Origin: Pseudomonadota bacterium
GTDB taxonomy: Bacteria; Pseudomonadota; Gammaproteobacteria; Poriferisulfidales; JAYYZZ01
Direction of reading: 5' to 3'
Assembly: GCA_036687665.1 (NCBI GenBank)
Contig: JAYYZZ010000004.1
Location: 22,330-86,329 of the forward strand
Length of the DNA: 64,000 bases
The notes beneath the pieces were generated by a model that searched no databases, had not been told where the DNA came from, and saw nothing but the letters and a program-made list of their open reading frames with translations. Below, one piece after another: positions 1 through 64,000 of this stretch. How positions within the stretch are numbered: position 1 is the stretch's first letter; every line of letters starts with the position of its first letter. A program made the translations under genes and the position numbers.

Positions 1-2
1 AG

Positions 3-347
3 GTTAGAAGGTATCGAAACAAGATATCTATAATGGCCCCTTTGAAGCAACATGATCCTCAAATTATTCTCAAGTGGAGCAGAGGCGAGTGTCTAAATAT
101 TCCAAACCTTGACATGCAGCTTGCATGGCAAGATCTTCAATCACAATGCCCTGCAATATTGGATAATGTTGAAGTCAGGTTTAGGCTCGGAGGAGAATCT
201 TGCCGGCCTAGGGGACGCAAACAACACCATTCATTAAAAAAGTTGATGCAGGAGGAAGGAATTCCTAGCTGGGAGCGCGACAGAATACCGCTCGTCTATC
301 ACGATGAAAAACTACGATTAGTTTGGGGTTATTGGGAGTGTTTATAA
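3..347 (+). CDS. tilS: tRNA(Ile)-lysidine synthetase, C-terminal fragment (5' end lies outside the window)
   Basis: Frame is open from the window edge. TilS C-terminal-type motif HSLKKLMQEEGIPSWERDRIPLVY..EKL..VWG. Sits directly upstream of pyrG, as in many gammaproteobacteria. Confidence 0.75.
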   Translation, partial: VRRYRNKISIMAPLKQHDPQIILKWSRGECLNIPNLDMQLAWQDLQSQCPAILDNVEVRFRLGGESCRPRGRKQHHSLKKLMQEEGIPSWERDRIPLVYHDEKLRLVWGYWECL

Positions 348-449
348 GGGTTATAAGAGCAATATCTTTTAAATACTCATAGGAGATTCGACTGTATTCT
401 GGTATTCTGTATACCCGTCCTTATCTTAAATAGTTGGGATAAAATCTCA

Positions 450-2114
450 ATGACAAAATATATCTTCATAACGGGCGGTGTTGTTTCATCCTTAGGTAAA
501 GGGATAGCAGCCGCTTCGCTCGGCGCAATATTAGAGGCCAGAGGCCTCCAAATCACCATGATTAAACTCGATCCATACATAAATGTGGACCCAGGAACGA
601 TGAGCCCGTTTCAACATGGAGAGGTATTTGTTACTTCCGATGGAACAGAAACAGATCTTGATTTAGGGCATTATGAGAGGTTTGTTAATTTCAAGGCAAC
701 CAAGCTCAATAATTTCACAACTGGGCAGATATATCAAAACGTAATACGCCGAGAGCGTCGAGGTGATTATTTAGGAAAGACTGTACAAATAATTCCAGAC
801 ATAACTGACGAGATACAGCTTTGCATAAACTCTGGGTCTAGTGATGCAGAAGTTTGTATTGTGGAGATCGGCGGAACAGTTGGCGATATAGAATCCTTAC
901 CTTTCCTGGAGGCTATAAGGCAGATGGGTATAGAGCATGGAAGAGAGAATGTTGTTTTTATCCACCTAACATTGGTGCCGTATATTAGTGTATCTGGAGA
1001 AATGAAAACTAAACCAACACAGCATTCTGTGAAAGAATTGCAAGCAATTGGTATACAACCCGATGTCTTGCTTTGTCGCAGCGATCGCACAATACCAGAA
1101 GAGCAAAGAAAAAAAATAGCACTTTTTACAAATGTAAAAGAGTCAGCTGTAATAGAAGCTGTCGATCAGGAAGATATTTATTCAATTCCCGCAGAGTTTC
1201 ATAAACAAAATCTTGATGGAATTGTGATAGAAAAATTGAATTTAAAAGTTAAAGATGCAGATCTAAAAGAATGGGAAAACTATGAAATAGCAAAATCTAA
1301 TAGAGATCAAAAGGCTGTTGTTGCAATGGTTGGAAAATATACAGACTTAACAGAATCCTATAAATCACTTAATGAAGCCTTGCATCATGCGGGCGTCCAC
1401 ACAAAAACTAACATTGAGATAAAGTATTTTGATTCTGAGAAAATTGAATCCGATGGTGTTGAATGTTTACTGGGGTGTAATGCAATCATTGTCCCAGGAG
1501 GGTTTGGTTTAAGAGGGATAGAGGGAAAAATAAAGGCTGTGCAGTTTGCAAGAGAACAGCAGGTACCGTTCCTTGGTATTTGTTTAGGTATGCAGCTTGC
1601 TGTGATTGAGTTTGCTAGGAATATTTTAGGTTTAAAAGAGGCGCACAGCACAGAATTCAATGAAGACACACAATACCCAATCATTGCGATGATTGAAGAA
1701 TGGCACGATCAAAAAGGTACTATTGAACATAGAGATCAAGATTCTGATCTCGGCGGTACCATGAGACTGGGCGAACAGGTTTGTAATGTTCAAAAAGAAA
1801 GCACTGCATATGCAGCATATCAAAAGGAATTGATAATTGAGAGACACCGGCATCGTTATGAATTTAACAATAATTATTTAACTGAATTGTCTGATGGCGG
1901 TTTATTAATTGCAGGTAAGTCTGAGGATGATCTTGTTGAGATAATTGAAGTAAAAGAGCACCCTTGGTTTTTAGGATGTCAGTTTCATCCCGAGTTTACT
2001 TCAACTCCGAGAAACGGGCACCCATTGTTTTGTAGTTTTATAAAGGCGGCACGTGAACATTCAAAACAACAGCAGAATATAGAACACATCAAGACTGTTA
2101 AAACTACGGGCTAA
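450..2114 (+). CDS. pyrG: CTP synthase
   Basis: 554 aa. N-terminal [16 protein letters not shown]. Glutamine amidotransferase GICLGMQ Cys and RHRHRYEFN near the C-terminus. Confidence 0.98.
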
Positions 2115-2117
2115 GAT

Positions 2118-2951
2118 ATGAAAATTTGTGGATTCAGCGTGGGTCTTAATCATCCCATTTTTCTTATTTCCGGCCCTTGTGTAATCGAAAGCGAAGAGTT
2201 ATCACTTGAAACGGCTGGCATTTTAAAGGAAATTACACAAAAGCTAGATATGCCTTTTGTGTATAAATCATCGTTTGATAAAGCTAACAGATCATCTGAA
2301 AAAAGTTTTCGAGGCTTAGGTATAGATGAAGGATTAAAAATATTAGAAAAAATTAAAAAAGAAATTGATGTTCCTGTTTTAACTGATGTTCATGAAGACA
2401 CACCTATAGATGAAGTGGCATCAGTAGTTGATATTTTACAAACACCAGCTTTTTTGTGCAGACAAACAAATTTTCTTAAAAGAGTCGCGGCAGCGGGCAA
2501 ACCTGTTAATGTGAAAAAAGGGCAGTTTCTTTCCCCATGGGAAATGAAGAATGTTGTTGAAAAATGTAATGCAGCTGGAAATAAGAAAATTATGGTTTGT
2601 GAGCGCGGCACATCATTTGGTTACAATAATTTAGTTTCAGATATGCGCTCTTTGGCAGTAATGCGTGAGACTAACTGCCCTGTAATTTTTGATGCAACAC
2701 ATTCTGTCCAGCTCCCTGGAAAGAAAGGAGATAGCTCAGGGGGACAGAGAGAATTTATTCCAGTTCTTGCTCGCGCAGCAGTCGCAACAGGTATTGCGGG
2801 GCTTTTTATGGAGTCCCACATCACTCCAGACAATGCCATGAGTGATGGCCCTAATGCTTGGCCAGTACACTTAATGGAAAATCTTTTATCCCATGTGCAA
2901 CAACTAGACCAAGTAGCAAAAAATAATATTTGGTTGGAAGATAAAGTATAA
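2118..2951 (+). CDS. kdsA: 3-deoxy-8-phosphooctulonate (KDO8P) synthase
   Basis: 277 aa. Motifs [31 protein letters not shown] and [11 protein letters not shown]. Confidence 0.95.
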
Positions 2952-2971
2952 AAAATACATATGGAGATGCT

Positions 2972-4255
2972 ATGGCAAAGATAAAAGATATATTTGCACG
3001 TGAGATTATAGATTCCCGCGGATACCCCACTGTAGAAGCAGAGGTTTACCTGCAGTCTGGTATAAAAGGACGCGCTTCAGTGCCATCAGGCGCATCCACA
3101 GGGGTATTAGAGGCCATAGAGCTACGTGACTCTGATCAAGACCGTTTTGATGGGCGTGGAGTTTTGCAGGCTGTTAAGCATGTCAATACAATCATTAAAG
3201 ATAATTTAGTTGGCGTGGATGTCTTTGACCAGGATTTAATTGATACAGTCATGATTGATTTAGACGGAACCAATAATAAAAGCAAGCTGGGTGCTAATGC
3301 AATTTTGTCAGTTTCTCTCGCATGCGCGAAGGCCGCGGCCAATGAAAATAATATTCCTTTATATAAATACTTATCAAGAAATGAGAAGCATGTTATGCCT
3401 GTCCCCATGTTAAATATAATCAATGGTGGTGCGCATGCTAACAATAATGTCGATATTCAAGAATTTATGATTCTTCCTGCTGGGTCATCTTCAATGCAAG
3501 ACGCAATAGCATGTGCGGCTAAAATTTTTCACGAGCTTAAATCGGTATTAAATAAAAAGAAGTTATCAACTAATACTGGAGATGAAGGAGGATTCGCGCC
3601 AGATTTGAAATCAAATAGAGAAGCCATAGAAATTATAATTGAATCAATAGAGGGGTCGGGTTATGTGCCGGGTGAGGATGTTTATATAGGACTTGATATA
3701 GCCAGCAGTGAATTCTATAGAGAAGGTCTTTACGTTTTAGACTCTCTTGATAAAAAATTTGATAGCGAAGCTTTCATTGGCTATTTGTCTGATCTTGTAA
3801 AAGATTACCCTATACTTAGCATAGAGGACGGTTTGTCAGAAGGTGACTGGGAAAGCTGGGAACTATTAACACAAATATTAGGAGAAACAGTCCAGCTTGT
3901 AGGAGATGATTTATTTGTTACTAATACTGAGTTGTTGCAAAGGGGAATTGACACTAATGTAGCTAATTCTATACTTATCAAGTTTAATCAGATAGGGACG
4001 CTAACAGAAACAATCGAGGCAATACAGCTTGCGCAAAAAAATAAATATAACGTTATAGTTTCTCATAGATCAGGAGAAACTGAGGATATAACAATAGCAG
4101 ATTTGTCAGTTGCAACTAATGCTAAGCAAATCAAGACAGGCGGATTTTCTCGCTCCGATCGCATGGCGAAGTATAATCAGTTATTGCGTATAGAAATAGA
4201 GCTTAAGGGTGAATCAACATACGCCGGGAAATCAGCTTTCAAACAATTCTTATGA
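2972..4255 (+). CDS. eno: enolase
   Basis: 427 aa. Motifs [20 protein letters not shown] and [22 protein letters not shown]. Confidence 0.98.
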
Positions 4256-4295
4256 GTATAGATTTTTAGTGTGATTTAAGTATGTAGAGAACATT

Positions 4296-4592
4296 ATGAG
4301 ATGGTTTTCCATAAGCTTGCTGTTACTCTTTCTAGCCTTCCAATATGAGCTATGGAAAGGAAGCAGGGGCGTTGATGAGTTTTTAGATCAGCGTAATTTA
4401 GTGAAAAATAAGCAGTCTGCAAACAAAACTTTAGCAGATAGAAATAAAATTTTGGTGTTGCAAATTCAAGATTTAAAAGGAGGTTTGGGAGTTGTAGAAG
4501 AGCGTGCGCGCTATGATCTTGGAATGATAAAGAAAAAAGAAACCTTTTATCAGGTAATAAAAGAAAAAAATATCCCCATATCCCGCAAATGA
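4296..4592 (+). CDS. ftsB: cell division protein FtsB
   Basis: 98 aa. N-terminal TM helix plus coiled coil, EERARYDLGMIKKKETFYQV. Conserved eno-ftsB-ispD position, with a 4-nt overlap with ispD. Confidence 0.85.
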   Translation: MRWFSISLLLLFLAFQYELWKGSRGVDEFLDQRNLVKNKQSANKTLADRNKILVLQIQDLKGGLGVVEERARYDLGMIKKKETFYQVIKEKNIPISRK

Positions 4593-5308
4593 GTAAAAAC
4601 AATTCACCTGAAAAATGTTGGGTCGTGATTCCTGCAGCCGGCACAGGCGAGCGCTTCGATCAAAAAGTAGCAAAACAATATGTTTACTTAGGGAGCAAGA
4701 CTGTTCTCGAACACAGCATAACGCCTTTTCTTCAAAGTAAAAACCTGTCTGGAATATTAGTTGCAATAAGTGCGGATGATGAGCAATGGAAAAACTTATC
4801 ATTTCCTGGGAAAGAAGGAATTATTTCTGTTACGGGCGGAAATGAGCGTTTTCATTCAGTTTATAATGCGCTAAATTTTCTTGCCGATGATTTGTCAGAT
4901 GAAGACTGGATTATCACTCATGACGCCGCTAGGCCATGTTTATCTCTTACTCTTTTAGAGAACCTTCAGAAGGAGCTTAGCAGCCATCCAGTGGGCGGCC
5001 TTGTTGCAATGCCAATTAAAGAGACCATTAAACAAGCCGACGGGCAATCTAATATAATAAAGCAGACATTAGACAGGCGACACTTGTGGTCAGCACAAAC
5101 ACCGCAAATGTTTCGATATGGAATTTTATTTAAGGCATTTCAGCACTGCATGCAAAATAATATAGAGCCAACTGATGAAGCAATGGCTGTAGAGAGCATA
5201 GGGTGTGAACCAAAAATTATTTTGGGTGCTGCTAGAAACATAAAAATCACATTACAAGAAGATTTAGGGCTAGCAAAGACTTTTAAGAAAGAGGAGCAAA
5301 ATGTATAG
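4589..5308 (+). CDS. ispD: 2-C-methyl-D-erythritol 4-phosphate cytidylyltransferase
   Basis: 239 aa. Motifs VVIPAAGTGERF and ITHDAARPC. Confidence 0.93.
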   Translation: MSKNNSPEKCWVVIPAAGTGERFDQKVAKQYVYLGSKTVLEHSITPFLQSKNLSGILVAISADDEQWKNLSFPGKEGIISVTGGNERFHSVYNALNFLADDLSDEDWIITHDAARPCLSLTLLENLQKELSSHPVGGLVAMPIKETIKQADGQSNIIKQTLDRRHLWSAQTPQMFRYGILFKAFQHCMQNNIEPTDEAMAVESIGCEPKIILGAARNIKITLQEDLGLAKTFKKEEQNV

Positions 5309-5780
5309 GATTGGGCACGGCTATGATTCACATATTTTTACAGAAGGAAAGTATATTACCTTAGCTGGTGTCACAATCCCGTTTGAAAAAGGTTTGCAGT
5401 CACACTCAGATGGCGATGTAGTTATTCACTCTTTATGTGACGCCTTATTGGGGGCCACGTCATTGGGTGATATGGGGCAGCACTTTCCCGACAGTGATCA
5501 GCAATATGCAGGCGCACAGAGTAAAGTTTTTTTGAATACTGTGAAAGAATTAATTCAAGAAAAAGGTTTTATTATTTGTAATATCGATACAACTATTGTG
5601 CTTGAGAAGCCAAAACTCCAAAAATACATAGAAAATATGCGTAAAAATCTTGGTTCAGAACTTAAATTGGATACTAGCGTAATTAGCATAAAAGCAAAAA
5701 CTAATGAAGGTATGGGATTTATAGGTGCTGGAGAAGGTATTGCTGCATTTTCAGTTGTTATGTTGCAAGCAGATAAATAA
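5301..5780 (+). CDS. ispF: 2-C-methyl-D-erythritol 2,4-cyclodiphosphate synthase
   Basis: 159 aa. Motifs RIGHGYDSH, HSDGDVVIH and GDMGQHFPDSD. 8-nt overlap with ispD. Confidence 0.96.
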   Translation: MYRIGHGYDSHIFTEGKYITLAGVTIPFEKGLQSHSDGDVVIHSLCDALLGATSLGDMGQHFPDSDQQYAGAQSKVFLNTVKELIQEKGFIICNIDTTIVLEKPKLQKYIENMRKNLGSELKLDTSVISIKAKTNEGMGFIGAGEGIAAFSVVMLQADK

Positions 5781-5782
5781 AG

Positions 5783-6475
5783 ATGCACATGTTAGCAATT
5801 GAAACTTCTACAGATGTATGCTCTATAGCAGTTTTAACTTCTAATAAAATTATTTTTGATCAAGCGGAGGAACCTAAAACACACAGCCATAAAATTCTTC
5901 CTATGTGTGAGAAGTTGTTCAGTACAGCTAACATCCAGCCAAGCATTTTGACTGCTATAGCATATGGAAAAGGCCCTGGGTCCTATACGGGGGTAAGAGT
6001 CGCAGCGTCAGTAGCACACGGCATCGCATTAGCACACGAAATACCAATAATACCAATCTCCAGTCTTGCTGCAATGGCGCAAAGTGTTATAGAAGCTACC
6101 AGGTCTAAATCTATTCTTGTTGCTATTGATGCAAAAATGGGTCAAATCTACTGGGGAGCATACACAGGCGACAGCCACAAGATGTTTGCCATCGAAGATG
6201 AAAAAGTTGGCACTCCTGAAGATTTCTTGTCATGGTGTAAATCTAATATAGACAATACATGGTGTGCGGCAGGTAATGCATGGACAATATACAATGATAA
6301 GTTGCATGTTATAGATATTAAAAAGGACAAAAAAATTCTCTCCGCACTTTTTCATCCAGATGCAAAAAATATTTTGAAGCTTGCTTGCCGTCAATATGAT
6401 GCTGGAGATTTCAGCTCACTAGAGGAAGCACTTCCTATTTATTTACGCAACGATATGTTTAAAAAAAACAGATAA
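5783..6475 (+). CDS. tsaB: tRNA t6A biosynthesis protein TsaB (YeaZ family)
   Basis: 230 aa. Motifs LAIETSTDVCSIAV and GKGPGSYTGVRV. The start could instead be the ATG at 5789. Confidence 0.85.
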   Translation: MHMLAIETSTDVCSIAVLTSNKIIFDQAEEPKTHSHKILPMCEKLFSTANIQPSILTAIAYGKGPGSYTGVRVAASVAHGIALAHEIPIIPISSLAAMAQSVIEATRSKSILVAIDAKMGQIYWGAYTGDSHKMFAIEDEKVGTPEDFLSWCKSNIDNTWCAAGNAWTIYNDKLHVIDIKKDKKILSALFHPDAKNILKLACRQYDAGDFSSLEEALPIYLRNDMFKKNR

Positions 6476-6480
6476 TAAAA

Positions 6481-7425
6481 ATGTTGCCAAATATTGCAGT
6501 AATGATAATGGGTCCTACTGCGGTTGGAAAAACAGACTTAGCTGTTAGCCTGGTCCAGTCCCTTCCGTGTGAAATTATTAGTGTCGATTCCGTTATGATT
6601 TACAAAACTATGGATATTGGCAGTGGCAAACCTGATAAAGACACTCTCAGCATTGCCCCACATAGGTTAATTGATATTTTAGACCCCAAAGAAAGCTACT
6701 CAGCTGCACTTTTTTGTGAAGATGCTTCTTTTCATTTAGAGAAGATTTTTGCTAAGGGTAAAATTCCTATTTTAGTTGGCGGGACAATGTTTTATTTTAG
6801 ATCACTAGATCAAGGACTTTCCGATTTGCCAAAAAGTAATACTAAAATTAGAAATGTTTTAATTAAAGATAGAGAGAAATATGGTACAAATTTTCTGCAT
6901 TCGCGTTTATCTTCAGTAGATCCAGAATCTGCAAACAGAATTAATCCAAATGATTCACAAAGAATAATCAGAGCCTTAGAGGTCTATGAAATAACAGGTA
7001 AAACACTTACAGAGTGCTTGTTTCGCACTAACAAAACTTTAAAAACTACATCAGATGTACAGTTTTTGAAAATTGGGCTGGTTCCTCAAGATAGAACGCG
7101 TTTACATGAAATAATAGAAATACGATTTGAAGAGATGCTTGCAAATGGTCTTATTGATGAAGTTGAGTCTCTCTATAATAGGGGTGACTTAGACTTATCT
7201 CATTCTTCCATGCGCTGTGTCGGATACCGACAAGTTTGGGAATATCTTGAAGGAAAGCATGACTATGCTACGATGAAAGAAAAGGCTATTGCTGGGACAA
7301 GGCAGTTGGCAAAGCGCCAAACCACATGGCTTAGAAACGAAGAGAACATGTTATTATACGATCCGTGGTCATTTGACCCGAAAAAAGTTGAGGATTTAAT
7401 AAACGACAGAACTACTTTTTTATAG
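6481..7425 (+). CDS. miaA: tRNA dimethylallyltransferase
   Basis: 314 aa. P-loop GPTAVGKT, plus DSVMIYKTMDIGSGKP and QRIIRALEV. Conserved miaA-hfq-hflX order. Confidence 0.95.
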   Translation: MLPNIAVMIMGPTAVGKTDLAVSLVQSLPCEIISVDSVMIYKTMDIGSGKPDKDTLSIAPHRLIDILDPKESYSAALFCEDASFHLEKIFAKGKIPILVGGTMFYFRSLDQGLSDLPKSNTKIRNVLIKDREKYGTNFLHSRLSSVDPESANRINPNDSQRIIRALEVYEITGKTLTECLFRTNKTLKTTSDVQFLKIGLVPQDRTRLHEIIEIRFEEMLANGLIDEVESLYNRGDLDLSHSSMRCVGYRQVWEYLEGKHDYATMKEKAIAGTRQLAKRQTTWLRNEENMLLYDPWSFDPKKVEDLINDRTTFL

Positions 7426-7494
7426 ATAATCTCAAAAGCAGCGGTGATAAGAAGCTGATATATATAAAAATAATAAAAATTTGGAGAAATTATC

Positions 7495-7728
7495 ATGACA
7501 AAAGGGCAAACATTACAAGAACCCTTTCTCAATGCATTAAGAAAGGAGCATATACAAGTATCTATTTATTTGGTAAACGGCATAAAATTACAAGGGCAAA
7601 TAGATTCGTTCGATCAATTTGTAGTTGTTTTAAAAAATTCAGTACACCAAATGGTTTATAAGCACGCAATATCAACAATAGTGCCATCAAAACCGATAAA
7701 ATTTAGCGAGAAAACTGATGCTATATAA
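7495..7728 (+). CDS. hfq: RNA chaperone Hfq
   Basis: 77 aa. Sm motifs [37 protein letters not shown] and [14 protein letters not shown] ribosome-binding site upstream. Confidence 0.98.
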
Positions 7729-7745
7729 TACGTGAGCAGCCTTAA

Positions 7746-8819
7746 ATGATGAGACATAAACATGCCTTGTTAATACATATAGGCGTAGGAGCGACTCAGG
7801 AAGATGCTTCATTAGAAGAGTTTTCTGAACTGGCTAAATCTTCAGGCTTAGATCTCACTCATTTAAAGAGAATTAGAAAGAAAAAAATTGAATCAAAATA
7901 TTTTATTGGCTCAGGTAAAGCATTAGAACTTAAAAAGGAAGTAGGGCGTCATAATGTTCAGCTGGCTGTTTTTAATGTAGAGCTAACTCCAAGTCAAGAA
8001 CGAAATCTAGAAAATCTTTTTCAGTGTAGAGTTTTAGATAGAACTGGTTTAATACTTGATATATTTGCCCAAAGAGCACGATCACGTGAGGGAAAATTGC
8101 AAGTTGAGTTAGCGCAATTGCGGTATCTGTCGACAAGGCTCGTTAGAGGGTGGAGTCATTTGGAGAGACAAAAGGGGGGAATTGGACTGAGAGGCCCCGG
8201 AGAGAAACAATTAGAAACTGATAGAAGATTAATAAGGCAGAGAATTAAAAAGATAAGTCAGGCATTAAAAAAGGTGTCAGCGCAGAGAAATCTTCAAGGC
8301 CAAGCTAGGCGCAAAGCTCGACTTATAAATATTACGCTTGTGGGTTATACAAACGCTGGAAAATCAACTTTGTTTAACTTATTAACCAATAGCGACGTGT
8401 TAGCGATAGATAAATTATTTGCAACTTTAGATCCAGTACATCGTAAAATGGTTTCATCAGAGAAGACAGAAGTAGTGCTTTCTGACACCGTTGGCTTCCT
8501 TAGAAACCTGCCTAGTGATCTAATTGCAGCATTTGGTGCAACATTGGAAGAGGCCTCAAAGAGTGATTTGTTGTTGCATGTAATTGACTGCAGCGACCCA
8601 AACTATTTTGAGCATATTGTAGAAGTTAATTCTATCCTGCATGAGATTGGTGCAGACAATATACCCCAGATAGAGGTCTTCAATAAGACGGATTTGGTGA
8701 ACGAAAACCCCTCTTGTGATGGCGCTATATCACTGACGACACCACGTGTATGGCTTTCAGCAAAGACAGGGATAGGAACATCAAGCCTTGTAAACACCAT
8801 ATGTCTGCAAAACTTATAA
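7746..8819 (+). CDS. hflX: GTPase HflX
   Basis: 357 aa. Motifs LAQLRYLSTRLVRGWSHLERQKGGIGLRGPGEKQLETDRR, G1 GYTNAGKST and DTVGF. Confidence 0.95.
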   Translation: MMRHKHALLIHIGVGATQEDASLEEFSELAKSSGLDLTHLKRIRKKKIESKYFIGSGKALELKKEVGRHNVQLAVFNVELTPSQERNLENLFQCRVLDRTGLILDIFAQRARSREGKLQVELAQLRYLSTRLVRGWSHLERQKGGIGLRGPGEKQLETDRRLIRQRIKKISQALKKVSAQRNLQGQARRKARLINITLVGYTNAGKSTLFNLLTNSDVLAIDKLFATLDPVHRKMVSSEKTEVVLSDTVGFLRNLPSDLIAAFGATLEEASKSDLLLHVIDCSDPNYFEHIVEVNSILHEIGADNIPQIEVFNKTDLVNENPSCDGAISLTTPRVWLSAKTGIGTSSLVNTICLQNL

Positions 8820-8909
8820 AAGAATAATTTTTTTCATGTTGTTTGAAAATTTACTATTGTTTATTTCATTTACTTGATAAGATTTAGGCTTGTATCTATA
8901 GGAGCATAT

Positions 8910-10067
8910 ATGTCTTGGGGCGATAATGGTAATGGCCAAGATCCATGGGAAAGGAAGCAAAGACAAACACCACCCGATCTTGATGAGCTTTTAAATAACT
9001 TGAGTCAAAAGTTAGGGGGTTTATTTGGCAAACCCAAAACACCACTTAATGGAAATGGCGATGATAGCGGACGTGGAAAAAAGACAGGCTCTTTTCTGAT
9101 TTTAATTCTCTTTTTGTGGGCGTTATCTGGATTTTATATTGTTAGCGAAAACGAAAGAGGCGTTATCTTACGGTTTGGAGAGTATCAGAGAACTACGATG
9201 CCTGGCCCCGGCTGGCACCTCCCCTACCCAATTGAGACTGCTGAAATTGTTAATTTCACTGGGATACGTAGTGTTGAAAAGCGTACAACCATGCTTACTG
9301 AAGACGAAAATATTATTGAGTTAGCATTTTCAGTTCAATACAGAGTTAACAATGCAGAGAATTATTTATTCAAAGTTGAGATCCCAGATATACCAGGGGA
9401 CAGAACGTGCCGATTTACCAGCACTATATGCGGAGTATTGAATAGCGCAATAAGAGATATAGTTGGAAAAAATAAGATGGATTATATTCTAGGGGAAGGG
9501 CGTTCCGAAATTCCTGTACTAACTGGCGCACTCATGCAAGACGTCTTAGATAACTATGATTCAGGGTTAGAAGTTGTGGCGGTGAATTTACAAGATTCAC
9601 AGCCCCCTCAACAGGTTCAAGAGGCTTTCCAAGATGCCACAAAAGCAAGAGAGGATATGGTACGTTTTCAAAACGAGGCAGAGGCATACGCAAACGACAT
9701 TTTACCTGTTGCAAGAGGTGCAGCAGCAAGGACTATTCAGGATTCATTAGCATATCGAGATCAAGTTATTGCAAATTCTACTGGTGAAGCTAAAAGATTC
9801 ACGCAACTTTTAAGAGAATATAAAAAAGCTCCTAATGTCACTAGAAAAAGACTTTACATAGATACTGTTGAATCTGTTATGCAAAATAGTTCGAAGGTTT
9901 TATTTGATGTTGGCAAAAGTAACAACCTGATGGTTTTGCCTATTGGCGATCTTTTAAGTCAAAAATTAGGCAGTGAGGCAAGATCTATAAGCAGTGACGA
10001 AAGTAATAGCACAAATGAACAAATGGATGGCGAGGAAGAAATGAATCAGCAAAGAGAGTCAAGATAA
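8910..10067 (+). CDS. hflK: FtsH protease modulator HflK (SPFH/band-7)
   Basis: Start moved from the TTG at 8874 to the ATG at 8910, which has AGGAG just upstream. TM segment then SPFH domain (ERGVILRFGEY). Followed 1 nt later by hflC. Confidence 0.9.
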   Translation: MSWGDNGNGQDPWERKQRQTPPDLDELLNNLSQKLGGLFGKPKTPLNGNGDDSGRGKKTGSFLILILFLWALSGFYIVSENERGVILRFGEYQRTTMPGPGWHLPYPIETAEIVNFTGIRSVEKRTTMLTEDENIIELAFSVQYRVNNAENYLFKVEIPDIPGDRTCRFTSTICGVLNSAIRDIVGKNKMDYILGEGRSEIPVLTGALMQDVLDNYDSGLEVVAVNLQDSQPPQQVQEAFQDATKAREDMVRFQNEAEAYANDILPVARGAAARTIQDSLAYRDQVIANSTGEAKRFTQLLREYKKAPNVTRKRLYIDTVESVMQNSSKVLFDVGKSNNLMVLPIGDLLSQKLGSEARSISSDESNSTNEQMDGEEEMNQQRESR

Positions 10068-10068
10068 G

Positions 10069-10926
10069 ATGACGATACGTTCATTAGTTTTTTTAATAGC
10101 AGGCTTGCTGTTGCTAATTTATGCTTCAACTTTTGTTGTACACCAAACTGAAAGAGCAATAGTTTTCCAACTAGGTGAGATTAAGAGAACAGATGTAGGT
10201 CCTGGGATCCATTTTCAGATCCCTTTTGTTAATAATGTGCGCAAATATGATATTCGTGTGCTTACATTAGACGCAAGACCAGAGCTTTTTTTGACAAGTG
10301 AAAAGAAAAATATGTCTGTCGATTTTTTTGTCAGATGGAAAATCAATAATCTCAACCAGTTTTATCGTGCAACACAAGGTGATCGCACAAGAGCAGAGAG
10401 ACGTTTAACAATGATTGTTAAAAACTCTCTAAAAAATGAGTTTGGTGTTAGAACAATACAACAAGCAATTTCAGGTGAACGTAGGAAAATAATGAATTCA
10501 ATAGAAGCTAATTCCAAAGAATTGGCAACCGAGTTAGGTGTGATTCTTGTAGATGTAAGAATTAGCAGTATCGAACTGCCGGGTGAAGTCAGGGAGTCTG
10601 TTTATGATCGTATGCGGGCCGAAAGGAGCAGAACTGCTAAAGATTTCAGAGCACGAGGTATGGAAGCTGCTGAGATAATAAGAGCTGATGCCGACAGACA
10701 GCGCACTGTAATACTTGCAGAAGCTTATAGAGATTCAGAAATTAACCGAGGGGAGGGTGATGCTCAGGCAACTGAAATATATGCAAGCGCATATAAACAA
10801 GATCCCGAGTTTTATGCCTTTACTAGAAGTTTAAACGCCTATGTTAAAAGTTTTAAAGAAAAGAATGATGTGCTTATAGTGGAGCCAGATTCAGAGTTTT
10901 TCCAGTATTTTAAAAGATTTAAGTAG
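10069..10926 (+). CDS. hflC: FtsH protease modulator HflC (SPFH/band-7)
   Basis: 285 aa. N-terminal TM and SPFH domain (ERAIVFQLGEI). Conserved partner position after hflK. Confidence 0.9.
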   Translation: MTIRSLVFLIAGLLLLIYASTFVVHQTERAIVFQLGEIKRTDVGPGIHFQIPFVNNVRKYDIRVLTLDARPELFLTSEKKNMSVDFFVRWKINNLNQFYRATQGDRTRAERRLTMIVKNSLKNEFGVRTIQQAISGERRKIMNSIEANSKELATELGVILVDVRISSIELPGEVRESVYDRMRAERSRTAKDFRARGMEAAEIIRADADRQRTVILAEAYRDSEINRGEGDAQATEIYASAYKQDPEFYAFTRSLNAYVKSFKEKNDVLIVEPDSEFFQYFKRFK

Positions 10927-10950
10927 CTACGAACCCTTCAAATACAGTTT

Positions 10951-11136
10951 ATGTGGTATGAATTGAGTATTGCGTTTGCTTTATTACTTGTTTTAGAGGG
11001 CATGATCCCCTTCATAAGCCCCACCATGGCAAAAAAAATATCACAACAAATCAGCAATTATCCAGAAAAGACACTAAGAATATTTGGTTTTTCTAGTATG
11101 TTATCTGGTGTAATCCTGTTATATTTCTTGCGTTAA
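10951..11136 (+). CDS. small two-TM membrane protein (DUF2065-like)
   Basis: 61 aa and hydrophobic (LLLVLEGMIPFISP). Occupies the conserved slot between hflC and hisZ seen in Pseudomonas-type synteny. Confidence 0.7.
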   Translation: MWYELSIAFALLLVLEGMIPFISPTMAKKISQQISNYPEKTLRIFGFSSMLSGVILLYFLR

Positions 11137-11148
11137 ATATTGACACGT

Positions 11149-14711
<3,563 letters not shown>

Positions 14712-14726
14712 TTCATTACTACTATT

Positions 14727-15899
14727 TTGAAAAAAACAATACTAATCATACAAGGTTCTTTAGAAATTGGTGGCACAGAAGTTCACATGTCACGTATTTT
14801 GCCACATCTAGTTCAATCTGGATGGATTATCACAATTTTTCTTATTTCGTGCAGAGGCCCTTTAGCAAATAGATTAGAGCAAGATGGTATTAAATTAACT
14901 GGACCTGGAGCTAAACTCTATTCCTCATCTCCAAATTTCATTGCACGCGGAATAAAAATCGTTCAAACTTTTATACTGCTTACAATACATCTCATCAGAC
15001 ATAGACCTGCAATTGTTCATTCTTTTCTTCCTGAGGCGTATGTAATAGGTGGACTATGTGCGTGGTGGACAAGGTCTAAAACATTTATTATGAGTAGGCG
15101 CAGCTTAAACTACTACCAGAGGAGCCACCAGATACTGCATCAATTCGAGCTGTTACTACATTCACAAACGCGTTATTTCTTAGCTAATAGCAAAGCTGTT
15201 GAACTGGATTTACAAAACGAGGGGGCTGACTTAAATAGGATCAAGTGTATTTATAATGCAATTAACGTAAAGGATGTAGAAAAAAATATAAAAAAATATA
15301 ATAGATCTAGTGTCAGAGAAAAATATAATATTTCAGATAATTCTCTCGTCTTGCTGAAAGTAGCAAATCTTATTGCATACAAAGGTCATGTAGATTTATT
15401 AAATGTGTTGGCCACAATAGGAGAAGATCTACCTGAAGACTGGTGTTTAGTGTGCGCTGGTAGGGATGATGGGCTTTTGCCGCGTTTGCAATCAATAGCG
15501 ACTGAGAATCAGATTGCTCACCATATACACTGGCTTGGAGAAGTAGAAAATATATTCGAATTACTCGCTGCTGCAGATATTGCTTTGCTTTGCTCACACG
15601 AAGAAGGTTTCCCTAATGTTGTATTAGAATACATGGCTGCCGAATTGCCTGTCATTGCAAGTGACGCAGGTGGAGTTCCAGAAATAATTACTCATGATGT
15701 GAACGGGAAGATATTTCCAGTTCATAACTTAGGCCAGCTAGCATCATTTTTAACTGAATTATGTAATGATAGAGAACAGTGTATCGAGCTTGGACGTGCC
15801 GGCAAAGAAGAAGTAACTTCTGTATTTACTGAAGAAAAATGTGTAAATGAATATATAAAGATATATGAACAGTTGCTGGAAGAAAAAACACGCAAATAA
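14727..15899 (+). CDS. glycosyltransferase, GT4 (GT-B fold)
   Basis: 390 aa. N-terminal GSLEIGGTEVH and C-terminal EGFPNVVLEYMAAELPVIASDAGGVPEII. TTG start, needed to keep the N-terminal Gly-rich motif. Confidence 0.85.
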   Translation: MKKTILIIQGSLEIGGTEVHMSRILPHLVQSGWIITIFLISCRGPLANRLEQDGIKLTGPGAKLYSSSPNFIARGIKIVQTFILLTIHLIRHRPAIVHSFLPEAYVIGGLCAWWTRSKTFIMSRRSLNYYQRSHQILHQFELLLHSQTRYFLANSKAVELDLQNEGADLNRIKCIYNAINVKDVEKNIKKYNRSSVREKYNISDNSLVLLKVANLIAYKGHVDLLNVLATIGEDLPEDWCLVCAGRDDGLLPRLQSIATENQIAHHIHWLGEVENIFELLAAADIALLCSHEEGFPNVVLEYMAAELPVIASDAGGVPEIITHDVNGKIFPVHNLGQLASFLTELCNDREQCIELGRAGKEEVTSVFTEEKCVNEYIKIYEQLLEEKTRK

Positions 15900-15925
15900 A
15901 TATTTCATTGATGATAATTTAAAAT

Positions 15926-17875
15926 ATGTGCGGAATAACTGGCTACTTAAGCAAAAATAATAATTTGAGTCATGATCATCTAAGTCACGCAATAGAAAAC
16001 ATGACCCAATCATTAGCACACCGAGGGCCTGATAATCGCGGTGTCTGGGTAGATGCAAATGATCAAATTTGCCTCGGCCATAGCAGGTTAGCAATCATAG
16101 ACTTATCCGCAACTGGACATCAGCCTATGGTCTCGAGCTCTGGGAAGCTTGTCATAACTTATAACGGTGAAATTTATAATACCAAGGAATTACGGGATGA
16201 GTTGACGCAATTAGGACACCAATTTAAAGGTCATTCAGATACCGAAGTTATTCTTCAAGCTTGCCAAGCGTGGGGGGTCGAGGATACAGCTTCCAAGCTC
16301 ATTGGAATGTTTGTGTTTGCTGTGTGGAATACAGAAAAAAAAGAACTATCTTTAGTGCGAGATCGCCTGGGAATTAAGCCTATCTATTGGAGTTGCCCTG
16401 GCAAAAGTTTTTTATTTGGCTCAGAATTAAAAGCACTACGTTTAATTCATGAATGCCCTACAGAGATAGACAGAGATGCATTGTCTTTATATATGCGTCA
16501 TAACTACATCCCCACCCCTTATACGATATACAAAGATGTGCAGAAGCTAGAGCCCGGTTCTATTTTAACTTTTTCCTCAACGGGTGAAATCAAGATTCAA
16601 CAATATTGGTCATTGGAGCAAGTTGTTAGTGATACCGCAAAAGATCGTAGACAAAATGCGGATCCTACAGACAGTTGCAACGAACTTGAGCAGTTATTAT
16701 CAGATGCGGTAAGCAGGCGCATGGTCTCAGATGTTCCTTTGGGAGCTTTTTTATCTGGAGGCATTGATTCTTCTTTAGTAACAGCCTTAATGCAATCTAA
16801 TAGCAACACCCCTGTCAAAACATTTTCAATTGGTTTTCACGAACAGGGTTATGATGAGGCACTATATGCAAAGAAAGTCGCTGCCCATCTAGGAACAAAC
16901 CATACAGAATTATATGTCACACCTGAAGATGCTTTGAATGTTGTGCCAAGCTTAGCTCACATGTACGATGAACCGTTTTCAGATTCATCACAAATACCTA
17001 CATTTCTTATTTCAAAGTTGACACGCGAACATGTAACTGTAGCGTTATCTGGAGATGGCGGAGATGAAGTTTTTGCTGGTTATAACAGATATTTTTTAAC
17101 TCAAAAAATACAGCGGCTACTAAAGGTTATGCCTGGGTTTAGTAAAGAATTATTTTCAAAGCTAATCATGTCTGTGCCCCCAGCTAAATGGACATCATTA
17201 TTTTCAGTTTTACCTGCTTCTATGCAACTTCCGCAAACAGGAGACAAGTTTCATAAGTTAGCTCGTCTCTTAACACTAGAAGAAGAAGAGTTGTATCATG
17301 AACTTATTAGCCATTGGGATGACACAGAGTCATTAGTACTTGGATCAAAAGAGCCACGTAAAAAATACATAGATAGTAACTTAGCTCTTACCAATACAGA
17401 AAAAATGCAATACATAGATACTCTTACTTATCTGCCCGATGACATACTAGCTAAGGTCGATAGGGCTAGCATGTCTGTTTCTCTTGAAGTCAGAGTACCT
17501 TTGTTAGATCACAGAGTATTAGAATTTGCATGGGGGATGAATGAAAACATGAAAATAAGAAATAAATCAGGCAAATGGGCCCTCAAAGAAATACTTAAAA
17601 AATATATACCACAAGAATTAACTGATAGACCAAAAATGGGATTTGGTGTGCCGATTGATAGCTGGTTAAGAGGACCTCTGAGAACGTGGGCAGAAGATTT
17701 ATTAAATTATAACTCGATCAGAGAGCAGGGTTATCTAAATGCAGATATGGTAAAACATAAGTGGGAAGAACATATTTCTGGAAAAAGAAATTGGCAGTAT
17801 CATCTGTGGGATGTATTGATGTTTCAATCTTGGCTTAACGAATGGCACAAGCCTAAAAACATGAAAAATTACTGA
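15926..17875 (+). CDS. asparagine synthase family glutamine amidotransferase (AsnB/WbpS-like)
   Basis: 649 aa. Ntn nucleophile MCGITGY and PP-loop SGGIDSS. Such proteins are common in O-antigen/capsule loci as amidotransferases. Confidence 0.9.
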   Translation: MCGITGYLSKNNNLSHDHLSHAIENMTQSLAHRGPDNRGVWVDANDQICLGHSRLAIIDLSATGHQPMVSSSGKLVITYNGEIYNTKELRDELTQLGHQFKGHSDTEVILQACQAWGVEDTASKLIGMFVFAVWNTEKKELSLVRDRLGIKPIYWSCPGKSFLFGSELKALRLIHECPTEIDRDALSLYMRHNYIPTPYTIYKDVQKLEPGSILTFSSTGEIKIQQYWSLEQVVSDTAKDRRQNADPTDSCNELEQLLSDAVSRRMVSDVPLGAFLSGGIDSSLVTALMQSNSNTPVKTFSIGFHEQGYDEALYAKKVAAHLGTNHTELYVTPEDALNVVPSLAHMYDEPFSDSSQIPTFLISKLTREHVTVALSGDGGDEVFAGYNRYFLTQKIQRLLKVMPGFSKELFSKLIMSVPPAKWTSLFSVLPASMQLPQTGDKFHKLARLLTLEEEELYHELISHWDDTESLVLGSKEPRKKYIDSNLALTNTEKMQYIDTLTYLPDDILAKVDRASMSVSLEVRVPLLDHRVLEFAWGMNENMKIRNKSGKWALKEILKKYIPQELTDRPKMGFGVPIDSWLRGPLRTWAEDLLNYNSIREQGYLNADMVKHKWEEHISGKRNWQYHLWDVLMFQSWLNEWHKPKNMKNY

Positions 17876-17940
17876 ATTCAAGACTTATAATTTTCTCAGT
17901 TACCTATATACTTACGCCTTATTTTTAACAAATATTCCGC

Positions 17941-18768
17941 ATGTCTTTATTAATTGAAAACACCGAAGAAAGAAGTTTATACACACCTTTCAGAGCAGAT
18001 TTTTTGCAAGGTGTTACGAGTTGGCGTTTATGGTTATTCCTGGGTGTGTATGAGGTTAGACGCCGCTATAGACGTACAATCATAGGACCATTTTGGAATA
18101 CCATTAGTTTAGCTGTTTTTGTTTTTGTTGTGGGTTGGATTGGCGCTGGCCTATGGAGAGAGGATGTCGGGGAGTATATGATTTTTCTTTGCAGTGGCAT
18201 GCTTGTATGGTTTCTAGTAGCACCAATTATGAATGAGTCAACAGGGATATTTATTGACAACGAAAGTGTAATTACTAATTACAAAATAGAAGCAACTCTT
18301 CTTGCTGTCGTATGCGTAGTTAGAAATCTTTTTGTGTTTGCACATAATTTTTTGTTGTACGTAGCTTTTTGTTTGTTTTTTGGTTTTATGCCAGCATTTC
18401 CAGAAGTTTTATTGTTTATTCCTGGGCTAGTAGTTCTTGCTATCAACGGCATATGGGTTTCATTATTGATAGGTCTTCTTTGTACTCGATTTAGAGACAT
18501 TAAACAAATCATCACACTCTTTACTTCCATTGCAATGTTTATCACACCTATTTTTTGGACAGCAAGCAAGCTTGAGAGCACTCAACACACAGTATTTGTA
18601 ATGGGGAACCCACTGTATCATTTGTTGGAGATTGTGAGAGCACCTTTATTAGGAACTGTGCCGTCAGTAGAAAATTATCTTGCTGTATTGCTAATTACAG
18701 CGGGCGGCTTTTTACTAACGTTTGCTTTGTATAAAAGTAAATATCATAGACTTGTTTTTTGGTTATAG
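17941..18768 (+). CDS. ABC-2 type polysaccharide export permease (Wzm/KpsM/TagG-like)
   Basis: 275 aa, about 6 predicted TM segments, immediately upstream of a matching ATPase. Confidence 0.8.
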   Translation: MSLLIENTEERSLYTPFRADFLQGVTSWRLWLFLGVYEVRRRYRRTIIGPFWNTISLAVFVFVVGWIGAGLWREDVGEYMIFLCSGMLVWFLVAPIMNESTGIFIDNESVITNYKIEATLLAVVCVVRNLFVFAHNFLLYVAFCLFFGFMPAFPEVLLFIPGLVVLAINGIWVSLLIGLLCTRFRDIKQIITLFTSIAMFITPIFWTASKLESTQHTVFVMGNPLYHLLEIVRAPLLGTVPSVENYLAVLLITAGGFLLTFALYKSKYHRLVFWL

Positions 18769-18778
18769 AAAAGAAATT

Positions 18779-19558
18779 ATGGCAACTTTAAAACTTCAAA
18801 ATGTTTCGTTGGATTTTCCGCTATATGAAGTGAGCAAGAGCTTGCGCTCAATGTTTTTAGCTAAATATTCAAATTCTAAGGTTAAACGCAACACTGGTGG
18901 TGAAATTGACTGGGAATCTAAGACAACAAAAAAGACCGTTGTTCATGCTTTAAAAAATATTGATTTATCTTTAACCGACGGAGATCGTGTTGCAATTATC
19001 GGTCACAACGGTGCAGGTAAAACAACAATGTTAAAAGTTATGGCGGGTATTTACTGGCCAACACGAGGTGATGTTAGGGCTCAGGGTTCGATTCTCCCAA
19101 TGTTTGGTGTTGTGCCGGGACTTTCTCCTGAAGACAACGGCTATGAAAATATACAAAGCTATTCAATGTTTTTTCGCTTGACCCCTGAACGGATAACTGA
19201 AGTAACCAACAATGTTGAGGAAACTTGTGGTCTTGGTGAATATTTATCCCTACCAGTGAGGACTTATTCATCAGGAATGCAGATGCGCCTTGCATTCTCA
19301 TTAATGATGGCATTAGAAGGGGATATTATGCTTTTGGATGAAGAGCTCGCAACAGGAGATACTGAATTTCATAAACAAGCACATAAATCTTTTATAGATA
19401 AAGTGCAAACTACGAAAATAGTTGTATTAGCGACGCATTCACAAGACGCTGCTGAGCGTCTTTGTAAAAAAGCTATGCTTATAGAAGCCGGTGAAATAGT
19501 CGAGTATGATTCTATTGAAACAGTGTTTAACGTTTATTCCAAAAGAGCTAAGGCATGA
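18779..19558 (+). CDS. polysaccharide ABC exporter ATP-binding protein (short Wzt/KpsT/TagH-like)
   Basis: Start moved to the ATG at 18779. Walker A GHNGAGKTT, signature SSGMQMRL, Walker B IMLLDE. About 260 aa, so there is no C-terminal carbohydrate-binding extension. Confidence 0.88.
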   Translation: MATLKLQNVSLDFPLYEVSKSLRSMFLAKYSNSKVKRNTGGEIDWESKTTKKTVVHALKNIDLSLTDGDRVAIIGHNGAGKTTMLKVMAGIYWPTRGDVRAQGSILPMFGVVPGLSPEDNGYENIQSYSMFFRLTPERITEVTNNVEETCGLGEYLSLPVRTYSSGMQMRLAFSLMMALEGDIMLLDEELATGDTEFHKQAHKSFIDKVQTTKIVVLATHSQDAAERLCKKAMLIEAGEIVEYDSIETVFNVYSKRAKA

Positions 19559-19989
19559 GCAAAGGACAAATAGCACATGAATCAGTAGCCGATTCTAAAG
19601 TTGAATTAAAAGCTTCCGACCGGTCTTTTGGATACTTGTTTACAGTTGTTTTTGCAGCAATTGGGGTGTACGGCTTTTGGCGAGGTTCCGAGATAAGTTA
19701 TTATTTTTTTGCAGTAGCTATATTATTTTTGTCTCTTGCGATAATTTATCCACAGTGCCTGAGGCCACTTAACAAGGCATGGTTTTTATTCGGGCTTTTA
19801 CTGCACAAAATAGTTAACCCTCTGATTTTGGGGCTATTATTTTATGTTACTATATTACCTGCAGGTATCATTATGCGATTGCTTGGGAAAGATTTACTTA
19901 ATTTAAAATATGACAAGGATGCAAAATCTTATTGGATCGACCGCGAACCCCCAGGACCTAAACCAGACTCAATCAAAAATCAGTTTTAG
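19555..19989 (+). CDS. SxtJ-like small membrane protein
   Basis: 144 aa, 3-4 hydrophobic helices. C-terminal pattern RLLGKDLLNLKYDKDAKSYWIDRE....KNQF recalls the SxtJ family. ATGA overlap with the upstream ATPase. Followed by DUF5989 and a carbamoyltransferase. Confidence 0.6.
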   Translation: MSKGQIAHESVADSKVELKASDRSFGYLFTVVFAAIGVYGFWRGSEISYYFFAVAILFLSLAIIYPQCLRPLNKAWFLFGLLLHKIVNPLILGLLFYVTILPAGIIMRLLGKDLLNLKYDKDAKSYWIDREPPGPKPDSIKNQF

Positions 19990-20000
19990 GATGCAATAAT

Positions 20001-20150
20001 ATGTCTTTTTTATGTGAATTATGGGCTTTTCTTAGTGCTAGAAAAAAATATTGGTTATTGCCAATAATAATTCTCGCTGTCTTATTTGGTGGGTTACTTG
20101 TGCTTGCACAAGGTTCTGCAGTCGCTCCCTTTATTTATACAATTTTTTAA
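20001..20150 (+). CDS. DUF5989 (SxtK-like) small membrane protein; not in the ORF track
   Basis: My own translation: MSFLCELWAFLSARKKYWLLPIIILAVLFGGLLVLAQGSAVAPFIYTIF (49 aa). This is the characteristic RKK.WLLP...GS..APFIYT.F pattern of the family usually found beside NodU/CmcH carbamoyltransferases. Confidence 0.7.
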   Translation: MSFLCELWAFLSARKKYWLLPIIILAVLFGGLLVLAQGSAVAPFIYTIF

Positions 20151-20167
20151 AGATAAGGAGCAGATAG

Positions 20168-22009
20168 TTGCATATATTAGGAGTTTCTGCGTTCTATCAT
20201 GATAGCGCTGCAGCAATATTGCATGATGGTGAAATCATCGCAGCTGCCCAAGAAGAACGATTCACTCGAAAAAAGCATGACCCAAGCTTTCCTGAGCATG
20301 CCGTCGCTTTTTGTTTGCAAGAGGCGAATGTTTCTATTGATGATGTTGATCATATAGTTTTTTTTGATAAACCCTTTTTAAAATTCGAACGTCTGCTGGA
20401 AACTTACGTGGCTTTTACTCCTAGAGGTTTTAAATCTTTTAAAATGGCAATGCCAATTTGGTTGCGTCAAAAGCTTTTTCAAAAATCTTTGTTAGTAGAT
20501 ACATTCCACAAATATGGAAGCAATAAAGATGATCTGTTTGCAAAGCTATTGTTTTCTGAACACCATTTGAGTCACGCTGCTAGTGCGTTTTACCCTTCAC
20601 CTTACGAAGAAGCTGCCATCCTTACTATGGATGGTGTCGGGGAATGGGCAACTGCTTCTGCAGCAATTGGGGTTGGCAATACATTAGATATTATTAAAGA
20701 AATTCATTTCCCGCACTCTTTAGGCTTACTGTATTCAGCGTTTACATATTACATAGGGTTTAGGGTAAATTCTGGAGAGTATAAAGTAATGGGTTTAGCG
20801 CCATACGGAGTACCACGTTATACAGATTTAATTTACGATAATCTAATTGATATTAAAGATGACGGATCATTTCGTCTAAATCTATCTTTTTTTGATTATT
20901 GCACAGGCCTTACCATGACAAACAAAAAGTTTGATGATCTGTTTGGCGCACCACCACGTAAGCCTGAGGACTTACTTACACAAAAACATATGGATATAGC
21001 TGCATCTATTCAGGTTGTTACTGAAGACATTATGTTGCGTTTAGCAGCATCATTAAGAAAAGAAACTGGAATGCGCAATTTATGTCTAGCTGGAGGTGTT
21101 GCATTAAACTGTGTTGGTAATGGGAAAATTTTAAAGGAAAATATTTTTGATTCAATTTGGATACAGCCTGCCGCAGGTGATGCAGGTGGTTCTTTGGGTG
21201 CTGCATTATATGCACATCATGCGCTATTAAATAAACCAAGAAAAAAACTCAATGGAAGCAGAGATCAAATGAATGGTGCATATCTGGGGCCTTCATATAC
21301 AAATGCTGAAATTGAACAGGAACTAAAAGAAAGTGGCGCTGTTTACCACCATTTATTGGACGATGAGTTAATAACAGTAACAGCCCAAGCATTGGCAGAT
21401 GAGAAAGCTGTTGGTTGGTTTCAGGGGAAGATGGAGTTTGGACCACGCGCATTGGGTGGACGTTCTATACTGGGCGACCCACGTTCTCCAAGTATGCAAA
21501 AAACTCTTAACCTAAAAGTAAAGTATAGAGAAAGTTTTCGGCCATTCGCGCCCTCAGTTTTAAGCGAAGACCTCTCTGATTGGTTTGAGCTAGCTGCACA
21601 CTCTCCTTATATGCTATTAGTTTCTGATGTGCATAAAAAACATCAGCGACAAATGACAGAGGAAGAAAAGGGTTTATTTGGTATTGAGAAGCTTAATGTC
21701 CCAAGGTCAAATATCCCTGCAGTGACACATGTAGATTATTCAGCACGCATACAAACAGTCCACAGCGATACCAACCCAAGATATCATATGCTTATCAACA
21801 AATTTAAGGAAATAACTGGCTGTCCAGTTTTGGTGAATACTAGCTTCAATGTGCGCGGAGAGCCTATTGTTTGTACTCCTACCGATGCTTTTAAGTGTTT
21901 TATGGGAACTGAGATGGAAGTGCTAGCCATTGGCAATTGTATATTGTATAAAGAAGAGCAAGATAAGTCACTTGCATTAGATTATAAATCTGAATTTGAA
22001 TTAGACTAA
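20168..22009 (+). CDS. carbamoyltransferase (NodU/CmcH/SxtI family)
   Basis: 613 aa. N-terminus ILGVSAFYHDSAAAILHDGEIIAAAQEERFTRKKHD. C-terminal VLVNTSFNVRGEPIVCTP. TTG start with AAGGAG 7 nt upstream. Confidence 0.92.
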   Translation: MHILGVSAFYHDSAAAILHDGEIIAAAQEERFTRKKHDPSFPEHAVAFCLQEANVSIDDVDHIVFFDKPFLKFERLLETYVAFTPRGFKSFKMAMPIWLRQKLFQKSLLVDTFHKYGSNKDDLFAKLLFSEHHLSHAASAFYPSPYEEAAILTMDGVGEWATASAAIGVGNTLDIIKEIHFPHSLGLLYSAFTYYIGFRVNSGEYKVMGLAPYGVPRYTDLIYDNLIDIKDDGSFRLNLSFFDYCTGLTMTNKKFDDLFGAPPRKPEDLLTQKHMDIAASIQVVTEDIMLRLAASLRKETGMRNLCLAGGVALNCVGNGKILKENIFDSIWIQPAAGDAGGSLGAALYAHHALLNKPRKKLNGSRDQMNGAYLGPSYTNAEIEQELKESGAVYHHLLDDELITVTAQALADEKAVGWFQGKMEFGPRALGGRSILGDPRSPSMQKTLNLKVKYRESFRPFAPSVLSEDLSDWFELAAHSPYMLLVSDVHKKHQRQMTEEEKGLFGIEKLNVPRSNIPAVTHVDYSARIQTVHSDTNPRYHMLINKFKEITGCPVLVNTSFNVRGEPIVCTPTDAFKCFMGTEMEVLAIGNCILYKEEQDKSLALDYKSEFELD

Positions 22010-22021
22010 ACTGGTTAATTT

Positions 22022-23164
22022 ATGACAACTAATAAAATATTAACAGTAGAGGAATATAATCAAGCGGAGAAACACGCTCTTCGTGATGTGCCAAATAGAA
22101 TTATAGAAATCACACAGCCAGAGGCATTCCAGTTTACAGGTTATCCGTCAAGAATAGATGATATTTCTGCTTTATCAAGATACGTTGAGGTTATGCACGA
22201 AGGTAAAATTGAATATATATGGAAGAATTATTTGCTTGAATACATAACGAAAGAAGAACATGAATTAATTAAAGACATTGCAGAGCAAACATTTTCGATG
22301 TCAAGCAGCTTGTTTTCAAAAGGATCAGTACCCACATCAAATCTACTATTAGCATTGAGTATTTATCGGCAAATTAAGTTTATTTTTCCTGAATGCAAAC
22401 AGACTATTTTTGAAATCGGAGGTGGGTGCGGATACTTGGGTGCTCTGCTTGCATCAGCGGGATATAAAGTTATTTCTATGGATATCACCCAAGTTTTTTA
22501 TTTATACCAAAGTTGCCTATACCGCACCATATTCAAGGATAAATTTGTTGAGCTAGTTAATAACAAAGATAGCGCTGCAAATGGTGATGGCGCATCTATA
22601 ACCCATGTGCCGTGGTGGGACTTTTACACTCCAAACCAAGAATATTCATATGTAGCGGATGCAATCACATGCAATCATTGTTTATGTGAGATGCACCCAT
22701 GGGCTTTACAGTATGTAATTAGCGCCGGCAAGAAGCTGATTGCGAAATCAACCGAAGATAAAGCATGCTTTGTATTTCAAGCTTATGGTTCTCCTGTAAA
22801 GAGATCAGCTGAATGGGCGTGCATGTCTTTTTACCATAGAGATTTTAAGATATTACACAATGATCCTTGCGTATCAGTATATGCAGACGAGCATGGCCCA
22901 TCAGCAGCCGGTCACTGCGTTTTGCCAGATTCCCCTGAGCTTGTGCAAATACAAGATGCTTACAAACCACCAGTTTTTTCAAATAACGATAATCCAATTT
23001 CTCAATTGATATGTGAGGGACGCGATTTTCATAAAACAAAATCAACAGGTTCCAATGTAGATTTGCCTGCGGTATTAAGATCGCTTTACAAAATTGCTGG
23101 CAATGACGATCTCAGAACGGATGACGAGAAGTTTTTTGATGCTGCTGATGTTGGCTTGTTCTAA
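22022..23164 (+). CDS. putative class I SAM-dependent methyltransferase-like protein (unassigned family; paralog of 37930-39057)
   Basis: 380 aa. Motif-I-like IFEIGGGCGYLGALLASAGYKVISMDI. Shares PNRIIE, SAL.RYV.VMHEG, HVPWW.FY, TCNH.L.EMHP and DDEKFF with the paralog. Confidence 0.5.
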   Translation: MTTNKILTVEEYNQAEKHALRDVPNRIIEITQPEAFQFTGYPSRIDDISALSRYVEVMHEGKIEYIWKNYLLEYITKEEHELIKDIAEQTFSMSSSLFSKGSVPTSNLLLALSIYRQIKFIFPECKQTIFEIGGGCGYLGALLASAGYKVISMDITQVFYLYQSCLYRTIFKDKFVELVNNKDSAANGDGASITHVPWWDFYTPNQEYSYVADAITCNHCLCEMHPWALQYVISAGKKLIAKSTEDKACFVFQAYGSPVKRSAEWACMSFYHRDFKILHNDPCVSVYADEHGPSAAGHCVLPDSPELVQIQDAYKPPVFSNNDNPISQLICEGRDFHKTKSTGSNVDLPAVLRSLYKIAGNDDLRTDDEKFFDAADVGLF

Positions 23165-23175
23165 TTTAAAATTTT

Positions 23176-24297
23176 TTAACTTTTATCTGAAAATTGCTGG
23201 GATAAGTCTGCAATCTTTGCGTGAGGAATAAATACTAGCATAACCATATAACAGCCTATACACAGGGCTTTCATTAGACTATCTATAAAGGATAGCAAAC
23301 TCCTTTTTGTTGTATACCAAATTTCAAAAATGAATGATTTATTATGTTCTGCATCATTTACACCAAATTTAAAATCAGGTGAAGCTGTTTCGTCTCCTGG
23401 ATTGTAAAACGTCCCAAATATTTTGTCCCATACAACAAGCTGTGTTGAAAAATTTGAATCTTGGTGTTCTCTTTTAATTGAGTGATGTATTTGGTGGTAC
23501 TTTGGGGAGACTACGAGCCAGCGACCCACCCAACCAAAATCCCACTGCAAATTTGAATGAATAATATTTTGTTGGCATTGATTAATAATTGTGAATATCA
23601 TAAAAGTCTCAACAGGTGTGCCAAGTAATGCTAAAGGTATACCTGACACAACATTAGCCCAAAGCTCTTCTAAAGGGTTAATTCTGCCAACTGTGATTAC
23701 ATTGAGTTTATTTGCAGAATGGTGCACTGAGTGCTGATACCATAAAAAGTCAAATATATGTTGACAGCGGTGTGTCCAGTACACAAAAAAATCTCTTACA
23801 ATAAAATATATGCAAAACTGTGTGACCGGGTTTAATGTTTCTATTAACTTTAGATCGACTATTATCCTAAATGAGTGTGATGCGTTTGCAAATACAGCAT
23901 AGGTCAGCGTATAAAAAATAATATAACCAAAAGAAAACCAATTAAAAAATACGTGACAAAGAATATCTATTCGTGCGCTTGCACTAGGAGTAATGATAAG
24001 TCTGCGAATTGCACATTCTTTCCAGCCGTGCACTAAAAATTCTAAGAGCAAGACTGATATAGGAACAAGCGCAATAAAAATAGCTATGTCTTTTGTAAAT
24101 CTGCCAGGTACATGGCTTTGCAACATGCTAATAGGGTTTGGTGTTGATATACCTACAACAATCATGCCAAGCAATATTAGTGCTGCGATTGTAACTGCAC
24201 CAATCGCATTTTTCTTGTCTTCACTAGAATAAGTTCGTGACATAAATATTGCACGAACGAAATTTTCTGATATTTTTTGTATGTTTAGTATTTTCAA
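23176..24297 (-). CDS. fatty acid hydroxylase / sterol desaturase superfamily membrane di-iron enzyme
   Basis: 373 aa and polytopic. Histidine boxes HRCQH, HSVHH and HQIHH. Confidence 0.8.
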   Translation of the reverse strand: MKILNIQKISENFVRAIFMSRTYSSEDKKNAIGAVTIAALILLGMIVVGISTPNPISMLQSHVPGRFTKDIAIFIALVPISVLLLEFLVHGWKECAIRRLIITPSASARIDILCHVFFNWFSFGYIIFYTLTYAVFANASHSFRIIVDLKLIETLNPVTQFCIYFIVRDFFVYWTHRCQHIFDFLWYQHSVHHSANKLNVITVGRINPLEELWANVVSGIPLALLGTPVETFMIFTIINQCQQNIIHSNLQWDFGWVGRWLVVSPKYHQIHHSIKREHQDSNFSTQLVVWDKIFGTFYNPGDETASPDFKFGVNDAEHNKSFIFEIWYTTKRSLLSFIDSLMKALCIGCYMVMLVFIPHAKIADLSQQFSDKS

Positions 24298-24360
24298 GTG
24301 TGATGTGTATTGGATTCTATTTAATATACTTTACTATAATATCATTGAGATTATAATGCA

Positions 24361-25482
24361 GTGATGAGATTTTTGCCGAAAAGATTTGTTTTTCCTTTGT
24401 ATTTGATTTGTGTTGTCACAATTGGTGTTGAATTTTTTACTCAGTTTTTAATTGAAAAGAATGATCAATATTATATCTACCCACCATATTATAAATTCAT
24501 GCAAAAATCTAACCCCGAATTCACCCCTGGTGTTTACACTGATGCACATTTTCGTGCAAATGAACTGGGTATTAGGTCTGAGAGTTACCAAGGGCAAGAC
24601 AATGTTATTTTAATACTAGGCGGCAGTACGGCGATAGATGTAATGCTAGATCAGGAACTTACATGGGCGTACCAATTGCAAAGATTACTTACCAAAGAGA
24701 GTAAGTGGGTTTCAACATGGGTAGGTAATCTTGGCAATAGTGCACGTGCATCTGAAAACCACGTTGATTACATGGAAAAGATTTTTCCATACATGCCAAA
24801 GCCAGATTTTATTTTAGTTCTTTTAGGCGCTAACGATATGCAGCTTGCGCTAAAGTCTAGCTATGGCGAGGGAGAGCTCAATGATCATAATTTATTAAAT
24901 TATAACGTCCACCCGGACAATGATTTTATTTCAAATTTTGGAATATATCGTTTTTACAGACAAATGCATCAATGGTATCTAAGAGATAAATATGCATTTA
25001 TTGGCAACGGTGCGGGGTTCAAGCAATGGAGGGATTGCCGTCAATCTGCACCTGCACATACCCATGTTGACAAGTTGCCTGACTTATCTGAAATGCAGCA
25101 AGTCATGTGGCATAGCCTTGAAAGCATGGAGTATTTATCACGTCAGTATAAAGCGAAAATAATTTTTATAACACAACCTACGTTATATAACACTTCAGTA
25201 GGTGATGCAGAAAAGTCAGTGCTTATGGCTGGTGGAGTAGGGCCAAACCAAGTTTGGTGTAAGGATAAAAAATATTATTCAATAGGAGCGCTTGCCAAAG
25301 CAATGATAGAGTTTAACAATATCACAAGACGCTTTTGCAAAACCAAAGGTCTTGATTGTATAGATCTAGCAAAAAAATTGCCGCCTAAGTTAGATAATTA
25401 TTATGATGAAATGCATTATAGCGAGCTAGGTGCTTTAAAAGTTGCAACAGTCATAGCTCAAGAAATGTCCAAAATGAAATGA
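24361..25482 (+). CDS. membrane-anchored SGNH/GDSL-fold protein (GGS variant), paralog 1
   Basis: N-terminal TM. Block I ILILGGSTAID, block II GNLGNSA, block III LLGANDM, block V YDEMHYS (DxxH). Start is the GTG at 24361 or the ATG at 24364. Confidence 0.65.
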   Translation: MMRFLPKRFVFPLYLICVVTIGVEFFTQFLIEKNDQYYIYPPYYKFMQKSNPEFTPGVYTDAHFRANELGIRSESYQGQDNVILILGGSTAIDVMLDQELTWAYQLQRLLTKESKWVSTWVGNLGNSARASENHVDYMEKIFPYMPKPDFILVLLGANDMQLALKSSYGEGELNDHNLLNYNVHPDNDFISNFGIYRFYRQMHQWYLRDKYAFIGNGAGFKQWRDCRQSAPAHTHVDKLPDLSEMQQVMWHSLESMEYLSRQYKAKIIFITQPTLYNTSVGDAEKSVLMAGGVGPNQVWCKDKKYYSIGALAKAMIEFNNITRRFCKTKGLDCIDLAKKLPPKLDNYYDEMHYSELGALKVATVIAQEMSKMK

Positions 25483-26726
25483 ATACCCTTATATGCAAGA
25501 GTTTAGTATTTTTAAGGACATTGTTTACTATACTTATAGTAACTCTTGTCCTTTTTGTGCTTATCAATTTGTTATCTTTTCATGTAATACAAACATACCC
25601 TGAGCTATTATTAACTGACGCACAAAGAACAAATGAGAATACACGTGCAGTTAGGGAAAAAATGCTACCTGAGCATTTAGCTTTGAAATGGTACGAAATA
25701 GAATCTATTGATGAGGTAAAGGATATTTGGGAGGAGTTTTTTAGCGGGCCTCAAGAGTATGAAGCTTATACACAATACCGTCATAAGCCACTTATGGGTA
25801 AGTATTATTTAGTTACCAAAGAAGGTTACCGTCTTTCTCGTGAGCCCGGACCTTGGCCACCTGACAAAAGTAATTACAATATTTTCTTTTTTGGTGGTTC
25901 AACAGCTTTCCAACCAGGTCCTGCCTGGACATCTGTTGCATCTTATTTGCAAGATATATTAAATGAAAAACAAAAGTTAACTGAGAAAGTGTTTGTATAT
26001 AATTTTGGGCGTTCTGGGTATTTTACAACACAAGAGCAAATTCTTTTCCAAGAGCTGCTCAAGAGCAATTATATACCTGACGCTGTTGTTTTTTTTGATG
26101 GTCTGAATGATTTTTGTTATACAGATGGCAAGCCAGGAGGGTGGACAAATGTTGCTAAGACGTATAACGACAAAATTGAAGCTCAGATAAAAATAGAAAG
26201 AGAATACAATGCAACAATACGTTGGAATTTAATTAAAACCTTTCTAGTTGAACTACCTGCGACAAAGTTAGCAAGAAGTATTGCCGATTATGTTCAGTAT
26301 AAGGAGATAAAATATACTGGAACAACTGTTAACGATGACCCCAAGGCAGCCCCAGATAAAGTGCTAATGACTGTCATACAAAGATATATTCATAATCTCA
26401 GACAAATAGAAGGAATTTCAAAAGAATACAATATACAACCTATTTTTGTTTGGCAGCCAATACCAACGTATAAGTACAATGCTGAAGCACATATGTTTTA
26501 TCCCAATATTATGGGTTGCCATAGAAATTCAATAGTAGGCTACCCTTTAATGGCAAACTACTTAAAATCGCACCCATTAGAGGAAAATTTTATTTGGGCG
26601 GCTGATATGCAAGAAAATATTAATGAACCTTTATATATTGATGCATTTCATTACACAGCACCAATGTCAAAAATGATTGCCAACTACATTACAGACGCAC
26701 TAATCTCTAGGAAATTACTGCAATAA
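25479..26726 (+). CDS. membrane-anchored SGNH/GDSL-fold protein (GGS variant), paralog 2
   Basis: N-terminal TM. Blocks IFFFGGSTAF, YNFGRSGY, FFDGLNDF and IDAFHYT. ATGA overlap with the upstream paralog. Confidence 0.65.
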   Translation: MNTLICKSLVFLRTLFTILIVTLVLFVLINLLSFHVIQTYPELLLTDAQRTNENTRAVREKMLPEHLALKWYEIESIDEVKDIWEEFFSGPQEYEAYTQYRHKPLMGKYYLVTKEGYRLSREPGPWPPDKSNYNIFFFGGSTAFQPGPAWTSVASYLQDILNEKQKLTEKVFVYNFGRSGYFTTQEQILFQELLKSNYIPDAVVFFDGLNDFCYTDGKPGGWTNVAKTYNDKIEAQIKIEREYNATIRWNLIKTFLVELPATKLARSIADYVQYKEIKYTGTTVNDDPKAAPDKVLMTVIQRYIHNLRQIEGISKEYNIQPIFVWQPIPTYKYNAEAHMFYPNIMGCHRNSIVGYPLMANYLKSHPLEENFIWAADMQENINEPLYIDAFHYTAPMSKMIANYITDALISRKLLQ

Positions 26727-26738
26727 TAAATATATCTC

Positions 26739-27662
26739 ATGAGCCTCGATAAAAAGTTAACCTGTGAAAAACATGAGATTGACCGTGCTGTTGATAACTT
26801 GAGTGAGCTGCATTGCGTTAAAATAAAAAATGTACTCAGCAAAGATGTATTGATTGATACTGCCACTACAGCTAAAGAAATTTTTTCTACCTACGGTCAC
26901 CTTAGCAAACAAGAGCAGGTAGACGCCAACATTCCCTATGGCGTAAGCCAACATATGGCAAATATAACAATGTTGGATGAAAATCCATCAAAGTTGCAAT
27001 ATTTGTTAATAAGAGAAATTTATCAATCACATTTATGGGAGATAATTTGTAAATATCTTAAATCCAGAGATATTATTTCCCTCTTACAGATATCAAGTCT
27101 CAGGTTTATTGATCCGGATCAGCCACATCTTGCGATACCTTTTCATCAAGATGGATTTGGGTTACCAGACGAAAAAGATTATATGCTCATAAGCGTATGG
27201 TTTTTACTTGAACCTAATAAAGCAGGGAAAGGCACAGACGTATCTTGTGTTGAATTTTTACCAGCAAACATTAACCATCTTTTGTCAACTGATATGCAGA
27301 CTGGTAAAAAGAGCAGCTATGCAAGCTCCAGTACCTCAAAGAAAGAACTAGAAAAACTCTATAACGACGGAGCTGAAGTTTGGTCTCCAGATATATCTAT
27401 TGGTGACTGTTTTATGTTCGACTCATACAATTTGCACCGCACGGGCTCTTCTTTGCATTGCAATCACAAGAGATATTCGGCGGAGATAAGATTTCTAGCA
27501 TGTACCCCTGAAACGGTGTATGAAATTAAAGCAAGAAGAAAGAACAATATCCTTGAGATGTACTACGAAACAGACGATGTATATAAGATTATTACACCCA
27601 CTGAAATTAATTGGACTGACCATAGAAGAAGTAAATTTCAAACTGTGCAGTGGGAAAAGTAA
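26739..27662 (+). CDS. PhyH-like Fe(II)/2-oxoglutarate dioxygenase family protein
   Basis: 307 aa. HxD facial-triad candidate PFHQDGF, distal His YNLHRTGSS, and Arg in RYSAEIRF. Confidence 0.55.
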   Translation: MSLDKKLTCEKHEIDRAVDNLSELHCVKIKNVLSKDVLIDTATTAKEIFSTYGHLSKQEQVDANIPYGVSQHMANITMLDENPSKLQYLLIREIYQSHLWEIICKYLKSRDIISLLQISSLRFIDPDQPHLAIPFHQDGFGLPDEKDYMLISVWFLLEPNKAGKGTDVSCVEFLPANINHLLSTDMQTGKKSSYASSSTSKKELEKLYNDGAEVWSPDISIGDCFMFDSYNLHRTGSSLHCNHKRYSAEIRFLACTPETVYEIKARRKNNILEMYYETDDVYKIITPTEINWTDHRRSKFQTVQWEK

Positions 27663-27672
27663 TGAAGGCAAT

Positions 27673-28614
27673 TTAAATATACTTCTTACAGAAATCTTCT
27701 TTTTGGTCAACAAGTCTTAGCTCGAGACTTTCTCTTCCTGAGGTCATATCGGGTGTTATGTGTGTTCGATGTATTGTCCAGTTGCTAAAGATTGCTATAT
27801 CGCCTTTTTTTACATTTAAAAAATCTCTTTGTTTGTCATCAAACTCTTTGTGTATATTTTTAGGATCATATTTTTCGTATTCTATTTTAACAACACCATC
27901 TGTGACATAGTAGTCTAAGTAAGACTGAGATCTTTCTAACCCCACCTTTATAATTTCGAGACTCGGTGCTTTATATTTTAATCCTGCATTCGAAAAAGGT
28001 ATCCAAATGTTTAATACAAGTTGCGTGGTTGCATGATAAAAAATGTCGCTGTGATACTCAGTAGGCAACCCCCATTCCTCTCCGTCAGCATGTTTATTAC
28101 CTTCTAAAAAGTCTGAAATGCTTACTTGTGGATGCATCTTGCGAGTGTGTGATGCATTTGAGACGCTAAATGAGCAATTAGGAAAAGCGTCGTATAGCAG
28201 TGACCAAAATGCCGGGAATGAGATTAAGTCAAAGTAACTGTTCTTGTAGTCATGTGCATGCCGGAACATACTCTCTGATATTGCATCTTGTGCTAGGAGT
28301 ACTTCGAAGAATCCTTTGTCTGGAATTTCATGAGTAAGTGATAGTTTACTTCTGAGTTTTTCATCATCTAGCACAGCCATATCTATGTCGTGCCAATACT
28401 TACTGGCGTGAGGCTGAAGATATTTTCTGAAATAGTCTATTTTTTCAGAAGAAATAGCTTCTCTGAGTATAACGTAACCGTTTTCTTTAATTATAGAGTC
28501 AAATAATTGATCTTTTGTAGCATCTTTGAAAAGAAGATCGCTTTCTGCTGGAAGATCGCTTTCTGTTGGAAGATCGCTTTCCGCTGTTGGTTTTTTTAAA
28601 AATTTTCTGAACAT
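27673..28614 (-). CDS. PhyH-like Fe(II)/2-oxoglutarate dioxygenase family protein with N-terminal hexapeptide repeats (paralog of 40328-41386)
   Basis: 313 aa. Motifs TEYHSDIFYH (HxD) and SNWTIHRT. N-terminus carries three (A/T)ESDLP repeats. Confidence 0.55.
   Translation of the reverse strand: MFRKFLKKPTAESDLPTESDLPAESDLLFKDATKDQLFDSIIKENGYVILREAISSEKIDYFRKYLQPHASKYWHDIDMAVLDDEKLRSKLSLTHEIPDKGFFEVLLAQDAISESMFRHAHDYKNSYFDLISFPAFWSLLYDAFPNCSFSVSNASHTRKMHPQVSISDFLEGNKHADGEEWGLPTEYHSDIFYHATTQLVLNIWIPFSNAGLKYKAPSLEIIKVGLERSQSYLDYYVTDGVVKIEYEKYDPKNIHKEFDDKQRDFLNVKKGDIAIFSNWTIHRTHITPDMTSGRESLELRLVDQKEDFCKKYI
28533..28586. repeat. 3 x 18-bp in-frame tandem repeat (gaagatcgctttc[tc]g[ct]tg)
   Basis: Read directly: three contiguous 18-nt units differing by single bases. 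They encode AESDLP-TESDLP-AESDLL at the N-terminus of the minus-strand CDS 27673-28614. Confidence 0.9.
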
Positions 28615-28620
28615 GGAAGA

Positions 28621-29949
28621 TTATTTAATTTTTTTAGCAATATGGTTTGCTATTGCTTTCATCAGTATATTATTGCCTTTTTCTGTGTAGTGACAACAAT
28701 CATCAATGAAATTTTGATGGCTTAAATCGCTGAATATTTTTGTTGCATCAAAAAAGTCAACGCCAGCGGCAACCAGATTCTTTTCTTGTTTTAAAAAAGC
28801 ATTATATCCAAAATTTACGGGTTCAATATATTTTTTATAAATATGGTCTTTAGAGCGTGGAACATATTTCCCAGATTTTCTATACCATTGATTAGGTTGC
28901 AGGACATGCAAGTAGTGCATATCGCTTTGAGACTTTGCAATGCTATGCATTAAAACTGAAGAATTTCTCCAAGTCTCTGCAATGTATGTATAAATGTCAT
29001 TTATTTTGTTTGTTTTGCTTTCTTTGTACTTCGCAAGAAATCGGGATAAATTACCTATATCTGGGTTACGTTGTAGTCGGTCTTTAGTGCCTTTATTCTG
29101 ATAGCGGTAGTAATAACTAAAGGTTTTCCTTATGAAGTAACACGCTGCAGTTATACAGTCATTTACTGCAGCTTCCCTGTGATTGCTAGCTTGCAACTGA
29201 TAATAATTATATTCCACACTTTCAGATAACATGGATTTTATGTGATCTGCTTCTATTGCGTTACCCAAGCCCTTCCATGTTTGTGCAGCCGGATAAAGTA
29301 CTTCAATTTTATCCTCGGCATAATTTGTATAACCACTGGCAACCTCATTAAAACCATCAATGTTGATAACAATATCAAATTTTTGTTTTGCCGTAGCATA
29401 GTAGGCAAGAGTCATTAGTTGTTGGGGTTGCTTGAACCCTGACATTGCAAAATTTAAAACCCTTATATTTTTATCGCTAAACTTTTTTATTCTCTTTAAT
29501 TCATTCTGCAATACTTGTGTTTTCATTGCTGTTGTTGCTAAGCCTAATCCTACAGAACCACCAAAAATAGCAACAATAATGTCATCTTTTGCCTTTCTTG
29601 TAATAGGGTAGTCACAGCAATCCGGGTCTTTATTGTAAAATGGAGTGTAATATTGGAAACCGTGGTTGTTGTTTTTGTACATGACCGAGTCTTCATCGTG
29701 TTTTAGGTGTTTAAGGTCTATAACGTCCTCTCTGTCAGGATGCAATGTATACCCTATATAAGGGTGAAACACTGATTGTTCAACGGTGAAAATATGAGGA
29801 TCAATATTAGATTTTGATATCTCTTCTATCTCTCTGGCGTAGAACAGTTCGTTTTCTTTGTAGAAAAAATACCCGACACCTAATGTTTCTAGAAGCACAA
29901 AAGCGATTAGTAGATTGACAGATACTATAAAGATGTTTTTCTTTATCAT
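28621..29949 (-). CDS. membrane-anchored SGNH/GDSL-fold protein (GGS variant), paralog 3
   Basis: 442 aa with N-terminal TM. Blocks VAIFGGSVGLG, LNFAMSGF, INIDGFNEV and DDCCHYTEKGNNILMKAIANHI. Confidence 0.65.
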   Translation of the reverse strand: MIKKNIFIVSVNLLIAFVLLETLGVGYFFYKENELFYAREIEEISKSNIDPHIFTVEQSVFHPYIGYTLHPDREDVIDLKHLKHDEDSVMYKNNNHGFQYYTPFYNKDPDCCDYPITRKAKDDIIVAIFGGSVGLGLATTAMKTQVLQNELKRIKKFSDKNIRVLNFAMSGFKQPQQLMTLAYYATAKQKFDIVINIDGFNEVASGYTNYAEDKIEVLYPAAQTWKGLGNAIEADHIKSMLSESVEYNYYQLQASNHREAAVNDCITAACYFIRKTFSYYYRYQNKGTKDRLQRNPDIGNLSRFLAKYKESKTNKINDIYTYIAETWRNSSVLMHSIAKSQSDMHYLHVLQPNQWYRKSGKYVPRSKDHIYKKYIEPVNFGYNAFLKQEKNLVAAGVDFFDATKIFSDLSHQNFIDDCCHYTEKGNNILMKAIANHIAKKIK

Positions 29950-29962
29950 TACCTAGTAGTTT

Positions 29963-31405
29963 TTAAGATAAAAACTGATCTCCTGTTATCTGATTGAATC
30001 TGAGCACTTTATTGTAATCACTGCATTTTTTCATATTTGTTGCATCAGATTGAGAAAAAGTTATTTCTGTATTGCCAAGCTTGTAGTAATTAAAACCATC
30101 ACTTGGTTGCATAGACCCTATAGTATGGTGCGTTTTTGGTCGGACTTTGTATTCAGTATTATTTAGAAACACTTCTTCAGGAATAATAAATTGCCTTAGC
30201 CATTTAATTACAGTATTTCTTTCTTTAACGTCGTGCAATTTTGTAATGATATTTTGAACTTTGTCATCTAAAATTTCGTTCTCTGGAATCAATAAAACAT
30301 TTTTATCAGTTTTATTTCTAACCCTGCTTGCTATGCCCAATTCTATGAGCATAGCAAGAAGTGTTGCAGCATTATCATTACCTTTGACATATAAATCTGT
30401 CCATAAACTATATATTTCACGCCCTGCTGTTAGATGATTTACATGCATATTTGATTCATGTTCTGCAATCTCCCAATCTTTCTCATTAATATCGGCGTAA
30501 TGTACACGGCCGGGTTGTCTTATCATTAGATCACAAGTTTTATTTGCTTTTTCGAAAAGCGCCCACCATTTCATAAAATTTAACGAATTAAATGGCATGT
30601 TCTCTGTATACCATGGCCTATCTTTTCCGGGTATGGCTAAACTCAACATAAATAAGTCATCGGAATCTGTAATAAAGTGAATTTCATTTTCCTTAAAAGG
30701 CCACGGAAGCATTCTGTGGTCAGTAAGTTCATACAAGTCCCCCCTAAAAAACCATGGATTGTGAGCGGTAAAGGTGGTCAGCACACCTTGATTCTTTATT
30801 GGCCTTATTATTACTTCTGGATGTCTTGGATACCAATTACTATCACGCACAAATGAAGCATAAAGTGCATGTAGATTTTCTAGTCCAATTTTGACCAAAG
30901 TACGCGGCTCAAAGCTTATTACTTTATTTTTTGCTGGATATTTTTTATCTAAATACGGAAGTAACCTGGATGTGTCTGACCTTATATGGTTGTTGAAGAA
31001 TATAGCTGTTTTTCCATTTTTAGCAAGGTCTGCTAGATGTTTGAATGAACCGTCAGACCATAGAACATCGGGGGGTAGAAATAAGCAATAACTCTTATTA
31101 AGCGCAGACTGATCTATTGCGTATTGCCAAACTTCATGGTGTGTAGCGAATGGCGTCTCAAGTTGCGCTGGGTCAAGAGTTATAAATTCAACTGTACAAT
31201 ATTCTAGCAGTTTATTGAAAAATTCATTTTCAGATATTATTTTCTGATCTGGTCCTGTAGCAAAAATAAAAAATATTGTCTCAAAAGTCTTGGAGAATTC
31301 TGGGAAGTTATTCGGTGATAAAAGTGTTCTCAAATGGTAGTTTAAGAAGACATTCATGTGCCATTCTCCCCATACAGTTAGAACCATGTCGCATTTCATT
31401 TTCAT
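29963..31405 (-). CDS. uncharacterised ~480 aa protein, paralog A (possible GT-A-like N-terminal half, degenerate FAS1-like C-terminus)
   Basis: Shares VLTVWGEWH / LFLPPDVLWSDGSF / DSDDLFMLSLA with 32550-34001 (VIVAWGDWH / NLWPDVIWPDGAM / NEDCFILSIA). No signal peptide or TM seen. Confidence 0.35.
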   Translation of the reverse strand: MKMKCDMVLTVWGEWHMNVFLNYHLRTLLSPNNFPEFSKTFETIFFIFATGPDQKIISENEFFNKLLEYCTVEFITLDPAQLETPFATHHEVWQYAIDQSALNKSYCLFLPPDVLWSDGSFKHLADLAKNGKTAIFFNNHIRSDTSRLLPYLDKKYPAKNKVISFEPRTLVKIGLENLHALYASFVRDSNWYPRHPEVIIRPIKNQGVLTTFTAHNPWFFRGDLYELTDHRMLPWPFKENEIHFITDSDDLFMLSLAIPGKDRPWYTENMPFNSLNFMKWWALFEKANKTCDLMIRQPGRVHYADINEKDWEIAEHESNMHVNHLTAGREIYSLWTDLYVKGNDNAATLLAMLIELGIASRVRNKTDKNVLLIPENEILDDKVQNIITKLHDVKERNTVIKWLRQFIIPEEVFLNNTEYKVRPKTHHTIGSMQPSDGFNYYKLGNTEITFSQSDATNMKKCSDYNKVLRFNQITGDQFLS

Positions 31406-31406
31406 G

Positions 31407-32543
31407 TTATAACCTTAGGCCTAGGATATTCGCTCTTCTTTGCAATTGGTTAAATAAATCGGAGATGTTTTCCGCTTTTATAATCATATGTACATCAAGC
31501 TTTTTATATAATCGGCTTATAATTGTTGATTTACCTTTGATGGCGATCGCTGAAGTTGAGTGCTGAATATCTGGCTTGAATCGAGTTAACACTTTAAATA
31601 ATGTTCCTGTAAAAGTAGCTGCAATTCCGGCAGTTGCAGAAAACAACGGGAACAATGTAGCTCCCTGGGGTGTTTTTTTCAAAAAGAATCTGCTTAGAAA
31701 GTACGAGAAAGCATATATGTGATCTTTATACTGAATCACATAATAATGTACATCAAATGCAATTATTGTATAAGACTGTACAGTTACTTTTTTTGACAGT
31801 TGCCACCAATCTCCTCTTTGGAATATTAAAGCCTGGAGTGATGCATTTGCAAACATTTCAGAATCACCTTTTTTCTTTGCAATGCTTGCTTGGCATTGCC
31901 ACAATTGTTGTGGATTTTGGACCGACATCGCATTTGTTGATGTTTGGGCAAACGTAGCTAAACTTTTATCTTGCATATCCGCATCACCAGCAAGCAGCTT
32001 TTGATTCCATAACTGATTTAATATCCATTTTATATGATCTACTTTTGTATTTTCTGCATATGGATATTTCTGTAATAACTCCTTGCCCAGAGTATCCTGA
32101 TATTTAGCAATTAAAAAACTGTTATTTAGTTTTATGGCGCTTGAGTTTATAAGATCTGAAATATCATCAATACTTACTGTTTCTTTATTTATATCTATCC
32201 AATCGTCTATTAGAAGAAGCCTAAGTGAAGCAGCTTCGTGTTCTTTCATATTTAATTTTTCTATTGCATTTGCAATCCAATCACCGTCGGTAATTTTTTC
32301 TGCTTGTTTGTTTTTATAGGGCCTTAAAGTATTAAGTGTACCTGTCGCCCACCCCATTTCTTTTTCAAATTTTTTTAGGGAAATATAATCTCTTCTAATA
32401 ATTCTTGATAGTTCTACAAATTTTATTATAGTTTTGGTATCTTTTTCATTTTCAATATCAAATTTTGATAACGCATCAACGCAGGCACTTATATTGCCTC
32501 TTAGCAAATATTTTTCAGCTTTAGAAACTTCTATAATATTCAT
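31407..32543 (-). CDS. hypothetical protein (no recognisable domain)
   Basis: 378-aa intact ORF packed 1 nt and 6 nt from its operon neighbours. Hydrophobic patch ATLFPLFSATAGIAATFTGTLF near the C-terminus. Confidence 0.5.
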   Translation of the reverse strand: MNIIEVSKAEKYLLRGNISACVDALSKFDIENEKDTKTIIKFVELSRIIRRDYISLKKFEKEMGWATGTLNTLRPYKNKQAEKITDGDWIANAIEKLNMKEHEAASLRLLLIDDWIDINKETVSIDDISDLINSSAIKLNNSFLIAKYQDTLGKELLQKYPYAENTKVDHIKWILNQLWNQKLLAGDADMQDKSLATFAQTSTNAMSVQNPQQLWQCQASIAKKKGDSEMFANASLQALIFQRGDWWQLSKKVTVQSYTIIAFDVHYYVIQYKDHIYAFSYFLSRFFLKKTPQGATLFPLFSATAGIAATFTGTLFKVLTRFKPDIQHSTSAIAIKGKSTIISRLYKKLDVHMIIKAENISDLFNQLQRRANILGLRL

Positions 32544-32549
32544 TGTAAA

Positions 32550-34001
32550 TTATATATTCATTAGTAGACTATCAACATATATGATCTGATACTTTCCTAC
32601 CATAGAGTGAGATAATATTTTTGCGGATATTTCGCCATCAGATAACACAGATCTGGTTTTGTATTTACCTTCTTCCGATATTCCAAATTTTATTAGGTCA
32701 AATTTGTTGCCCTTTATATTTTCAAAGTTAGCAGGTGAATTACTTTCGCTGCCAAATAAAACACCTTTTTTGACGTGTGAAATAAATAGTTCTTCTGATT
32801 TATCATTATTATCTATAGCAAATAAGCGCAATAGTTTATCTTGGTTTATCTTTTTCAGTGCTGAATCAGTTGGAATAAAAAAGGATAAGTTGTCTTGGTA
32901 ACTGACTAGTTTTGGTATGTCCAGAGCGTTCATTAACAACCCAAATATCCCTAGCATCATTTTGCATTGTGGGTTTTTTTGTATTTCTTGAAATACACGA
33001 TATATGCCAAGCCAGTTTTCATATCCCTTCAACCAGATTTTCACTTCATTTTCTTTTCTTTCCCAGAGTTCTTTTGTCGGTTCTTTTTCATATAGCTTTA
33101 CTATTCTTCTGCCAAGGTATTCATTCAAATATGATTCATTTGCTGGATGTAAAGACCACCTAGCCAGAAAAGATTTTGAAACAGAAAAATCTTTGATTAA
33201 GTAGCCCCAATCCTTAGCAAGCGGTGCAATGCTCAAAATAAAACAGTCTTCGTTACTATCGCTAATATGAATATCCTCAGTGGTTAAGTTGGTAATTAAA
33301 AAGCAGTCATTGAGATCGACAAACGCAGGGTCATAGGCAATTATTTCTCTGCCAGTTTCAAACAAAAGAAAGCCTTCGTCTTCTACTGGCCAGATATGGT
33401 CTAGCGCAGGCCTTGCGTTGTTAACTTTATCCATAGCTGCAGCTGATTGTTGTTGTAAATGCTGTTTAGCAAAAGATATTGCTTCATAAGGATTTATGCT
33501 GATTATATTGTCGCTTTTTTTAAAAGCATTGATGTCATTAGCTATTGATTCTTTTGCGACACGGATATGGGGCGGGCATAAAGAAGCTTTTTTTCCTTCC
33601 AGAAGCGGTTTGCATTGATTCATCATGGCTCCATCAGGCCAAATCACGTCGGGCCATAAGTTAAAAATAAGATTGCCTGCATTGAAGGCATCCTTTCTTG
33701 CTTGATGCCAAGCTTCCATTTGATATGTTGATATTAGCTCGCCAGCACCAGGCGCAGCATTTATAACGACTTTGCCATAAGATCTTAATTGTTGCATGCA
33801 TCGCAAGGCCTTTATACTGTCCACATCGTTGATGTGTGTAAGAAAGACAAACTTCAGGGAAAATAGTTGCGCGAGCGCTGGTAAATTGTTGTCACTCAGC
33901 GCAGATGGGAACATGAAATCATTCATAACTGAGATATGCCAATCTCCCCATGCAACTATGACAAGATCTAGGTTTCGTTTTTTTCCTTTATTAACTGACA
34001 T
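32550..34001 (-). CDS. uncharacterised ~483 aa protein, paralog B (FAS1/fasciclin-like C-terminal ~130 aa)
   Basis: ATG at 34001 preferred over the GTG at 34007; it overlaps the upstream stop by 11 nt. C-terminus LSFFIPTDSALKKI ... LFISHVKKG ... GKYQIIYVDSLLM resembles the FAS1 H1/H2/YH pattern. Confidence 0.4.
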   Translation of the reverse strand: MSVNKGKKRNLDLVIVAWGDWHISVMNDFMFPSALSDNNLPALAQLFSLKFVFLTHINDVDSIKALRCMQQLRSYGKVVINAAPGAGELISTYQMEAWHQARKDAFNAGNLIFNLWPDVIWPDGAMMNQCKPLLEGKKASLCPPHIRVAKESIANDINAFKKSDNIISINPYEAISFAKQHLQQQSAAAMDKVNNARPALDHIWPVEDEGFLLFETGREIIAYDPAFVDLNDCFLITNLTTEDIHISDSNEDCFILSIAPLAKDWGYLIKDFSVSKSFLARWSLHPANESYLNEYLGRRIVKLYEKEPTKELWERKENEVKIWLKGYENWLGIYRVFQEIQKNPQCKMMLGIFGLLMNALDIPKLVSYQDNLSFFIPTDSALKKINQDKLLRLFAIDNNDKSEELFISHVKKGVLFGSESNSPANFENIKGNKFDLIKFGISEEGKYKTRSVLSDGEISAKILSHSMVGKYQIIYVDSLLMNI

Positions 34002-35256
34002 AATCACTTAAGCTTACATGTTCTTTTATTTTTTCCATCAAGTTTTCTATGTTTTGATCTAAATTAGATTCATTTGAAAACATAGCATCTTTATTTTCTC
34101 TAGATTTAATTTCACTTTCTGAGTGCCAGTGTATAAAAGCAAGAAACTCATATGGAACTATTGTGAGTCCTGGGTCAAAGTAGTGAGAAAAATCTAGAGA
34201 ATGTTCAGAAAGTTTAAGTGCTTCTTTTATGTAGCCATATTTACGCAGAGCATTAATAACTTCATTTCTGTGTTCGCCTAAAAAATGCTTTAACACTTGA
34301 GCAGTTTTTAGATAATATTTTCCTGCATCTTGGCTACCATTTTTTTCCAAAATCTTTGCAATGTTGAAGCAGGCATGGCCTGAATACTCAATATTCATAC
34401 GCGCAGCTAATTTGAAACAGTCAATAGATAACTCATTTTTGCCTAGTTCATTTAATAAATATCCAGTGTTATACCAGGAGATTGGGTTGTATGGAGTGTT
34501 GTCCAAAGACATAAAAAAACAATAAAGTGTATAGGTGTGCGGGTTACATAGCTTATTTTTATGTTTAGGAATTAACAATGAATAGTAAGCAATATTTTCT
34601 TTATTAAGTTTAGATTCTGCCAAGTAAGAATCCATTGTTTCTTTTATACGAAGTAGTTTCATGGCTGTCATTGCCTGCATGAAATACTGGATTCCAACGG
34701 TTTGCTCAAAGCTTAATTTCTGTTTTTCAAGTCGAGCGAAAAGTTTTTCTGAATTTAAACCGCCAAATGCCCCATCTTGATAAGGGTCTTCTTTCCTCAT
34801 CTCTGTAAATCTTGCAACAACATCGTATCTATTAAGAGTCTTAAATATATCTGTTGAATCTAGATAGTTTGATTCTGCGTGTTTCGTGCCCCAAAGAATC
34901 TCTGCAAAATGTATATCAAGACCCATAATTCTCTTTATCTCTTTATTTTCATGAGTCTGGTTTATCTCATACCCAACTTTATTTAAAAAATTATTAAGTA
35001 GTTCCCTTATTGACTGTCGAGGAGGTTCTTCTCCAACCCAGTCCTCGTGCCGTGAACCTTCATCAGGTGTTAATGTGTGCTCTGGTTTTCTCCGCACCAT
35101 TCTTTTTAATTTTTTTATTACTAGTGTGCGTAAAGCCTCTTCTTCCCAAGGGCTGATTCTTTTCCAAATTAAACGAGCGAGGTTTAGCAACGTAATTTCC
35201 TTCAATAAGTACTTGTATATTGAACTCGAACAACAGTATATGTAAACTGTTGACAT
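33991..35256 (-). CDS. hypothetical protein with TPR-like helical repeats
   Basis: 421 aa and first gene of the minus-strand run. Helical-repeat-like stretch NTGYLLNELGKNELSIDCFKLAARMNIEYSGHACFNIAKILEKNGSQDAGKYYLKTAQVL. True start uncertain. Confidence 0.45.
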   Translation of the reverse strand: MSTVYIYCCSSSIYKYLLKEITLLNLARLIWKRISPWEEEALRTLVIKKLKRMVRRKPEHTLTPDEGSRHEDWVGEEPPRQSIRELLNNFLNKVGYEINQTHENKEIKRIMGLDIHFAEILWGTKHAESNYLDSTDIFKTLNRYDVVARFTEMRKEDPYQDGAFGGLNSEKLFARLEKQKLSFEQTVGIQYFMQAMTAMKLLRIKETMDSYLAESKLNKENIAYYSLLIPKHKNKLCNPHTYTLYCFFMSLDNTPYNPISWYNTGYLLNELGKNELSIDCFKLAARMNIEYSGHACFNIAKILEKNGSQDAGKYYLKTAQVLKHFLGEHRNEVINALRKYGYIKEALKLSEHSLDFSHYFDPGLTIVPYEFLAFIHWHSESEIKSRENKDAMFSNESNLDQNIENLMEKIKEHVSLSDYVS

Positions 35257-35296
35257 ATATCGACTGACGGAAAATTCTATCTCATATACTTAAATT

Positions 35297-35449
35297 ATGC
35301 TGTCTTTTTTCAAAGAGTTTTTGTTATTTCTCATACAAAGACGCAAGATCTGGTTAATACCACTTTTCCTTGCGATGGCACTTGTTGGTAGTTTTATTGT
35401 TCTCACTGAAGGTACAGCTATCGCACCTTTTATTTACACTGTATTTTAA
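35297..35449 (+). CDS. second DUF5989 (SxtK-like) small membrane protein; not in the ORF track
   Basis: My own translation: MLSFFKEFLLFLIQRRKIWLIPLFLAMALVGSFIVLTEGTAIAPFIYTVF (50 aa). Same RRK.WL.P...G.AIAPFIYT.F signature as 20001-20150. The 5' end of the ORF-track entry 35370-36470 overlaps it in another frame. Confidence 0.65.
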   Translation: MLSFFKEFLLFLIQRRKIWLIPLFLAMALVGSFIVLTEGTAIAPFIYTVF

Positions 35450-35498
35450 AAATAGAGACATACCTTTGCATTCGCGAACACATTCATATTTATTCACG

Positions 35499-36470
35499 AT
35501 GGGTGCAATGTTTTTAGTTTTTGTGCTCATCATTTTTTTTGTAGAAACAATTTCTAGGACAATACTTAACACAGGCATGCAATATGATCTAGAAATGTGG
35601 AAGTACGCAAAGTATGGTAAGCAGGTAGCTATGAATAAAGAAATTGGGCATGTTCACAAAAATAATTCTACGTTTCATGCAATGGGAGTTGATGTAAATA
35701 TTAATTCTATGGGTCACCGCGATCACGAATTATCAAACCCCAAGAAAAGAAATGAATTACGTCTAATTATGGTGGGTGATTCTATTACTTTTGGTTGGGG
35801 GGTACCGCAAGACCAGACCGTATCTGCTAGAATGGAGAAAATATTAAATACAGGAAATAAAAAATTTATAAATGTTGTCAACACAGGAATCGGAAATACA
35901 AATACATCGATGCAAGTGGAGTTTTTCATTGAACATGCTGAACAGTTAGAACCTGATTACGTTGTATTAAACTATTTTATAAATGATGCTGAAAAAACAC
36001 CCGCATATAAGCCTTTGAATTTTTTGAGTAGGTATTCATACGGTTATATTTACATGAACGGGCGCTGGGATACTTTCAAAAGGATGCTGCAACAGAAAAA
36101 AGACTGGAAACAATATTATTTAGATTTGTATAACAGCGAAGCTGAAGGTTGGCTAGAGACGCAAAAAGCTATAATAAAATTAAAATCCTATTGTGCAGAG
36201 CTTGACATACCACTTTTAATTGTTAACTATCCGGAAATGCGAGAATTTGAACCATACCCTTTTAAGCTTATAACAACAAAAATAGGAAAGATCGCACAAA
36301 CTTTAGATATTTCTTTTCTAGATTTATTGCCATCAGTTTCTCATATAGACCCAGAGGAGCTTTGGGTAACCGAACCTGACCCACATCCTAACGCAAAAGC
36401 TGATGATTATTTTGCAAAAGCAATTACGGAACACCTTGAATCAGCCTGGGACTATAATAAGCGGTTTTAG
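35499..36470 (+). CDS. membrane-anchored canonical GDSL/SGNH hydrolase
   Basis: Start moved to the ATG at 35499 (MGAMFLVFVLIIFF, TM). Block I LIMVGDSITFGWG, block II NTGIGNTN, block III NYFINDA, C-terminal EPDPHPNAKADDYFAKAI. Confidence 0.75.
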   Translation: MGAMFLVFVLIIFFVETISRTILNTGMQYDLEMWKYAKYGKQVAMNKEIGHVHKNNSTFHAMGVDVNINSMGHRDHELSNPKKRNELRLIMVGDSITFGWGVPQDQTVSARMEKILNTGNKKFINVVNTGIGNTNTSMQVEFFIEHAEQLEPDYVVLNYFINDAEKTPAYKPLNFLSRYSYGYIYMNGRWDTFKRMLQQKKDWKQYYLDLYNSEAEGWLETQKAIIKLKSYCAELDIPLLIVNYPEMREFEPYPFKLITTKIGKIAQTLDISFLDLLPSVSHIDPEELWVTEPDPHPNAKADDYFAKAITEHLESAWDYNKRF

Positions 36471-36485
36471 AGTAGACTAAGAAAA

Positions 36486-37910
36486 ATGAACATAGATAAA
36501 AAGAAAATAATCTTTAGCATGCTTACAGTTGTGATATTAGGTTTTACAGCAGGCGTGTTCTCAGAAATAATATATCGAGGCTACTTATCATATGAGATAT
36601 GGTCTAAGGCTGCATTTGGATATGGCGTAGATAAAGGCGAGTATCTAGTTGCTTTTGGATACCCTCCACACGTAATTTATGACAAAGAAGCAGGTTATCA
36701 CTACAATTCTGACCCTTACTATAGTATTAATCATCATGTTGATGAGAAATATACATGTTCTGTTTCTGATAATTTTGGCAAACATACGCTCCGCAAAGAT
36801 ATCTCAGACTATGAGTCTGCTGATTATAAAATACTATTGCTTGGCTCGTCTTATGCTGGCTACCGGTTTCCTGATGGATCAGGAACGCTAATTAACCACA
36901 CAACTAAAAGTCTAGAATACGAGTATCAAGGTACATTTGGCGGAATTAATTTGTCGCGCGGTTCAACAGGTATGCTGGAAATGGTAGATCTTGCAGTAAG
37001 CGTCATACCTAAAGAATTTCAACCTGATCTCGTGCTTTTTACTCTTAATACATCAGATGCGGCACGGCCAAGGTGGTGGCCAATTTACCGAGATGTCGGT
37101 GAAGGCATGTATCGCTGGTATCAAAGCAGAGAAGCAGAGCCTAAATCTTTTAAAAGAGATTCGGTAATTACTCAATCAGCTGTTTTGTCGGCAGAGATTG
37201 ATCAGGAGTGGTGCGACTATATAAACGATCTTTTTCAAACTAAAGGGATTGAGGAAGTACAAAAAGATCCTTTAGCGCAAAAAATTGTAAGGCATATAAG
37301 CGCTGCAAAAGCTATCCAAAGGCGCCCTCATTTTGATGTTAATCCTTTTACGGAACCTGTTTGTTTTATTTGTGACAAAATTAAACACGGCAGTGCATAT
37401 TATTCAATTAGTGTTTTTAATCAAAATAATCCTATCAGCCAAGTCAAGCCAGACAAATTTAAAAATGATCAGTTATTTATACAGAACTTTGCTAAGTTCA
37501 AAGAATTAGGTATCCCATATTTTATTATGCACTTCCCAAGCTATGCTGAGTTTAAATACAATATAAGAGCTGCGTATGGACATTATGGAATGAGCGCACA
37601 AGAAAATGAAGATATATATAACATTCTGCAAGAATTGACTGGAGCTGAAGTTGTCTGGTTAAAAGATTATATAAGTTTAGGAGAATTACAGCCCCACGAT
37701 TTTGTAAGTCACGAAAAAGATTGGCACCCACAACTTATGGGTTCAGAGCTACTAGCAAAAGCTATGCATGATGTAATTGCAGAGTATTTGGAAAAAAATA
37801 ATATTGCACAAAAGACAGGAAACAAATTTTCAGGTCGCTATACTCAATGCACGGAAACAAGTGTTACACCAACCCCAGGTAGGTCTGGTAAAGAAATTTC
37901 TTGCCCTTGA
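36486..37910 (+). CDS. membrane-anchored divergent SGNH-like protein
   Basis: 474 aa with N-terminal TM. Motifs ILLLGSSYAG and NLSRGSTG. C-terminal HEKDWHPQLMGSELLAKAMHDVI resembles block V plus a helix. Weaker match than the other five. Confidence 0.4.
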   Translation: MNIDKKKIIFSMLTVVILGFTAGVFSEIIYRGYLSYEIWSKAAFGYGVDKGEYLVAFGYPPHVIYDKEAGYHYNSDPYYSINHHVDEKYTCSVSDNFGKHTLRKDISDYESADYKILLLGSSYAGYRFPDGSGTLINHTTKSLEYEYQGTFGGINLSRGSTGMLEMVDLAVSVIPKEFQPDLVLFTLNTSDAARPRWWPIYRDVGEGMYRWYQSREAEPKSFKRDSVITQSAVLSAEIDQEWCDYINDLFQTKGIEEVQKDPLAQKIVRHISAAKAIQRRPHFDVNPFTEPVCFICDKIKHGSAYYSISVFNQNNPISQVKPDKFKNDQLFIQNFAKFKELGIPYFIMHFPSYAEFKYNIRAAYGHYGMSAQENEDIYNILQELTGAEVVWLKDYISLGELQPHDFVSHEKDWHPQLMGSELLAKAMHDVIAEYLEKNNIAQKTGNKFSGRYTQCTETSVTPTPGRSGKEISCP

Positions 37911-37929
37911 TCAGGCATAGTGCCTTGCA

Positions 37930-39057
37930 ATGGAAAACAAAAAACTCAAACTGAATGAATATGATGCCGCGGAAAGTAGCGCATTAGAAAGTATTCCCAA
38001 TAGAATTATTGAATGCACGCGAGCTGTTTCATTTTCCGATGCAGGGTATCCTACACGTGTTAGATCAAGTAGCGCTTTAGTTAGATACGTTGATGTTATG
38101 CACGAAGGACGTGCCTCAAGTACTTTCCATGAATTATTGCGCGGAATTACTAATGATGAGTTTAATCTTCTGAAAACAGTAACGCGCGCAATAAAAGATA
38201 ATTCTGAAAAACAATATAAAAAAAAGATGGTGGCAACAGGCAGTTTATTGCGTGCATTATTAATTGTTAGAACGCTAAAAGCATTGTACCCAGAAAAAAA
38301 GCGACTTGTTTTTGAGATTGGACATGGTTCTGGTTATGTAGGAGCATTGCTTCTAGCAGATGGATATGCATATGCTTCAACTGATATTGTGCAGGCTTTT
38401 TATGTTTATCAAAACAACTTGCTTGAAGAGCTAATTCCCGGGCAGGTAACTGATTTAGTTAACGGTGGAGAATTGACTAGCATAAATTCTATTAAGCCGG
38501 GGCATGCTGTGCACGTCCCTTGGTGGAAATTTTATTCTGTTACACCAAATATAAATATGTCAGTTGATGCGGTGACATGTAACCATGCGTTAGCAGAAAT
38601 GCACCCTAATAGCCTGCACTATATTCTCCATTTGGCAAAGATGATGCTGCAAAAAAAAGATGGCTCTTTTGTATTTGAGGGGTGGGGGGATGTAACTAAT
38701 GCGCCAATTTGGTCAGTTGCTAAAAAGTTTAGTGACTTAGGGTATGTAATTGCCCATAACAATATGACTGAAGCTGTTTATTTGCCAGAAGACAACAAAG
38801 CTGCACAAGGATGCATTAAGTTTGTTGAGGGAGAACTTGATGCTAACGTAAGTATGGAGGAGCAGTTTCACCCTCCTATACACATATCAAGTGATTCACC
38901 GTTATCTAAACGGATTACTAGCAATTTAGAGTCTATAAACGACAACCTGAGCGTTACTTACAAAGATGTTTGCGATATGTTTGCATCAGAACTCGGCAGC
39001 AAAGACTTACTAAGTGATGATGAAAAGTTTTTCAAACTAACTGACGGACCCTCATAA
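37930..39057 (+). CDS. putative class I SAM-dependent methyltransferase-like protein (paralog of 22022-23164)
   Basis: 375 aa. VFEIGHGSGYVGALLLADGYAYASTDI, plus shared blocks PNRIIE, SALVRYVDVMHEG, HVPWWKFY, TCNHALAEMHP and DDEKFF. Confidence 0.5.
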   Translation: MENKKLKLNEYDAAESSALESIPNRIIECTRAVSFSDAGYPTRVRSSSALVRYVDVMHEGRASSTFHELLRGITNDEFNLLKTVTRAIKDNSEKQYKKKMVATGSLLRALLIVRTLKALYPEKKRLVFEIGHGSGYVGALLLADGYAYASTDIVQAFYVYQNNLLEELIPGQVTDLVNGGELTSINSIKPGHAVHVPWWKFYSVTPNINMSVDAVTCNHALAEMHPNSLHYILHLAKMMLQKKDGSFVFEGWGDVTNAPIWSVAKKFSDLGYVIAHNNMTEAVYLPEDNKAAQGCIKFVEGELDANVSMEEQFHPPIHISSDSPLSKRITSNLESINDNLSVTYKDVCDMFASELGSKDLLSDDEKFFKLTDGPS

Positions 39058-39069
39058 CATCTCTGAAAT

Positions 39070-40323
39070 CTACAAAATGTCTTTTGCCATTCGTTTTGCT
39101 ATCAGTTTATTAGCCTCTGGGGTGTAGTGCACTACATCAAAATAAATAACACTATCTAAATTAGAGAATAGCGAAGTAATATCAAAGAAGCGGGTATTGT
39201 TAGACCTTATATATTTTTTTTCAAGATTCGCATATAAAATTTCATAACTCTTATATACAGATATTACTTTTTCTAAATATTTTTGTCTGTTGCGAAAAAT
39301 TTCTCCACCGTCACTCAAAACAACAAAACCATAAAATTCGTCAAGTAGTTCTTGTTCTTCTGCAGGCATATATTTTCTTTTGTACTCTGCAAATGGCTGT
39401 AAGTACGATATAAATTTGATGTTGTTATTGTTGCAATAGCTAGCTATCGCATCAATATTTTTCTCAAAAATAAAACTTTTTTGCGTATTTGATTTTATTA
39501 AATGTTCTGACTGCATTAACCAATGATGTTTTCTGTACGTATCTTGTCTTGTTATTAATTTTTTCTTCTGGATAAATCCAAAATGCTTAAGCAAGTAGTA
39601 CGAGTAGGTAAATATGTATGGAGGATTGTCATATTTAGTTTCTATATTGTTTATAAAATCAAAAAATTTATAATCCATATATCCCCAATTTATCATTTGC
39701 CCATTTATGTTATTTCTTTCTTTTTCGAATACATTGCTTACCGCATCATTCCAGCCATCTAGTGTGATTATAATGTCAGGTTTTAGATATATGATTTCAG
39801 CAAAGAATTTACGTAACCCATAAAATGACCAGCCTCCAGAAATACCAAAATTAAGCACTTCATATTCTTCGTTGCCAGAAGAATTATTTAGGGTTTTCTC
39901 AAGCTGTGCAGAGATGGTGTCTTGATTCCCAGATTCCAGACGGTTACCCGCCAGACTGCTACCACCGAGCATGAAGATTCTTGTCACACCCTTTTTCTTA
40001 TCGGGGAAAAATTCTGGAGCAGTTCCTTCCTTATCATTGCTTATAAACCCGAATTTATTGATAGTGAGGCTGCTTAATTTAGAATTTGGTTCAAGCCTCG
40101 TAGTAGTAAGCGGATCGTAAATACCAAAGGTCGTTCTTGAAGCATTTGCGGGGTGTAACTTTATCATTCCTTGAGAAGCACTCAAGAAATTCATTTGGTT
40201 TTTTGTTGCATGCTTATAAGTTAAATAAGAAAAGCAAAATACTTCCGCAAGTAAAAGTGTGAAAACTGCAATTAAAAAATATTGGTCAATTTTTGATAGA
40301 TATTTTCTTTGACCTATGTTCAT
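39070..40323 (-). CDS. membrane-anchored SGNH/GDSL-fold protein (GGS variant), paralog 4
   Basis: 417 aa with N-terminal TM. Blocks IFMLGGSSLAG, LNFGISGG, ITLDGWNDA and FDVVHYTPEANKLIAKRMAKDI. Confidence 0.65.
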   Translation of the reverse strand: MNIGQRKYLSKIDQYFLIAVFTLLLAEVFCFSYLTYKHATKNQMNFLSASQGMIKLHPANASRTTFGIYDPLTTTRLEPNSKLSSLTINKFGFISNDKEGTAPEFFPDKKKGVTRIFMLGGSSLAGNRLESGNQDTISAQLEKTLNNSSGNEEYEVLNFGISGGWSFYGLRKFFAEIIYLKPDIIITLDGWNDAVSNVFEKERNNINGQMINWGYMDYKFFDFINNIETKYDNPPYIFTYSYYLLKHFGFIQKKKLITRQDTYRKHHWLMQSEHLIKSNTQKSFIFEKNIDAIASYCNNNNIKFISYLQPFAEYKRKYMPAEEQELLDEFYGFVVLSDGGEIFRNRQKYLEKVISVYKSYEILYANLEKKYIRSNNTRFFDITSLFSNLDSVIYFDVVHYTPEANKLIAKRMAKDIL

Positions 40324-40327
40324 TGAG

Positions 40328-41386
40328 TTATAGATATTCAGTTAGCCCTAGTGCTGTTGGAATTTTATCGTTCGTGTCTACCATGCGTGCTTCAATGCTC
40401 GTTCTTGGGTGTATTGCATTTTCTGGAATGCCTGTGCGATGAATTGTCCAGTTCGTTAAAACCATGACGTCCCCAGGCTTGAGACTAGGCTGGATTATTT
40501 TTTCTGCGGGAAAGTTAGATTCTATCTCTGCCGATTCAAACTTTTCGTCAAGAAATCTGGGCAATTGGTCTTTTACATCATAATCATAATAGTCCCGACT
40601 TTCTTTGATGCCCATTGCTACCACATCGAGCGTTGTTGCCTGGTATTTAGGCCCTGCTGGAGTTATGGGTATCCATGTGTTCAATACAAATAAAGCTGTA
40701 GGCGATGCGTGATAATACATATCGCAGTGATAATCGAGATAACCAGCATATCTTTCTTTTCTTTCTTCTTGTTTTCCTGTTGCATCGCATTTAGCCCAAA
40801 GACGTTTTGGATGCATTGTGCGCGTGTGTGCTTGTGTATGAAGTCTGAAAGCCGAATATGGAAATGCATGTTTTATAACGGATTGCATTTTTGTAATAGA
40901 CAGCAAATCGAGAAAAGAATGTTTATTATCATGTGCAATTTCAAACATCCGGTTGTTTAGGCTACCTTGCTCTAACCAGGCTTGGAAGAAGTTTTCACCC
41001 GGATCGGTCTTCTCTTGACTTAAATTTATCCTAAATTGCGGGTCATCGAATTTCTGTGGGTCGATGTTTTGCCAGTAATCTTGTGCCTGTGGCAATAACA
41101 CGTCCCGGTAATTGGTAACTTTTGATTCTGGGATGAGGTTTCTGATAATCAGGTAACCATTATTTATTACTACTGAATCAAAAAGATGCTCAGGTGTTAA
41201 TTGTTCTGCCGATATATCAGCTGTTACATGTTTATGGGAACGCACACCAGATAATAGGGTTAGGTTTTTGTATTTTATCCTGTTCTTTGTGCCCGTGAAT
41301 CGGACAATAAAGCTATAGATAAGTTTGCAATAAAAAGAAGGTAGGTATTGCAAAAGCATCTTGAGTTTTGATATTAAACGTAACAT
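40328..41386 (-). CDS. PhyH-like Fe(II)/2-oxoglutarate dioxygenase family protein (paralog of 27673-28614)
   Basis: 352 aa. Motifs LDYHCDMYYH (HxD) and TNWTIHRT. Shares NGY.I.R, LN.WIP, G.KY.A..L blocks with 27673-28614. Confidence 0.55.
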   Translation of the reverse strand: MLRLISKLKMLLQYLPSFYCKLIYSFIVRFTGTKNRIKYKNLTLLSGVRSHKHVTADISAEQLTPEHLFDSVVINNGYLIIRNLIPESKVTNYRDVLLPQAQDYWQNIDPQKFDDPQFRINLSQEKTDPGENFFQAWLEQGSLNNRMFEIAHDNKHSFLDLLSITKMQSVIKHAFPYSAFRLHTQAHTRTMHPKRLWAKCDATGKQEERKERYAGYLDYHCDMYYHASPTALFVLNTWIPITPAGPKYQATTLDVVAMGIKESRDYYDYDVKDQLPRFLDEKFESAEIESNFPAEKIIQPSLKPGDVMVLTNWTIHRTGIPENAIHPRTSIEARMVDTNDKIPTALGLTEYL

Positions 41387-41404
41387 CGCGATTAGAAAGA
41401 AGAT

Positions 41405-42127
41405 TTAAGATTTCTTCATCATAATATAAACACCGTTTGAAAGTGGAAGTGCGAGGCGCACATAATCATCTCGTTTTGCTGCTGCATCAAGGAAATCCTT
41501 TGTGCCTTGGCCTTTTTCAGTTTGTGGTTTGTCGTTGTATACATCACCGTGAAAAAAACAATCATCAACAATGATGACGCCATTTGGGCTTAATAAAGGT
41601 TCAAGTGACTCAAAATAGTCTTTATAGCGCTCTTTATTGCCGTCAATAAAAATAAGATCAAAGTTTATATCTTTGGGTAGTAGATCCATGTTTTCAAATG
41701 CATCCCCTTCGATCAGTTCAATTTTCTTGTCATAGCCGTTTGCTGTGAAATTTTTTCTGGCGATGTCGGCAAAATGATCAAACTTTTCACAAGTATAAAC
41801 TTTACCTCCGTCAGCAATGCCGTCAGCAAAAGCCATCGTTGATACACCTACAAATGTGCCAATTTCCAGCACATACTTTGCATTAATTAAGCGTGTAATG
41901 AGTTCGTAGAATCTCAGCATAATTGGATTGGATGCCATCTCGGGCAATGTAAATTTGTCTGTTACAGTGAGTTTGAGTTTTTTTAGCGGGTCTTCGATAG
42001 CACTGCTGTCTACGATTGATTGATAGAGCGCTGCAATCAAATCTGCCTCATTACCTTTATAATGATAAGTGTGTTCGGATTGATCAGGTAGAAACTTATC
42101 AAAATAGTCTAACTTTTTATCAGCCAC
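41405..42127 (-). CDS. class I SAM-dependent O-methyltransferase (caffeoyl-CoA OMT-like, family 3)
   Basis: 240 aa. Motifs VLEIGTFVGVST, FDLIFIDGNKERY and GVIIVDD. GTG start directly after the upstream stop. Confidence 0.8.
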   Translation of the reverse strand: MADKKLDYFDKFLPDQSEHTYHYKGNEADLIAALYQSIVDSSAIEDPLKKLKLTVTDKFTLPEMASNPIMLRFYELITRLINAKYVLEIGTFVGVSTMAFADGIADGGKVYTCEKFDHFADIARKNFTANGYDKKIELIEGDAFENMDLLPKDINFDLIFIDGNKERYKDYFESLEPLLSPNGVIIVDDCFFHGDVYNDKPQTEKGQGTKDFLDAAAKRDDYVRLALPLSNGVYIMMKKS

Positions 42128-42907
42128 TTATAACACTCCTTCTGGCGCACCATCGTCTTGATATGCAATATAAGTTCTTCCCCACCAGCCTACATCCATG
42201 TGGCGTAAAAATTTGAATTTACTATATTGTTGAAACTCTAGAAATGCTCTTCCAATGCCTTTGGTTGGAATGTTGTTATAGCCACAAAACAAATCATCTA
42301 GATAAATTACTGTGCCTTCTTGTATGAGAGGTTCTAAAAACTTAAAGACTGGCACTGCTGACTCATACAGATCACAATCTACTGTTGCCAGCGCAACTAC
42401 TTCTCCAGCATCAAGCAATGATGTTTGCAAATCATCAGTTAAGCTGTCGTCATAAAACCCTTTGATGGTTCTTACCCGATCTGTATATATCCCATGTTTT
42501 TGAATATGTGCTAGAAAATCTTCTTCAGTGGTAGTCAAAACACCTGGTGTATGCCAGAGGGATTTGGTTGGCGTTGATGTCTCAGGTAAGCCCTCAAAAC
42601 TATCATAAGCAAAAAAATTCATCTCTTGCATATTGTGCCGATGAGCTTCAGTGAGAGCCATTCTAAAAGTTCGTGCTCTATGACAGCCAAATTCGTGATA
42701 GCCACCCTTAATTTCATTGTCATTCAACATATCAAAGGTTTTTACAAAAAATTTGTATTTCTCAATCTGCCTGTTGTTCTGGTTGTATTCGACTTCATCA
42801 GCATGTTCCCAGCTTTTCATATCGTCCGCATTATCAAGAGTAACCCATGGTTCCTCACCTAGTGGATGTATGATGCTTGGTGTCCGTTTTTTTTCTTTAT
42901 TTGACAT
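42128..42907 (-). CDS. TylF/MycF/NovP-family sugar O-methyltransferase
   Basis: 259 aa. Motifs YHEFGCHRARTF, YDSFEGLPE and ATVDCDLYES. Confidence 0.75.
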   Translation of the reverse strand: MSNKEKKRTPSIIHPLGEEPWVTLDNADDMKSWEHADEVEYNQNNRQIEKYKFFVKTFDMLNDNEIKGGYHEFGCHRARTFRMALTEAHRHNMQEMNFFAYDSFEGLPETSTPTKSLWHTPGVLTTTEEDFLAHIQKHGIYTDRVRTIKGFYDDSLTDDLQTSLLDAGEVVALATVDCDLYESAVPVFKFLEPLIQEGTVIYLDDLFCGYNNIPTKGIGRAFLEFQQYSKFKFLRHMDVGWWGRTYIAYQDDGAPEGVL

Positions 42908-42912
42908 GTGTT

Positions 42913-44097
42913 TTAGCTCTTTAGGGCGTCCCTTACTTTCATGGCATGGGCAATTGTGTCATCAATGTCGACATTATAGTGATAACTGCCGGCGCGACCA
43001 ATGGAAAATACACCGTCTGGCATCTCATCGAAATATTTTTTTGCTTTTGCTTTTTCAGACTCAAAGGGAAGGGGGTAATGTTTGTTGCGATCTGACGGTG
43101 TCTCAATGCTAATTAGGGTTGTTGGGGACTCGTGTTGTGTAAATTTTTTGTATTCTACGACTCTTGTGTGTGTTTCTTTCCCTGAGTAATAAATAAAGTA
43201 GATATGTTCTGGTAATGCGAACTCTACGGGCAACACAATGAGTTGCAAATCTCTGCCTACATAAGGAAGCTCTCCATGGCATGACTCAAACAATTTATCT
43301 GGTGAAATAGTGCTGACAATAACATCAAATTTCAAACTTTCACCGTTTATAGTTACTGTTTTATTGGGTATATCAAATTTCTCAATAAACGTGCTTACGA
43401 GGACTGTAACGTCTTGTGTTGAAATATCAAAATAATCATCATAGCCGTTCTTCGCATGCGGGTAAGCAGAAATAGCTGAGTCCCATGCTTGCCTGCCACC
43501 TTCTTTGATTGTGTAGCCCTTCGGTGACCATGCGAAATCATCAATTAGTTTATTGTCATCTATAAGCCACATTTTTTCTGAATAATCTTTCACAAACTTT
43601 TTATATAGTGTTTCTCCTATAGAGTATGTCCAGAACTCTTCAAAATTTTTTGCTTTATGTGCAGAATTTAACTGGCGTACTTCTTTGTCAGTTAATTTAT
43701 TAGCCTCATCTTTATCAAGCAGTTGTAATTCCGCTTGGTTAATGTCTGTTAACTCTTTTTCTATTTGCTTCTTTTCTGGCATTAATTGAATGTCATCCCT
43801 ATGTATTGGATAACTGTAAAAACATTCATCATCTTTAACATAACTTAAAAACTCATGATCTTCACAAGATCTCAACGGGACAATCGCATTTAAATATTCG
43901 TAGATGTCTTCTCTTGGTGTCAAGAAGTGTCGTGGCCCGAAAGTGTGTGGGTGGCCGCCATAATTTTGCGTCCTATTGCCAGCACCCAAGAATGGCGCAG
44001 CTTCAACTAAAGTAACATCCCAACCAGATTCCATTGACATTAAGTGTGCTGTGGCGCAACCTGCAAAACCGCCACCAATTACTAGTATTTTTTTCAT
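42913..44097 (-). CDS. UDP-galactopyranose mutase (Glf)-like flavoenzyme, distant member
   Basis: 394 aa. FAD fold ILVIGGGFAGCATA. Glf-like LYKKFVKDYSEKMW and C-terminal GRAGSYHYNVDIDDTI (compare E. coli Glf GRLAEYKYYDMHQVI). Confidence 0.65.
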   Translation of the reverse strand: MKKILVIGGGFAGCATAHLMSMESGWDVTLVEAAPFLGAGNRTQNYGGHPHTFGPRHFLTPREDIYEYLNAIVPLRSCEDHEFLSYVKDDECFYSYPIHRDDIQLMPEKKQIEKELTDINQAELQLLDKDEANKLTDKEVRQLNSAHKAKNFEEFWTYSIGETLYKKFVKDYSEKMWLIDDNKLIDDFAWSPKGYTIKEGGRQAWDSAISAYPHAKNGYDDYFDISTQDVTVLVSTFIEKFDIPNKTVTINGESLKFDVIVSTISPDKLFESCHGELPYVGRDLQLIVLPVEFALPEHIYFIYYSGKETHTRVVEYKKFTQHESPTTLISIETPSDRNKHYPLPFESEKAKAKKYFDEMPDGVFSIGRAGSYHYNVDIDDTIAHAMKVRDALKS

Positions 44098-44098
44098 A

Positions 44099-44977
44099 TT
44101 AGTTCTCTATCTTATCTGCAACCAAGCATTCTATACTTCTTTTTACTGATTGTGGTTTATATCCTAGACTTTGAACTTTATCTAGTGATATTAAAAAAGG
44201 CTTTCTGTTTGTATCTTGATATTGAATATGAGCGTTTTTACCACTAAGCTTTATTATCATATCCAATATTTTTCCCAAAGGCATGGGATTTGTTGCAGCA
44301 ATATTAGTGATTTCATGAGTGCCAGTCTTTTTCTCTAATAGTAATTTTATAAATCCATATAAATCTTTAACGTGCACGATGTTGTTAAATTCTGCATCTG
44401 GGCTATGTGCCACTATGTTTTTTCCTTGTCTAATTGATTCGACAACAGACGATAAAAAATTCCCGTGCGAGTTTTTCCCCACTACACCTGGGAGACGAAT
44501 TGAAGTTGCGCTTCTGTCGTTTCCAGATTTCACCCACTCATCAATGTGTTTTTCTGCATATAATTTTGATAATCCATATTGTCCAGGAGAAACAGATTCT
44601 GTTTCTTCATTGATATAATTTGTCATTACTTGCCCATAAACGGACATGCTTGAGCAGTGAATAATGTTATATACACCTGAGCTATTTGCATGTTGGCATA
44701 AATGTTGAATGCTAAGCGCATTATTATCAAATAGCTGTTGATTCTCTTCCATAGTTGAGGGGTGGTCAGCTGCACAGTGGACTATTGCATCCAGTGGTGC
44801 TGGCAGAGGTTCATTTCCACAAAGGTCAGCTTTCACTAAATTTATTTCGCTGTCTCCAGAAATTCCTTCAGGCAGGGTATTTCTATAAGTCGCAAAAACA
44901 GTGTGGCCATCAAGAGTTAGGTGGTGTGCAAAATAATTGCCAATAAATCCGCCCGCGCCTGTTACTAATATCTGCAT
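44099..44977 (-). CDS. NAD-dependent epimerase/dehydratase family (extended SDR)
   Basis: 292 aa. Motifs ILVTGAGGFIGN and YGLSKLYAE (YxxxK). Confidence 0.8.
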   Translation of the reverse strand: MQILVTGAGGFIGNYFAHHLTLDGHTVFATYRNTLPEGISGDSEINLVKADLCGNEPLPAPLDAIVHCAADHPSTMEENQQLFDNNALSIQHLCQHANSSGVYNIIHCSSMSVYGQVMTNYINEETESVSPGQYGLSKLYAEKHIDEWVKSGNDRSATSIRLPGVVGKNSHGNFLSSVVESIRQGKNIVAHSPDAEFNNIVHVKDLYGFIKLLLEKKTGTHEITNIAATNPMPLGKILDMIIKLSGKNAHIQYQDTNRKPFLISLDKVQSLGYKPQSVKRSIECLVADKIEN

Positions 44978-44985
44978 CTATCTTT

Positions 44986-45429
44986 CTAGAAAGTTGTGTT
45001 GTATTTAACAGAGGGCAGTGTTTCTTGTGGAAGTGATTTTGGGCAATCAGCTAATGTTTGATTAATCAATAATAATTCTTCAACAAAATTCTCATCACCT
45101 GGTTTTGTTATAGACAGGTCTTCTAACGCAAAATACATTTTTGCTTTTTTTTCATGTAGTTTTTTATAAACTTCATTTCTTTTTTCTTTATCTTCTGGAA
45201 GCATAAATAAACTACACATCAGTATTCCTTCTATTGTTGAAAGCTCTTCTAGTACAGCCTCAAGCTGGATATAACAGTTTTCAAACATGAATTCGTTTAC
45301 AGGCAGCATATATTCTAGATTATTTTTCTCAGCATAAGTTCGTAAAAGTATATTTTGTGCTGGGGCTGGAATAGTCATGCCGCCAAAAGATCGCGATGTA
45401 ATATAAGTTCTATAACCTGAGCGCTTCAT
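44986..45429 (-). CDS. small uncharacterised carbohydrate-cluster protein (possibly the LIC12192-type 'sporadic carbohydrate cluster' family)
   Basis: About 147 aa from the ATG at 45429; the TTG at 45456 would overlap the upstream gene. GYRTYITSRSFGGMTIPAPAQNILLRTYAEKN. Directly downstream of a 2OG oxygenase-like gene. Family assignment is from memory only. Confidence 0.4.
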   Translation of the reverse strand: MKRSGYRTYITSRSFGGMTIPAPAQNILLRTYAEKNNLEYMLPVNEFMFENCYIQLEAVLEELSTIEGILMCSLFMLPEDKEKRNEVYKKLHEKKAKMYFALEDLSITKPGDENFVEELLLINQTLADCPKSLPQETLPSVKYNTTF

Positions 45430-45434
45430 TATTC

Positions 45435-46262
45435 TTATGACTTGTCTTTTTTCCAATTTGGAAATTTACAATCCATCCCAATGCGACTTATTATCTTAGT
45501 AGTTATTGGCAAATAAAAAGATCCGATTTTTTTCTCAAAGTTTCCGTAGGGAGTAAATAGCCCAGTAATGCGACAATTGAGCGACCATCTGGTTTCTTTT
45601 TCTTCGTTGACAATATTGCCGTGAAATAAATTGGTTGAAAAGAGTAGAACCTTCCCATAGGGGACGTCTAGCCAAACTAGATCATCTTTAACTTCTTTGA
45701 ATATCTCGCTCATCCCACCTTGATCATATTCTGGTAACTTAGGCACGATTTCCCGATTTTTTTCAGGGGGCAGGATAAACATTGATTTTGTCTTGTAGGT
45801 ATCAACCAGCGGAAGCCATTCTACAACTTGAAATGGCGTTTCACCGCCATGTAAATCTGTGTGCATGGATAAAATTGAACTTTCATCATGCGGCAGTTGT
45901 ATAGACAGATTTACACGATTTTGCATAGCCAGCTCATTTCCAACTAACTGATCGATATATGGTTTTGCTAGGCTGTAGTAAGTGGGTCTCAGCCATGTTT
46001 CTTTGTTTAATGTTTGATAGATATGCAACCTAAAATCGTTTACTTGCTCTTTATCTACTTCTTTTTGTATGTTATTTAGAAAGTCTGCATTATCTTTAGG
46101 AGCAGGTATACCCAGAAAAGCACAAGCAATTTCGACGATCTTAGACCGCATCTCATCAAGCAGAGAAGTGTCTACAACATCCCTTATAACATAGCCATAT
46201 TTCAGAAAGCTTTCTGAAATTTCTATTTCTTCTTTGCTGTAGAAATTTTCTCTTGGAGGCAT
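45435..46262 (-). CDS. 2OG-Fe(II) oxygenase-like protein
   Basis: 275 aa. Motifs MHTDLHGG (HxD), NLFHGN (distal His) and RWSLNCR. Confidence 0.55.
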   Translation of the reverse strand: MPPRENFYSKEEIEISESFLKYGYVIRDVVDTSLLDEMRSKIVEIACAFLGIPAPKDNADFLNNIQKEVDKEQVNDFRLHIYQTLNKETWLRPTYYSLAKPYIDQLVGNELAMQNRVNLSIQLPHDESSILSMHTDLHGGETPFQVVEWLPLVDTYKTKSMFILPPEKNREIVPKLPEYDQGGMSEIFKEVKDDLVWLDVPYGKVLLFSTNLFHGNIVNEEKETRWSLNCRITGLFTPYGNFEKKIGSFYLPITTKIISRIGMDCKFPNWKKDKS

Positions 46263-46284
46263 TAATTTATACTCATTTTCTGTT

Positions 46285-47424
46285 TTAGGTTAAAAGTTCT
46301 TTTTCCATTTCGTGAAATACTTTTTTTATTATATTCAAATCGTCTTTTTCCCAAACCCATTTTTGATAAGCTGCAGCAAATACTGGTTGCTCATTTAACA
46401 CTAAGCCATTTCTTTTAAGAGCGCGAGCTTGCATTTGCGGTGAGGAACTTGGTTTTACAAACAGCGCATACCTACACTTTTTATTATACCAACATAATTC
46501 CATAGGACCATGCGCAATAGCCATGTTTAACCATGCTTCTTGGTAAAGAGCCATTCTTGTTTCAATGTTATAACTCGCTTCTAGGCAAATTGGAAACTGT
46601 TTCATCTTTTCTGGTATACCATTTTTAGCCAAGTCTATGTCGGGAACAAAGATAGGGCTATAGTTATTTTTTTGTAGATAACTTGCGAATGCTATCCAAG
46701 ACTCTAAATTACTATTACGCTCTTTCATGTAATCATATTGTCTTAAACTAATAATAATAGTTTTTCTTTTGCCAGATGTGTTTTTTATATATTCTTTTAT
46801 TTGTTGTATTTCTTCTGCACGCGCCCTAAAACAATCAACAACAGCTTGAGATGTCTTTTTTAAAGTTTGCGTTACATTGTTGGGCAGTGCACAAGGAAAA
46901 GTTAAAGAGTAAATAGATGGCAATATCGATGCTTTATCTTTGAGGAAATGTTTAATATCTGACCTGTTTTCCAACCTTGTATATGATTTGCAACTTGGTA
47001 AAAGACGAAATATCGGCACCATCATATTTTCAATTCTCCATATACGTTCACTTACGTTTACTACTGATTGGTATTCAGGCATTTCTTCTCTCACCCCATC
47101 TAACTTCCCAGGAACTATTATGGGATGTATGTGTGTGTGGCCTAACCTATGTCGATGTAAATCACATACAGCAAGCCTAGAAACTGTATCAAAGGTAACA
47201 GAGCAATATTCTAGATCAAGCACACAATATAAAGTTTTTTCTTTCTGTGAATTTTTGTTGCTGGCATACTGTTCATATATGTATGCGGCTGCGCTCCTGA
47301 GTAGCCCGGGACTTACAAGATAGAAGTACAGGCGTGAAACTAACCACCCCAACCCTTTTGTAAAAATTTTTTTAGGCACCAGTAGGGCGCGTGTTGCAAG
47401 TTCTTTTAAAAATGTTTTATGCAT
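46285..47424 (-). CDS. hypothetical protein, possibly GT-B/GT9-like
   Basis: 379 aa and first gene of the minus run. RKTIIISLRQ...ESWIAFASYLQKNNYSPIFVPD and MALYQEAWLNMAIAHGPMELCW loosely resemble the C-terminal half of heptosyltransferase-type GT-B enzymes. Weak. Confidence 0.3.
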   Translation of the reverse strand: MHKTFLKELATRALLVPKKIFTKGLGWLVSRLYFYLVSPGLLRSAAAYIYEQYASNKNSQKEKTLYCVLDLEYCSVTFDTVSRLAVCDLHRHRLGHTHIHPIIVPGKLDGVREEMPEYQSVVNVSERIWRIENMMVPIFRLLPSCKSYTRLENRSDIKHFLKDKASILPSIYSLTFPCALPNNVTQTLKKTSQAVVDCFRARAEEIQQIKEYIKNTSGKRKTIIISLRQYDYMKERNSNLESWIAFASYLQKNNYSPIFVPDIDLAKNGIPEKMKQFPICLEASYNIETRMALYQEAWLNMAIAHGPMELCWYNKKCRYALFVKPSSSPQMQARALKRNGLVLNEQPVFAAAYQKWVWEKDDLNIIKKVFHEMEKELLT

Positions 47425-47508
47425 GGAGTTAGTTCAGAATAAAATATGCTGTATACTCTAATAGACTTATGTGAAACCATTTCGTTTCTGCAAGATCGTA
47501 TTTTCTAG

Positions 47509-47514
47509 TATAAT
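47509..47514 (+). promoter_or_regulatory. candidate -10 hexamer (TATAAT) in the divergent intergenic region upstream of the SIS-isomerase operon
   Basis: Perfect TATAAT 52 nt upstream of the ATG at 47566. No convincing -35 element. Confidence 0.25.
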
Positions 47515-47565
47515 ACCATCATATTCATTGTTAATTAGGTTCCTAAAAAAGAGAGCAAATAAAAT

Positions 47566-48165
47566 ATGACAGATCAAGGAAAGAGCTTTGTATCGACTTA
47601 TTTTTCACAGTCAGCTGCTATATGTGATCAAATCGATCATGAAAAAATAGATCAGCTTGCAAATTCGCTCAAGGAGCTCAGGGAAAGAGGTGGGCGCTTA
47701 TTTATATTAGGCGTCGGAGGTAGCGCAGGGAATGCAACACATGCAGTAAACGACTTCCGCAAACTTTGTGATATCGAGTCGTACGCCCCAACCGATAATG
47801 TTTCTGAATTGACAGCGCGTACAAATGATGAAGGCTGGGATACGGTTTTTGCAGCATGGTTAAGAACTAGCAAGGCATCTGAAAACGATGCGATTCTAGT
47901 TTTCTCTGTTGGCGGCGGCAACATCGAACACAATGTCAGCATGAACTTAGTAGAAGCACTCAAAGAAGGTAAGCAACGAGGCCTGAGTATATTCGGTGTA
48001 GTAGGGCGTGATGATGGTTACACAGCTAAAGTTGCAGATGTTGCGATTGTTATACCAACACTAGATCCTAATTTAATAACACCTCATACCGAAGCATTTC
48101 ATGCTGTAGTTTGGCACTGTCTTGTTTCTCATCCAGCGCTGCAAACACACAAAACAAAGTGGTAG
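47566..48165 (+). CDS. SIS-domain sugar-phosphate isomerase (GmhA / LmbN-like)
   Basis: 199 aa. Motifs RLFILGVGGSAGNATHAVNDFRK and VFSVGGGN. Confidence 0.8.
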   Translation: MTDQGKSFVSTYFSQSAAICDQIDHEKIDQLANSLKELRERGGRLFILGVGGSAGNATHAVNDFRKLCDIESYAPTDNVSELTARTNDEGWDTVFAAWLRTSKASENDAILVFSVGGGNIEHNVSMNLVEALKEGKQRGLSIFGVVGRDDGYTAKVADVAIVIPTLDPNLITPHTEAFHAVVWHCLVSHPALQTHKTKW

Positions 48166-48179
48166 ACTTATAACTAAAA

Positions 48180-48890
48180 ATGACTACTCTAAAAATAAAA
48201 ATCTTTGCAGACGGTGCAAACAAAGAAGACATACTGAGCTTGCACAAGAATGATCAAATAAAAGGTTTTACTACTAACCCAACATTGATGAAGCAAGCTG
48301 GTATAACAGATTACGAAAATTTTGCAAAAGATATACTGACGCATATTAAAGATAGACCAATATCGTTTGAAGTTTTTGCTGACGACTTTGACGAAATGAA
48401 AAAGCAAGCTGGCATTATAAACTCGTGGGCTGAGAATGTTTATGTCAAGATTCCCGTCACAAACACAAAATCTGAATCATCTTGCCCTTTAATAAAAGAA
48501 TTGAGTTCGCAAGGTATTAAGCTGAACGTCACGGCAATCATGACAGAAGATCAGGTGAGCGCTGTTTCAGATGCATTGGATGTTGCAACACCGGCAGTTG
48601 TATCTGTCTTTGCTGGCAGAATAGCTGATACAGGAGTCGACCCAATTCCTGTAATGTCAAATTGTCTGGAGATTTTAAAGGAGAGACCAAAGGCGGAATT
48701 GTTGTGGGCAAGTCCTAGAGAGTTACTGAATGTATTCCAAGCCGACCAGATCGGCTGTCACATTATAACAGCTACCCCTGACGTCTTAAAAAAACTCACA
48801 CTTGTTTCTAAAGATTTGACACAATATTCTCTTGAAACAGTGAAGATGTTTTTTGATGACGCATCAGCAGCCGGATACTCAATAAAATAG
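48180..48890 (+). CDS. transaldolase family protein, short Fsa/TalC type
   Basis: 236 aa. Motifs GFTTNPTL, Schiff-base Lys context VYVKIPVTN, NVTAIMT and VSVFAGRIAD. Confidence 0.85.
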   Translation: MTTLKIKIFADGANKEDILSLHKNDQIKGFTTNPTLMKQAGITDYENFAKDILTHIKDRPISFEVFADDFDEMKKQAGIINSWAENVYVKIPVTNTKSESSCPLIKELSSQGIKLNVTAIMTEDQVSAVSDALDVATPAVVSVFAGRIADTGVDPIPVMSNCLEILKERPKAELLWASPRELLNVFQADQIGCHIITATPDVLKKLTLVSKDLTQYSLETVKMFFDDASAAGYSIK

Positions 48891-48920
48891 ATATATTGGA
48901 AGACTATTCAGTTAAGGAAA

Positions 48921-49925
48921 ATGTTAAATAAGGTTCTCATCACAGGTGGGGCAGGTTACTGCGGCAGTTTGCTCACACCTCAGTTATTAAAGGCGGGTTA
49001 TCAAGTCACTGTCTACGACATTATGTATTTCAGTGACAATTTTCTCCCCAAGGATGATCCAAATCTTACTGTCGTGCACGGAGACATAAGAGATATAGAG
49101 AAGTTATCTGAGGCGTTACAGGGCATGGATGCAGTTATACATTTGGGCTGCATTTCAAATGACGCCAGCTTCGAATTAGACGAGCAACTAAGCACCTCGG
49201 TGAATTTAGATGCCTTTGAGCCATTAGTTGTGGCCGCGAAAGCGGCAGGGGTACAAAGGTTTGTGTATGCATCATCAAGCTCGGTTTACGGTGTTTCTGA
49301 TGAGCCAGATGTTACCGAAGATCATCCGCTTGTTCCTTTAACTTTATATAATAAGTTTAAAGGCCTTTGCGAACCGATATTACAAGACCATACGGATGAA
49401 AATTTTGTTGGTGTTATTTTTCGACCAGCAACTGTTTGTGGGTATGGCCCTCGTCAACGCTTGGATGTATCTGTAAATATCCTTACCAATCATGCTGTAA
49501 ATAATAATAAGATCACAGTATTTGGTGGCGAGCAATTGCGTCCTAATCTTCATATTCAGGATTATTGTGATCTTTGTCAGCTTTTACTTGAATCACCTAG
49601 TGAGAAAGTTTCTCGCGAGGTATTTAATTGTGGGTTTCAAAATATGAGTATTATGGATATTGCAAAGTTGGTGAAAAAAGTTGTTGAACAAGAATATCCT
49701 GAAAAAGATAATTTGGAGATTGTTACAACACCAACTGATGATATCAGGTCCTACCATATTAACTCTGATAAAATAAATAATGTATTAGGGTGGTCACCAA
49801 AACACTCTGTCGAAGATGCAATTAAAGATCTATGTTTTGCATTTCGTAAAGGTAAATTGCCTGACAGTCTTGATGATGATATATATTTTAACGTTCGACG
49901 CTTAAAAAGAATCAATGCCGCCTAA
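48921..49925 (+). CDS. NAD-dependent epimerase/dehydratase family (extended SDR)
   Basis: 334 aa. Motifs VLITGGAGYCGS, SSSSVYG and YNKFKGLCE. Confidence 0.85.
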   Translation: MLNKVLITGGAGYCGSLLTPQLLKAGYQVTVYDIMYFSDNFLPKDDPNLTVVHGDIRDIEKLSEALQGMDAVIHLGCISNDASFELDEQLSTSVNLDAFEPLVVAAKAAGVQRFVYASSSSVYGVSDEPDVTEDHPLVPLTLYNKFKGLCEPILQDHTDENFVGVIFRPATVCGYGPRQRLDVSVNILTNHAVNNNKITVFGGEQLRPNLHIQDYCDLCQLLLESPSEKVSREVFNCGFQNMSIMDIAKLVKKVVEQEYPEKDNLEIVTTPTDDIRSYHINSDKINNVLGWSPKHSVEDAIKDLCFAFRKGKLPDSLDDDIYFNVRRLKRINAA

Positions 49926-50916
49926 AAAAAATATCGCTGTAGTCACAGGAGGTGCAGGATTTATAGGTAGTCATATGGTTGATGTATTACTGGACAATGA
50001 TTACCAGGTAAGAGTGATAGATAATTTAGTAGGCGGACGTGAAGATAATCTCACTCACCACAGTAATAACAAAAATATATCTACAGAATGGGCGGACATA
50101 AGAAACTTATCACCTGAGTCCAATATTTTTAGTGATGCAAAATATGTTTTCCATTTTGCAGGTATAGGCGACATTGTTCCATCAATAGTTTCACCAGTCG
50201 AATATATGTCTACAAATATACAGGGCACTGTCAAAGTACTTGAGTGTGCAAGGCATGCTGGTGTAAGCAAATTTATTTATGCAGCATCTTCTTCTTGTTA
50301 TGGTATTGCTGATGTACCGACCACAGAAGATCATCCAATCTCCCCTTTATACCCATACGCTATGTCTAAATACCAGGGCGAGCAAGCCTGTTTTCATTGG
50401 CATAGTGTTTATAAATTGCCTGTGAACTCAATTCGTATTTTTAATGCATATGGGACTAGGGTTAGAACTACCGGGGTATACGGCGCAGTATTCGGTGTAT
50501 TCTTTAAACAAAAATTAGCAGGAAAGCCTTATACAGTTGTTGGAGATGGTTCTCAATCTAGAGATTTTATATATGCATCAGATGTAGCAAGAGCTTTTTT
50601 AGCTGCCGCTGAAGCAGAAAGACAAGGAGAAATTTATAATCTAGGTGCTGGCGATCCACAAACAATAAATTATTTAGTCGAATTGCTCGGCGGTGAAAAA
50701 ATTTATATTCCTAAGAGACCTGGCGAACCTGATTGTACTTGGGCAGATATATCAAAAATAAAAAAACAACTTCGTTGGGAACCCAATGTATCCTTTGATG
50801 ATGGTGTCCGTATGATGTTAGAAACAATCAATGCATGGGAGGACGCGCCTCTATGGGATCCAGAGTCTATACAAGAAGCGACCGTAGATTGGTTTAAATA
50901 TATGGGTGATAAGTAG
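49915..50916 (+). CDS. NAD-dependent epimerase/dehydratase family (extended SDR)
   Basis: 333 aa. Motifs VVTGGAGFIGSH, ASSSCYG and YAMSKYQGE. 11-nt overlap with the upstream SDR. Confidence 0.85.
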   Translation: MPPKKNIAVVTGGAGFIGSHMVDVLLDNDYQVRVIDNLVGGREDNLTHHSNNKNISTEWADIRNLSPESNIFSDAKYVFHFAGIGDIVPSIVSPVEYMSTNIQGTVKVLECARHAGVSKFIYAASSSCYGIADVPTTEDHPISPLYPYAMSKYQGEQACFHWHSVYKLPVNSIRIFNAYGTRVRTTGVYGAVFGVFFKQKLAGKPYTVVGDGSQSRDFIYASDVARAFLAAAEAERQGEIYNLGAGDPQTINYLVELLGGEKIYIPKRPGEPDCTWADISKIKKQLRWEPNVSFDDGVRMMLETINAWEDAPLWDPESIQEATVDWFKYMGDK

Positions 50917-50942
50917 TTCACCCAGCACTCTTATTGCATGAT

Positions 50943-50971
50943 TTGACCTAGCACTACTACACCATTAGACT
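50943..50971 (+). promoter_or_regulatory. candidate sigma70-type promoter (TTGACC - 17 nt - TAGACT)
   Basis: Read directly in the 88-nt gap upstream of the ATG at 51004. -35 TTGACC at 50943-50948, -10 TAGACT at 50966-50971, 17-nt spacer. Confidence 0.35.
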
Positions 50972-51003
50972 TCTTCTCTCTTCATAATATTTATAGCGCA
51001 CTG

Positions 51004-52560
51004 ATGAACAACAGCCTTAAAAAGCTCTCCGAGCAATATAAACATAAGTTAGTTGATGCAAGTCAGCTAAAGAAAAATATTGGCGAGCGACCAAGAGAGA
51101 AAAAAGTCATCATGTGTCACGGTGTCTTTGATGTCGTGCATCCCGGACACTTGCGACATCTTTTATATGCAAAAAGCAAAGCAGATATTTTAGTAGCGAG
51201 CTTGACAGCAGATACACACATAAAGAAGGGAATATATCGTCCGCATGTCCCAGAGGAAATGAGAGCTTTAAATTTAGCAGCATTTGAAATTGTTGATTAT
51301 GTGTTGATTGATCAAGAACCCACTCCCTTAAAAAATATTTCTAAGTTACAGCCAGATTTTTATGCTAAGGGTTATGAATATGTTGAAGAAGGAATGCCAG
51401 TAAAAACAGAAGAAGAAGCAGAAATTATTGAAAAATATGGAGGAAAAATAATTTTCACTCCAGGAGATATAGTTTATTCATCTTCGGCTTTGATTGAGCT
51501 CGAAACGCCTGCAATAAACATAGAAAAACTGCTTGCACTAATGGAACAAGAAAGCGTGAGTTTTAATGACCTCCGAGCAATACTGGAAAAGCTTGGTAAT
51601 TTCACCGTACATATTGTTGGAGATACAATCGTAGATAGCTATACGCAAACTGCAATGATAGGCGGACAAACAAAAACTCCAACAATGAGCGTTTTATATG
51701 AAGGAAAAAAAGATTATGTCGGGGGAGCAGGCATAGTTGCAAAACACCTTGTAGCAGCTGGTGCAAAAGTCGTTTTTTCTACAGTGCTTGGTAATGATAA
51801 TTTAAAGGATTTTGTTTTAAATGATTTAAAGGAAAACGAAATAGATTGCCATGCAATTATAGACCCAACAAGACCTACTACTAATAAAAATGCAATCGTG
51901 TCATCTGGTTATAGATTATTAAAGATTGATACATTAGATAATAACTCTATAGATGATAGTGTTTTGAAAGGGTTAACCGATAAAATAAAAAATACAAAAA
52001 GTGACGCAGTTATCTTTAGTGACTTTAGGCATGGAATTTTTAATCGTCGAACAATTGAGCCCCTAGTTGATTCAATTGATGCAAAGTGTTTTAAAGCTGC
52101 TGACAGTCAGGTTGCGAGCCGCTGGGGGAATATTACTGAGTTTAAAGACTTTGATTTAATCACTCCAAATGAAAGAGAGGCGAGGTTTGCTTTAGCTGAT
52201 CAGGATTCAGGGGTTAAACCATTGGCACAGGACTTATATGACGCTGCTGGTTGTAAACTTCTGATTATGAAATTAGGTGCACGCGGAGTATTGACGTGCC
52301 GAAGTAAGGAACACGGCCTTGATGATGTTTTTGTTGTAGATAGTTTTGTTGAGAATCTTATCGATGCTGTAGGTGCAGGCGATGCATTACTAGCATATTC
52401 AACACTTACGATGTTGGCCAGTGATTCAGCAGCTATATCAACTATTATAGGCTCAATCGCAGCTGCCTGTTTATGCGAGAAAGACGGGAATATACCAATT
52501 ACGCCTACACAAGTTTTAGATAAGATTGACAATATTGAAAAATATGCGAATTTCGGTTAA
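51004..52560 (+). CDS. bifunctional cytidylyltransferase-fold nucleotidyltransferase (N-terminal) / PfkB sugar-phosphate kinase (C-terminal); HldE-like with swapped domain order
   Basis: 518 aa. N-terminal CHGVFDVVHPGHLRHL (HxGH). C-terminal half VHIVGDTIVDSY...GGAGIVAKHL...DAVGAGDALLA (RfaE domain I / PfkB signature). Confidence 0.8.
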   Translation: MNNSLKKLSEQYKHKLVDASQLKKNIGERPREKKVIMCHGVFDVVHPGHLRHLLYAKSKADILVASLTADTHIKKGIYRPHVPEEMRALNLAAFEIVDYVLIDQEPTPLKNISKLQPDFYAKGYEYVEEGMPVKTEEEAEIIEKYGGKIIFTPGDIVYSSSALIELETPAINIEKLLALMEQESVSFNDLRAILEKLGNFTVHIVGDTIVDSYTQTAMIGGQTKTPTMSVLYEGKKDYVGGAGIVAKHLVAAGAKVVFSTVLGNDNLKDFVLNDLKENEIDCHAIIDPTRPTTNKNAIVSSGYRLLKIDTLDNNSIDDSVLKGLTDKIKNTKSDAVIFSDFRHGIFNRRTIEPLVDSIDAKCFKAADSQVASRWGNITEFKDFDLITPNEREARFALADQDSGVKPLAQDLYDAAGCKLLIMKLGARGVLTCRSKEHGLDDVFVVDSFVENLIDAVGAGDALLAYSTLTMLASDSAAISTIIGSIAAACLCEKDGNIPITPTQVLDKIDNIEKYANFG

Positions 52561-52569
52561 GCGATAATT

Positions 52570-53496
52570 ATGCGAATACTGATTGTAGGTTTAGGTGTGC
52601 AAGGCTATAAAAGAAGAGACTTTGCTAACGCTGATTATGTTGCGTCAGTCGACCCAGTGAATAAAGAGGCTGATTACAAGAACATCCAAGATGTATCTTT
52701 AGATGATTTTGATGGAGCATTATGTTGTGTCCCAGATGCACCAAAAGCCCAATTAGCTAGATATCTTTTAAGCCATGGTAAACACATGCTTATAGAGAAA
52801 CCTTTGTGGACAGAAAGCGACAAAGACTTAAAGGAACTGCAAAGCATGGCAAACCAGAATAACGCTGTGTGTTATACCGCATATAACCACAGGTTTGAGC
52901 CCCACTTTATAACTATGCGTGATTTAATAAAATCAGGTGAGCTTGGAAAGATTTATTCATGCCGTATGTTTTATGGCAACGGAACTGCTTCGTTAGTAAA
53001 AGAGTCACGCTGGCGAGACAAAGGGGCAGGAGTTTTGCCTGACCTGGGTTCTCATTTACTTGACACAGCAAACTTTTGGTTTGATATAGACCGAGAGGAC
53101 TTCCTTTTACATTCTTGCAATAATTTTGAAAACGAAAGCCCAGATCATGTAATTATTGCCTCAGAATCAACACTACCAAGATTAGAATTTGAGATGACTT
53201 TGCTTTCTTGGAGAAATCATTTTACATGTGATGTATACGCCGAAAAAGGCAGTGCTCATATAAGTTCTCTTTGTAAGTGGGGGCCGTCAACATTTGTTCA
53301 TAGAAAACGTGTTTATCCTAGCGGCGTACCAGAGGAAGATGTGGTTACTTTGGAGCAGGCTGACCCGACTTGGGAGGCAGAATATATTCATTTTAAGAAA
53401 TTATGTAAAACAAAGACAAATACTGATTTAACAAATGATATTTGGATAAATCGCACTATTAGAAATTTGAGTGATATTGCAGTAGGAAAAAAATAG
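52570..53496 (+). CDS. Gfo/Idh/MocA family oxidoreductase
   Basis: 308 aa. Motifs MRILIVGLGVQG and HMLIEKPL. Confidence 0.8.
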   Translation: MRILIVGLGVQGYKRRDFANADYVASVDPVNKEADYKNIQDVSLDDFDGALCCVPDAPKAQLARYLLSHGKHMLIEKPLWTESDKDLKELQSMANQNNAVCYTAYNHRFEPHFITMRDLIKSGELGKIYSCRMFYGNGTASLVKESRWRDKGAGVLPDLGSHLLDTANFWFDIDREDFLLHSCNNFENESPDHVIIASESTLPRLEFEMTLLSWRNHFTCDVYAEKGSAHISSLCKWGPSTFVHRKRVYPSGVPEEDVVTLEQADPTWEAEYIHFKKLCKTKTNTDLTNDIWINRTIRNLSDIAVGKK

Positions 53497-54780
53497 ATGA
53501 GTTCATTAACAGTCGGCTATGCAGGAATGACCCATCTCGGTATTGTGTCAGGGTCAGTTACAGCACTGAAAGGGTTTCAGACAATTTGTTTTGATGACAA
53601 TGCTGAGCTTATAGCAGACATTAAAAATGGGAAATTACCTATAGCGGAGCCAAAAATTCAAGAGACAATTGCTTCGAATGGCACTTCTCAAGTTTTTACA
53701 CACGATCCCTCAGATTTGAAATCATGTGACATAATTTTTATATCTCCGGATGTCCCAACGGACGACCAAGGTAACAGTAGTTTAGATAATGTTCTCTCTT
53801 TGGTTAATATTGTAATATCACATATAAAAAAAGATGCAATTTTAGTTATCTTGTGCCAAGTCCCGCCCGGTTTCACACGTCAAATATCATTTAAGAAAGC
53901 ACAGCTTTATTATCAGGTTGAAACATTGGTTTTTGGCGATGCGATAGAACGTGCAACATCCCCAGAAAGAATAATAATTGGCTGCGATCAACCAGGCTCA
54001 GATCTTCCGCAAAGCTACAACAGTTTTCTTGAATGTTTTAAATGTCCAATATTAAAAATGAAATATGAGAGCGCAGAACTTTCTAAAATTTCTATTAATT
54101 TATGTTTGGTGTCGAGCATAACTGTAACTAATGCCTTGTCAGAAATTTGTGAAAAGGTTGGCGCTGACTGGGGTGAGATTATGCCAGCACTACAATTGGA
54201 TAAACGTATTGGAAAGTTTTCTTATCTGTCTCCTGGGTTAGGTTTATCTGGCGGGAATTTAGAGAGAGATCTAGTTACGGTTATAAAACTAGCAAAAGAA
54301 CATCAAACAAATGTAGATGTTATCAAGTCGTTTATTGATGATAGCGATTATCGAAAACAGTGGGCTTCTAAGATCGTAAAAAATTTAACTTCTAATACCA
54401 GCTCAAAACCTTCGATATGTATTTGGGGTCTTGCTTATAAAAAAAACACACACTCAATTAAAAATTCAGCCTCAATTGCAACGATAAAAGCACTTCAAGA
54501 GTACTTCTTTAAGGTGTATGACCCTGTTGTAAAATCTTTAGACCAGGATTTTCAAAATATCGTTTTTAGTGAAACTGCACTCGAAGCTCTAGATAAAGCT
54601 GATATTCTAATGGTCCTGACTCCATGGGATGAGTTTGCAAGTTTTGATACCGAGGAAATTTGTGAAAGAATGAATGGTGCTATCATAATTGACCCATATA
54701 AGATGCTAAATCATAATAGTGAATCGTCGTTGGATATTGACTACTACACTATTGGCGCCCATAAAGATAAAAAAGAATAA
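53497..54780 (+). CDS. UDP-glucose/GDP-mannose dehydrogenase family protein, apparently lacking the catalytic Cys
   Basis: 427 aa. N-terminal VGYAGMTHLG...NGKLPIAEP. Where the family has GfGGsC.pKD this protein reads GLGLSGGNLERD (Asn at the Cys position by eye). Its ATG directly abuts the upstream TAG stop. Confidence 0.7.
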   Translation: MSSLTVGYAGMTHLGIVSGSVTALKGFQTICFDDNAELIADIKNGKLPIAEPKIQETIASNGTSQVFTHDPSDLKSCDIIFISPDVPTDDQGNSSLDNVLSLVNIVISHIKKDAILVILCQVPPGFTRQISFKKAQLYYQVETLVFGDAIERATSPERIIIGCDQPGSDLPQSYNSFLECFKCPILKMKYESAELSKISINLCLVSSITVTNALSEICEKVGADWGEIMPALQLDKRIGKFSYLSPGLGLSGGNLERDLVTVIKLAKEHQTNVDVIKSFIDDSDYRKQWASKIVKNLTSNTSSKPSICIWGLAYKKNTHSIKNSASIATIKALQEYFFKVYDPVVKSLDQDFQNIVFSETALEALDKADILMVLTPWDEFASFDTEEICERMNGAIIIDPYKMLNHNSESSLDIDYYTIGAHKDKKE

Positions 54781-54784
54781 AATC

Positions 54785-55681
54785 ATGTTGCAACATTTAA
54801 ATGCTACACAAACAAAACCAAAAAGAGTTGTCATCATCGGCGCAAGTGGATTTGTAGGACAGTCAATACAAGAAAGATTGCAGGCGTCAGATGTAGAAGT
54901 GTTGCCCGTATCTAGTTCTGATATCAATCTTCTTGAGCCAAACAGTGACAAGCAGCTGTCAAAACTATTGCAACAAAAAGATTCTATTGTTACCGCCTCA
55001 GCTATTGCTCCTTGCAAAGACTTGTCAATGTTAAAAGACAATATCATTTTAATGGAAAATTTATTTTCAGCAGTGCAGTTAGCAAATGTTAGTCATATTC
55101 TAAATATAAGCTCAGACGCTATCTACACAGATAGCACTGAACCATTAACAGAAGACTCTGCAACATCTCCTAACTCAATACATGGGATCATGCACCTTAC
55201 TCGCGAAAGAGTGTTGCAGGATATGTTTACTGATATCCCTTGCGCAACAATAAGACCAACATTGATATATGGGGTGAAAGATCCACACAATGGTTATGGG
55301 CCAAACCAATTCAGAAGATTAGCTGCTTCAAAAAAGCCTATTATTCTGTTTGGCAAGGGCGAAGAAAGGAGAGATCATGTTTTAATAGATGATGTTGCTG
55401 AATTAGCATATAGAATTTTAATGTATAAAAGCATAGGTTCACTGAACGCGGCAACAGGTAAGGTTGTATCATTTTATGATGTCGCAGAGTTAGTAACGGG
55501 ATGTTTTGATTATTCTGTTGCCATTCAAACCTCGCCAAGGAATGGACCAATGCCACACAACGGTTACCGCCCATTTAGCGCAGAGCAAACACAACACGCA
55601 TTTTCAGATTTCACATATACACATATAGAAGACGGAATTAAAAAAGTACATACTGAAATGATGGAGAACATAGATGGCTGA
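54785..55681 (+). CDS. atypical SDR / NAD(P)-binding Rossmann protein
   Basis: Start moved to the ATG at 54785. Has VVIIGASGFVGQ, but the expected YxxxK position reads HGIMH (by eye). Confidence 0.65.
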   Translation: MLQHLNATQTKPKRVVIIGASGFVGQSIQERLQASDVEVLPVSSSDINLLEPNSDKQLSKLLQQKDSIVTASAIAPCKDLSMLKDNIILMENLFSAVQLANVSHILNISSDAIYTDSTEPLTEDSATSPNSIHGIMHLTRERVLQDMFTDIPCATIRPTLIYGVKDPHNGYGPNQFRRLAASKKPIILFGKGEERRDHVLIDDVAELAYRILMYKSIGSLNAATGKVVSFYDVAELVTGCFDYSVAIQTSPRNGPMPHNGYRPFSAEQTQHAFSDFTYTHIEDGIKKVHTEMMENIDG

Positions 55682-56333
55682 AGTAGATTTACTAAGAGCT
55701 TTACCGAAAACTAAAAGAAATATTGAAATGCGTTCTGATGCAAAAGACCCTGAGGTAATAAGGATTTCTAAGGAATATGGTGAACTTTATTTTGATGGCC
55801 CTCGCGATTATGGTTATGGAGGTTACAAGTATGATGGGCGCTGGATTCCTGTTGCGAAAGATATTGTTGAGCATTTTAGTTTAAAACCGGGCATGCGGGT
55901 TTTAGATGTTGGCTGCGCAAAAGGCTTTTTAGTAAAAGACTTAATGATTGCTTGCCCAGGGCTAGAGGTATTTGGTATTGATGTGTCCGAATATGCGCTT
56001 ATGAATTGTGAAAGCGAAGCTGTGGGACGACTTCAGATTGGAAGTGCAGATAGATTGCCATTTCCTGATGAAAGTTTTGATTGCGTACTTTCACTCAACA
56101 CTATTCATAATTTACCAAGAGAGCGTTTGATTGTTGCTCTGAAAGAGATACAGAGATTGTCAGGAGGTAAAGCATTTGTGCAGGTTGATTCTTATAGGAC
56201 ACCTGAAGAAAAAGAAATTTTTGAAAGCTGGGTGTTAACAGCAGAATTTCATGATTATCCAGATGAGTGGATTACAGTTTTCAATGAAGCCGGTTATACT
56301 GGTGATTATTTCTGGACAATAATTAATAGCTAA
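55674..56333 (+). CDS. class I SAM-dependent methyltransferase
   Basis: 219 aa. Motif I VLDVGCAKGFLVKDL and FDCVLSLNTIHNL. 8-nt overlap with the upstream gene. Confidence 0.8.
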   Translation: MAEVDLLRALPKTKRNIEMRSDAKDPEVIRISKEYGELYFDGPRDYGYGGYKYDGRWIPVAKDIVEHFSLKPGMRVLDVGCAKGFLVKDLMIACPGLEVFGIDVSEYALMNCESEAVGRLQIGSADRLPFPDESFDCVLSLNTIHNLPRERLIVALKEIQRLSGGKAFVQVDSYRTPEEKEIFESWVLTAEFHDYPDEWITVFNEAGYTGDYFWTIINS

Positions 56334-56365
56334 TTACATTATAATAACAAGAAGAGAGAACCTGA

Positions 56366-57193
56366 ATGAGCGCTAAAAATAATAATAGCTTTGATTTTAA
56401 AGCAGCAAGACAGCGCTGCATGAAATTCAGACGCCGCATACTTGATATTTCGCAAACTGTTGTTGCTCTGCATATTGCTCCTGCTTTCTCATGCTTGGAG
56501 GTTGTAGATTTAATCTACCATGGTCTTATGCGTGAAAATTCTTCTGCTCACAAAGATGCTTTTTTAATGTCCAAAGGCCACGGATGTATGGCACAGTATG
56601 TTGTACTAGAAGAGCTTGGCGTGCTAAGCAATGATGATCTTGGTAAATATTGCACACCCGAGGGAATTTTAGGTGCACATCCTGATTATGAGACACCAGG
56701 GATAGAAGCAGCAACAGGTTCTTTAGGTCATGGTCTTTCCATGGCAGTTGGTATGTCTTATGCAGAAAAAATCAAAGGGACAGACAGCACCATCTATACA
56801 GTATTAAGTGATGGTGAAGTGCAAGAAGGCTCAACTTGGGAAGCTGTTCTTATGGCATCCACTTTTAATACCACAAATCTTATTGCATTTGTAGATTATA
56901 ACGATTTTCAAAGTTTGGGCAGGACAAGTGAAACTCACCCAACTTTTTACCCATTAACGGATAAATTTGTAGCATTTGGTTGGGAGTCTGTTGAAGTGAA
57001 TGGACACAACGCCGAGGAAGTTTATGCAGCAGTTCAGCAAAGAAAAGGAGACAAACCTTTAATGATTGTCTGTAAAACAATAAAAGGACGAGGGGTAAGT
57101 TATATGGAAAGTGTTCCGATATGGCACTATCGTGCGCCGAATGCAGAAGAGTATGAGCAGGCTATTAATGAATTAAAAGAGATATCATCATGA
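56366..57193 (+). CDS. transketolase, N-terminal (ThDP pyrophosphate-binding) subunit
   Basis: 275 aa. Motifs GHGLSMAVGM and LSDGEVQEGSTWEA. Confidence 0.88.
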   Translation: MSAKNNNSFDFKAARQRCMKFRRRILDISQTVVALHIAPAFSCLEVVDLIYHGLMRENSSAHKDAFLMSKGHGCMAQYVVLEELGVLSNDDLGKYCTPEGILGAHPDYETPGIEAATGSLGHGLSMAVGMSYAEKIKGTDSTIYTVLSDGEVQEGSTWEAVLMASTFNTTNLIAFVDYNDFQSLGRTSETHPTFYPLTDKFVAFGWESVEVNGHNAEEVYAAVQQRKGDKPLMIVCKTIKGRGVSYMESVPIWHYRAPNAEEYEQAINELKEISS

Positions 57194-58104
57194 GAAATAA
57201 GTTTGCTGATACCCTTTATAAGTGCGCTGTTGAGGATTCGGACATAGCAATTGTTGTCGCAGATATTTCTCCGGCAGGTAGTATGGAAAATTTTAGACAA
57301 GAGTTCCCGCATCGTTTTTTAAATGTAGGTGTTGCAGAGCAGTCTATGATTGGAATCTGCGCAGGAATGTCTTTAAGAGGGTTGCAACCTTTTGCTTACA
57401 CTATTGCAACCTTTACATTGTATCGTCCTTTTGAATTTGTGCGTGACGATCTGTGCTACCAAAACTTACCTGTTACGATTGTCGGCGTAGGCGGCGGTGT
57501 AGTTTATTCAACTCTTGGAGGAACGCATCATTGCCAGGAAGATGTTGCGATAGCTAGCGCAATCCCTAATATGTCTGTAATAGCTCCTTGTGATCCAGAA
57601 GAAGCCGAGGCTGCAACTAAATACTGTGCTGTTCAAAAAAATGGTCCCATTTATTTGCGTTTAGGTAAAGCTGGAGAGCCTACTCTTACAGCCAACGCTG
57701 ATACTCCGTGGGAATTTGGAAAGATACGTTATCTTCAGAAGGGTAACGATGTTTGTATTTTGAGTTACGGTATCATTATGAAAAAATCTCTTGAAGTTGC
57801 ACAAACACTTGAAAAACTTGGCAAGTCAGTTTCTCTAGTTTCAGTCCATACCGTGAAGCCTTTAGATATACCAGGCATAGAGACTGCACTGTCAGCACAT
57901 TCAGAAGTTGTTGTTATCGAAGAACATGCACCATCTGGAGGTTTGAGTCACAGAGTGAAAGAAGTTGCGTGGAATATGCAAGCTTCTTGCAAGCTGCATA
58001 CTTTTACCTTGCAAGACCGTTTTTTACATAATTACGGGGATCATGATGATTTATTAGCAGCGCACGGGCTTTCTGTGGATAAGATAGTTGCTGGAATAAA
58101 ATAA
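57190..58104 (+). CDS. transketolase, C-terminal (pyrimidine-binding) subunit
   Basis: 304 aa. Motif FLNVGVAEQSMIGICAGMS. ATGA overlap with the N-terminal subunit. Confidence 0.88.
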   Translation: MRNKFADTLYKCAVEDSDIAIVVADISPAGSMENFRQEFPHRFLNVGVAEQSMIGICAGMSLRGLQPFAYTIATFTLYRPFEFVRDDLCYQNLPVTIVGVGGGVVYSTLGGTHHCQEDVAIASAIPNMSVIAPCDPEEAEAATKYCAVQKNGPIYLRLGKAGEPTLTANADTPWEFGKIRYLQKGNDVCILSYGIIMKKSLEVAQTLEKLGKSVSLVSVHTVKPLDIPGIETALSAHSEVVVIEEHAPSGGLSHRVKEVAWNMQASCKLHTFTLQDRFLHNYGDHDDLLAAHGLSVDKIVAGIK

Positions 58105-58105
58105 C

Positions 58106-59326
58106 CTACTTCATTAACTTCATAATTTCATCAGAAATATGTTGGCTCAGAGGGAACGAGCACGTGAATGCGGGAGAAACAGCGTTTAGTAAATGAAAAG
58201 ATTTATCATCCCCTTCGTATACAAAATCCATTTCTAAACTATTATCATTTGTGTTTAACAGTTGCGCACGTATCGCAGGTCTTCCCCATTTTAAAAAATC
58301 TGAACTATTAACATCATTTACCATTTTTGAAGCCAGCTGTATGAGGTACTCTTTTGAGTATTTCTTCATTTCTTCTAACGCAAGACCACGAAATTGATTC
58401 TTATTTGCCAAAAACATCTCACTTTGTGCCTTTATAATGTTCATAAATTCTTTAGCACTAAAGTTTTCTACGCCCTTGTAGTGCTCTTTCCAAAATGCTG
58501 GAATAGCAGTCGGGCCAATTTTCGCGCTCCCTTCTAATGTGACTGTAAAATGCACACCAAGAAAAGGTTGATCGATATTTGGCACAGGATAAATGTTGGT
58601 TTTTAACCAACCAGGTTTTTTCTTAAGGTAAAGATATAGACCCTTAAAAGGCATGATCATGTAGTTTTTAGAGAAACCGTAATCTTTTGCAATTGTGTCT
58701 GCATGCAATCCTGCACAATTTACAAGGTAGCCGTATTCAACTGAACCTTTCGAAGTATTAATTTTATTTTTACTTCTTCCAACGTATTTTGTTTCTAGCA
58801 TCAAAGAAATATCAGCATCTAATATGTCTTTTTTTAGTGATTTCATGACGGAGACAGGATTGACTGTGGATGTGTTGGGGGAATACAACGCTCTTGAAAA
58901 TGTTTTTACTTTTGGTTCTATTTTTTTTGCCTCATCTTTAGAAATTATCTCTACGCTTACCCTATTTCTTTTTGCTCTTTCTTCCAAAGTGTCAAGAACA
59001 AGTTCTTCTTCTTCGTTTTGTGTAACAACAAGTTTGCCACATTTGTTGATACCAATATTCTTTTCTTCACAATATTTACGCAAGGCTTCGTTTCCGTCAC
59101 GCGTGAATTGGGCTTTTAGTGAATCTTTTGTATAGTAAAATCCTGCGTGCAGAACTCCGCTATTTAAACCACTGGCATGCTGATAAATATCATTTTCTTT
59201 TTCAATAATGAGAATTTTTGCTGTGGGTATTTTTCTTTTCAATGCATGGGCGATACTTATACCCATTACTCCAGCACCAATAATTACAAAATCAGTATAC
59301 TTAGGCGGTTGGTCCAATTGTGGCAT
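58106..59326 (-). CDS. lhgO: L-2-hydroxyglutarate oxidase/dehydrogenase family FAD oxidoreductase
   Basis: 406 aa, collinear by eye with E. coli LhgO: DFVIIGAGVMG, NSGVLHAGFYYTKDSLKAQF, PFKGLY, PFLGVHFT, GPTAIPAF and IRAQLL. Confidence 0.8.
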   Translation of the reverse strand: MPQLDQPPKYTDFVIIGAGVMGISIAHALKRKIPTAKILIIEKENDIYQHASGLNSGVLHAGFYYTKDSLKAQFTRDGNEALRKYCEEKNIGINKCGKLVVTQNEEEELVLDTLEERAKRNRVSVEIISKDEAKKIEPKVKTFSRALYSPNTSTVNPVSVMKSLKKDILDADISLMLETKYVGRSKNKINTSKGSVEYGYLVNCAGLHADTIAKDYGFSKNYMIMPFKGLYLYLKKKPGWLKTNIYPVPNIDQPFLGVHFTVTLEGSAKIGPTAIPAFWKEHYKGVENFSAKEFMNIIKAQSEMFLANKNQFRGLALEEMKKYSKEYLIQLASKMVNDVNSSDFLKWGRPAIRAQLLNTNDNSLEMDFVYEGDDKSFHLLNAVSPAFTCSFPLSQHISDEIMKLMK

Positions 59327-59334
59327 AGTTCTTA

Positions 59335-60627
59335 TTAGAGACGTATAAGCTCTATTTCTTCTGGTTTATCTTTTCTTGGCAATTTCGACATGACATCAAA
59401 TACAATGCCGTTTTTATTGTTCACAAGCATTTTCATAGCTTCCCATCCTCCGTCTATATATTCTTGATGCGCTACAGCAAGCAGGACTAAATCTGACGGA
59501 GCTAAGGCATCATAGACAGTCATATCCATTTTATATAACTTCTTTACCTCATTTGTGTCAGCTAGTGAGTCATGTATTTGAATATTGCACTTTTTTTGAT
59601 CTAAGAATCGATACACATCTAATACTTTGCTGTTTCTGAGGTCCGGCACATTTTGTTTAAAAGTAAGCCCAAGTATTATAATTTGGCTGTCTTTTGCAGC
59701 TTTCCCTTTGTTTTCCAGATGGTCGATGATCTGCTGACCAACAAGGTCTCCCATTTCGTCATTAATACTTCTGCCCGACAGAATGACTTTGGGATTGTGT
59801 CCTATTTTGTTTGCCTTATACGTTAAGTAATAAGGGTCTACTCCAATACAGTGCCCGCCTACTAAACCTGGTTTGAAATTAGAAAAATTCCATTTTGTTG
59901 CTGCTGCCTCAATTACATCAGTAGTATCTAAACCCATTTTTTTACAAATTATTGAAAGCTCATTCATTAGCGCAATATTCAGATCTCTTTGTGTGTTTTC
60001 AATTACTTTTGCTGTTTCTGCGATCCTTATACTGCTAACCATATGAGTGCCAACAGGTATAATAGATTGGTATAAGTGATCGACATATTTAGCAGCCTGA
60101 TCATTAGAGCCGGAAGTGACTTTTACTATATTAATTATTCTATGGTTTTTGTCTCCAGGGTTTATTCTCTCAGGACTATAACCAACTAAAAAATCTTCAT
60201 TTATTGTAAGGTTTGAAGAAGCTTCTAGTATTGGTATGCATATTTCTTCAGTCGCACCCGGGTACACAGTCGATTCATAAATGACAAGATCCCCTTTTTT
60301 TATGATGCTTCCTACTGTTTTGCTGGCAGATTTGACTAAACTTAAATCTGGATGTTTATTTTCATCTATTGGTGTTGGAACGGTTATTATATAGATATCC
60401 GAATCGCGAATGTCTTCAGCATTGTTAGAAAAAATTAGCTTTTTTGCAGATTTAATATCAGAAGAGCCAACTTCATTTGTGCTATCCTGATTCAACTTTA
60501 AATTATTTATACGCTGCTCATTAATATCATAACCAATCGTTTTTGTCCTTTTTCCAAATTCTACAGCGAGTGGTAGCCCAACATAACCGAGGCCGATAAT
60601 TGATATTTTTTTTTCTGTTATTTCCAC
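59335..60627 (-). CDS. nucleotide-sugar 6-dehydrogenase, TviB/WbpO/CapL-like
   Basis: 430 aa. Motif ISIIGLGYVGLPLAVEFGK. Catalytic Cys retained in GLVGGHCIGVDPYYL. Confidence 0.88.
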   Translation of the reverse strand: MEITEKKISIIGLGYVGLPLAVEFGKRTKTIGYDINEQRINNLKLNQDSTNEVGSSDIKSAKKLIFSNNAEDIRDSDIYIITVPTPIDENKHPDLSLVKSASKTVGSIIKKGDLVIYESTVYPGATEEICIPILEASSNLTINEDFLVGYSPERINPGDKNHRIINIVKVTSGSNDQAAKYVDHLYQSIIPVGTHMVSSIRIAETAKVIENTQRDLNIALMNELSIICKKMGLDTTDVIEAAATKWNFSNFKPGLVGGHCIGVDPYYLTYKANKIGHNPKVILSGRSINDEMGDLVGQQIIDHLENKGKAAKDSQIIILGLTFKQNVPDLRNSKVLDVYRFLDQKKCNIQIHDSLADTNEVKKLYKMDMTVYDALAPSDLVLLAVAHQEYIDGGWEAMKMLVNNKNGIVFDVMSKLPRKDKPEEIELIRL

Positions 60628-60630
60628 TAT

Positions 60631-61638
60631 CTAATTATTGTAATATTCAAGATACCAATCAACAAATTTATTGATTCCTTCATTAACTGTAGTTTTTGGT
60701 TCATACCCGTGGTCATTTACTAGGTCACTTACATCAGCAAAAGTGTCCGGTACATCTCCAGGCTGGAGTGGTAGAAAATTTTTATTAGCTTCTCTTCCTA
60801 AAAATTTTTCTATTGATTGAATATATTCCATCAAATTTATAGGGTTGTTATTTCCAATATTATAAATTCTCCAAGGCGCATTACTGCTCGCGGGGTCTGG
60901 GTTATTGCTATCCCAGTCAGAATTTTTTGTTGCAGGAGCTTCAATTACATTGGTTATACCTGCAACAATGTCGTCAATATAGGTAAAATCTCTTGTATGT
61001 TTACCGTTGTTAAAAACATCTATAGTTTCGTTATTTAATATTGCTTTTGTAAATTTGAATAATGCCATGTCAGGCCTTCCCCACGGCCCATATACTGTAA
61101 AAAAGCGTAACCCTGTAGTCGGCATGTTGTAAAGATGACTGTATGAATGCGCCATCATCTCATTAGCTTTTTTTGTTGCTGCGTATAACGAAAGAGGGTG
61201 GTTGATATTATCGTGCTCAGAGAAAGGTAATTTTGTATTTCCACCATATACAGAGCTGCTAGAAGCATAAATCAAATGTTTAATGGAATCTTTTTTACAT
61301 TGTTCAAGTATATTTGCAAATCCTACGATATTAGAATTTATATATGCTTTTGGATTCTCGAGAGAATATCTAACACCCGCTTGTGCTGCTAAATGTACAA
61401 CATATTCTGGTTTAAATTCTGTAAATATTTCGTCTAATTTTTCAGCTTCACAGATGTTTTCACGTATATGAGCATATTTTTTGTATATAAAGCATCTAGA
61501 AACCCTATCCTCTTTCAATTTTGGGTCATAATAGTCGTCATGATTATCCACCCCGATTATAGTGTGGTCTTGCTCGAGCAGAGAGAGAGCAAGAGCTGAC
61601 CCTATAAAACCAGCTGCACCTGTTACTAGAATCTTCAT
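60631..61638 (-). CDS. NAD-dependent epimerase, UDP-glucuronate 4-epimerase (CapI/LpsL)-like
   Basis: 335 aa. Motifs [31 protein letters not shown] and YAATKKANE. Confidence 0.82.
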
Positions 61639-61713
61639 GATGGAATTTCTGTTATATTTTTCTGAAAATATGAGCGATTACTGGACATTAACTATTATAA
61701 CTATATATGAATT

Positions 61714-63854
<2,141 letters not shown>

Positions 63855-63891
63855 TACCTCTTTCTATCATTCACAGTTTTGAGTAAAGAAC

Positions 63892-64000
63892 ATGAACTTA
63901 ATCATAAGTAATGCGTATGCACAAAGTGCGCCGGCAGGCGGCGGAACAAGCATGTTGCTCATGTTACTTATATTTTTTGCCATTATGTATTTTATGATCA
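63892..64000 (+). CDS. yajC: preprotein translocase subunit YajC, N-terminal fragment (runs off the window)
   Basis: My own translation: MNLIISNAYAQSAPAGGGTSMLLMLLIFFAIMYFMI. Conserved queA-tgt-yajC order. Confidence 0.8.
   Translation, partial: MNLIISNAYAQSAPAGGGTSMLLMLLIFFAIMYFMI

Follow-up and report, generated by a model that had tools for sequence, protein, structure and literature searches.

What do two small membrane proteins do beside a carbamoyltransferase, and why do the three of them follow the genes of a glycan exporter in a marine proteobacterium? In the saxitoxin papers of 2009 to 2026, SxtI, SxtJ and SxtK are hypothesised to act jointly, and we found no experimental role for SxtJ or SxtK in them. 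The first-pass annotation of this locus had described the two small proteins as lacking any demonstrated function, and this agrees with the same papers, which only hypothesise and leave DUF5989 unmentioned; we found no paper at all that mentions the DUF5989 family. We studied the locus within a stretch of 64,000 nucleotides (hereafter, the window), in which all features discussed below lie on the + strand. Our preferred answer, to which we give an even chance, is a membrane-docked carbamoyltransferase that modifies the glycan exported by the Wzm/Wzt system of this cluster.

Organization of the locus

The genes form a co-directional run in the order GT, AsnB, Wzm, Wzt, SxtJ, DUF5989, carbamoyltransferase and orf380. 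The AsnB-like glutamine amidotransferase (15926..17875; Asn_synthase 408.7 bits, plus GATase domains) lies upstream in the same operon and is followed by a Wzm-type ABC-2 exporter permease of 275 aa (17941..18768) and a Wzt-type exporter ATPase of 259 aa (18779..19558). Next come an SxtJ-family small membrane protein of 144 aa (19555..19989), a DUF5989/SxtK-family single-pass membrane protein of 49 aa (20001..20150), an O-carbamoyltransferase of the NodU/CmcH/TobZ superfamily of 613 aa (20168..22009), and orf380, a 380-aa ORF that ends the run (22022..23164). From Wzm to orf380 the intergenic gaps are 10, -4, 11, 17 and 12 nt, the negative one being an ATGA at 19555-19558 in which the TGA of wzt overlaps the ATG of sxtJ. 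The ORF coordinates of the first-pass annotation are all correct, and with them its ATGA overlap, its 11-nt and 17-nt gaps and its 49-aa and 144-aa ORFs.

No promoter or terminator signal above chance was detected within the operon. Contigs from RNA runs (metatranscriptome) cover 19489-19777 and 20062-20225 and so span both the Wzt/SxtJ and the DUF5989/transferase junctions, although they are shallow and strandless and may include DNA carry-over. The last gene, orf380, starts 12 nt past the transferase and is kept in contigs L001-3 of the same species; it has no Pfam match and a weak NCBIfam match to a sugar O-methyltransferase (E 0.0013).

Both exporter proteins were recognised by Pfam and NCBIfam (ABC2_membrane at 40.2 bits against a threshold of 26.9 for Wzm, ABC_tran at 69.1 bits for Wzt), and they form an adjacent permease and ATPase pair. 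The longest Wzt ORF begins with a TTG at 18722, while other sources call the 259-aa product from the ATG at 18779. The best NCBIfam matches are galactan Wzm/RfbD (195 bits, equivalog cut-off 380) and galactan Wzt/RfbE (201.6 bits over residues 6-255 of 259, cut-off 400). The exporter thus resembles galactan-type Wzm/Wzt systems in its ABC-2 permease, its short ATPase and the presence of a UDP-galactopyranose mutase gene in the cluster, but differs in scoring below the cut-offs of the galactan exporter equivalogs NF050108 and NF050109. The glycan of the cluster probably contains galactofuranose and is probably methylated. The nucleotide-binding domain fills residues 6-255 of Wzt, and the C-terminal carbohydrate-binding domain is absent, so that nothing here points to an end-cap read by the exporter.

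Two small conserved membrane proteins

Both small proteins belong to the families to which the first-pass annotation had assigned them. The SxtJ ORF matches PF19588 over residues 23-115 (34.7 bits, gathering threshold 24.4), and the DUF5989 ORF matches PF19451 over its full length, 1-49 of 49 (87.8 bits, threshold 27). SxtJ has more than 1000 homologues (13,933 clusters at 50% identity), which carry the NCBI label 'SxtJ family membrane protein', and its median identity between other loci and the window is 49%. DUF5989 has 3922 homologues, with top matches all of 49-50 aa; some homologues, 78-80% identical to the window protein, are named 'SxtK' in UniRef, and the median identity across phyla is 71%.

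Chance, unexpressed ORFs of 49 and 144 aa could be suspected from their small size and from the codon changes in DUF5989 between the window and contig L001 (4 nonsynonymous against 1 synonymous, very small numbers). This suspicion is effectively refuted: both ORFs score above Pfam thresholds, have thousands of same-length homologues, keep their position in 143 of 145 loci and are covered by the RNA-run contigs, and DUF5989 is strongly conserved across phyla. From these comparisons we regard the small ORFs as real genes, because the order and spacing of the trio recur and because of the DUF5989 conservation.

The AlphaFold model of SxtJ (pLDDT 84.7; helices 22-42, 48-64 and 66-109) confidently predicts a helical membrane protein, for which no structural match was found in the PDB. 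Outside the Pfam model, alignments reveal a C-terminal motif, YWIxRxPPGP (residues 126-135; 19930..19959), whose columns are invariant or near-invariant and which alone recovered at least 586 species genomes. Lys and Arg residues cluster in the loop 66-78 and in the stretch that follows helix 3. Read as three spans, the model is at odds with the positive-inside rule; with a cytoplasmic tail, helix 3 must be re-entrant or in-plane. The DUF5989 N-terminus carries 4.7 Lys/Arg on average, and its C-terminus is uncharged.

A distinct subfamily of carbamoyltransferases

The transferase starts with a TTG codon, 7 nt downstream of an AAGGAG. Its family assignment in the first-pass annotation is borne out by both Pfam halves, each full length and above threshold: Carbam_trans_N (Kae1-like; 358.7 bits, 1-346 of 346) and Carbam_trans_C (YrdC-like; 251.9 bits, 1-170 of 170). 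The match to the NodU equivalog NF041651 is partial and scores 156 bits against a cut-off of 1000, and the structures of NovN, GdmN and TobZ match over the full length (270-316 bits). The motifs HHLSH (132-136), D155, D338 and GPRALGGRS (425-433) are invariant in 43 subfamily members and align with NovN; by comparison with TobZ, these positions would be catalytic or metal-binding. The enzyme thus shares with TobZ, NovN and GdmN both homologous halves and the metal-binding HxxxH and Asp positions, whereas these three modify soluble antibiotics on their own.

The window subfamily further differs from them in a conserved segment at 67-106, a C-terminal ...FELD extension and an insertion of about 20 residues (LFGI(D/E)KLNVxRS; residues ~495-514, 21650..21709). 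The insertion is near-invariant in 43 non-redundant trio-linked transferases, and is missing from NovN, from 7xb6 and from a paralogue in locus L088 that has no J and K genes. At every locus with examinable upstream sequence, this subfamily, which we call J/K-linked, is preceded by both membrane proteins.

The transferase has a median identity of 68% to trio-linked transferases elsewhere (65-72% across phyla), with at least 90% conservation at half of its positions, compared with 63-65% across phyla for enolase. On these alignments the enzyme is as conserved as enolase while its neighbours vary, which fits poorly with a serotype-specific glycan enzyme and suggests that the cassettes share one acceptor instead of each serving the glycan of its own cluster. 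This is one argument for an alternative to our preferred answer, in which the adjacency to the exporter is incidental: the cassette would simply have come to lie in the envelope-glycan island of this organism and would modify a different, widely conserved acceptor of the envelope, such as an LPS core sugar, the putative target of WapO in Pseudomonas, or another lipid-linked intermediate. The wzt overlap would then reflect compact operon packing and not a shared substrate. We consider this alternative unlikely.

A widespread cassette with an unusual exporter link

The order SxtJ, DUF5989, transferase is kept in 143 of the 145 loci that we surveyed in other genomes and metagenomes, where the gaps measure 1-22 nt, and the three genes behave as a single conserved unit. 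These loci come from Alpha-, Beta- and Gammaproteobacteria, Binatia, Gemmatimonadota, Latescibacterota and SAR11-like low-GC contigs. By this comparison, there is nothing remarkable about the trio as such, a typical copy of a very common cassette, and the unusual part is its link to the exporter. Among the 99 foreign loci whose upstream sequence reaches 800 nt or more, none has an ABC ATPase upstream of SxtJ; one stands next to SxtJ only in contigs of the same species (L001-3, L090 and L091). The neighbourhood survey thereby upholds the earlier view that the exporter linkage is unusual, and neither the literature nor the 99 foreign loci record an exporter with a carbamoyltransferase cassette at its 3' end.

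This rarity favours an incidental adjacency, as do the variable and sometimes non-glycan contexts of the cassette. In Reyranella-type genomes its neighbours are a TetR gene on one side and a zinc alcohol dehydrogenase gene on the other, and the vicinity has no glycan genes; in Magnetospirillum it follows a GmhA-like SIS gene near lptE. The ATGA overlap per se is nothing special for this genome, in which such 4-nt overlaps also occur at 25479-25482 and 57190-57193 of the window. Against an incidental adjacency, the cassette is embedded in a co-directional run and flanked by glycan genes upstream and downstream, and the arrangement is kept in all contigs of the same lineage. Moreover, most non-Reyranella contexts are glycan loci, with GT1/GT4, Wzy_C, Polysacc_synt, AsnB, a nonulosonic-acid-type operon, AT3-SGNH and MBOAT; AsnB-like homologues are recurrent neighbours of the trio (L031, L040, L048, L170). 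A glycan acceptor, as suggested in the first-pass annotation, is thus plausible.

The gating idea of the same annotation can be read as a closer bond, in which the small proteins physically couple the transferase to Wzm/Wzt so that only carbamoylated chains are exported or released. The wzt/sxtJ stop-start overlap is retained in relatives, at SxtJ identities of 93% and 89%, and an RNA-run contig crosses this junction. However, the cassette occurs without any exporter in essentially all other genomes, so its conserved surfaces cannot have evolved for Wzm/Wzt, and this Wzt has no glycan-binding domain able to read a terminal modification. We therefore hold such gating to be highly improbable.

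Neighbouring SGNH/GDSL proteins

A frequent fourth partner of the cassette, absent from the first-pass annotation, is a membrane-anchored SGNH/GDSL protein. In the window, two such ORFs of 373 and 415 aa overlap by ATGA (24361..26726); they have weak Lipase_GDSL_2 matches, GGS, GxND and DxxH blocks and N-terminal hydrophobic anchors, and their relatives adjoin the trio in other genomes. A third GDSL-family ORF of the cluster (35370..36470; Lipase_GDSL_2 37 bits, threshold 32.9) has orthologues (~250 bits) directly upstream of SxtJ in L041, L056 and L074. Of 140 loci, 45 have a relative of the three no more than 3 kb from the cassette, directly adjacent to it in 33, and on either side of the trio no family is a more frequent neighbour than Lipase_GDSL_2.

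This neighbourhood recalls the MBOAT or AT3 plus SGNH O-acetylation systems, which likewise combine a cytoplasmic activated donor, small or integral membrane components and an anchored periplasmic SGNH protein, with their genes side by side in glycan loci. Modelled on them, SxtJ, DUF5989 and the transferase might pass a carbamoyl group or a carbamoylated carrier to the periplasm, where the SGNH/GDSL protein would install it on the exported glycan or trim it there. Besides the frequency of SGNH/GDSL neighbours and the anchors and intact SGNH blocks of the window ORFs, this reading can draw on the MBOAT and AT3-SGNH genes that adjoin the cassette in SAR11-like loci, on the GDSL-type gene sxtL that follows sxtI, sxtJ and sxtK in the saxitoxin cluster gene table, and on the clustering of sxtJ, K and L in the suomilide BGC. 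We nonetheless judge it improbable. The two small proteins total about 3-4 helices and have no sequence or fold relationship to MBOAT or AT3, roughly two-thirds of the loci have no nearby SGNH gene (including every Reyranella-type locus), and the role proposed for SxtL is carbamoyl removal, not transfer. SGNH genes are common in glycan loci generally, and we know of no chemistry that carries a carbamoyl group across a membrane. Carbamoyl transfer across the membrane here would be pure analogy.

A model and its relation to known systems

Returning to our preferred answer, the transferase would use carbamoyl phosphate and ATP to place a carbamoyl group on a hydroxyl, like its structurally solved relatives, and SxtJ and DUF5989 would anchor it to the inner membrane on the cytoplasmic side. 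The SxtJ loop, its invariant C-terminal tail and the DUF5989 N-terminus would face the cytoplasm, and the subfamily-specific elements of the transferase would form the docking surface. In the marine host of the window, the cassette has been placed immediately behind wzm-wzt and is probably transcribed with them in one run; the likely acceptor would therefore be the lipid-linked glycan built by this cluster, carbamoylated before export. That the three proteins associate physically, how they lie in the membrane, which acceptor they serve and whether it is modified before export are inferences on our part. Counting against this model, the homologues of solved structure (NovN, GdmN and TobZ) are soluble and function with no such partners. 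Of the first-pass interpretation, the families, the conserved unit, the unusual exporter link and the plausible glycan acceptor stand, and the gating idea is the part from which we depart.

The likeness to sxtI-sxtJ-sxtK lies in the adjacency of what appear to be the same three families, with an SxtJ of about 134 aa and an SxtK of about 54 aa (sxtK, of 165 bp, follows sxtJ in the cluster gene table), and in their proposed joint action. The GDSL-type gene sxtL adjoins the sxt trio, and the motif GPRALG(G)RS cited for SxtI is also present in the window transferase. The two differ in order, I, J, K in the sxt table against J, K, transferase in the window and in the 143 loci, and in acceptor, a small soluble alkaloid for sxt against the context of a glycan export operon here. 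Among the 30 ORFs scanned from 13572 to 47424, none is a saxitoxin core toxin-pathway gene; all are glycan-type or unknown. A comparison by description can also be made with WapO (PA5005), a putative heptose 7-O-carbamoyltransferase of the Pseudomonas LPS core, which is assigned an envelope-glycan acceptor and lies in a glycan gene cluster; its acceptor is the LPS core rather than an ABC-exported polymer, and the WapO paper describes no SxtJ or SxtK partners.

Significance

The cassette is not a toxin curiosity, but one of the more widely distributed and better conserved small modules of bacterial genes. It abounds in ocean metagenomes and sits mostly among cell-surface glycan genes. In the broadest reading, SxtJ, DUF5989 and a dedicated transferase, often with an SGNH/GDSL protein, might be a general and previously unrecognised machine for envelope-glycan carbamoylation at or across the inner membrane, from which the saxitoxin genes were secondarily recruited; we think this rather improbable. 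Such a machine would be the carbamoyl counterpart of the MBOAT or AT3 plus SGNH systems, abundant in SAR11-like and other marine bacteria.

Among genomic hints on the acceptor, that of the window is the clearest to date, because here the cassette is joined to a glycan exporter operon. Although the host of the window is uncultured, Magnetospirillum gryphiswaldense and Terasakiella are among the cultured, genetically tractable carriers of the cassette, which makes the old question of SxtJ and SxtK testable there. Carbamoyl groups on surface glycans would alter their charge and hydrogen bonding, and the way in which phages and grazers recognise abundant marine bacteria.

Organization of the trio operon

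The SxtJ-like, DUF5989 (SxtK-like) and O-carbamoyltransferase genes lie on one strand with a GT4 glycosyltransferase (14727-15899), an AsnB-like amidotransferase (15926-17875), the Wzm permease (17941-18768, ABC2_membrane match) and the Wzt ATPase (18779-19558, ABC_tran match) upstream, and with a 380-aa ORF to which no family was assigned (22022-23164) downstream. The first-pass annotation had placed the ATPase and the trio exactly, as confirmed on the window sequence, and its family assignments for the two small ORFs hold: the SxtJ-like product (19555-19989) scores 34.7 bits against a Pfam gathering score of 24.4, and DUF5989 (20001-20150) reaches 87.8 bits (gathering score 27) in a full-length match. 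The carbamoyltransferase (20168-22009) also exceeds its gathering scores, with 358.7 bits for Carbam_trans_N and 251.9 bits for Carbam_trans_C; it starts at a TTG codon 7 nt downstream of AAGGAG, and its 613-aa product is called identically by other sources. The best NCBIfam models for Wzm and Wzt are those of a galactan exporter pair, both scores being below the equivalog cut-offs. At 259 aa, Wzt consists of the nucleotide-binding domain alone and lacks a glycan-binding module.

From Wzm onward the intergenic gaps are 10, -4 (ATGA), 11, 17 and 12 nt. Scans of the window returned fewer promoter-like sites than the shuffled expectation and terminator-like sites not clearly above it, none of either kind falling between the operon genes, and searches for tRNAs and Rfam elements in the window came up empty. 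Metatranscriptome-derived contigs matching the window at 94-99% identity extend over 19489-19777 (from the last part of Wzt into SxtJ), 19736-19958, 20062-20225 (DUF5989 into the carbamoyltransferase) and 20361-20511. They agree with a single transcript over the Wzt-to-carbamoyltransferase junctions, and they are shallow, lack strand information and may include DNA carry-over. Converging on the end of the operon from the minus strand (23176-24297) is the gene for a fatty-acid hydroxylase/OlsE-like membrane protein, whose N-terminus carries a long hydrophobic extension.

A widespread cassette

Both the 144-aa SxtJ-like and the 49-aa DUF5989 ORFs are real genes. A word-indexed search returned more than 1000 SxtJ homologues, and an exhaustive profile search 13,933 clusters at 50% identity with E <= 1e-3 (7,393 at 1e-10). 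For DUF5989 there were 3922 homologues, the best 120 of which are all 49-50 aa long, and which are named in part "DUF5989 family protein" (NCBI) and in part "SxtK" (UniRef). Compared with about 140 foreign loci, the window proteins show median identities of 49% (SxtJ), 71% (DUF5989) and 68% (carbamoyltransferase). The window and locus L001 differ in DUF5989 by 4 nonsynonymous and 1 synonymous codon changes, numbers too small to carry weight. Two database proteins, P0231 and P0263, were considered as natural SxtJ-DUF5989 fusions and rejected: a Trp sits exactly at the SxtJ stop position, probably a TGA translated as Trp by the gene caller.

Searching species-representative genomes for the invariant SxtJ motif YWIxRxPPGP matched at least 586 genomes, and we analysed 80 of these together with 80 metagenome loci and several look-ups. 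The order SxtJ, DUF5989, carbamoyltransferase on one strand is kept in 143 of the 145 loci in which all three genes were detected, mostly with gaps of 1-22 nt. Many carriers are Alphaproteobacteria (Reyranella, Magnetospirillum, Terasakiella, Rhodospirillales, Kiloniellales, Bradyrhizobium/Afipia), and others belong to Beta- and Gammaproteobacteria, Binatia, Gemmatimonadota and Latescibacterota. About 65 TARA/GOS-type marine contigs (L098-L169) of 23-31% GC are SAR11-like in appearance, with trio genes 1-2 nt apart, an SxtJ of 127 aa, and flanks that include sulfotransferase, MBOAT, AT3-SGNH and Amj-like flippase genes. In a Pelagibacter preprint, ornithine carbamoyltransferase is the sole carbamoyltransferase mentioned. 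The trio neighbourhood is already known in the literature, a 2023 paper describing a cluster of sxtJ, K and L in another cyanobacterial BGC; our literature search found no mention of DUF5989 by name. The trio in the window is a typical member of a known, widespread and functionally unproven cassette.

Candidate docking surfaces and membrane topology

The carbamoyltransferase aligns over its full length to NovN, GdmN, TobZ and 7xb6, and retains HHLSH (132-136), D155, D338 and GPRALGGRS (425-433). When 43 non-redundant trio-linked transferases are aligned, 50% of positions are at least 90% conserved. Three near-invariant signatures mark the trio-linked enzymes and are missing from a paralogue encoded without SxtJ and DUF5989 in locus L088: residues 67-106 (window 20366-20485; DKPFLKFERLLETY...EKLFQK), an insertion of about 20 residues at about 495-514 (21650-21709; LFGI(D/E)KLNVxRS), and a C-terminal extension at 595-613 (21950-22006) ending in FELD. 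The solved NovN and 7xb6 enzymes, unlike the trio-linked ones, do not have the 495-514 insertion. From these sequence patterns we infer that the three signatures are candidate docking surfaces.

The AlphaFold model of SxtJ (pLDDT 84.7, pTM 0.58) contains helices at 22-42 and 48-64 and a long one at 66-109, while the invariant tail is modelled as coil with pLDDT of about 60-75; a fold search of this model against the PDB gave no significant match (best E 2.9). Across the family, the 66-78 loop carries a net charge of +2.4 and the post-helix flank 107-121 one of +2.6, whereas the N-terminal region has a slight negative charge. The best fit to the positive-inside rule is a predicted N-in protein with a TM1-TM2 hairpin, a re-entrant or in-plane third helix and a cytoplasmic tail; three simple membrane spans would violate the rule. 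For DUF5989, an N-in, C-out topology fits.

Neighbourhoods of the trio

The genes around the trio vary among loci. In Reyranella it lies between a TetR gene and a zinc alcohol dehydrogenase; in marine Rhodospirillales it follows RsmB and precedes Rpe, a heparinase-like gene and a UDP-sugar dehydrogenase; in Magnetospirillum it stands between a GmhA-like SIS gene and deoxysugar and glycosyltransferase genes, with lptE nearby. A widespread marine organism has it in a one-strand glycan operon with UDP-GlcNAc 2-epimerase, CMP-sugar synthetase-like, two AsnB-like, GT1 and DegT genes, and other loci bring in AT3-SGNH, MBOAT, sulfotransferase, Amj-like flippase, GT87 or a second carbamoyltransferase lacking the small partners. 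When Pfam families were counted for 199 genes flanking the trio in 37 loci whose contexts are of other, non-Reyranella types, Lipase_GDSL_2 came first on both sides, followed by RsmB, M48 and Rpe (housekeeping synteny) and by glycan families. The non-glycan contexts, together with the enolase-like conservation of the carbamoyltransferase, favour the main rival explanation, in which the trio lies where it does incidentally and acts on a conserved component of the envelope; we consider this rather unlikely, though a serious contender. A hopanoid or lipid acceptor was dropped, as hopanoid genes occur in none of the neighbourhoods.

The AsnB-like glutamine amidotransferase family seen in the window also directly adjoins the trio in unrelated genomes (L031, L040, L048, L170), and may be a functional partner, for example by amidating a uronic acid in the same glycan. 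In L088, the second carbamoyltransferase (12560-14266, minus strand; 568 aa) adjoins a methyltransferase and an APS-kinase gene and lies 3.5 kb from the trio, which points to two carbamoylation systems in one glycan locus.

Three SGNH/GDSL-like ORFs of the window (24361-25482 and 25479-26726, overlapping by ATGA, and 35370-36470) carry a hydrophobic membrane anchor at the N-terminus, and their SGNH blocks are intact. In 45 of 140 loci, iterated profiles built from these ORFs detected relatives no more than 3 kb from the trio, directly adjacent (<= 500 nt) in 33. This proximity is mirrored in the saxitoxin cluster, where the GDSL gene sxtL is listed after sxtI, J and K. Such statistics favour a relay of carbamoyl groups across the membrane with SGNH partners; a relay of this kind has no chemical precedent, and we regard it as improbable.

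The remainder of the island encodes PhyH-like dioxygenases, many Pfam-less ORFs and, on the minus strand at 41405-44977, a UDP-galactopyranose mutase, two O-methyltransferases (one TylF-like) and an NAD-dependent epimerase, a gene content that suggests a decorated, methylated polymer containing galactofuranose. Within the island, about ten consecutive ORFs of 300-485 aa (26739-40323) form a block of uncharacterised genes whose Pfam matches are absent or marginal (PhyH-like, fasciclin, TPR).

The link to the exporter

The unusual feature is the exporter link, not the trio itself. As the first-pass annotation had noted, coupling to Wzm/Wzt is unusual: of the 139 non-self trio loci, 99 extend 800 nt or more upstream of SxtJ, and in none of these does an ABC ATPase lie there; generic ABC ATPases occur near the trio at only four loci elsewhere, 1.2-8 kb away. 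Only contigs from the species-level lineage of the window, recovered from several marine metagenomes, share the Wzm-Wzt-SxtJ order and its ATGA overlap, and their SxtJ proteins are 89-93% identical; the next-nearest SxtJ proteins outside it reach at most 57%. Many marine DNA runs contain the locus. The nearest relatives of the window enolase (2972-4255), in assorted Gammaproteobacteria-type MAGs, are 63-65% identical and none higher, so that, apart from contigs of the same species, public data include hardly anything from the host lineage.

Since 4-nt overlaps are common in this genome, the wzt-SxtJ overlap marks operon membership rather than a special mechanism. The observation of the trio beside an exporter stands, and the interpretation put on it stands in part. 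Specific gating between the cassette and Wzm/Wzt is very unlikely, because the conserved surfaces of the cassette evolved without any exporter. The most economical reading, which we hold with moderate confidence, is that the cassette is a carbamoyltransferase unit docked at the membrane that this lineage recruited into an ABC-transporter-dependent glycan operon. We propose that the exported glycan would therefore be carbamoylated on the cytoplasmic side, prior to export.

Fused to wzt, the cassette stands in a context particular to this lineage, and this context is the best clue available to the acceptor. The ubiquity and conservation of the cassette, its signatures, and its SGNH and AsnB partners may outweigh the exporter link in value.

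Follow-up and report, generated by a model that had tools for sequence, protein, structure and literature searches.

Two paralogous proteins of 485 and 480 aa, encoded in a surface-polysaccharide locus of a Pseudomonadota bacterium, combine a predicted sugar-transferase fold of no catalogued family with a normally extracellular fasciclin (FAS1) domain inside the cytoplasm. Judging from predicted folds and gene context in the window (the whole stretch of 64,000 nucleotides analysed here), they are most likely cytoplasmic glycosyltransferases of an ABC-transporter-dependent O-polysaccharide pathway, and, with a TPR partner, stand out as the best candidates for the missing chain-building enzymes of the cluster.

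The two genes lie in a tightly packed run on the minus strand (35256 to 29963), whose four ORFs match the preliminary description exactly: a 421-aa TPR-like protein predicted to be cytoplasmic (33991-35256), the 485-aa GT-A-like/FAS1 paralog (32550-34007), a 378-aa lineage-specific orphan (31407-32543) and the 480-aa GT-A-like/degenerate-FAS1 paralog (29963-31405). The junctions were likewise borne out by the sequence: the stop of the 421-aa gene overlaps the start of the 485-aa gene by 11 nt when the latter is read from its ATG, the start chosen by gene callers (483 aa; 485 aa from GTG), and gaps of 6 nt and then 1 nt follow. The run had been described as a four-gene operon; the co-directional packed run in fact has six genes, and the operon is probably six genes long. 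A 13-nt gap separates the 480-aa gene from a minus-strand gene (28621-29949) for a 442-aa SGNH/AlgX-like protein with weak Pfam matches to Lipase_GDSL and ALGX and an N-terminal TM segment (Kyte-Doolittle 19-residue mean 2.29). This gene probably belongs to the same transcription run as the four, and a 38%-identical ortholog of its product is encoded directly upstream of the TPR gene in another locus (L005). After a further 6 nt comes the last gene of the run (27673-28614, minus strand), which encodes a 313-aa PhyH-like protein of the 2OG-oxygenase type (Pfam PhyH, E 4e-4) and is paralogous to the PhyH-like gene at 40328-41386 (36% identity, E 2e-61).

No decay of the genes was seen: a ~90%-identical relative (L011) has all four of them intact. 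Against a close relative, their dN/dS values were 0.43-0.68, compared with 0.09-0.27 for the neighbours measured; dS is small and the estimates noisy, and the raised values may reflect relaxed constraint. Pfam and NCBIfam searches of the four proteins assigned only a Fasciclin domain (PF02469) in the 485-aa tail (E 4.2e-5, 24.2 bits, cutoff 22), the TPR matches of the 421-aa protein being sub-threshold. The earlier statement that the run encodes no assignable protein holds for these databases generally and fails for this tail. A hydropathy scan agreed that neither ~480-aa protein has a signal peptide or TM segment: no signal-peptide- or TM-type hydrophobic segment was found in any of the four proteins, the maximum 19-residue mean being 1.54 versus 2.29 for the anchor of the next gene. 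The 378-aa protein, previously called unrecognisable, remained so in profile, database and model checks. Its matches among 5.8 billion proteins are only near-identical ones, no homolog was present in any fetched locus or protein, and in L011 it is intact and 93% identical. The first ~245 aa are predicted to be helical, followed by a short beta-rich, hydrophobic C-part; its AF2 model was unusable (pLDDT 44.9). The protein may assist or partner the 480-aa enzyme in a lineage-specific way.

BLASTP confirms the paralogy of the 485- and 480-aa proteins (E 5e-19, with 24% identity across 319 aa). Of the motifs quoted previously, WGDWH/WGEWH, WPDVIWPDG/PPDVLWSDG and D.F.LS.A are shared, while the first D of 'D..D.F.LS.A' does not occupy the same position in both. 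The N-domain of the 485-aa protein carries WGDWH (residues 20-24), N41-x-P43 and W118-P119-D120; the 480-aa protein carries WGEWH, P-P-D113 (codon 31067-31069) and DSDDLF. Every invariant residue of the family is kept in both. An AF2 model of the 485-aa protein (pLDDT 80.2, pTM 0.76), built on a 10-sequence alignment, predicts an N-terminal alpha/beta domain at residues 11-306 (33090-33977, minus strand), in which beta1 begins at residue 11 and the order is beta1-alpha-beta2-alpha-beta3-alpha-beta4, then D120. As suspected from the sequence, this domain of ~300 aa matched GT-A glycosyltransferases in Foldseek searches. All non-FAS1 matches at E <= 0.001 have the nucleotide-diphospho-sugar transferase fold; the top one is the chondroitin polymerase K4CP (E 2e-4), and the GT-A matches at probability 1.00 comprise K4CP, WrtF, AvpGT, SpsA, COLGALT1, PcManGT and BoGT6a. 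SpsA superposed on the model over 147 columns (rmsd 3.9 Å), good overlap with GT-A enzymes being limited to the first ~150 residues, and nucleotidyltransferases scored about equally, with E from 3e-4 to 1e-3 (IspD 4kt7, E 2.8e-4; KdsB 3pol, E 4.3e-4).

A canonical DxD motif is not present in the N-domain. The Asp of the PPD/WPD motif, proposed earlier as its equivalent, sits directly after the predicted beta4 (residues 113-116); D120 (GAC codon 33648-33650, minus strand) and N41 are both invariant among 92 diverse relatives. At the sequence level, the N-domain had no match in Pfam, NCBIfam or PDB profile searches, and hhalign against E. coli GT2 enzymes gave a probability of <1%; the top hhalign match, itself insignificant, was the nucleotidyltransferase GalF. 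A long helical hairpin (residues 312-361; 32925-33074, minus strand), consisting of helices 312-343 and 346-361 in the model, joins the N-domain to FAS1, and its W315 is nearly invariant among relatives.

Profile and predicted fold agreed on the FAS1 resemblance claimed for the 485-aa tail. The domain (residues 368-481, ~115 aa; 32565-32906, minus strand) scores above the Pfam gathering cutoff, the family profile matched solved FAS1 domains with E 2.6e-21 (1w7d) and 6e-45 (TGFBIp), and the AF2 tail matched FAS1-4 (2ltb) with a TM score of 0.72 in Foldseek. The weaker resemblance of the 480-aa tail (residues 345-428, 30122-30373) proved to be that of a degenerate copy: it scored 18.1 bits against a leave-self-out family tail profile, on which shuffles reached <=0, and had no Pfam match alone. 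Intracellular FAS1 proteins, namely CupS and the phycobilisome linker LRC6, were among the profile matches. No FAS1-glycosyltransferase fusion was found in literature searches.

The suggestion of a new family was right in that the N-domain has no catalogued sequence family; the family is not rare, however, as roughly 900 clusters at 50% identity carry the N-domain (E <= 1e-30), under database names such as 'hypothetical' or 'surface protein with fasciclin repeats'. Among 172 relatives, 144 pair the N-domain with FAS1, 15 contain it as a tandem duplicate and one as a tandem triplicate, and 11 consist of the N-domain only; other N-domain fusions involve TPR, GT41, GT2, FkbM or other methyltransferases, and sulfotransferase. 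Two or three family paralogs per locus occur in the window, L005, L018, L025 and L038. This fusion and tandem pattern is typical of multi-module polysaccharide synthases. The 421-aa protein does have TPR-like helices (sub-threshold Pfam TPR_8/12/17/1 matches, residues 250-354), but it is not the orphan it was taken for, since it represents a conserved partner class. Its BLASTP relative in L005/L006 (25% identity, E 3e-10) is the TPR protein whose gene immediately precedes that of the 485-aa ortholog. TPR genes adjoin family genes not only in the window and L005/L006 but also in eight of 10 further loci. In addition, P0072, P0078 and P0109 are TPR-N-domain-FAS1 fusions, and the TPR partner carries an extra conserved beta-hairpin motif and a basic C-terminus.

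The surrounding surface-polysaccharide locus spans ~48 kb and is bounded by purA and queA. It encodes a Wzm/Wzt-type ABC-2 exporter (17941-19558, plus strand; Pfam ABC2_membrane and ABC_tran), whose orthologs adjoin family members in L014 and L016. Its Wzt is a short protein of 278 aa with no obvious carbohydrate-binding extension, so terminator recognition would not be required but may still occur. A scan of the locus for glycosyltransferases found only two that are conventionally recognisable, the products of two divergent GT4 genes (13572-15899; Pfam Glycos_transf_1, E 5e-30 and 7e-33). By profile matches, the minus-strand genes at 42128-46262 encode a TylF-like methyltransferase, a divergent GLF-like flavoenzyme, an SDR epimerase/reductase and TIGR04323 and TIGR04324 proteins; their orthologs (42-69% identity) adjoin family members in L005, L007, L009, L014, L015, L016, L019 and L030. 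The genes at 44986-45456 and 45435-46262 are clear members of TIGR04323 and TIGR04324 (137.5 and 320 bits), and seven other loci have their orthologs together with N-domain/FAS1 genes. These 'sporadic carbohydrate cluster' families (TIGR04323, LIC12192 family; TIGR04324, 2OG-Fe(II) oxygenase) are pathway neighbours and not homologs of the four proteins; we found no paper mentioning this cluster.

Of about 16 independent loci, at least 12 have sugar-pathway genes in common with the window, namely those for the GLF-like enzyme (47-69% identity), TIGR04324, TIGR04323, TylF and Methyltransf_3 methyltransferases, carbamoyltransferase, Wzm/Wzt and a split transketolase. The locus also encodes an HldE-like kinase/cytidylyltransferase and a tailoring set of several methyltransferases, a carbamoyltransferase, PhyH-like oxygenases and SGNH proteins, with duplicated pairs of methyltransferase (22022/37930) and PhyH (27673/40328) genes. 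A distant relative lies in an island with pseB/pseC, Maf-like and TIGR04372 genes on the Solidesulfovibrio plasmid pDCAR1; the match is a weak one, covering 35% of the query at 28% identity, and the island hints at protein glycosylation in some lineages.

On balance, we lean towards the view that the two paralogs (485 and 480 aa) work as glycosyltransferases of an uncatalogued family, cytoplasmic and peripheral to the membrane, coupled with a TPR scaffold and adding two sugars or linkages. A locus with an ABC exporter and two recognisable GT4 genes would need further glycosyltransferases, and we count this in favour of that view. Against it stand the lack of sequence matches between the N-domain and any glycosyltransferase family, the structural overlap of only ~150 residues and its like strength for nucleotidyltransferases, the missing canonical DxD, the small alignment behind the model, the raised dN/dS and the Solidesulfovibrio island. 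Glycosyl transfer itself, the donors, the parts played by FAS1 and TPR, and a polymerising as opposed to single-addition mode are our inferences. Each enzyme would consist of a GT-A-like nucleotide-sugar-binding catalytic module (~300 aa), marked by the WG[DE]WH loop after beta1 and the single invariant Asp (W/P-P-D) at the DxD position, followed by the helical hairpin and, at the C-terminus, FAS1. A scaffold for both enzymes may be provided by the TPR protein, whose gene is translationally coupled; each enzyme would add a different sugar or linkage to an undecaprenyl-diphosphate-linked glycan at the cytoplasmic face of the inner membrane. Among the donors there would likely be products of the GLF-like mutase and the TIGR04323/04324 pathway encoded nearby. 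The chain would then be methylated, carbamoylated or hydroxylated and exported by Wzm/Wzt, and the TM-anchored SGNH proteins may O-acylate or trim it.

The same fold, motif and context evidence would also fit enzymes that make single decorating or chain-terminating additions to a backbone supplied by the GT4 pair or by enzymes encoded elsewhere, and the locus is rich in tailoring enzymes, whose duplicated pairs suggest decoration modules. We regard this as rather unlikely: relatives with two or three tandem modules look like polymerases, the locus has just two other recognisable glycosyltransferases, and the top GT-A structural match, K4CP, is a polymerase, although none of these points is decisive. 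It is improbable that the TPR and N-domain/FAS1 proteins form a protein-glycosylating system, in which the TPR protein would bind a target such as flagellin, pilin or an adhesin for the enzyme to decorate with an unusual sugar. In favour of it, OGT (GT41) and the flagellin glycosyltransferase FlmG recognise their protein substrates through TPR domains, the partner here is conserved, with occasional fusions, a GT41 domain is fused to one relative, and the Solidesulfovibrio island fits such a role. However, that match is weak, TPR domains also serve as scaffolds in ABC-dependent capsule polymerases, and the window and the L014/L016 loci have Wzm/Wzt exporters and GT4 genes, with no flagellar or pilin genes nearby.

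The comparable scores of IspD and KdsB, the confinement of good alignment to the nucleotide-binding half, the missing canonical DxD and the insignificant GalF match would all suit a protein that has the fold but acts as a sugar nucleotidyltransferase, a phosphosugar/phospho-alcohol transferase or a non-catalytic nucleotide-sugar-binding scaffold. We give this little credence, because the WG[DE]WH loop after beta1 lacks the Arg/Lys of G-x-G-x-R, the NTP-binding signature of nucleotidyltransferases, two or three paralogs per locus and tandem modules are unlike the organisation of activating enzymes, and the locus already has the HldE-like enzyme. Finally, several relatives are named 'uncharacterized surface protein with fasciclin (FAS1) repeats' in IMG, and the FAS1 domain is genuine by Pfam, Foldseek and PDB profile. 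Secreted or surface FAS1 adhesins are nevertheless very improbable: signal peptide and TM segment are lacking, the enzyme-like domain opens with beta1 as early as residue 11, each protein has one FAS1 domain without repeats, some relatives have none, CupS and LRC6 provide intracellular precedents, and the neighbouring genes serve cytoplasmic sugar metabolism. The database name for these relatives is wrong.

Classical FAS1 proteins (PF02469: TGFBIp, periostin, Rhodobacter Fdp 1w7d, MPT70) share the domain found in the C-terminal ~115 aa of the window proteins, but act in adhesion, either secreted or at the cell surface, and often contain several repeats, whereas here a single copy lies C-terminal to a cytoplasmic enzyme-like domain. 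Known TPR-assisted systems are OGT, FlmG and the TPR-containing group-2 capsule polymerases. These resemble the window family in coupling a TPR module genetically or by fusion; their catalytic domains are GT-B or TagF-like, in contrast to the GT-A-like N-domain, and in the window family the TPR is usually a separate protein. K4CP (E. coli K4, PDB 2z86) has canonical DxD motifs, and its two GT-A modules add alternating sugars, which parallels both the two paralogs of the window and the relatives with two or three tandem N-domains; however, K4CP holds both modules in one protein and not in separate genes, shows no detectable sequence similarity to the window proteins and lacks FAS1 and TPR. The Rhizobium tropici O-polysaccharide fucosyltransferase WrtF, a GT2 enzyme of GT-A fold (PDB 9omh-9omn; PMC12595478), was matched by the 485-aa model with E 2.4e-4. 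Like the window proteins, WrtF is encoded in a Wzm/Wzt (ABC-transporter-dependent) O-polysaccharide locus and combines a GT-A module at the N-terminus with a helical extension at the C-terminus. The DxD of WrtF is degenerate too, its first Asp being replaced (G-A-D, with metal-free activity; PMC12595478), where the window proteins have W/P-P-D. WrtF is nonetheless a recognisable GT2 member of demonstrated activity without FAS1 or a described TPR partner, whereas the window proteins match no GT Pfam model, have both FAS1 and a TPR partner, and are predicted to be active.

The minus-strand run at 29963-35256 was found to contain four packed open reading frames, encoding a 421-aa protein (33991-35256), a 485-aa protein (32550-34007), the 378-aa product of orf378 (31407-32543) and a 480-aa protein (29963-31405). 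Checking the sequence gave the junctions of the preliminary description (an 11-nt overlap, a 6-nt gap and a 1-nt gap); the length of 485 aa counts from a GTG, the gene callers' ATG gives 483 aa, and the overlap holds for the ATG. The operon proposed there does not end after its fourth gene, however, since two more minus-strand genes continue the run: one encoding a 442-aa TM-anchored SGNH-like protein (28621-29949), 13 nt after the 480-aa gene, and one encoding a 313-aa PhyH-like protein (27673-28614), 6 nt further on. A promoter and terminator scan was uninformative, with signals at or below shuffle expectation. The 480-aa and 485-aa proteins are indeed paralogs (24% identity over 319 aa, E 5e-19), each with an N-terminal module of about 300 aa, here called the N-domain, and a C-terminal tail. 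Signal peptides and TM segments are absent from all four proteins, as had been stated for the two paralogs, and Pfam and NCBIfam returned a Fasciclin match in the 485-aa tail, a sub-threshold TPR match in the 421-aa protein and nothing else.

The N-terminal halves of the paralogs had been likened loosely to GT-A-type transferases; the predicted fold bears this out, but membership in a described glycosyltransferase sequence family does not follow. The AF2 model of the 485-aa protein (pLDDT 80.2, pTM 0.76) predicts a Rossmann-like alpha/beta/alpha core that begins near the N-terminus, with strands beta1 (residues 11-18), beta2 (49-58), beta3 (78-85) and beta4 (113-116) separated by helices and followed by W118-P119-D120. 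When this model was searched with Foldseek, all matches at E ≤ 0.001 beyond those to FAS1 had the nucleotide-diphospho-sugar transferase fold, which supports this fold class for the N-domain. The matches included K4CP (2e-4), WrtF (2.4e-4), AvpGT, SpsA, COLGALT1 and PcManGT, with BoGT6a (1.2e-3) just past the cutoff, and the Foldseek probability was 1.00 for SpsA, K4CP, WrtF, BoGT6a and others. Good superposition was limited to about 150 residues, the nucleotide-binding half of the N-domain (for SpsA, 147 columns at an rmsd of 3.9 Å). At the DxD position, at the end of beta4, the 485-aa protein has W118-P119-D120 and the 480-aa protein P-P-D113, with the last Asp alone present. N41 and D120 are invariant across 92 relatives, W20, G21, P43, T57, P119, G138, R149, P186, G212, S259 and W315 are at least 90% conserved among them, and every residue invariant in a closer set of relatives is retained by the two window paralogs. 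Residues 1-340 gave no Pfam or NCBIfam match at E ≤ 1, and PDB sequence searches with 10- and 92-sequence profiles matched the FAS1 part only. Using hhalign, the 92-sequence N-domain profile reached probabilities below 1% against E. coli WcaA, WcaE and WbbI and below 3% against E. coli RfbA, GalF and CpsB; no hhalign probability reached 3%, the controls (GT-B, SDR and acetyltransferase) included, and the comparison therefore does not discriminate. By these searches, the N-domain appears unrelated in sequence to anything catalogued in Pfam, NCBIfam or the PDB.

The tail of the 485-aa protein is a FAS1 domain, as had been suspected (Pfam PF02469, residues 368-481, 24.2 bits against a cutoff of 22). 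A 10-sequence family profile matched FAS1 domains exclusively in the PDB, and a 92-sequence profile matched TGFBIp (E 6e-45), the single-domain Rhodobacter protein 1w7d (2.6e-21), the cytoplasmic CupS (1.2e-13) and astaxanthin-binding FAS1 proteins (1e-9). Furthermore, Foldseek aligned the 485-aa model with FAS1-4 of TGFBIp (2ltb) at a TM-score of 0.72 and an rmsd of 4.0 Å. The weaker resemblance claimed for the 480-aa tail also held: residues 345-428 scored 18.1 bits against a leave-self-out tail profile, with 200 shuffles at or below about 0. This tail by itself has no Pfam match, its homology being visible only via the family profile, and it is a degenerate FAS1 that retains the helical half. 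In a related locus (L038, 9857-11676), we observed two tandem genes encoding the N-domain only (303 and 304 aa), without FAS1; the cluster has GLF-like (divergent UDP-galactopyranose-mutase-like), epimerase, transketolase and HldE-like genes in common with the window, and FAS1 is hence dispensable in some lineages. A literature search for FAS1 linked to glycosyltransferases found nothing relevant.

The 421-aa protein was TPR-like, as described, but it is not an orphan. It scored 19.6 bits against TPR_8 (cutoff 25.7) and was likewise sub-threshold for TPR_12, TPR_17 and TPR_1, while positional counterparts elsewhere exceeded the cutoffs of TPR_19 (28.8 against 25), TPR_2 (29.4 against 27) and TPR_14 (28 against 23.5). 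Its homologous counterpart (E 3e-10) lies in L005/L006, where an ortholog of the 485-aa protein (33% identity) directly follows the TPR gene, which is itself preceded by an ortholog of the 442-aa SGNH protein; that locus holds two further paralogs of the N-domain/FAS1 family. A TPR protein adjoins a family member in eight of ten other loci. In an alignment of TPR partners from L007, L009, L014-L016, L018, L019, L025, L026 and L030, a 'DIxxYxGxFYxV' beta-hairpin follows the repeats and precedes an Arg-rich, basic C-terminal segment. These shared features suggest that the partners form a distinct family and are more than generic TPR proteins.

The 378-aa protein, in contrast to the 421-aa protein, remained an orphan, with near-identical copies only among 5.8 billion proteins. 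Six-frame translation of the collected loci that lie outside the window's lineage (L005-L010 and L013-L040) yielded no homolog, and neither did 172 collected relatives of the paralogs. Its AF2 model, built from two sequences, hints that the first 245 aa are helical and that a small part is rich in beta structure, at a pLDDT (44.9) too low to base a fold search on. We considered orf378 as a diverged TPR-type partner of the 480-aa protein, given its position, its helical N-terminal part and a 'YTIIAFDVHYYVIQ' hairpin resembling the 'DIxxYxGxFYxV' of the partners. This idea was rejected, because hhalign gave a co-linear alignment without significance (P 0.13) and a motif HMM did not rank orf378 above other window proteins.

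All four genes are intact in L011 (5209-10502), a relative about 90% identical, with orf378 93% identical. Their dN/dS values against L011 were 0.68, 0.43, 0.62 and 0.50, compared with 0.09-0.27 for the SGNH and methyltransferase neighbours, estimates made noisy by the small dS (about 0.02-0.12). The raised values would be consistent with relaxed constraint as well as with the fast divergence commonly seen in serotype-determining transferases. In addition, dS against L011 varied sixfold along this stretch (0.018-0.12), a hint that the locus is a recombination mosaic.

A word-indexed search found four to five relatives per paralog and no more, and the GTDB representative genomes held one locus, in a Dependentiae MAG. 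A HMMER scan of 1.84 billion cluster representatives gave 8190 matches at E ≤ 1e-3, weaker tiers that also take in FAS1-only proteins, and 899 at E ≤ 1e-30. Database names of the relatives are "hypothetical protein" (e.g. Bradyrhizobium WP_291699262.1) or, wrongly, "surface protein with fasciclin repeats". Of the 172 collected sequences, 144 combine an N-domain with FAS1, 15 have two N-domains in tandem and no FAS1, one has three, and 11 have an N-domain alone. Longer relatives carry TPR repeats (8/34) and GT41, GT2, FkbM or other methyltransferase, and sulfotransferase domains; in three proteins (P0072, P0078 and P0109), TPR, N-domain and FAS1 follow one another in a single chain, mirroring the window gene order. 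The metagenome locus scan was seeded with alignment A1 and not with the wider A3 and A4, which biases the context sample towards closer relatives. A weak N-domain match was also observed in a 666-aa 'hypothetical protein' of Solidesulfovibrio carbinolicus plasmid pDCAR1 (106235-108235), beside pseB/pseC, radical SAM enzymes, methyltransferases, a TIGR04372 glycosyltransferase and a Maf-like (MptE-like) protein, an island that resembles a locus for flagellin glycosylation.

The window is identical to contig CAZYVO010000004.1 of MAG GCA_964651065.1. Its glycan locus spans about 48 kb between pyrG, kdsA, eno, ispD, ispF, miaA, hfq, hflX, hflK, hflC, hisZ-like and purA on one flank and queA and tgt on the other. 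The order miaA-hfq-hflXKC-hisZ-purA is typical of Proteobacteria, and its occurrence at 6481-13579 (hfq at 7495-7728; about 37% GC) is the one pointer to a proteobacterial host; the best PDB matches of the enolase come from a mixture of phyla. Between the flanks lie two GT4 genes (13572-14711 and 14727-15899), asnB, Wzm/Wzt (17941-19558; Pfam ABC2_membrane and ABC_tran), a carbamoyltransferase, a fatty-acid-hydroxylase-like gene, several methyltransferases, SDR epimerases and dehydrogenases. Beyond the two GT4 genes, no recognisable glycosyltransferase was found in the window, and the genes scanned at 13.5-61.6 kb gave no Pfam match of the Wzx, Wzy or WaaL type; the window thus combines presence of Wzm/Wzt with absence of Wzx/Wzy, the pattern that marks an ABC-transporter-dependent O-polysaccharide pathway. 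A connection with the Coxiella O-antigen was considered, and such proteins were absent from a review.

Genes for an SIS isomerase, a transaldolase-like protein, an HldE-like kinase/cytidylyltransferase and a split transketolase (47566-52560 and 56366-58104) resemble a pathway that makes a heptose or else a chain-extended or branched sugar; both halves of the transketolase share 65% identity with genes adjoining family members in L016, L019 and L038. Against the UDP-galactopyranose mutase equivalog, whose cutoff is 304 bits, the minus-strand GLF-like flavoenzyme (42913-44097) scored only 91. Yet it keeps 65-69% identity between loci that otherwise diverge strongly, and it is probably a pyranose/furanose mutase for another nucleotide sugar. 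At 44986-46262 (minus strand), NCBIfam recognised clear members of two 'sporadic carbohydrate cluster' families, TIGR04323 (LIC12192 family, 156 aa) and TIGR04324 (2OG-Fe(II) oxygenase, 275 aa), both without a Pfam match; orthologs of this pair accompany N-domain/FAS1 genes in seven other loci, and a literature search on the cluster found nothing relevant. Overall, of about 16 independent loci, at least 12 have family members beside orthologs of the window sugar pathway, namely GLF-like (47-69% identity), TIGR04324 oxygenase (43-55%), TylF and Methyltransf_3 methyltransferase (50-61%), carbamoyltransferase (65-68%), TIGR04323, Wzm/Wzt, SDR and split transketolase genes. The N-domain/FAS1 genes are about 25-29% identical between loci, and the pathway genes are far better conserved.

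Further paralog pairs are formed by the NanM-like methyltransferases (22022-23164 and 37930-39057; 36% identity), the PhyH-like oxygenases (27673-28614 and 40328-41386; 36%) and the two GT4 genes (27%). Together with the 480-aa/485-aa pair, these old pairs suggest an ancient duplication of a transferase-plus-tailoring module. The N-terminus of the 313-aa PhyH-like protein (28500-28614) has a tandem peptide repeat, TAESDLP-TESDLP-AESDLL, before the oxygenase domain. SGNH/GDSL-like proteins are unusually many (about six; 24361-26726, 28621-29949, 35370-37910 and 39070-40323), and their abundance suggests that the glycan may undergo heavy O-acyl modification or editing. The 442-aa protein, the one SGNH protein measured, has an N-terminal TM anchor, and a 366-aa SGNH-type protein matches the Leptospira LA_2486 and LA_2490 esterase families.

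We lean towards the interpretation that the 480-aa and 485-aa proteins act in the cytoplasm as GT-A-like glycosyltransferases, belong to a family not yet catalogued and serve, together with a TPR scaffold, an O-polysaccharide pathway that depends on an ABC transporter; the paralogs would then supply the transferases otherwise missing from the locus. That the same fold serves an enzyme other than a glycosyltransferase seems improbable. The nucleotidyltransferases IspD and KdsB gave Foldseek E-values similar to those of the GT-A enzymes, but sugar-phosphate nucleotidyltransferases are marked by a G-x-G-x-R-type NTP-binding loop after beta1, and this loop is not present in the N-domain, which has W-G-[DE]-W-H there, without a basic residue. 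Secreted adhesins are scarcely credible: some relatives are mislabelled "surface protein with fasciclin repeats" and an extracytoplasmic location is typical of the FAS1 family, yet it does not define the family, and the topology contradicts such a role, since the window FAS1 lacks a signal peptide or TM segment and stands behind a cytoplasmic-type enzyme domain.

Two other alternatives accept the paralogs as transferases. With GT4 enzymes already in the locus, they might make single additions or terminate the chain, which we regard as rather unlikely. The TPR partner could instead guide glycosylation of proteins, a reading to which we give little credence, given the Wzm/Wzt transporter and the GT4 genes. 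A bolder extension of the polysaccharide-transferase interpretation is speculative and, taken as a whole, doubtful: that the N-domain is a new CAZy-level family forming, with an obligate TPR partner, an unrecognised polymerase module; that this module uses a sugar from the 'sporadic carbohydrate cluster' and GLF-like pathway, while the cytoplasmic FAS1 holds the polyprenyl carrier or growing glycan; and that orf378 evolves rapidly as a second partner of the 480-aa enzyme. Among the matches of the family profile are FAS1 proteins recorded as binding astaxanthin, an isoprenoid pigment.

The fold class, FAS1 and TPR are already known. New here are the family itself at the sequence level, the joining of a cytoplasmic enzyme to FAS1, its pairing with TPR and its link with the 'sporadic carbohydrate cluster'. 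If the glycosyltransferase interpretation is true, several hundred "hypothetical" or mislabelled protein clusters, from the likely proteobacterial MAG of the window, Bradyrhizobium, Dependentiae and many metagenomes, would become a new glycosyltransferase family, and the missing transferases would be found for a widespread TIGR04323/TIGR04324 and GLF-like mutase sugar pathway. A clear intracellular role linked to an enzyme would be a first for FAS1 in bacteria, and O-antigen and capsule loci seemingly short of glycosyltransferases could be better annotated. The TPR-plus-GT-A pairing would join the known organisations of ABC-dependent polysaccharide synthases. A precedent for the degenerate DxD is WrtF, an O-polysaccharide GT2 enzyme that is metal-independent (PMC12595478): it has G-A-D at this position, where the window N-domains likewise keep a single Asp.

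Follow-up and report, generated by a model that had tools for sequence, protein, structure and literature searches.

A candidate operon for a nucleotide-activated higher-carbon sugar in a Gram-negative polysaccharide island

Gene organisation and extent of the operon

The window, by which we mean the whole stretch of 64,000 nucleotides that was analysed, contains a polysaccharide island in which a run of biosynthetic genes lies amid GT, Wzm/Wzt and sugar-modifying genes. ORF calls together with Pfam and NCBIfam matches place seven plus-strand genes at 47566-54780, with the coordinates, domain classes and co-direction that the earlier note had assigned to them (Table 1), and the successive spacings between these ORFs are 14, 30, -11, 87, 9 and 0 nt. 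The description of this run as co-directional and abutting therefore holds, but its proposed end at 54780 does not, since the run goes on to 58104 and adds a third SDR, a SAM methyltransferase and a split transketolase encoded by two ORFs. The operon (47566-58104) thus comprises eleven genes and is followed by a convergent gene that starts at 58106. This gene run and its neighbours in the polysaccharide island bear out the proposal of a dedicated nucleotide-sugar operon inside a surface-glycan locus.

The intergenic region upstream of the operon is bounded by a minus-strand ORF ending at 47424 and by the start of the SIS gene at 47566. A promoter consensus scan of 46800-59000 returned 41 sites compared with 37 in shuffled sequence, hence no excess, and an ops/JUMPStart element (GGCGGTAG) was looked for across the window and not found. 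HAD phosphatase, SDR4 and aminotransferase genes are likewise absent from the window. Four independent metagenome contigs encode an identical kinase/nucleotidyltransferase fusion protein amid the same neighbours, again with no phosphatase gene, and a relative with a 95% identical fusion protein has the same arrangement; the gene order is therefore not an assembly artefact.

Table 1. Features of the operon and its upstream region
Feature	Coordinates	Strand	Domains or basis
Upstream divergent intergenic region, 141 bp	47425..47565	.	Probable promoter region
Divergent GmhA-like SIS ketose-phosphate/aldose-phosphate isomerase, 199 aa	47566..48165	+	PF13580 (SIS_2)
Short (class 3) transaldolase (TAL), 236 aa	48180..48890	+	TAL_FSA; TIGR02134
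SDR1, extended SDR	48921..49925	+	PF01370; closest solved relative 6vo6/6vo8
SDR2, NDP-sugar 4-epimerase-like SDR	49915..50916	+	Extended SDR; PDB 4-epimerase matches
Bifunctional sugar-1-phosphate nucleotidyltransferase/sugar-phosphate anomeric kinase, 518 aa	51004..52560	+	PF01467 38-130; PF00294 236-502
Gfo/Idh/MocA oxidoreductase (Gfo), 308 aa	52570..53496	+	PF01408, PF22725, PF02894
UGDH-fold NDP-sugar dehydrogenase without catalytic Cys, 427 aa	53497..54780	+	Three UGDH domains; TIGR03026
SDR3, RmlD/GDP-fucose-synthase-like, atypical active site	54785..55681	+	PF01370, PF04321
Class I SAM-dependent methyltransferase, 219 aa	55674..56333	+	PF08241, PF13649
Split transketolase, ThDP-binding N-terminal subunit	56366..57193	+	PF00456
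Split transketolase, pyrimidine-binding/C-terminal subunit	57190..58104	+	PF02779, PF02780

Properties of the encoded enzymes

GmhA is the best PDB match of the SIS isomerase (E ~1e-11), which scores 54.9 bits on the GmhA model TIGR00441 against a cut-off of 209. When the protein is aligned to B. pseudomallei GmhA (chain 2xbl), the positions of Glu68 and Gln175 are occupied by Asp and Glu, respectively (in what we take to be the B. pseudomallei numbering, one less than in 2xbl), and the loop opposite the phosphate-binding STSG-K-S of GmhA reads SVGGG-NIEHNV-S, an insertion of 6 aa. Both substitutions and the insertion are shared by the SIS orthologues, the insertion being family-wide. The subfamily comprises 399 clusters (50% identity; E<=1e-30). 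Some of its members are fused to HAD or to NTP-transferase.

The transaldolase scores 356 bits on TIGR02134, over the cut-off of 282, and its alignment retains all of the T. acidophilum positions Asp6, Asn28, Glu60, Lys86, Asn108, Thr110, Ser130, Phe132, Arg135 and Arg169. Phe at the Phe132 position implies a transaldolase rather than FSA, and the enzyme is predicted from these residues to be catalytically intact, including its phosphate-binding Arg residues. Among themselves, cassette TALs share at least 60% identity, compared with 46-53% towards TIGR02134 TALs of housekeeping or catabolic function; in a neighbour-joining tree without bootstrap they group apart from those of S. aureus, Lactobacillus and Treponema, in a clade restricted to TALs linked to type I or type II cassettes (see below). 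Compared with the Staphylococcus-type enzyme, the window TAL has ~50% identity to the S. aureus protein and all catalytic residues but falls in this separate, cassette-only clade. Because it passes TIGR02134, which we take to be a family with housekeeping transaldolases, among them the only PPP transaldolase that staphylococci have, it may merely interconvert F6P and S7P.

The fusion had been described as HldE-like. Kinase and nucleotidyltransferase are indeed both present, but their order is reversed relative to HldE, with the cytidylyltransferase-like domain N-terminal (residues 35-165) and the PfkB kinase C-terminal (195-504). The protein reaches 139 bits on the HldE model NF008454 (cut-off 521), and its nearest structures are the HldC-like 5x9q (54 bits) and HldA 4e84 (42 bits). 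Its motifs are near-invariant among orthologues (HxGH in 84/84, GAGD in 82/84), and relatives occur in 363 of ~185,000 species representatives.

Amongst the putative tailoring enzymes, SDR1 has 6vo6 as its best PDB match (E 4e-35, ~125 bits); we take 6vo6/6vo8 to be C. jejuni Cj1427, a GDP-heptose C4 dehydrogenase. The YxxxK motif is intact (YNKFK) and conserved in SDR1, and it is also intact in SDR2, the best PDB matches of which are UDP-GlcNAc, UDP-Glc and UDP-GlcA 4-epimerases (6dnt, 4zrm, 6zl6, WbpP and WbgU; down to E 4e-48). On the HldD model the SDRs score at most 110 bits against a cut-off of 275. In SDR3, whose start was adopted from the gene call in the relative with the 95% identical fusion protein, the YxxxK position reads HGxMH both in the window and in ~60/64 orthologues. 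The Gfo protein matches PDB entries only weakly, with no score over 47 bits, and has conserved GxGxxG, EKP and DLGSH motifs. The protein assigned to the UGDH family does have the three-domain UDPG/MGDP dehydrogenase fold (221 bits on TIGR03026, cut-off 190) but not the catalytic cysteine: GGNLERD lies opposite GSCFPKD of 4a7p, and Cys is replaced by Asn in 72/72 orthologues, so that neither a thioester nor a uronic acid can be formed by this enzyme. The other UGDH-family gene of the window (59335-60627, minus strand) retains GGHC. Finally, the best PDB match of the N-terminal transketolase subunit is 6yak, a split chain transketolase N-terminal component (E 4.5e-44), and the GDG..EG motif of this subunit and the AEQ motif of its C-terminal partner are conserved.

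Conservation of the cassette and its proposed function

The order SIS-(HAD)-TAL-SDR-SDR-nucleotidyltransferase/kinase-Gfo-UGDH-like-SDR-MT-(SDR)-ThDP enzyme-(aminotransferase) is kept in Burkholderiales, Nitrospirota, Rhodospirillales, Hyphomicrobiales, Gammaproteobacteria, Acidobacteriota and Gemmatimonadota, with products 45-75% identical across phyla, and the operon recurs almost without change in hundreds of species of environmental bacteria. Gene content was counted in 42 loci with full flanks, SIS or HAD being scored as absent when not found within 10 kb. Gfo and the UGDH-like protein are each present in 42/42, TAL and SDR1 each in 40/42, and SDR2 and the methyltransferase (55-78% identical in relatives carrying it) each in 38/42. 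A ThDP enzyme is encoded in 37/42 loci, as a split transketolase in 25 and as a PDH-E1-like alpha/beta pair, scoring under the PDH cut-offs and often occupying the transketolase position, in 12. Phosphatase and aminotransferase, which the earlier note had correctly reported as missing from the window, are nevertheless carried by orthologous cassettes (31/42 and 14/42, respectively), and the HAD phosphatase of these relatives is GmhB-like yet far under the GmhB equivalog cut-off. SIS is missing from 12/42 loci and HAD from 11/42; TAL adjoins SIS-HAD in most loci and is retained in 10 without nearby SIS or HAD. Gene-neighbourhood co-occurrence, put forward earlier as a check, shows TAL to be a fixed member of the cassette, absent from only two of the full loci.

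A second type of cassette (type II), on a Lawsonia plasmid and a Rhizobium chromid, encodes orthologous SIS and TAL proteins (57-61% and 60-64% identity, respectively) as well as a phosphatase of the HAD-IIIA class, with 30% identity in Lawsonia and 51% in Rhizobium. The same cassettes carry genes for Gfo, an epimerase and a UGDH-like protein in which Thr stands in for the Cys, and their activation enzymes are a GHMP kinase and an NTP-transferase; TAL is present and transketolase absent. Since the orthologous trio is here paired with a GHMP kinase and an NTP-transferase, TAL-SIS-HAD constitutes a module found alongside either of two activation modules that are unrelated to each other. Cultured carriers include Nisaea denitrificans DSM 18348, Skermanella stibiiresistens SB22 and Rhizobium jaguaris CCGE525.

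Automatic annotation (transaldolase, 'rfaE bifunctional protein', 'D-sedoheptulose 7-phosphate isomerase') would suggest housekeeping pentose-phosphate and LPS-core heptose genes that are adjacent by chance. This explanation is extremely improbable and effectively refuted by scores far under the GmhA, HldE and HldD cut-offs, the reversed domain order and rarity of the fusion gene, and the same 11-14 genes in one order across phyla; the genes moreover lie between GT, Wzm/Wzt and sugar-modifying genes. Together with the separate TAL clade, these scores place the cassette outside pentose-phosphate and LPS-core heptose housekeeping, as the earlier note had supposed.

With moderate confidence, we read 47566-58104 as a single operon whose product is a nucleotide-activated higher-carbon sugar, heavily tailored and destined for the island's polysaccharide, which is of the ABC-transporter type. 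The product is most likely a nucleotide-activated sugar of seven or, more likely, eight carbons for a surface polysaccharide, and appears not to have been characterised by anyone. All substrates, the tailoring order, the C8 backbone and the C2 addition in the following scheme are what we infer. The dedicated TAL would shift a C3 dihydroxyacetone unit from fructose-6-P (F6P) or sedoheptulose-7-P (S7P) to an aldose phosphate, most likely ribose-5-P to give octulose-8-P, as with LmbR, and the divergent SIS would convert the ketose phosphate to an aldose phosphate. The PfkB half of the fusion would then phosphorylate the anomeric position, a GmhB-like phosphatase (in-cassette for most relatives, from elsewhere for the window) would strip the terminal phosphate, and the cytidylyltransferase-like half would yield the NDP-sugar. 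Tailoring may involve the Cj1427-like C4 dehydrogenase and the 4-epimerase-like SDR, side-chain oxidation or oxidation/dehydration/reduction by the Cys-less UGDH-like two-electron dehydrogenase and Gfo, further modification by the atypical SDR and the methyltransferase, and addition of a two-carbon unit to a sugar carbonyl by the split transketolase. A role for the ThDP enzyme in tailoring rather than precursor supply is favoured because the PDH-E1-like pair fills its slot in 12 loci (compare AviB1/B2 and Pau11/12).

Less probably, the operon instead makes an unusual but ordinary-sized NDP-heptose from S7P, for instance a glycero-manno-heptose derivative that is methylated, epimerised, 6-oxidised or C2-branched. 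TAL and, in loci that have it, the split transketolase would then only boost local S7P, since together they could turn 2 F6P into S7P + Xu5P, a plain heptose supply that would speak against an octose; however, type II cassettes have TAL and no transketolase, and the PDH-E1-like pair that replaces transketolase in 12 loci cannot supply S7P. For every activation enzyme, the nearest relative of characterised function acts on heptoses (GmhA, HldA and HldC), with GmhB nearest for the HAD of relatives and Cj1427 for SDR1, although these look-alikes reach only about a quarter to two thirds of the equivalog cut-offs and the SIS loop aligned with the phosphate-binding loop is remodelled. The TAL has a full transaldolase active site and passes a model with presumed housekeeping members, but is steadier in the cassette than SIS or HAD and belongs to a cassette-specific clade. 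The 10 full loci with TAL but without cassette SIS/HAD, and the window without HAD, fit substitution by GmhA/GmhB; if the housekeeping enzymes can serve, these absences would be natural and the substrate would be a heptose, contrary to the octose proposal. To our knowledge, heptoses are common in bacterial glycans and no octose is known in any bacterial polysaccharide. We also know of no characterised ADP- or GDP-heptose locus that carries its own transaldolase rather than using the S7P pool, and a literature search for one found no counter-example; as proposed earlier, the transaldolase, given its near-constant presence in full loci, sets the cassette apart from them.

Alternatively, TAL and/or transketolase might come in at a late stage and use an aldehyde or ketone of a nucleotide sugar, generated by the Cys-less UGDH-like enzyme, giving C9-C12 products by C3 and/or C2 extension of an ordinary heptose or hexose starter supplied by the SIS/HAD/kinase module. 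A UGDH fold without Cys should halt at the carbonyl, and an aldehyde would be a natural acceptor for TAL and transketolase; the ThDP C2-transfer enzyme in 37/42 loci and the retention of TAL where SIS and HAD are absent are also compatible with this order of events. We nonetheless regard it as unlikely: TAL keeps both phosphate-binding arginines, typical for sugar-phosphate substrates, mostly adjoins SIS-HAD and transfers with them as a unit to type II cassettes, and we know of no transaldolase that acts on a nucleotide sugar.

Comparison with known heptose, branched-sugar and octose pathways

The cassette is an uncharacterised variant of the NDP-heptose/octose pathways. With the ADP-L-glycero-beta-D-manno-heptose pathway (GmhA, HldE or HldA+HldC, GmhB, HldD) it shares isomerase, kinase and nucleotidyltransferase folds and, in relatives, the phosphatase fold, and its nearest solved structures are GmhA, HldA and HldC. 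It differs in its scores against the equivalog cut-offs (55/209, 139/521 and at most 110/275), the reversed domain order of the fusion, the built-in transaldolase, and the Asp at the Glu68 position and 6-aa loop insertion of SIS.

In the C. jejuni capsular GDP-heptose modification pathways (Cj1427 C4-dehydrogenase, C3/C5 epimerases and C4 reductases), which provide the best solved relative of SDR1 (6vo6/6vo8), C4 oxidation of the NDP-heptose is likewise followed by epimerisation and reduction (PMC10680097, also for the function of Cj1427). However, the similarity of SDR1 is only ~125 bits, GDP-alpha-heptose is made there by HddA/HddC, the cupin-type epimerase has no counterpart in the window cassette, and these pathways are without TAL, Gfo, a UGDH-like or a ThDP enzyme.

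We know of no transketolase that acts on a nucleotide sugar. ThDP-dependent two-carbon branching systems resemble the cassette in that its two-subunit ThDP enzyme lies among tailoring genes and, in 12/42 loci, is an AviB1/B2-like alpha/beta pair; for the E1-like pairs AviB1/B2 and Pau11/12, the proposed role is attachment of two-carbon branches to sugars (PMC4753412). The window enzyme differs in being a split transketolase, from which a glycolaldehyde donor would be expected instead of an acetyl one. YerE, also one of these branching systems, is a single-chain flavoenzyme, unlike the two-subunit enzyme of the cassette.

The lincosamide amino-octose route (lincomycin/celesticetin) is the only characterised nucleotide-sugar route in which a dedicated transaldolase and then a GmhA-like isomerase perform the opening steps, and a literature search for octose phosphate or NDP-octose returned lincosamide and apramycin contexts only. 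It proceeds through LmbR (transaldolase), LmbN (isomerase), LmbP (kinase), LmbK (phosphatase) and LmbO (guanylyltransferase), then LmbM, LmbL, LmbZ/CcbZ and LmbS/CcbS. We take LmbL to be UGDH-family and LmbZ Gfo-family; lincosamide papers label them only 'dehydrogenase' and 'oxidoreductase'. LmbR forms octulose-8-P from ribose-5-P and F6P or S7P (PMC5854111). The classes correspond one to one (TAL, SIS, (HAD), kinase, nucleotidyltransferase, epimerase, 'dehydrogenase', 'oxidoreductase' and (aminotransferase)), and the Gfo-kinase-NT order in R. jaguaris matches lmbZ-P-O. The lincosamide logic suggested earlier thus stands class by class, although not for activation in the window, where a PfkB/cytidylyltransferase-like fusion of the HldA/HldC, ADP-heptose type takes the place of the GHMP kinase and NTP-transferase of lincomycin. 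The window further differs in that phosphatase and aminotransferase genes are missing, in the addition of two SDRs (one Cj1427-like, the other atypical) along with a methyltransferase and a split transketolase, and in its Gram-negative host and polysaccharide island rather than antibiotic cluster. Since type II cassettes combine all eight classes assigned to LmbN/K/R/L/Z/M/P/O, the analogy is supported at the level of enzyme class.

Operon organisation and genomic setting

The seven open reading frames that the earlier note had read from the sequence as a candidate higher-carbon nucleotide-sugar pathway were verified at their exact coordinates, all on the plus strand and all in the Pfam and NCBIfam classes named there. 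The spacings between them are 14 (from the end of the SIS isomerase gene to the start of the transaldolase gene, TAL), 30, -11, 87, 9 and 0 nt. The note had closed the run at 54780, but four more abutting or overlapping genes carry it on to 58104. A convergent gene begins at 58106, just past the operon end; upstream, 141 bp of divergent intergenic sequence lie between the operon and three minus-strand ORFs that lack a Pfam match. The RfaH ops/JUMPStart element was not found (no GGCGGTAG within the whole window), and scans for consensus promoters and terminators performed no better than on shuffled sequence.

A polysaccharide island of ~48 kb surrounds the operon and contains GT4 glycosyltransferases, a Wzm/Wzt-type ABC transporter, a carbamoyltransferase, O-methyltransferases and a Glf-like mutase, as well as a long stretch of ORFs lacking family assignment. 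Housekeeping genes flank the island, with pyrG, kdsA, eno, ispDF ... hflXKC, hisS and purA at one end and queA and tgt at the other, the gene order queA-tgt-yajC-secD being typical of Gammaproteobacteria. The fusion protein recurs unchanged, in the same gene neighbourhood, on four further independent metagenome contigs. The three ORFs divergent from the operon are kept beside it in independent metagenome contigs. The minus-strand trio that converges on the operon end also follows the operon in L089, a relative's locus with a fusion protein of 95% identity, and is absent from this position in other phyla. Taken together, the transporter, SxtJ-like and carbamoyltransferase genes at 17941-22009 suggest that the island's polysaccharide is ABC-transporter-dependent and possibly carbamoylated. 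The genes at 23176-24297 and 40328-44097 represent additional tailoring capacity of the island, unrelated to the cassette.

Coordinates, assignments and occurrence of operon genes, island features and related loci. Positions refer to the window unless a locus is named; occurrence is counted in orthologous window-like (type I) loci with sufficient flanking DNA (full loci, n = 42)
Feature	Position	Strand	Assignment or remark	Full loci
SIS_2 isomerase (SIS)	47566	+	Pfam/NCBIfam	30/42
HAD phosphatase				31/42
Short transaldolase (TAL)	48180-48890	+	TIGR02134, 356 bits (cut-off 282); PF00923	40/42
SDR1 (extended SDR)	48921	+	Pfam/NCBIfam	40/42
SDR2 (extended SDR)	49915	+	Pfam/NCBIfam	38/42
Fusion, 518 aa	51004	+	Cytidylyltransferase-like domain, then PfkB kinase; Pfam/NCBIfam	
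Gfo/Idh/MocA oxidoreductase (Gfo)	52570	+	Pfam/NCBIfam	42/42
UDP-glucose/GDP-mannose-dehydrogenase fold (UGDH-like)	53497	+	Three domains: PF03721, PF00984, PF03720	42/42
SDR3	54785-55681	+	Start from gene call in a relative's locus (fusion protein 95% identical)	37/42
SAM methyltransferase (MT)	55674-56333	+	In abutting/overlapping run	38/42
SDR4 (4,6-dehydratase-like)				35/42
Split transketolase, two subunits (ThDP enzyme)	56366-57193, 57190-58104	+	PF00456; PF02779/PF02780	37/42 (split transketolase 25, PDH-E1-like alpha/beta 12)
DegT aminotransferase				14/42
NUDIX hydrolase	L004 16397-19044		Example region, 3′ end of type I cassettes (given for NUDIX and the PDH-E1-like pair)	16/42
Polysaccharide island	13572-61638			
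Transporter region	17941-22009		Wzm/Wzt-type ABC-2 transporter pair, SxtJ-like small protein, two-domain carbamoyltransferase	
ORFs without Pfam match	22022-47424		At least 15, of 150-485 aa; limit 1e-5 (1e-3 for the three at 44986-47424)	
Divergent ORFs	44986-47424	-	Three of the ORFs without Pfam match	
Further tailoring genes	23176-24297, 40328-44097		Fatty-acid-hydroxylase-family protein, PhyH-like dioxygenase, TylF-like and Methyltransf_3 O-methyltransferases, UDP-galactopyranose-mutase-like flavoprotein	
Convergent trio	58106-61638	-	DAO-family FAD-dependent oxidoreductase, Cys-containing UGDH-family dehydrogenase (59335-60627), epimerase/dehydratase SDR	
Type II locus	L091 13712-22063		Lawsonia intracellularis plasmid 3	
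Type II locus	L092 7820-15699		Rhizobium jaguaris pRCCGE525c	

Conservation of the cassette across phyla

Relatives of the fusion protein at 67-70% identity number in the thousands, and when one genome per species was scanned, 363 species proved to carry relatives. The best 80 of these, mostly metagenome-assembled genomes (MAGs), fall in the Burkholderiales, Nitrospirota, Rhodospirillales (Skermanella, Nisaea, Magnetospirillum, Azospirillum), Hyphomicrobiales/Xanthobacteraceae, other Gammaproteobacteria, Acidobacteriota and Gemmatimonadota. When every window protein was compared with the carrier loci by tblastn, a single conserved gene order emerged, SIS-HAD phosphatase-TAL-SDR1-SDR2-fusion-Gfo-UGDH-like-SDR3-MT-SDR4-two-subunit ThDP enzyme, often with DegT aminotransferase and NUDIX hydrolase genes at the 3′ end. 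Isomerase, transaldolase and HldE-like genes, whose co-occurrence the earlier note had proposed to check, are found together as a conserved cassette across phyla. The suggestion of a dedicated transaldolase also held, TAL being encoded with the activation genes in 40 of the 42 full loci, and the UGDH-like and Gfo genes, which adjoin one another, are present in every one. The window copy is without HAD phosphatase and SDR4, neither of which has a homologue in the 64 kb; the cassette-linked DegT aminotransferase likewise has no homologue in the window by tblastn, and no DegT match was obtained among the window ORFs scanned against Pfam. Phosphatase and aminotransferase had already been reported as missing from the locus.

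Six alphaproteobacterial cassettes (L069, L070, L074, L080, L081, L083) open with TAL, have no SIS or HAD gene within 10 kb and end with the aminotransferase and NUDIX genes. L081, the one locus of the six scanned upstream of TAL, carries an ABC ATPase-domain protein and a NusG-like gene there, and two acetyltransferase genes beyond the aminotransferase/NUDIX end. The fusion gene found a single distant match on plasmids (32% identity). A link to E. coli O-antigens was rejected, as none of 5,426 E. coli genomes matched the fusion-gene copy of an 'Enterobacteriaceae' MAG by blastn. Our literature search found no study of this cassette.

Relationship of the enzymes to heptose and pentose phosphate enzymes

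The catalytic residues of TAL match those of 3s0c and 1vpx position by position and are kept across orthologues. We take the relevant sites of the T. acidophilum transaldolase to be Asp6, Asn28, Glu60, the Schiff-base Lys86, Asn108, Thr110, Ser130, Phe132, Arg135 and Arg169; all ten are conserved in the window TAL and its orthologues, and the presence of Phe, not Tyr, at the Phe132 position indicates a transaldolase rather than a fructose-6-phosphate aldolase. TAL is ~50% identical to the TIGR02134 transaldolase of S. aureus. In a neighbour-joining tree without bootstrap, the cassette-linked enzymes form a clade separate from those of S. aureus, Ligilactobacillus, Treponema and a Streptomyces plasmid.

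Although GmhA provides the nearest solved structures of SIS, the protein scores 54.9 bits against the GmhA equivalog model TIGR00441 (cut-off 209.45) and at most 47 bits against the remaining GmhA models (cut-offs of at least 265). SIS was aligned to B. pseudomallei GmhA (chain 2xbl; residue numbers are the chain number minus one, which we assume to be the numbering of Glu68 and Gln175). Both His residues are kept, Asp occupies the Glu68 position and Glu the Gln175 position, and the loop STSG-K-S, presumably the phosphate binder of GmhA, reads SVGGG-NIEHNV-S and is six residues longer. These changes are common to the orthologues, and SIS is predicted to be a GmhA-like isomerase distinct from housekeeping GmhA. 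The subfamily comprises 399 clusters at 50% identity (E<=1e-30). Among ten longer SIS-family proteins, seven carry a fused partner, which is HAD, NTP-transferase or, by a weak match, a sulfotransferase-like stretch, and none is a Rosetta-stone TAL-SIS fusion; P0242, P0247, P0253, P0258, P0277 and P0251 are natural fusions of SIS with HAD, in both domain orders, or with NTP-transferase. No protein named LmbN, after the lincosamide isomerase, occurred among the ten looked up of the 150 best SIS representatives (all E<1e-42; four of the ten named).

The fusion of kinase and nucleotidyltransferase domains described in the earlier note is present, but its domain order is the reverse of that of HldE, in which the kinase is N-terminal and the adenylyltransferase C-terminal. 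It scores 139 bits against the HldE model NF008454 (cut-off 521), and 125 against 345 and 93 against 181.5 with the domain models; its nearest solved structures are the HldC-like 5x9q and HldA 4e84. The three SDRs score 77, 110 and 42 bits against the HldD model TIGR02197 (cut-off 274.6). Since these equivalog scores are far below the cut-offs, the cassette genes are, on sequence criteria, not housekeeping heptose or pentose phosphate genes. Placement in housekeeping clades, which the earlier note had named as the outcome contrary to its reading, was not observed: the transaldolases have a clade of their own and the GmhA, HldE and HldD cut-offs are missed. The labels given by automatic annotation ('rfaE', 'phosphoheptose isomerase', 'UDP-glucose 6-dehydrogenase') are mislabels. 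The nearest structures are nonetheless heptose enzymes (GmhA, HldC-like, HldA), pointing to chemistry of the heptose-activation type, with a substrate or product that is probably not the canonical one.

The UGDH-like protein has the complete three-domain fold (TIGR03026, 221 bits against 190), and its GGNLERD aligns with the active-site motif GSCFPKD of Sphingomonas UGDH. The catalytic Cys position of GxGGxCxxKD is Asn in all 72 type I orthologues examined and Thr in type II; the second UGDH-family gene of the window, in the convergent trio, retains Cys. In UGDH, the Cys thiol forms a thiohemiacetal and then a thioester. Without this thiol neither intermediate can form, so by the UGDH mechanism oxidation should stop after two electrons, and the protein is predicted not to be a uronic-acid-forming (four-electron) dehydrogenase. 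SDR2 resembles NDP-sugar 4-epimerases. SDR3 has HGxMH at the YxxxK site (Tyr to His, Lys to His) in the window and in ~60 of 64 orthologues and retains the Rossmann GxxGxxG and SSDA(V/I)Y motifs; we classify it provisionally as an atypical SDR. The best solved relatives of SDR1 are 6vo6/6vo8 (E 4e-35), which we take to be Cj1427, the GDP-heptose C4 dehydrogenase of C. jejuni. The function of Cj1427 is described in PMC10680097.

The last two genes are predicted to encode a transketolase of the split type: the ThDP-binding GDG..EG and the pyrimidine-domain Glu are intact and conserved across the two subunits, and the best PDB match is the split-chain transketolase 6yak. The PDH-E1-like pair that takes its place in 12 of the 42 loci scores below the PDH cut-offs. 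The E1-like pairs AviB1/B2 and Pau11/12 have been proposed to put two-carbon branches on sugars (PMC4753412), and this precedent, with the replacement itself, leads us to propose a tailoring role for the ThDP enzyme. We infer, entirely from these relationships, that it may add a C2 unit to a carbonyl made by SDR1 or the UGDH-like enzyme.

Type II cassettes, candidate products and known pathways

Searching plasmids with TAL by tblastn yielded one Streptomyces transaldolase in an unrelated context and copies 60-64% identical on Lawsonia intracellularis plasmid 3 and Rhizobium chromids, which define a second cassette type (type II). Type II SIS is 57-61% identical, and SIS and TAL are clear orthologues of their type I counterparts; the HAD-IIIA phosphatase next to them is less similar, with 30% identity in Lawsonia and 51% in Rhizobium. 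This trio neighbours an epimerase-type SDR, a Cys-less UGDH-like protein (GGTLARD), Gfo, a GHMP kinase and an NTP-transferase. Across the two cassette types, the trio behaves as a module joined to two unrelated activation modules, both combinations being accompanied by the Cys-less UGDH-fold and Gfo enzymes. The type II proteins also fall below heptose cut-offs: the kinase scores 168 of the 600 required for HddA, the nucleotidyltransferase 92 of 300 for HddC, the phosphatase 119 of 178 for GmhB and the isomerase 60 of 209 for GmhA. Type II is abundant as well, with copies in Rhizobium spp., Aurantimonas, Methylobacter tundripaludum and numerous metagenomes, and a search that started from the R. 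jaguaris UGDH-like protein yielded cassette relatives only. The Lawsonia carrier is the plasmid of a pig pathogen; the R. jaguaris copy has an extra classical short-chain SDR, and an IS66 transposase comes after the cassette.

In lincosamide biosynthesis, LmbR converts ribose-5-P and F6P or S7P to octulose-8-P, which LmbN isomerises (PMC5854111, PMC4351081). By analogy with these enzymes, the single most likely reading, to which we give about an even chance, is that the cassette builds an eight-carbon backbone, because TAL is fixed in the cassette and its clade is cassette-specific, the isomerase is remodelled, the four activation enzymes fail the heptose equivalog cut-offs in both cassette types, and the enzyme classes parallel the Lmb pathway. 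The main rival, which we consider possible with the balance of probability against it, is an NDP-heptose of ordinary size, for which TAL, and perhaps the transketolase, would merely supply S7P (2 F6P -> S7P + Xu5P). A heptose would be consistent with the nearest characterised relatives, all of which are heptose enzymes, with ten full loci that have TAL but no SIS nearby, eleven that are without HAD and the lack of a phosphatase gene in the window, and with a TAL that passes a family model (TIGR02134) presumed to include housekeeping transaldolases. However, type II cassettes contain TAL without a transketolase, and the PDH-E1-like pair found in 12 type I loci cannot make S7P and resembles the proposed installers of two-carbon branches, both of which argue against S7P supply.

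Building on the eight-carbon reading, we offer tentatively, and as rather unlikely to hold in all its parts, a joint scheme for a non-antibiotic NDP-octose pathway. A C8 sugar phosphate made by TAL would be activated by the reversed HldE-like fusion, oxidised by the Cys-less UGDH-fold enzyme and its Gfo partner and then methylated, and the transketolase, acting on the nucleotide sugar, would extend or branch it by two carbons to give a C10-class monosaccharide. Hundreds of environmental species (Nitrospirota, Burkholderiales, Rhodospirillales, marine Gammaproteobacteria) would display this sugar on their surface, type II cassettes of Rhizobium, Lawsonia and Methylobacter would make a related eight-carbon sugar, and lincosamide sugar biosynthesis would have branched off the wider family as a specialised pathway.

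Erwiniose and caryophyllose were rejected as products: their formation is accounted for by ThDP enzymes of the YerE type, which use CDP-4-keto-3,6-dideoxyglucose and keto-acid donors (PMC9306805), an enzyme set absent here. A link to bradyrhizose, attributed to an 11-gene 'gdh' cluster of photosynthetic Bradyrhizobium (PMC4743980), was not supported, as the published gdh primers and their encoded peptides matched the cassette genes no better than chance and the 120 proteins closest to a Xanthobacteraceae fusion protein included none from Bradyrhizobium.

The literature searched places octose phosphates and NDP-octoses in lincosamide and apramycin contexts only. If the product is an octose or larger, this would be the first nucleotide-octose route beyond antibiotic biosynthesis and a new monosaccharide class for bacterial surface glycans, carried by lineages of ecological importance, most of them uncultured (nitrite-oxidising Nitrospira, soil Burkholderiales, marine Gammaproteobacteria). 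The enzymology would be new as well: a UGDH fold working as a two-electron dehydrogenase, a transketolase or E1-like enzyme with a sugar nucleotide as substrate and an HldE-type fusion in reverse order. Even with a heptose as product, the pathway would be large, highly conserved and uncharacterised, and several carriers are cultured, so the product question is directly testable. Cultured type I carriers include Nisaea denitrificans DSM 18348, Skermanella stibiiresistens SB22, Magnetospirillum sp. UT-4 and Azospirillum sp. TSO22-1; those of type II include Rhizobium jaguaris CCGE525, R. tubonense and Methylobacter tundripaludum.

The gene-level observation of the earlier note is thus confirmed and extended, and its octose interpretation is partly supported. 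The cassette represents a variant of the NDP-heptose/octose pathways that is uncharacterised and phylogenetically widespread. It differs from the ADP-L-glycero-beta-D-manno-heptose pathway in that none of its proteins qualifies as GmhA, HldE or HldD; the GHMP kinase HddA and guanylyltransferase HddC are absent from the window operon, and type II has low-scoring look-alikes of both. With the lincosamide pathway the window shares a dedicated transaldolase and a GmhA-like isomerase, and to this extent the parallel drawn in the note stands; it does not extend to the separate kinase LmbP and guanylyltransferase LmbO, in place of which the window has the PfkB and cytidylyltransferase-like fusion, nor to the HAD phosphatase (LmbK class) and DegT aminotransferase (LmbS class), which occur in 31 and 14 of the 42 relatives. 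A GHMP kinase and NTP_transferase, the presumed families of LmbP and LmbO, are found in type II relatives only. Compared by class, the eight type II enzymes correspond to LmbN, LmbK, LmbR, LmbM, LmbL, LmbZ, LmbP and LmbO, taking the dehydrogenase LmbL as a UGDH-family and the oxidoreductase LmbZ as a Gfo-family protein, and the R. jaguaris order Gfo-kinase-nucleotidyltransferase resembles lmbZ-P-O, suggesting an analogy with lincosamide octose biosynthesis that is strong at the level of enzyme classes.

Follow-up and report, generated by a model that had tools for sequence, protein, structure and literature searches.

The closest described counterparts of the gene pair analysed here belong to lincomycin and celesticetin biosynthesis in Streptomyces. 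In the lmb/ccb gene table LmbL appears as a 'C8 dehydrogenase' and LmbZ as a 'C8 oxidoreductase', beside a transaldolase (LmbR) and a SIS isomerase (LmbN), and the same sugar operon also contains a kinase, a phosphatase, a nucleotidyltransferase and an epimerase (PMC4351081). An excerpt of PMC7014725 gives the operon order as lmbL-M-N-Z-P-O, and in an excerpt of PMC12945683 LmbM, LmbL, CcbZ and CcbS lead from GDP-octose to GDP-lincosamide. LmbL (CcbL) and LmbZ (CcbZ) are, like the pair described below, UGDH-family and Gfo/Idh/MocA-type genes in one sugar operon. A 2020 PNAS study reportedly found that LmbL and CcbZ catalyse dehydration (6,8-dehydration), and a literature search on LmbL/LmbZ dehydration or the 8-dehydration of lincosamide returned nothing useful.

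A second precedent is the WbpA/WbpB (WlbA) pair, comprising a UDP-GlcNAc 6-dehydrogenase followed by a Gfo/Idh/MocA UDP-GlcNAcA 3-dehydrogenase. Here too, a single nucleotide sugar is handled first by a UGDH-family and then by a Gfo/Idh/MocA enzyme, and this O-antigen pathway requires an acid-forming, Cys-containing dehydrogenase. UGDH mutants in which the catalytic Cys is changed to Ala can still convert alcohol to aldehyde and back, but cannot make the acid. The Thr of the STVP motif and the second Glu of PEFLxEG are presumably needed for the second oxidation or for thioester hydrolysis, and the first of these Glu residues activates water.

Surface sugars with more carbons are represented by photosynthetic Bradyrhizobium, in which an 11-gene gdh operon was proposed for bradyrhizose synthesis and disruption of gdh abolishes the ten-carbon bradyrhizose O-antigen (PMC4743980).

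The GFO and UGDH-N genes and their cassette

The window, the whole stretch of 64,000 nt that was analysed and to which all coordinates refer, lies within a glycan locus that includes glycosyltransferases and ABC-2 transporter genes. Its host is a marine bacterium. The window encodes a UGDH-family protein (P0001, named UGDH-N here) directly downstream of a Gfo/Idh/MocA oxidoreductase (P0002, GFO), within a cassette that is conserved in related loci (Table 1). Both open reading frames were found where the original prediction had placed them, and the abutment that it described was read in the sequence, with the stop codon TAG at 53494-53496 and the start codon ATG at 53497.

Table 1. Features of the locus, with positions in the window and occurrence in 80 related loci
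Feature	Position	Strand	Details
SIS-domain (GmhA-like) sugar-phosphate isomerase, first gene of the cassette	47566..48165	+	55/80 loci
Small transaldolase	48180..48890	+	TIGR02134 356 bits, cut-off 282; 62/80 loci
Two extended SDR epimerase/dehydratase genes (48921-49925, 49915-50916)	48921..50916	+	68 and 71/80 loci
Nucleotidyltransferase-kinase fusion, HldE-like, domain order swapped	51004..52560	+	72/80 loci
Gfo/Idh/MocA oxidoreductase partner (P0002, GFO)	52570..53496	+	308 aa; Pfam GFO_IDH_MocA N and C domains
Abutting stop/start TAG ATG between GFO and UGDH-N	53494..53499	+	junction ...AAA TAG ATG AGT...
UGDH-N (P0001), UGDH-family protein without catalytic Cys	53497..54780	+	427 aa; Pfam N, central and C domains
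Asn254 codon AAT, at the catalytic Cys place	54256..54258	+	HMMER alignments to solved UGDHs
Atypical extended SDR (SDR3, P0398)	54785..55681	+	Pfam Epimerase; 76/80 loci
Class I SAM methyltransferase	55674..56333	+	71/80 loci, 50-80% identity
Split transketolase (N part 56366-57193, C part 57190-58104), accessory	56366..58104	+	38 and 36/80 loci
Canonical TviB-like family member, Cys kept, internal control	59335..60627	-	NF011729 471 bits; GLVGGHCIGVD

A GFO homologue was present in 76 of the 76 related loci that retain the upstream DNA (75 of the 80 loci by tblastn plus one with a frameshifted gene, the remaining four ending upstream), and in 53 of the 73 loci where the junction could be measured the GFO and UGDH-N genes share 4 nt. 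The representatives of the clusters at 50% identity also include a natural GFO-UGDH-N fusion, the metagenomic protein P0188 (719 aa), whose N-terminal half aligns with P0002 over 297 residues at 43% identity (E 7e-76); the four longer fused proteins that were found (749-2135 aa) contain no GFO fusion. GFO is thus the obligate genomic partner of UGDH-N, which supports, as a genomic linkage, the earlier suggestion that the two neighbours may act together. P0002 has the Rossmann N domain, the alpha/beta C domain, the EKP motif and the D-x3-H pair of the Gfo/Idh/MocA family, and E76, K77, P78, D158 and H162 do not vary among 26 orthologues. Its AF2 model (pLDDT 90.3) is closest to the folds of dehydrogenases acting on secondary alcohols of sugar rings (TM 0.81-0.84). 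SDR3 is the third member of a conserved trio with GFO and UGDH-N, lies between these two in four loci and, by eye, has HGIMH where YxxxK is expected.

The HldE-like fusion contains CTP_transf_like at residues 38-130 and PfkB at residues 236-502 (Pfam), and matches both rfaE_dom_I and rfaE_dom_II. The combination of SIS isomerase, transaldolase and HldE-like fusion, with an HAD phosphatase gene in the cassettes of relatives, resembles both ADP-heptose synthesis and the Lmb octose pathway, and the probable product of the operon is an unusual surface sugar of seven or eight carbons. The HAD phosphatase is absent from the cassette in the window, and elsewhere in the genome only a 29%-identical match was found. 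No other TAL_FSA gene was found in the 918-kb assembly (genome 86% complete) besides that of the transaldolase, which could be a housekeeping enzyme. In metatranscriptomes, whose libraries may contain DNA, only a few short contigs from two runs fall on the operon, one in the first run (52676-52933) and three in the second (48842-48997, 53015-53178 and 57007-57158).

With a UGDH-family gene, a Gfo gene, a transaldolase, a SIS isomerase, a kinase and a nucleotidyltransferase in one operon, together with SDRs, the cassette has the gene content of an LmbL/LmbZ-type system, and the resemblance that was originally noted therefore holds for gene context. Unlike the Lmb system, it has the kinase and the nucleotidyltransferase as one HldE-like fusion in place of LmbP and LmbO, encodes no LmbS-like aminotransferase, adds a methyltransferase, an atypical SDR and a split transketolase, and lies in a Gram-negative surface-glycan locus, not in an antibiotic cluster. 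In contrast to the WbpA/WbpB pathway, the Cys-containing member of the family in the window, which is TviB-like, lies away from GFO and adjoins a TviC-like epimerase.

The gdh locus was found in 16 of 401 genomes of the genus Bradyrhizobium. Its genes include homologues (30-46% identity) of the HldE-like fusion, the methyltransferase, the SIS isomerase, an SDR and the split transketolase. The UGDH-like, GFO and transaldolase genes are missing, and genes for an NTP_transferase, an APH-type kinase and a Zn-dependent alcohol dehydrogenase are present instead. With up to five mismatches allowed, the gdh primers of PMC4743980 matched neither any of the 80 related loci nor the window, and the peptides that they encode gave only weak partial matches. 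An identification of the cassette with the published bradyrhizose operon was accordingly rejected, the real gdh locus being a cousin cassette without the UGDH-N/GFO pair.

Active-site residues of UGDH-N and its relatives

UGDH-N contains the UDPG_MGDP_dh N, central and C domains (PF03721, PF00984 and PF03720), with scores of 73.2, 66.6 and 81.8 bits against Pfam cut-offs of 27, 25.4 and 30 bits, and belongs to the TIGR03026 family (220.8 bits, cut-off 189.8). It scores far under the cut-offs of all equivalog models, including the UDP-glucose 6-dehydrogenase models TuaD NF047673 (177.4 against 700) and AglM NF041297 (149.4 against 670), and PRK15057 (48.4 against 757). Solved canonical UGDHs are nevertheless matched by phmmer with E-values of 8e-42 to 1e-30, and the AF2 model of UGDH-N (pLDDT 87.9) superimposes on human UGDH (2q3e) with a TM of 0.88 and on solved UGDHs generally with 0.82-0.89, so that its predicted fold can confidently be called UGDH-like.

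Asn254 occupies the position of the catalytic Cys, since the segment GLGLSGGNLERD falls without gaps on GCGYGGSCFPKD of 3gg2 and 2y0e in phmmer alignments; in the alignment to 4a7p a two-residue gap is opened and the Asn still stands opposite the Cys. The replacement of Cys by Asn, which had been proposed by eye, is thereby confirmed by phmmer and HMMER alignments, and the second family member of the window at 59335 does keep Cys in the aligned column. UGDH-N is therefore a UGDH-family member by its domains, but it lacks the nucleophilic Cys that the four-electron acid formers have in GGxCxxKD.

Compared with canonical UGDHs (4a7p, 3gg2, BceC 2y0c and human 2q3e), UGDH-N shares the three-domain fold and the Lys/Asn/Asp core, retaining Lys197, Asn201, Glu142 and Asp258 in HMMER alignments, but differs at several other positions of the active site. 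Besides Asn254, it has Gln121 in place of the Thr of STVP (Gln in 147 of 151 sequences), Phe146 in place of the second Glu of PEFLxEG (Phe in 127 of 151) and ERD in place of PKD, with R257 replacing the Lys. The GxGxxG fingerprint reads G10-M-T12-H13-L-G15, a change from the canonical GxGYxG to GxTHxG, and Ser or Thr stands in place of its second Gly in 129 of 151 sequences, so that binding of NAD by UGDH-N is not assured. H13, Q121, F146 and R257 are clade-specific substitutes for the canonical residues. No variation was seen at D33, where the second strand ends, E142 varies little or not at all, and the core residues K197, N201 and D258 are present in 149, 149 and 150 of the 151 sequences of a MAFFT alignment.

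Cys was found at the catalytic place in none of the 391 sequences examined (121 + 151 + 119), which have mostly Asn and some His. The motif [AS]GGNLERD is present in all 121 sequences of the set formed by P0001 and 120 homologues (47-98% identity). In the set of P0001 and 150 representatives of clusters at 50% identity, the aligned column contains 134 Asn, 14 His, one Gln, one Asp, one Val and no Cys, and 119 relatives of P0210, a divergent high-GC member, have 118 Asn and one His. Because the motif is universal in the first set and Cys is also absent from the further relatives, its loss appears, by these alignments, to be a trait fixed across a deep clade and not a chance lesion or decay. Relatives of UGDH-N occur in at least 532 species genomes, and the branch comprises at least 150 clusters at 50% identity. 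Among the cultured carriers are Labrys okinawensis DSM 18385, Methylocystis silviterrae, Azospirillum sp. TSO22-1 and Polynucleobacter sp. IMCC 30228. The names of the P0210 relatives were those of Omnitrophica, Planctomycetota, Acidobacteriota and Alphaproteobacteria, with no actinobacterial or Lmb-named match, the cluster names of ten His-type or fused members were uninformative, and the ESM Atlas yielded only generic 'nucleotide sugar dehydrogenase' clusters. Literature searches for a UGDH with a change between catalytic Cys and Asn in connection with heptose found nothing relevant.

Candidate reactions of the pair

The reading favoured here, at slightly better than an even chance, is that UGDH-N is a two-electron dehydrogenase which, together with its partner, acts on an NDP-heptose or NDP-octose at the side chain and forms no uronic acid. 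It would be an active, re-tooled UGDH fold that keeps the residues of the first hydride transfer (Lys197, Asn201, Asp258 and Glu142), the thiol nucleophile, now Asn254, and the residues for the second oxidation and thioester hydrolysis having been replaced. A nucleotide-activated heptose or octose, putatively supplied by the upstream genes of the cassette, may then undergo a single NAD-dependent two-electron oxidation in its exocyclic side chain, with a ketone at the C6 secondary alcohol as the most likely product. UGDH-N would act as an obligate pair with GFO, probably in a complex, and with the downstream atypical SDR. By analogy with LmbL and LmbZ/CcbZ, the overall product would be not a uronic acid but a higher-carbon sugar in keto or deoxy form, destined for an O-antigen-type glycan. 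This analogy draws on family names and gene context, which suggest it, and the original interpretation as a whole, which had proposed a single oxidation or joint action with the neighbour, is partly supported.

An unlikely alternative is epimerisation by oxidation and reduction, in which UGDH-N makes a side-chain ketone that GFO reduces from the other face, inverting one stereocentre without deoxygenation. Two intact-looking NAD-type oxidoreductases that are tightly coupled and once fused would suit such a scheme, as would a redox-neutral pair in an operon without an obvious external redox partner. The cassette, however, already encodes two HldD/GalE-like SDR epimerase candidates, and one SDR is normally enough for an inversion of this kind. 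The fixed third partner SDR3, whose catalytic residues look altered by eye, further suggests that additional chemistry takes place.

It is also rather doubtful that the Cys-less enzyme serves as an aldehyde generator, releasing the terminal aldehyde of an NDP-sugar for extension by the transaldolase (C3), the split transketolase (C2) or both into a 9- to 12-carbon sugar. Transaldolases and transketolases need aldehyde acceptors, the cassette encodes both enzymes, and the cousin cassette surrounds the gene gdh, on which the ten-carbon bradyrhizose O-antigen depends. Against this, the cousin cassette manages without UGDH-like, GFO and transaldolase genes, the transketolase occurs in only 38 of the 80 loci while the pair is constant, and in the LmbR precedent the transaldolase acts before the isomerase and on sugar phosphates. 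A broader and frankly speculative version, with little likelihood, would be that UGDH-N evolved to halt at the aldehyde or ketone so that the carbon-carbon bond-forming enzymes of the cassette can extend or branch a nucleotide-activated sugar, the cassette and its Bradyrhizobium cousin both being routes to 9- to 12-carbon O-antigen sugars of the bradyrhizose or caryophyllose type. Literature searches on caryophyllose, transketolase/transaldolase and heptose found nothing relevant.

The combined loss of the Cys, the catalytic Thr and the second Gly of GxGxxG, together with the obligate partnership and the one fusion, could be explained if UGDH-N had lost redox activity and had become a subunit that binds the nucleotide sugar or scaffolds for GFO. 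This is improbable, as the replaced positions H13, Q121, F146, N254 and R257 are strictly conserved, K197, N201 and D258 still occur in 149-151 of the 151 sequences and D33 does not vary. The conservation of both the replaced positions and the hydride-transfer residues points to a re-tooled active site and not to decay.

Histidinol dehydrogenase oxidises a hydrated aldehyde (gem-diol) without a thiol, and a second oxidation of this kind would let UGDH-N still form a uronic acid, with which its three-domain architecture, its TIGR03026 score above cut-off and its Glu142 agree, but this is very improbable given that Cys is missing from all 391 relatives yet present in the TviB-like paralogue that the window also encodes, that the Thr and the second Glu were lost in concert, that the equivalog scores are far too low (177 against 700 and 149 against 670) and that Cys-less UGDH mutants make no acid.

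Annotation and significance of the Cys-less branch

The preferred reading, a two-electron side-chain dehydrogenase working with GFO, bears on a group that looks, from sequence comparison, like a large and uncharacterised branch of the family, linked to a second oxidoreductase and to a cassette resembling a seven- or eight-carbon sugar pathway. Automatic annotation names these proteins UDP-glucose 6-dehydrogenases, which is almost certainly wrong for this branch because it lacks the catalytic Cys. Solving the reaction would correct thousands of annotations and give a textbook enzyme fold a new reaction type. It would also provide a Gram-negative counterpart to the octose steps of lincosamide synthesis, and would identify a widespread component of bacterial surface glycans, including those of abundant marine plankton.

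Active site of the cysteine-less protein

UGDH-N (P0001) carries all three Pfam domains of the UDP-glucose/GDP-mannose dehydrogenase family and scored 220.8 bits against the NCBIfam subfamily model TIGR03026 (cut-off 189.8), falling far under the cut-off of every equivalog model (for example TuaD, 177 vs 700). Its AF2 model (pLDDT 87.9) has a UGDH-like fold and superposes on human UGDH with a TM of 0.88. The active-site loop is gap-free in HMMER alignments to the solved UGDHs 3gg2 and 2y0e, in which GLGLSGGNLERD of P0001 falls on GCGYGGSCFPKD, placing Asn254 (codon AAT, 54256-54258), and no Cys, in the catalytic column. This bears out the original prediction that the nucleophile is replaced by Asn and that the family member at 59335 keeps it, as the latter (TviB-like, 59335-60627, 471 bits) has Cys in the aligned column. 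The same alignments place Gln121 on the Thr of K-S-T-V-P, Phe146 on the second Glu of P-E-F-L-x-E-G, G-M-T-H-L-G where canonical UGDHs read G-x-G-Y-x-G, and E-R-D in place of P-K-D, with the canonical Lys197, Asn201, Glu142 and Asp258 retained. Judged from its alignments and predicted structure, P0001 is a UGDH-family member without the defining catalytic feature of the family, and it should be kept out of the UDP-glucose 6-dehydrogenases, despite receiving that name from automatic sources.

A word-indexed search with P0001 returned 6888 relatives, and [AS]GGNLERD was present in 121/121 sequences comprising P0001 and 120 relatives among the matches listed (47-98% identity). When 1.84 billion cluster representatives were searched exhaustively, 12359 matched at E<=1e-3, and 1070 of these reached E<=1e-30. 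In an alignment of P0001 with the best 150 of the 12359 (34-54% identity, E down to 5e-72), the Cys column held N in 134 sequences, H in 14, and Q, D and V in one each, with Cys in none; among 119 further relatives of a divergent member it held N in 118 and H in one. The retained K197 (149), N201 (149) and D258 (150) and the replaced R257 (151), Q121 (147/151) and H13 (136/151) are similarly conserved, which points to a re-tooled active site and argues against decay. On these alignments, Cys loss is a clade trait. A literature search, with most subscription journals outside its reach, found no description of this Cys-less branch. Among 40 genomes sampled from the order to which the window belongs, none encoded a homologue at E<=1e-40, indicating that the cassette is patchily distributed.

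Linkage to the oxidoreductase and the surrounding cassette

The partner gene upstream encodes GFO (P0002), whose AF2 model (pLDDT 90.3) has sugar secondary-alcohol dehydrogenases as its nearest folds, including glucuronide 3-dehydrogenase, scyllo-inositol dehydrogenase, GenD2, KanD2, DgpA and levoglucosan dehydrogenase. E76-K77-P78, D158 and H162 are invariant among its orthologues. The abutting stop and start codons previously described for the pair were confirmed, and both genes lie in a forward-strand run extending from 47566 to 58104.

Genes of the cassette, in order, with homologues in the best 80 of 532 related loci (many misses are contig ends)
Feature	Coordinates	Strand	Homologues or evidence
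SIS (GmhA-like) isomerase		+	55/80
Small transaldolase	48180-48890	+	62/80
Extended SDR1 and SDR2	48921-50916	+	68/80, 71/80
Nucleotidyltransferase-kinase fusion, HldE domains in swapped order		+	72/80
GFO/UGDH-N pair	52570-54780	+	
P0002, Gfo/Idh/MocA oxidoreductase	52570-53496	+	308-aa ORF, Pfam
Stop codon of GFO (TAG), then directly start codon of UGDH-N (ATG)	53494-53496, 53497	+	
P0001, UGDH-family protein	53497-54780	+	427-aa ORF, Pfam
Atypical SDR3	54785-55681 (ATG 54785)	+	76/80
Class I methyltransferase		+	71/80
Split transketolase	to 58104	+	38/80, 36/80

With one genome scanned per species, 532 stretches encoding a relative were identified, the best 80 of which span Alpha-, Beta- and Gammaproteobacteria, Nitrospirota, Acidobacteriota, Gemmatimonadota and Thermodesulfobacteriota. 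Searching these 80 by tblastn with the window proteins recovered a GFO homologue in 75; four of the remaining five are truncated within ~500 bases upstream, and the fifth (L024) contains the gene broken across three frames, giving GFO in 76/76 informative loci. Across the 73 loci in which both genes were measurable, the GFO stop and UGDH-like start overlap by 4 nt in 53 and by 1 nt in two, abut in one, and are separated by 1-30 nt in seven and by 31-100 nt in four. A spacing of ~890 nt in four others arises because the atypical SDR sits between the two genes, and the last two values (-16 and -1299) are probably start-codon artefacts of the measuring script. Natural fusions also occur: the first 297 residues of the representative P0188 (719 aa) match P0002 (43% identity, E 7e-76) and the remainder is a Cys-less UGDH domain, while the metagenomic P0193 (722 aa) joins a classical adh_short SDR to a Cys-less UGDH-like domain. 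Another metagenomic protein, P0273 (794 aa, 47% identity to P0001), fuses such a Cys-less domain to a protein with a PF00149 metallophosphoesterase domain.

SDR3 keeps GxxGxxG and, by eye, reads H-G-I-M-H at the expected YxxxK place. Since it accompanies the pair in nearly all of these loci and lies between the partners in four, the conserved unit may comprise three proteins, each with an altered nucleotide-binding fold.

The gene order is repeated in related loci, with most neighbours 56-80% identical. Related loci often encode a fourth SDR, and one examined locus (L002) has a DegT aminotransferase downstream. They also carry a gene for a 190-aa HAD phosphatase between the SIS isomerase and transaldolase (L002:3312-5322 vs window 47566-48890), which is absent from the window, where those genes are 14 bases apart; the sole HAD candidate in the assembly (918 kb, 4 contigs, 86% complete) is a 29%-identical match on another contig. 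This assembly yielded a single TAL_FSA-family gene, the cassette transaldolase, which may double as the cell's own enzyme; a full-length 690-aa transketolase is encoded on another contig.

The cassette belongs to a ~48-kb glycan locus with glycosyltransferases, ABC-2 transporter genes and a carbamoyltransferase, bordered by housekeeping genes and by queA and tgt, and the stretch was found in marine and seawater metagenomes, in records from 10 studies. Mid-locus (22022-40323) are 13 ORFs of 307-485 aa without a Pfam match at E<=1e-5 (22022-23164, 24361-35256 and 36486-40323), neighboured by carbamoyltransferase, SxtJ-like, fatty-acid hydroxylase-family and GDSL lipase-like proteins. An FAD oxidoreductase on the reverse strand (58106-59326; L-2-hydroxyglutarate oxidase model 325 bits, cut-off 299) separates the cassette from TviB/TviC-like genes, and has homologues of 33-40% identity near the cassette in 4 of the best 80 of 532 loci.

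Proposed reaction and sugar class

In UGDHs, Lys, Asn and Asp serve the first step, from alcohol to carbonyl, and the Cys thiol then forms the thiohemiacetal and thioester, which is hydrolysed by Glu-activated water. UGDH-N keeps the first set and has the second-step set replaced, a combination most simply explained by a single two-electron oxidation. The upstream genes follow the logic of ADP-heptose synthesis and, with the transaldolase, also that of lincosamide octose formation. When the sugar is a heptose or octose, the UGDH fold offers a secondary alcohol to NAD, so that a ketone is expected and the thiol is not needed. GFO, probably with SDR3, would then complete a redox-neutral conversion, for which the best guess is a deoxygenation resembling that reportedly assigned to LmbL and CcbZ.

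By gene content, compared through gene names and context, LmbL/LmbZ is the closest known system. The lincosamide octose genes include LmbR transaldolase, LmbN isomerase, LmbP kinase, LmbK phosphatase, LmbO nucleotidyltransferase, LmbM epimerase, LmbL 'C8 dehydrogenase' and LmbZ 'C8 oxidoreductase' (PMC4351081), and a review gives LmbM, LmbL, CcbZ and CcbS as converting GDP-octose to GDP-lincosamide (PMC12945683).

The leading reading, with slightly better than even confidence, is that UGDH-N would act with GFO as a two-electron side-chain dehydrogenase on an NDP-heptose or NDP-octose and not as an acid former; a true Lmb-like dehydration may account for roughly half of this. Against it stand the altered GxGxxG fingerprint and the lack of an aminotransferase and a phosphatase in the window's cassette. 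The octose part is further weakened because the transaldolase, the only one found in a small genome, might be a housekeeping enzyme, making heptose as likely as octose. Two adjoining oxidoreductases could also perform an epimerisation by oxidation-reduction, which is unlikely, and in a cassette with both transaldolase and transketolase genes the product could be an aldehyde donor for chain extension by either enzyme, which is doubtful. With Lys197, Asn201 and Asp258 so conserved, a non-catalytic role for UGDH-N as a subunit is improbable, and acid formation independent of the thiol is very improbable.

Relation to bradyrhizose

Disruption of gdh, part of an 11-gene operon in photosynthetic Bradyrhizobium, abolishes bradyrhizose O-antigen (PMC4743980), and PMC9912281 describes bradyrhizose as a 'ten-carbon bicyclic monosaccharide'. 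The operon, located by published primers in 16/401 genomes of the genus (that of related locus L032, and including L094-L096), encodes an HldE-like fusion, NTP_transferase, SDR, SIS, gdh, split transketolase, Zn-ADH, APH kinase and methyltransferase, with 30-46% identity to window proteins or to the fourth SDR of a relative. It lacks UGDH-like, GFO and transaldolase genes, having NTP_transferase, Zn-ADH and APH kinase instead, and is a distant cousin of the window cassette, rejected as the same system. It is speculation that a C7 heptose, a transketolase-derived C2 unit and a methyl group supply the ten carbons of bradyrhizose. The gdh operon nevertheless connects cassettes of this type with higher-carbon sugars of O-antigens.
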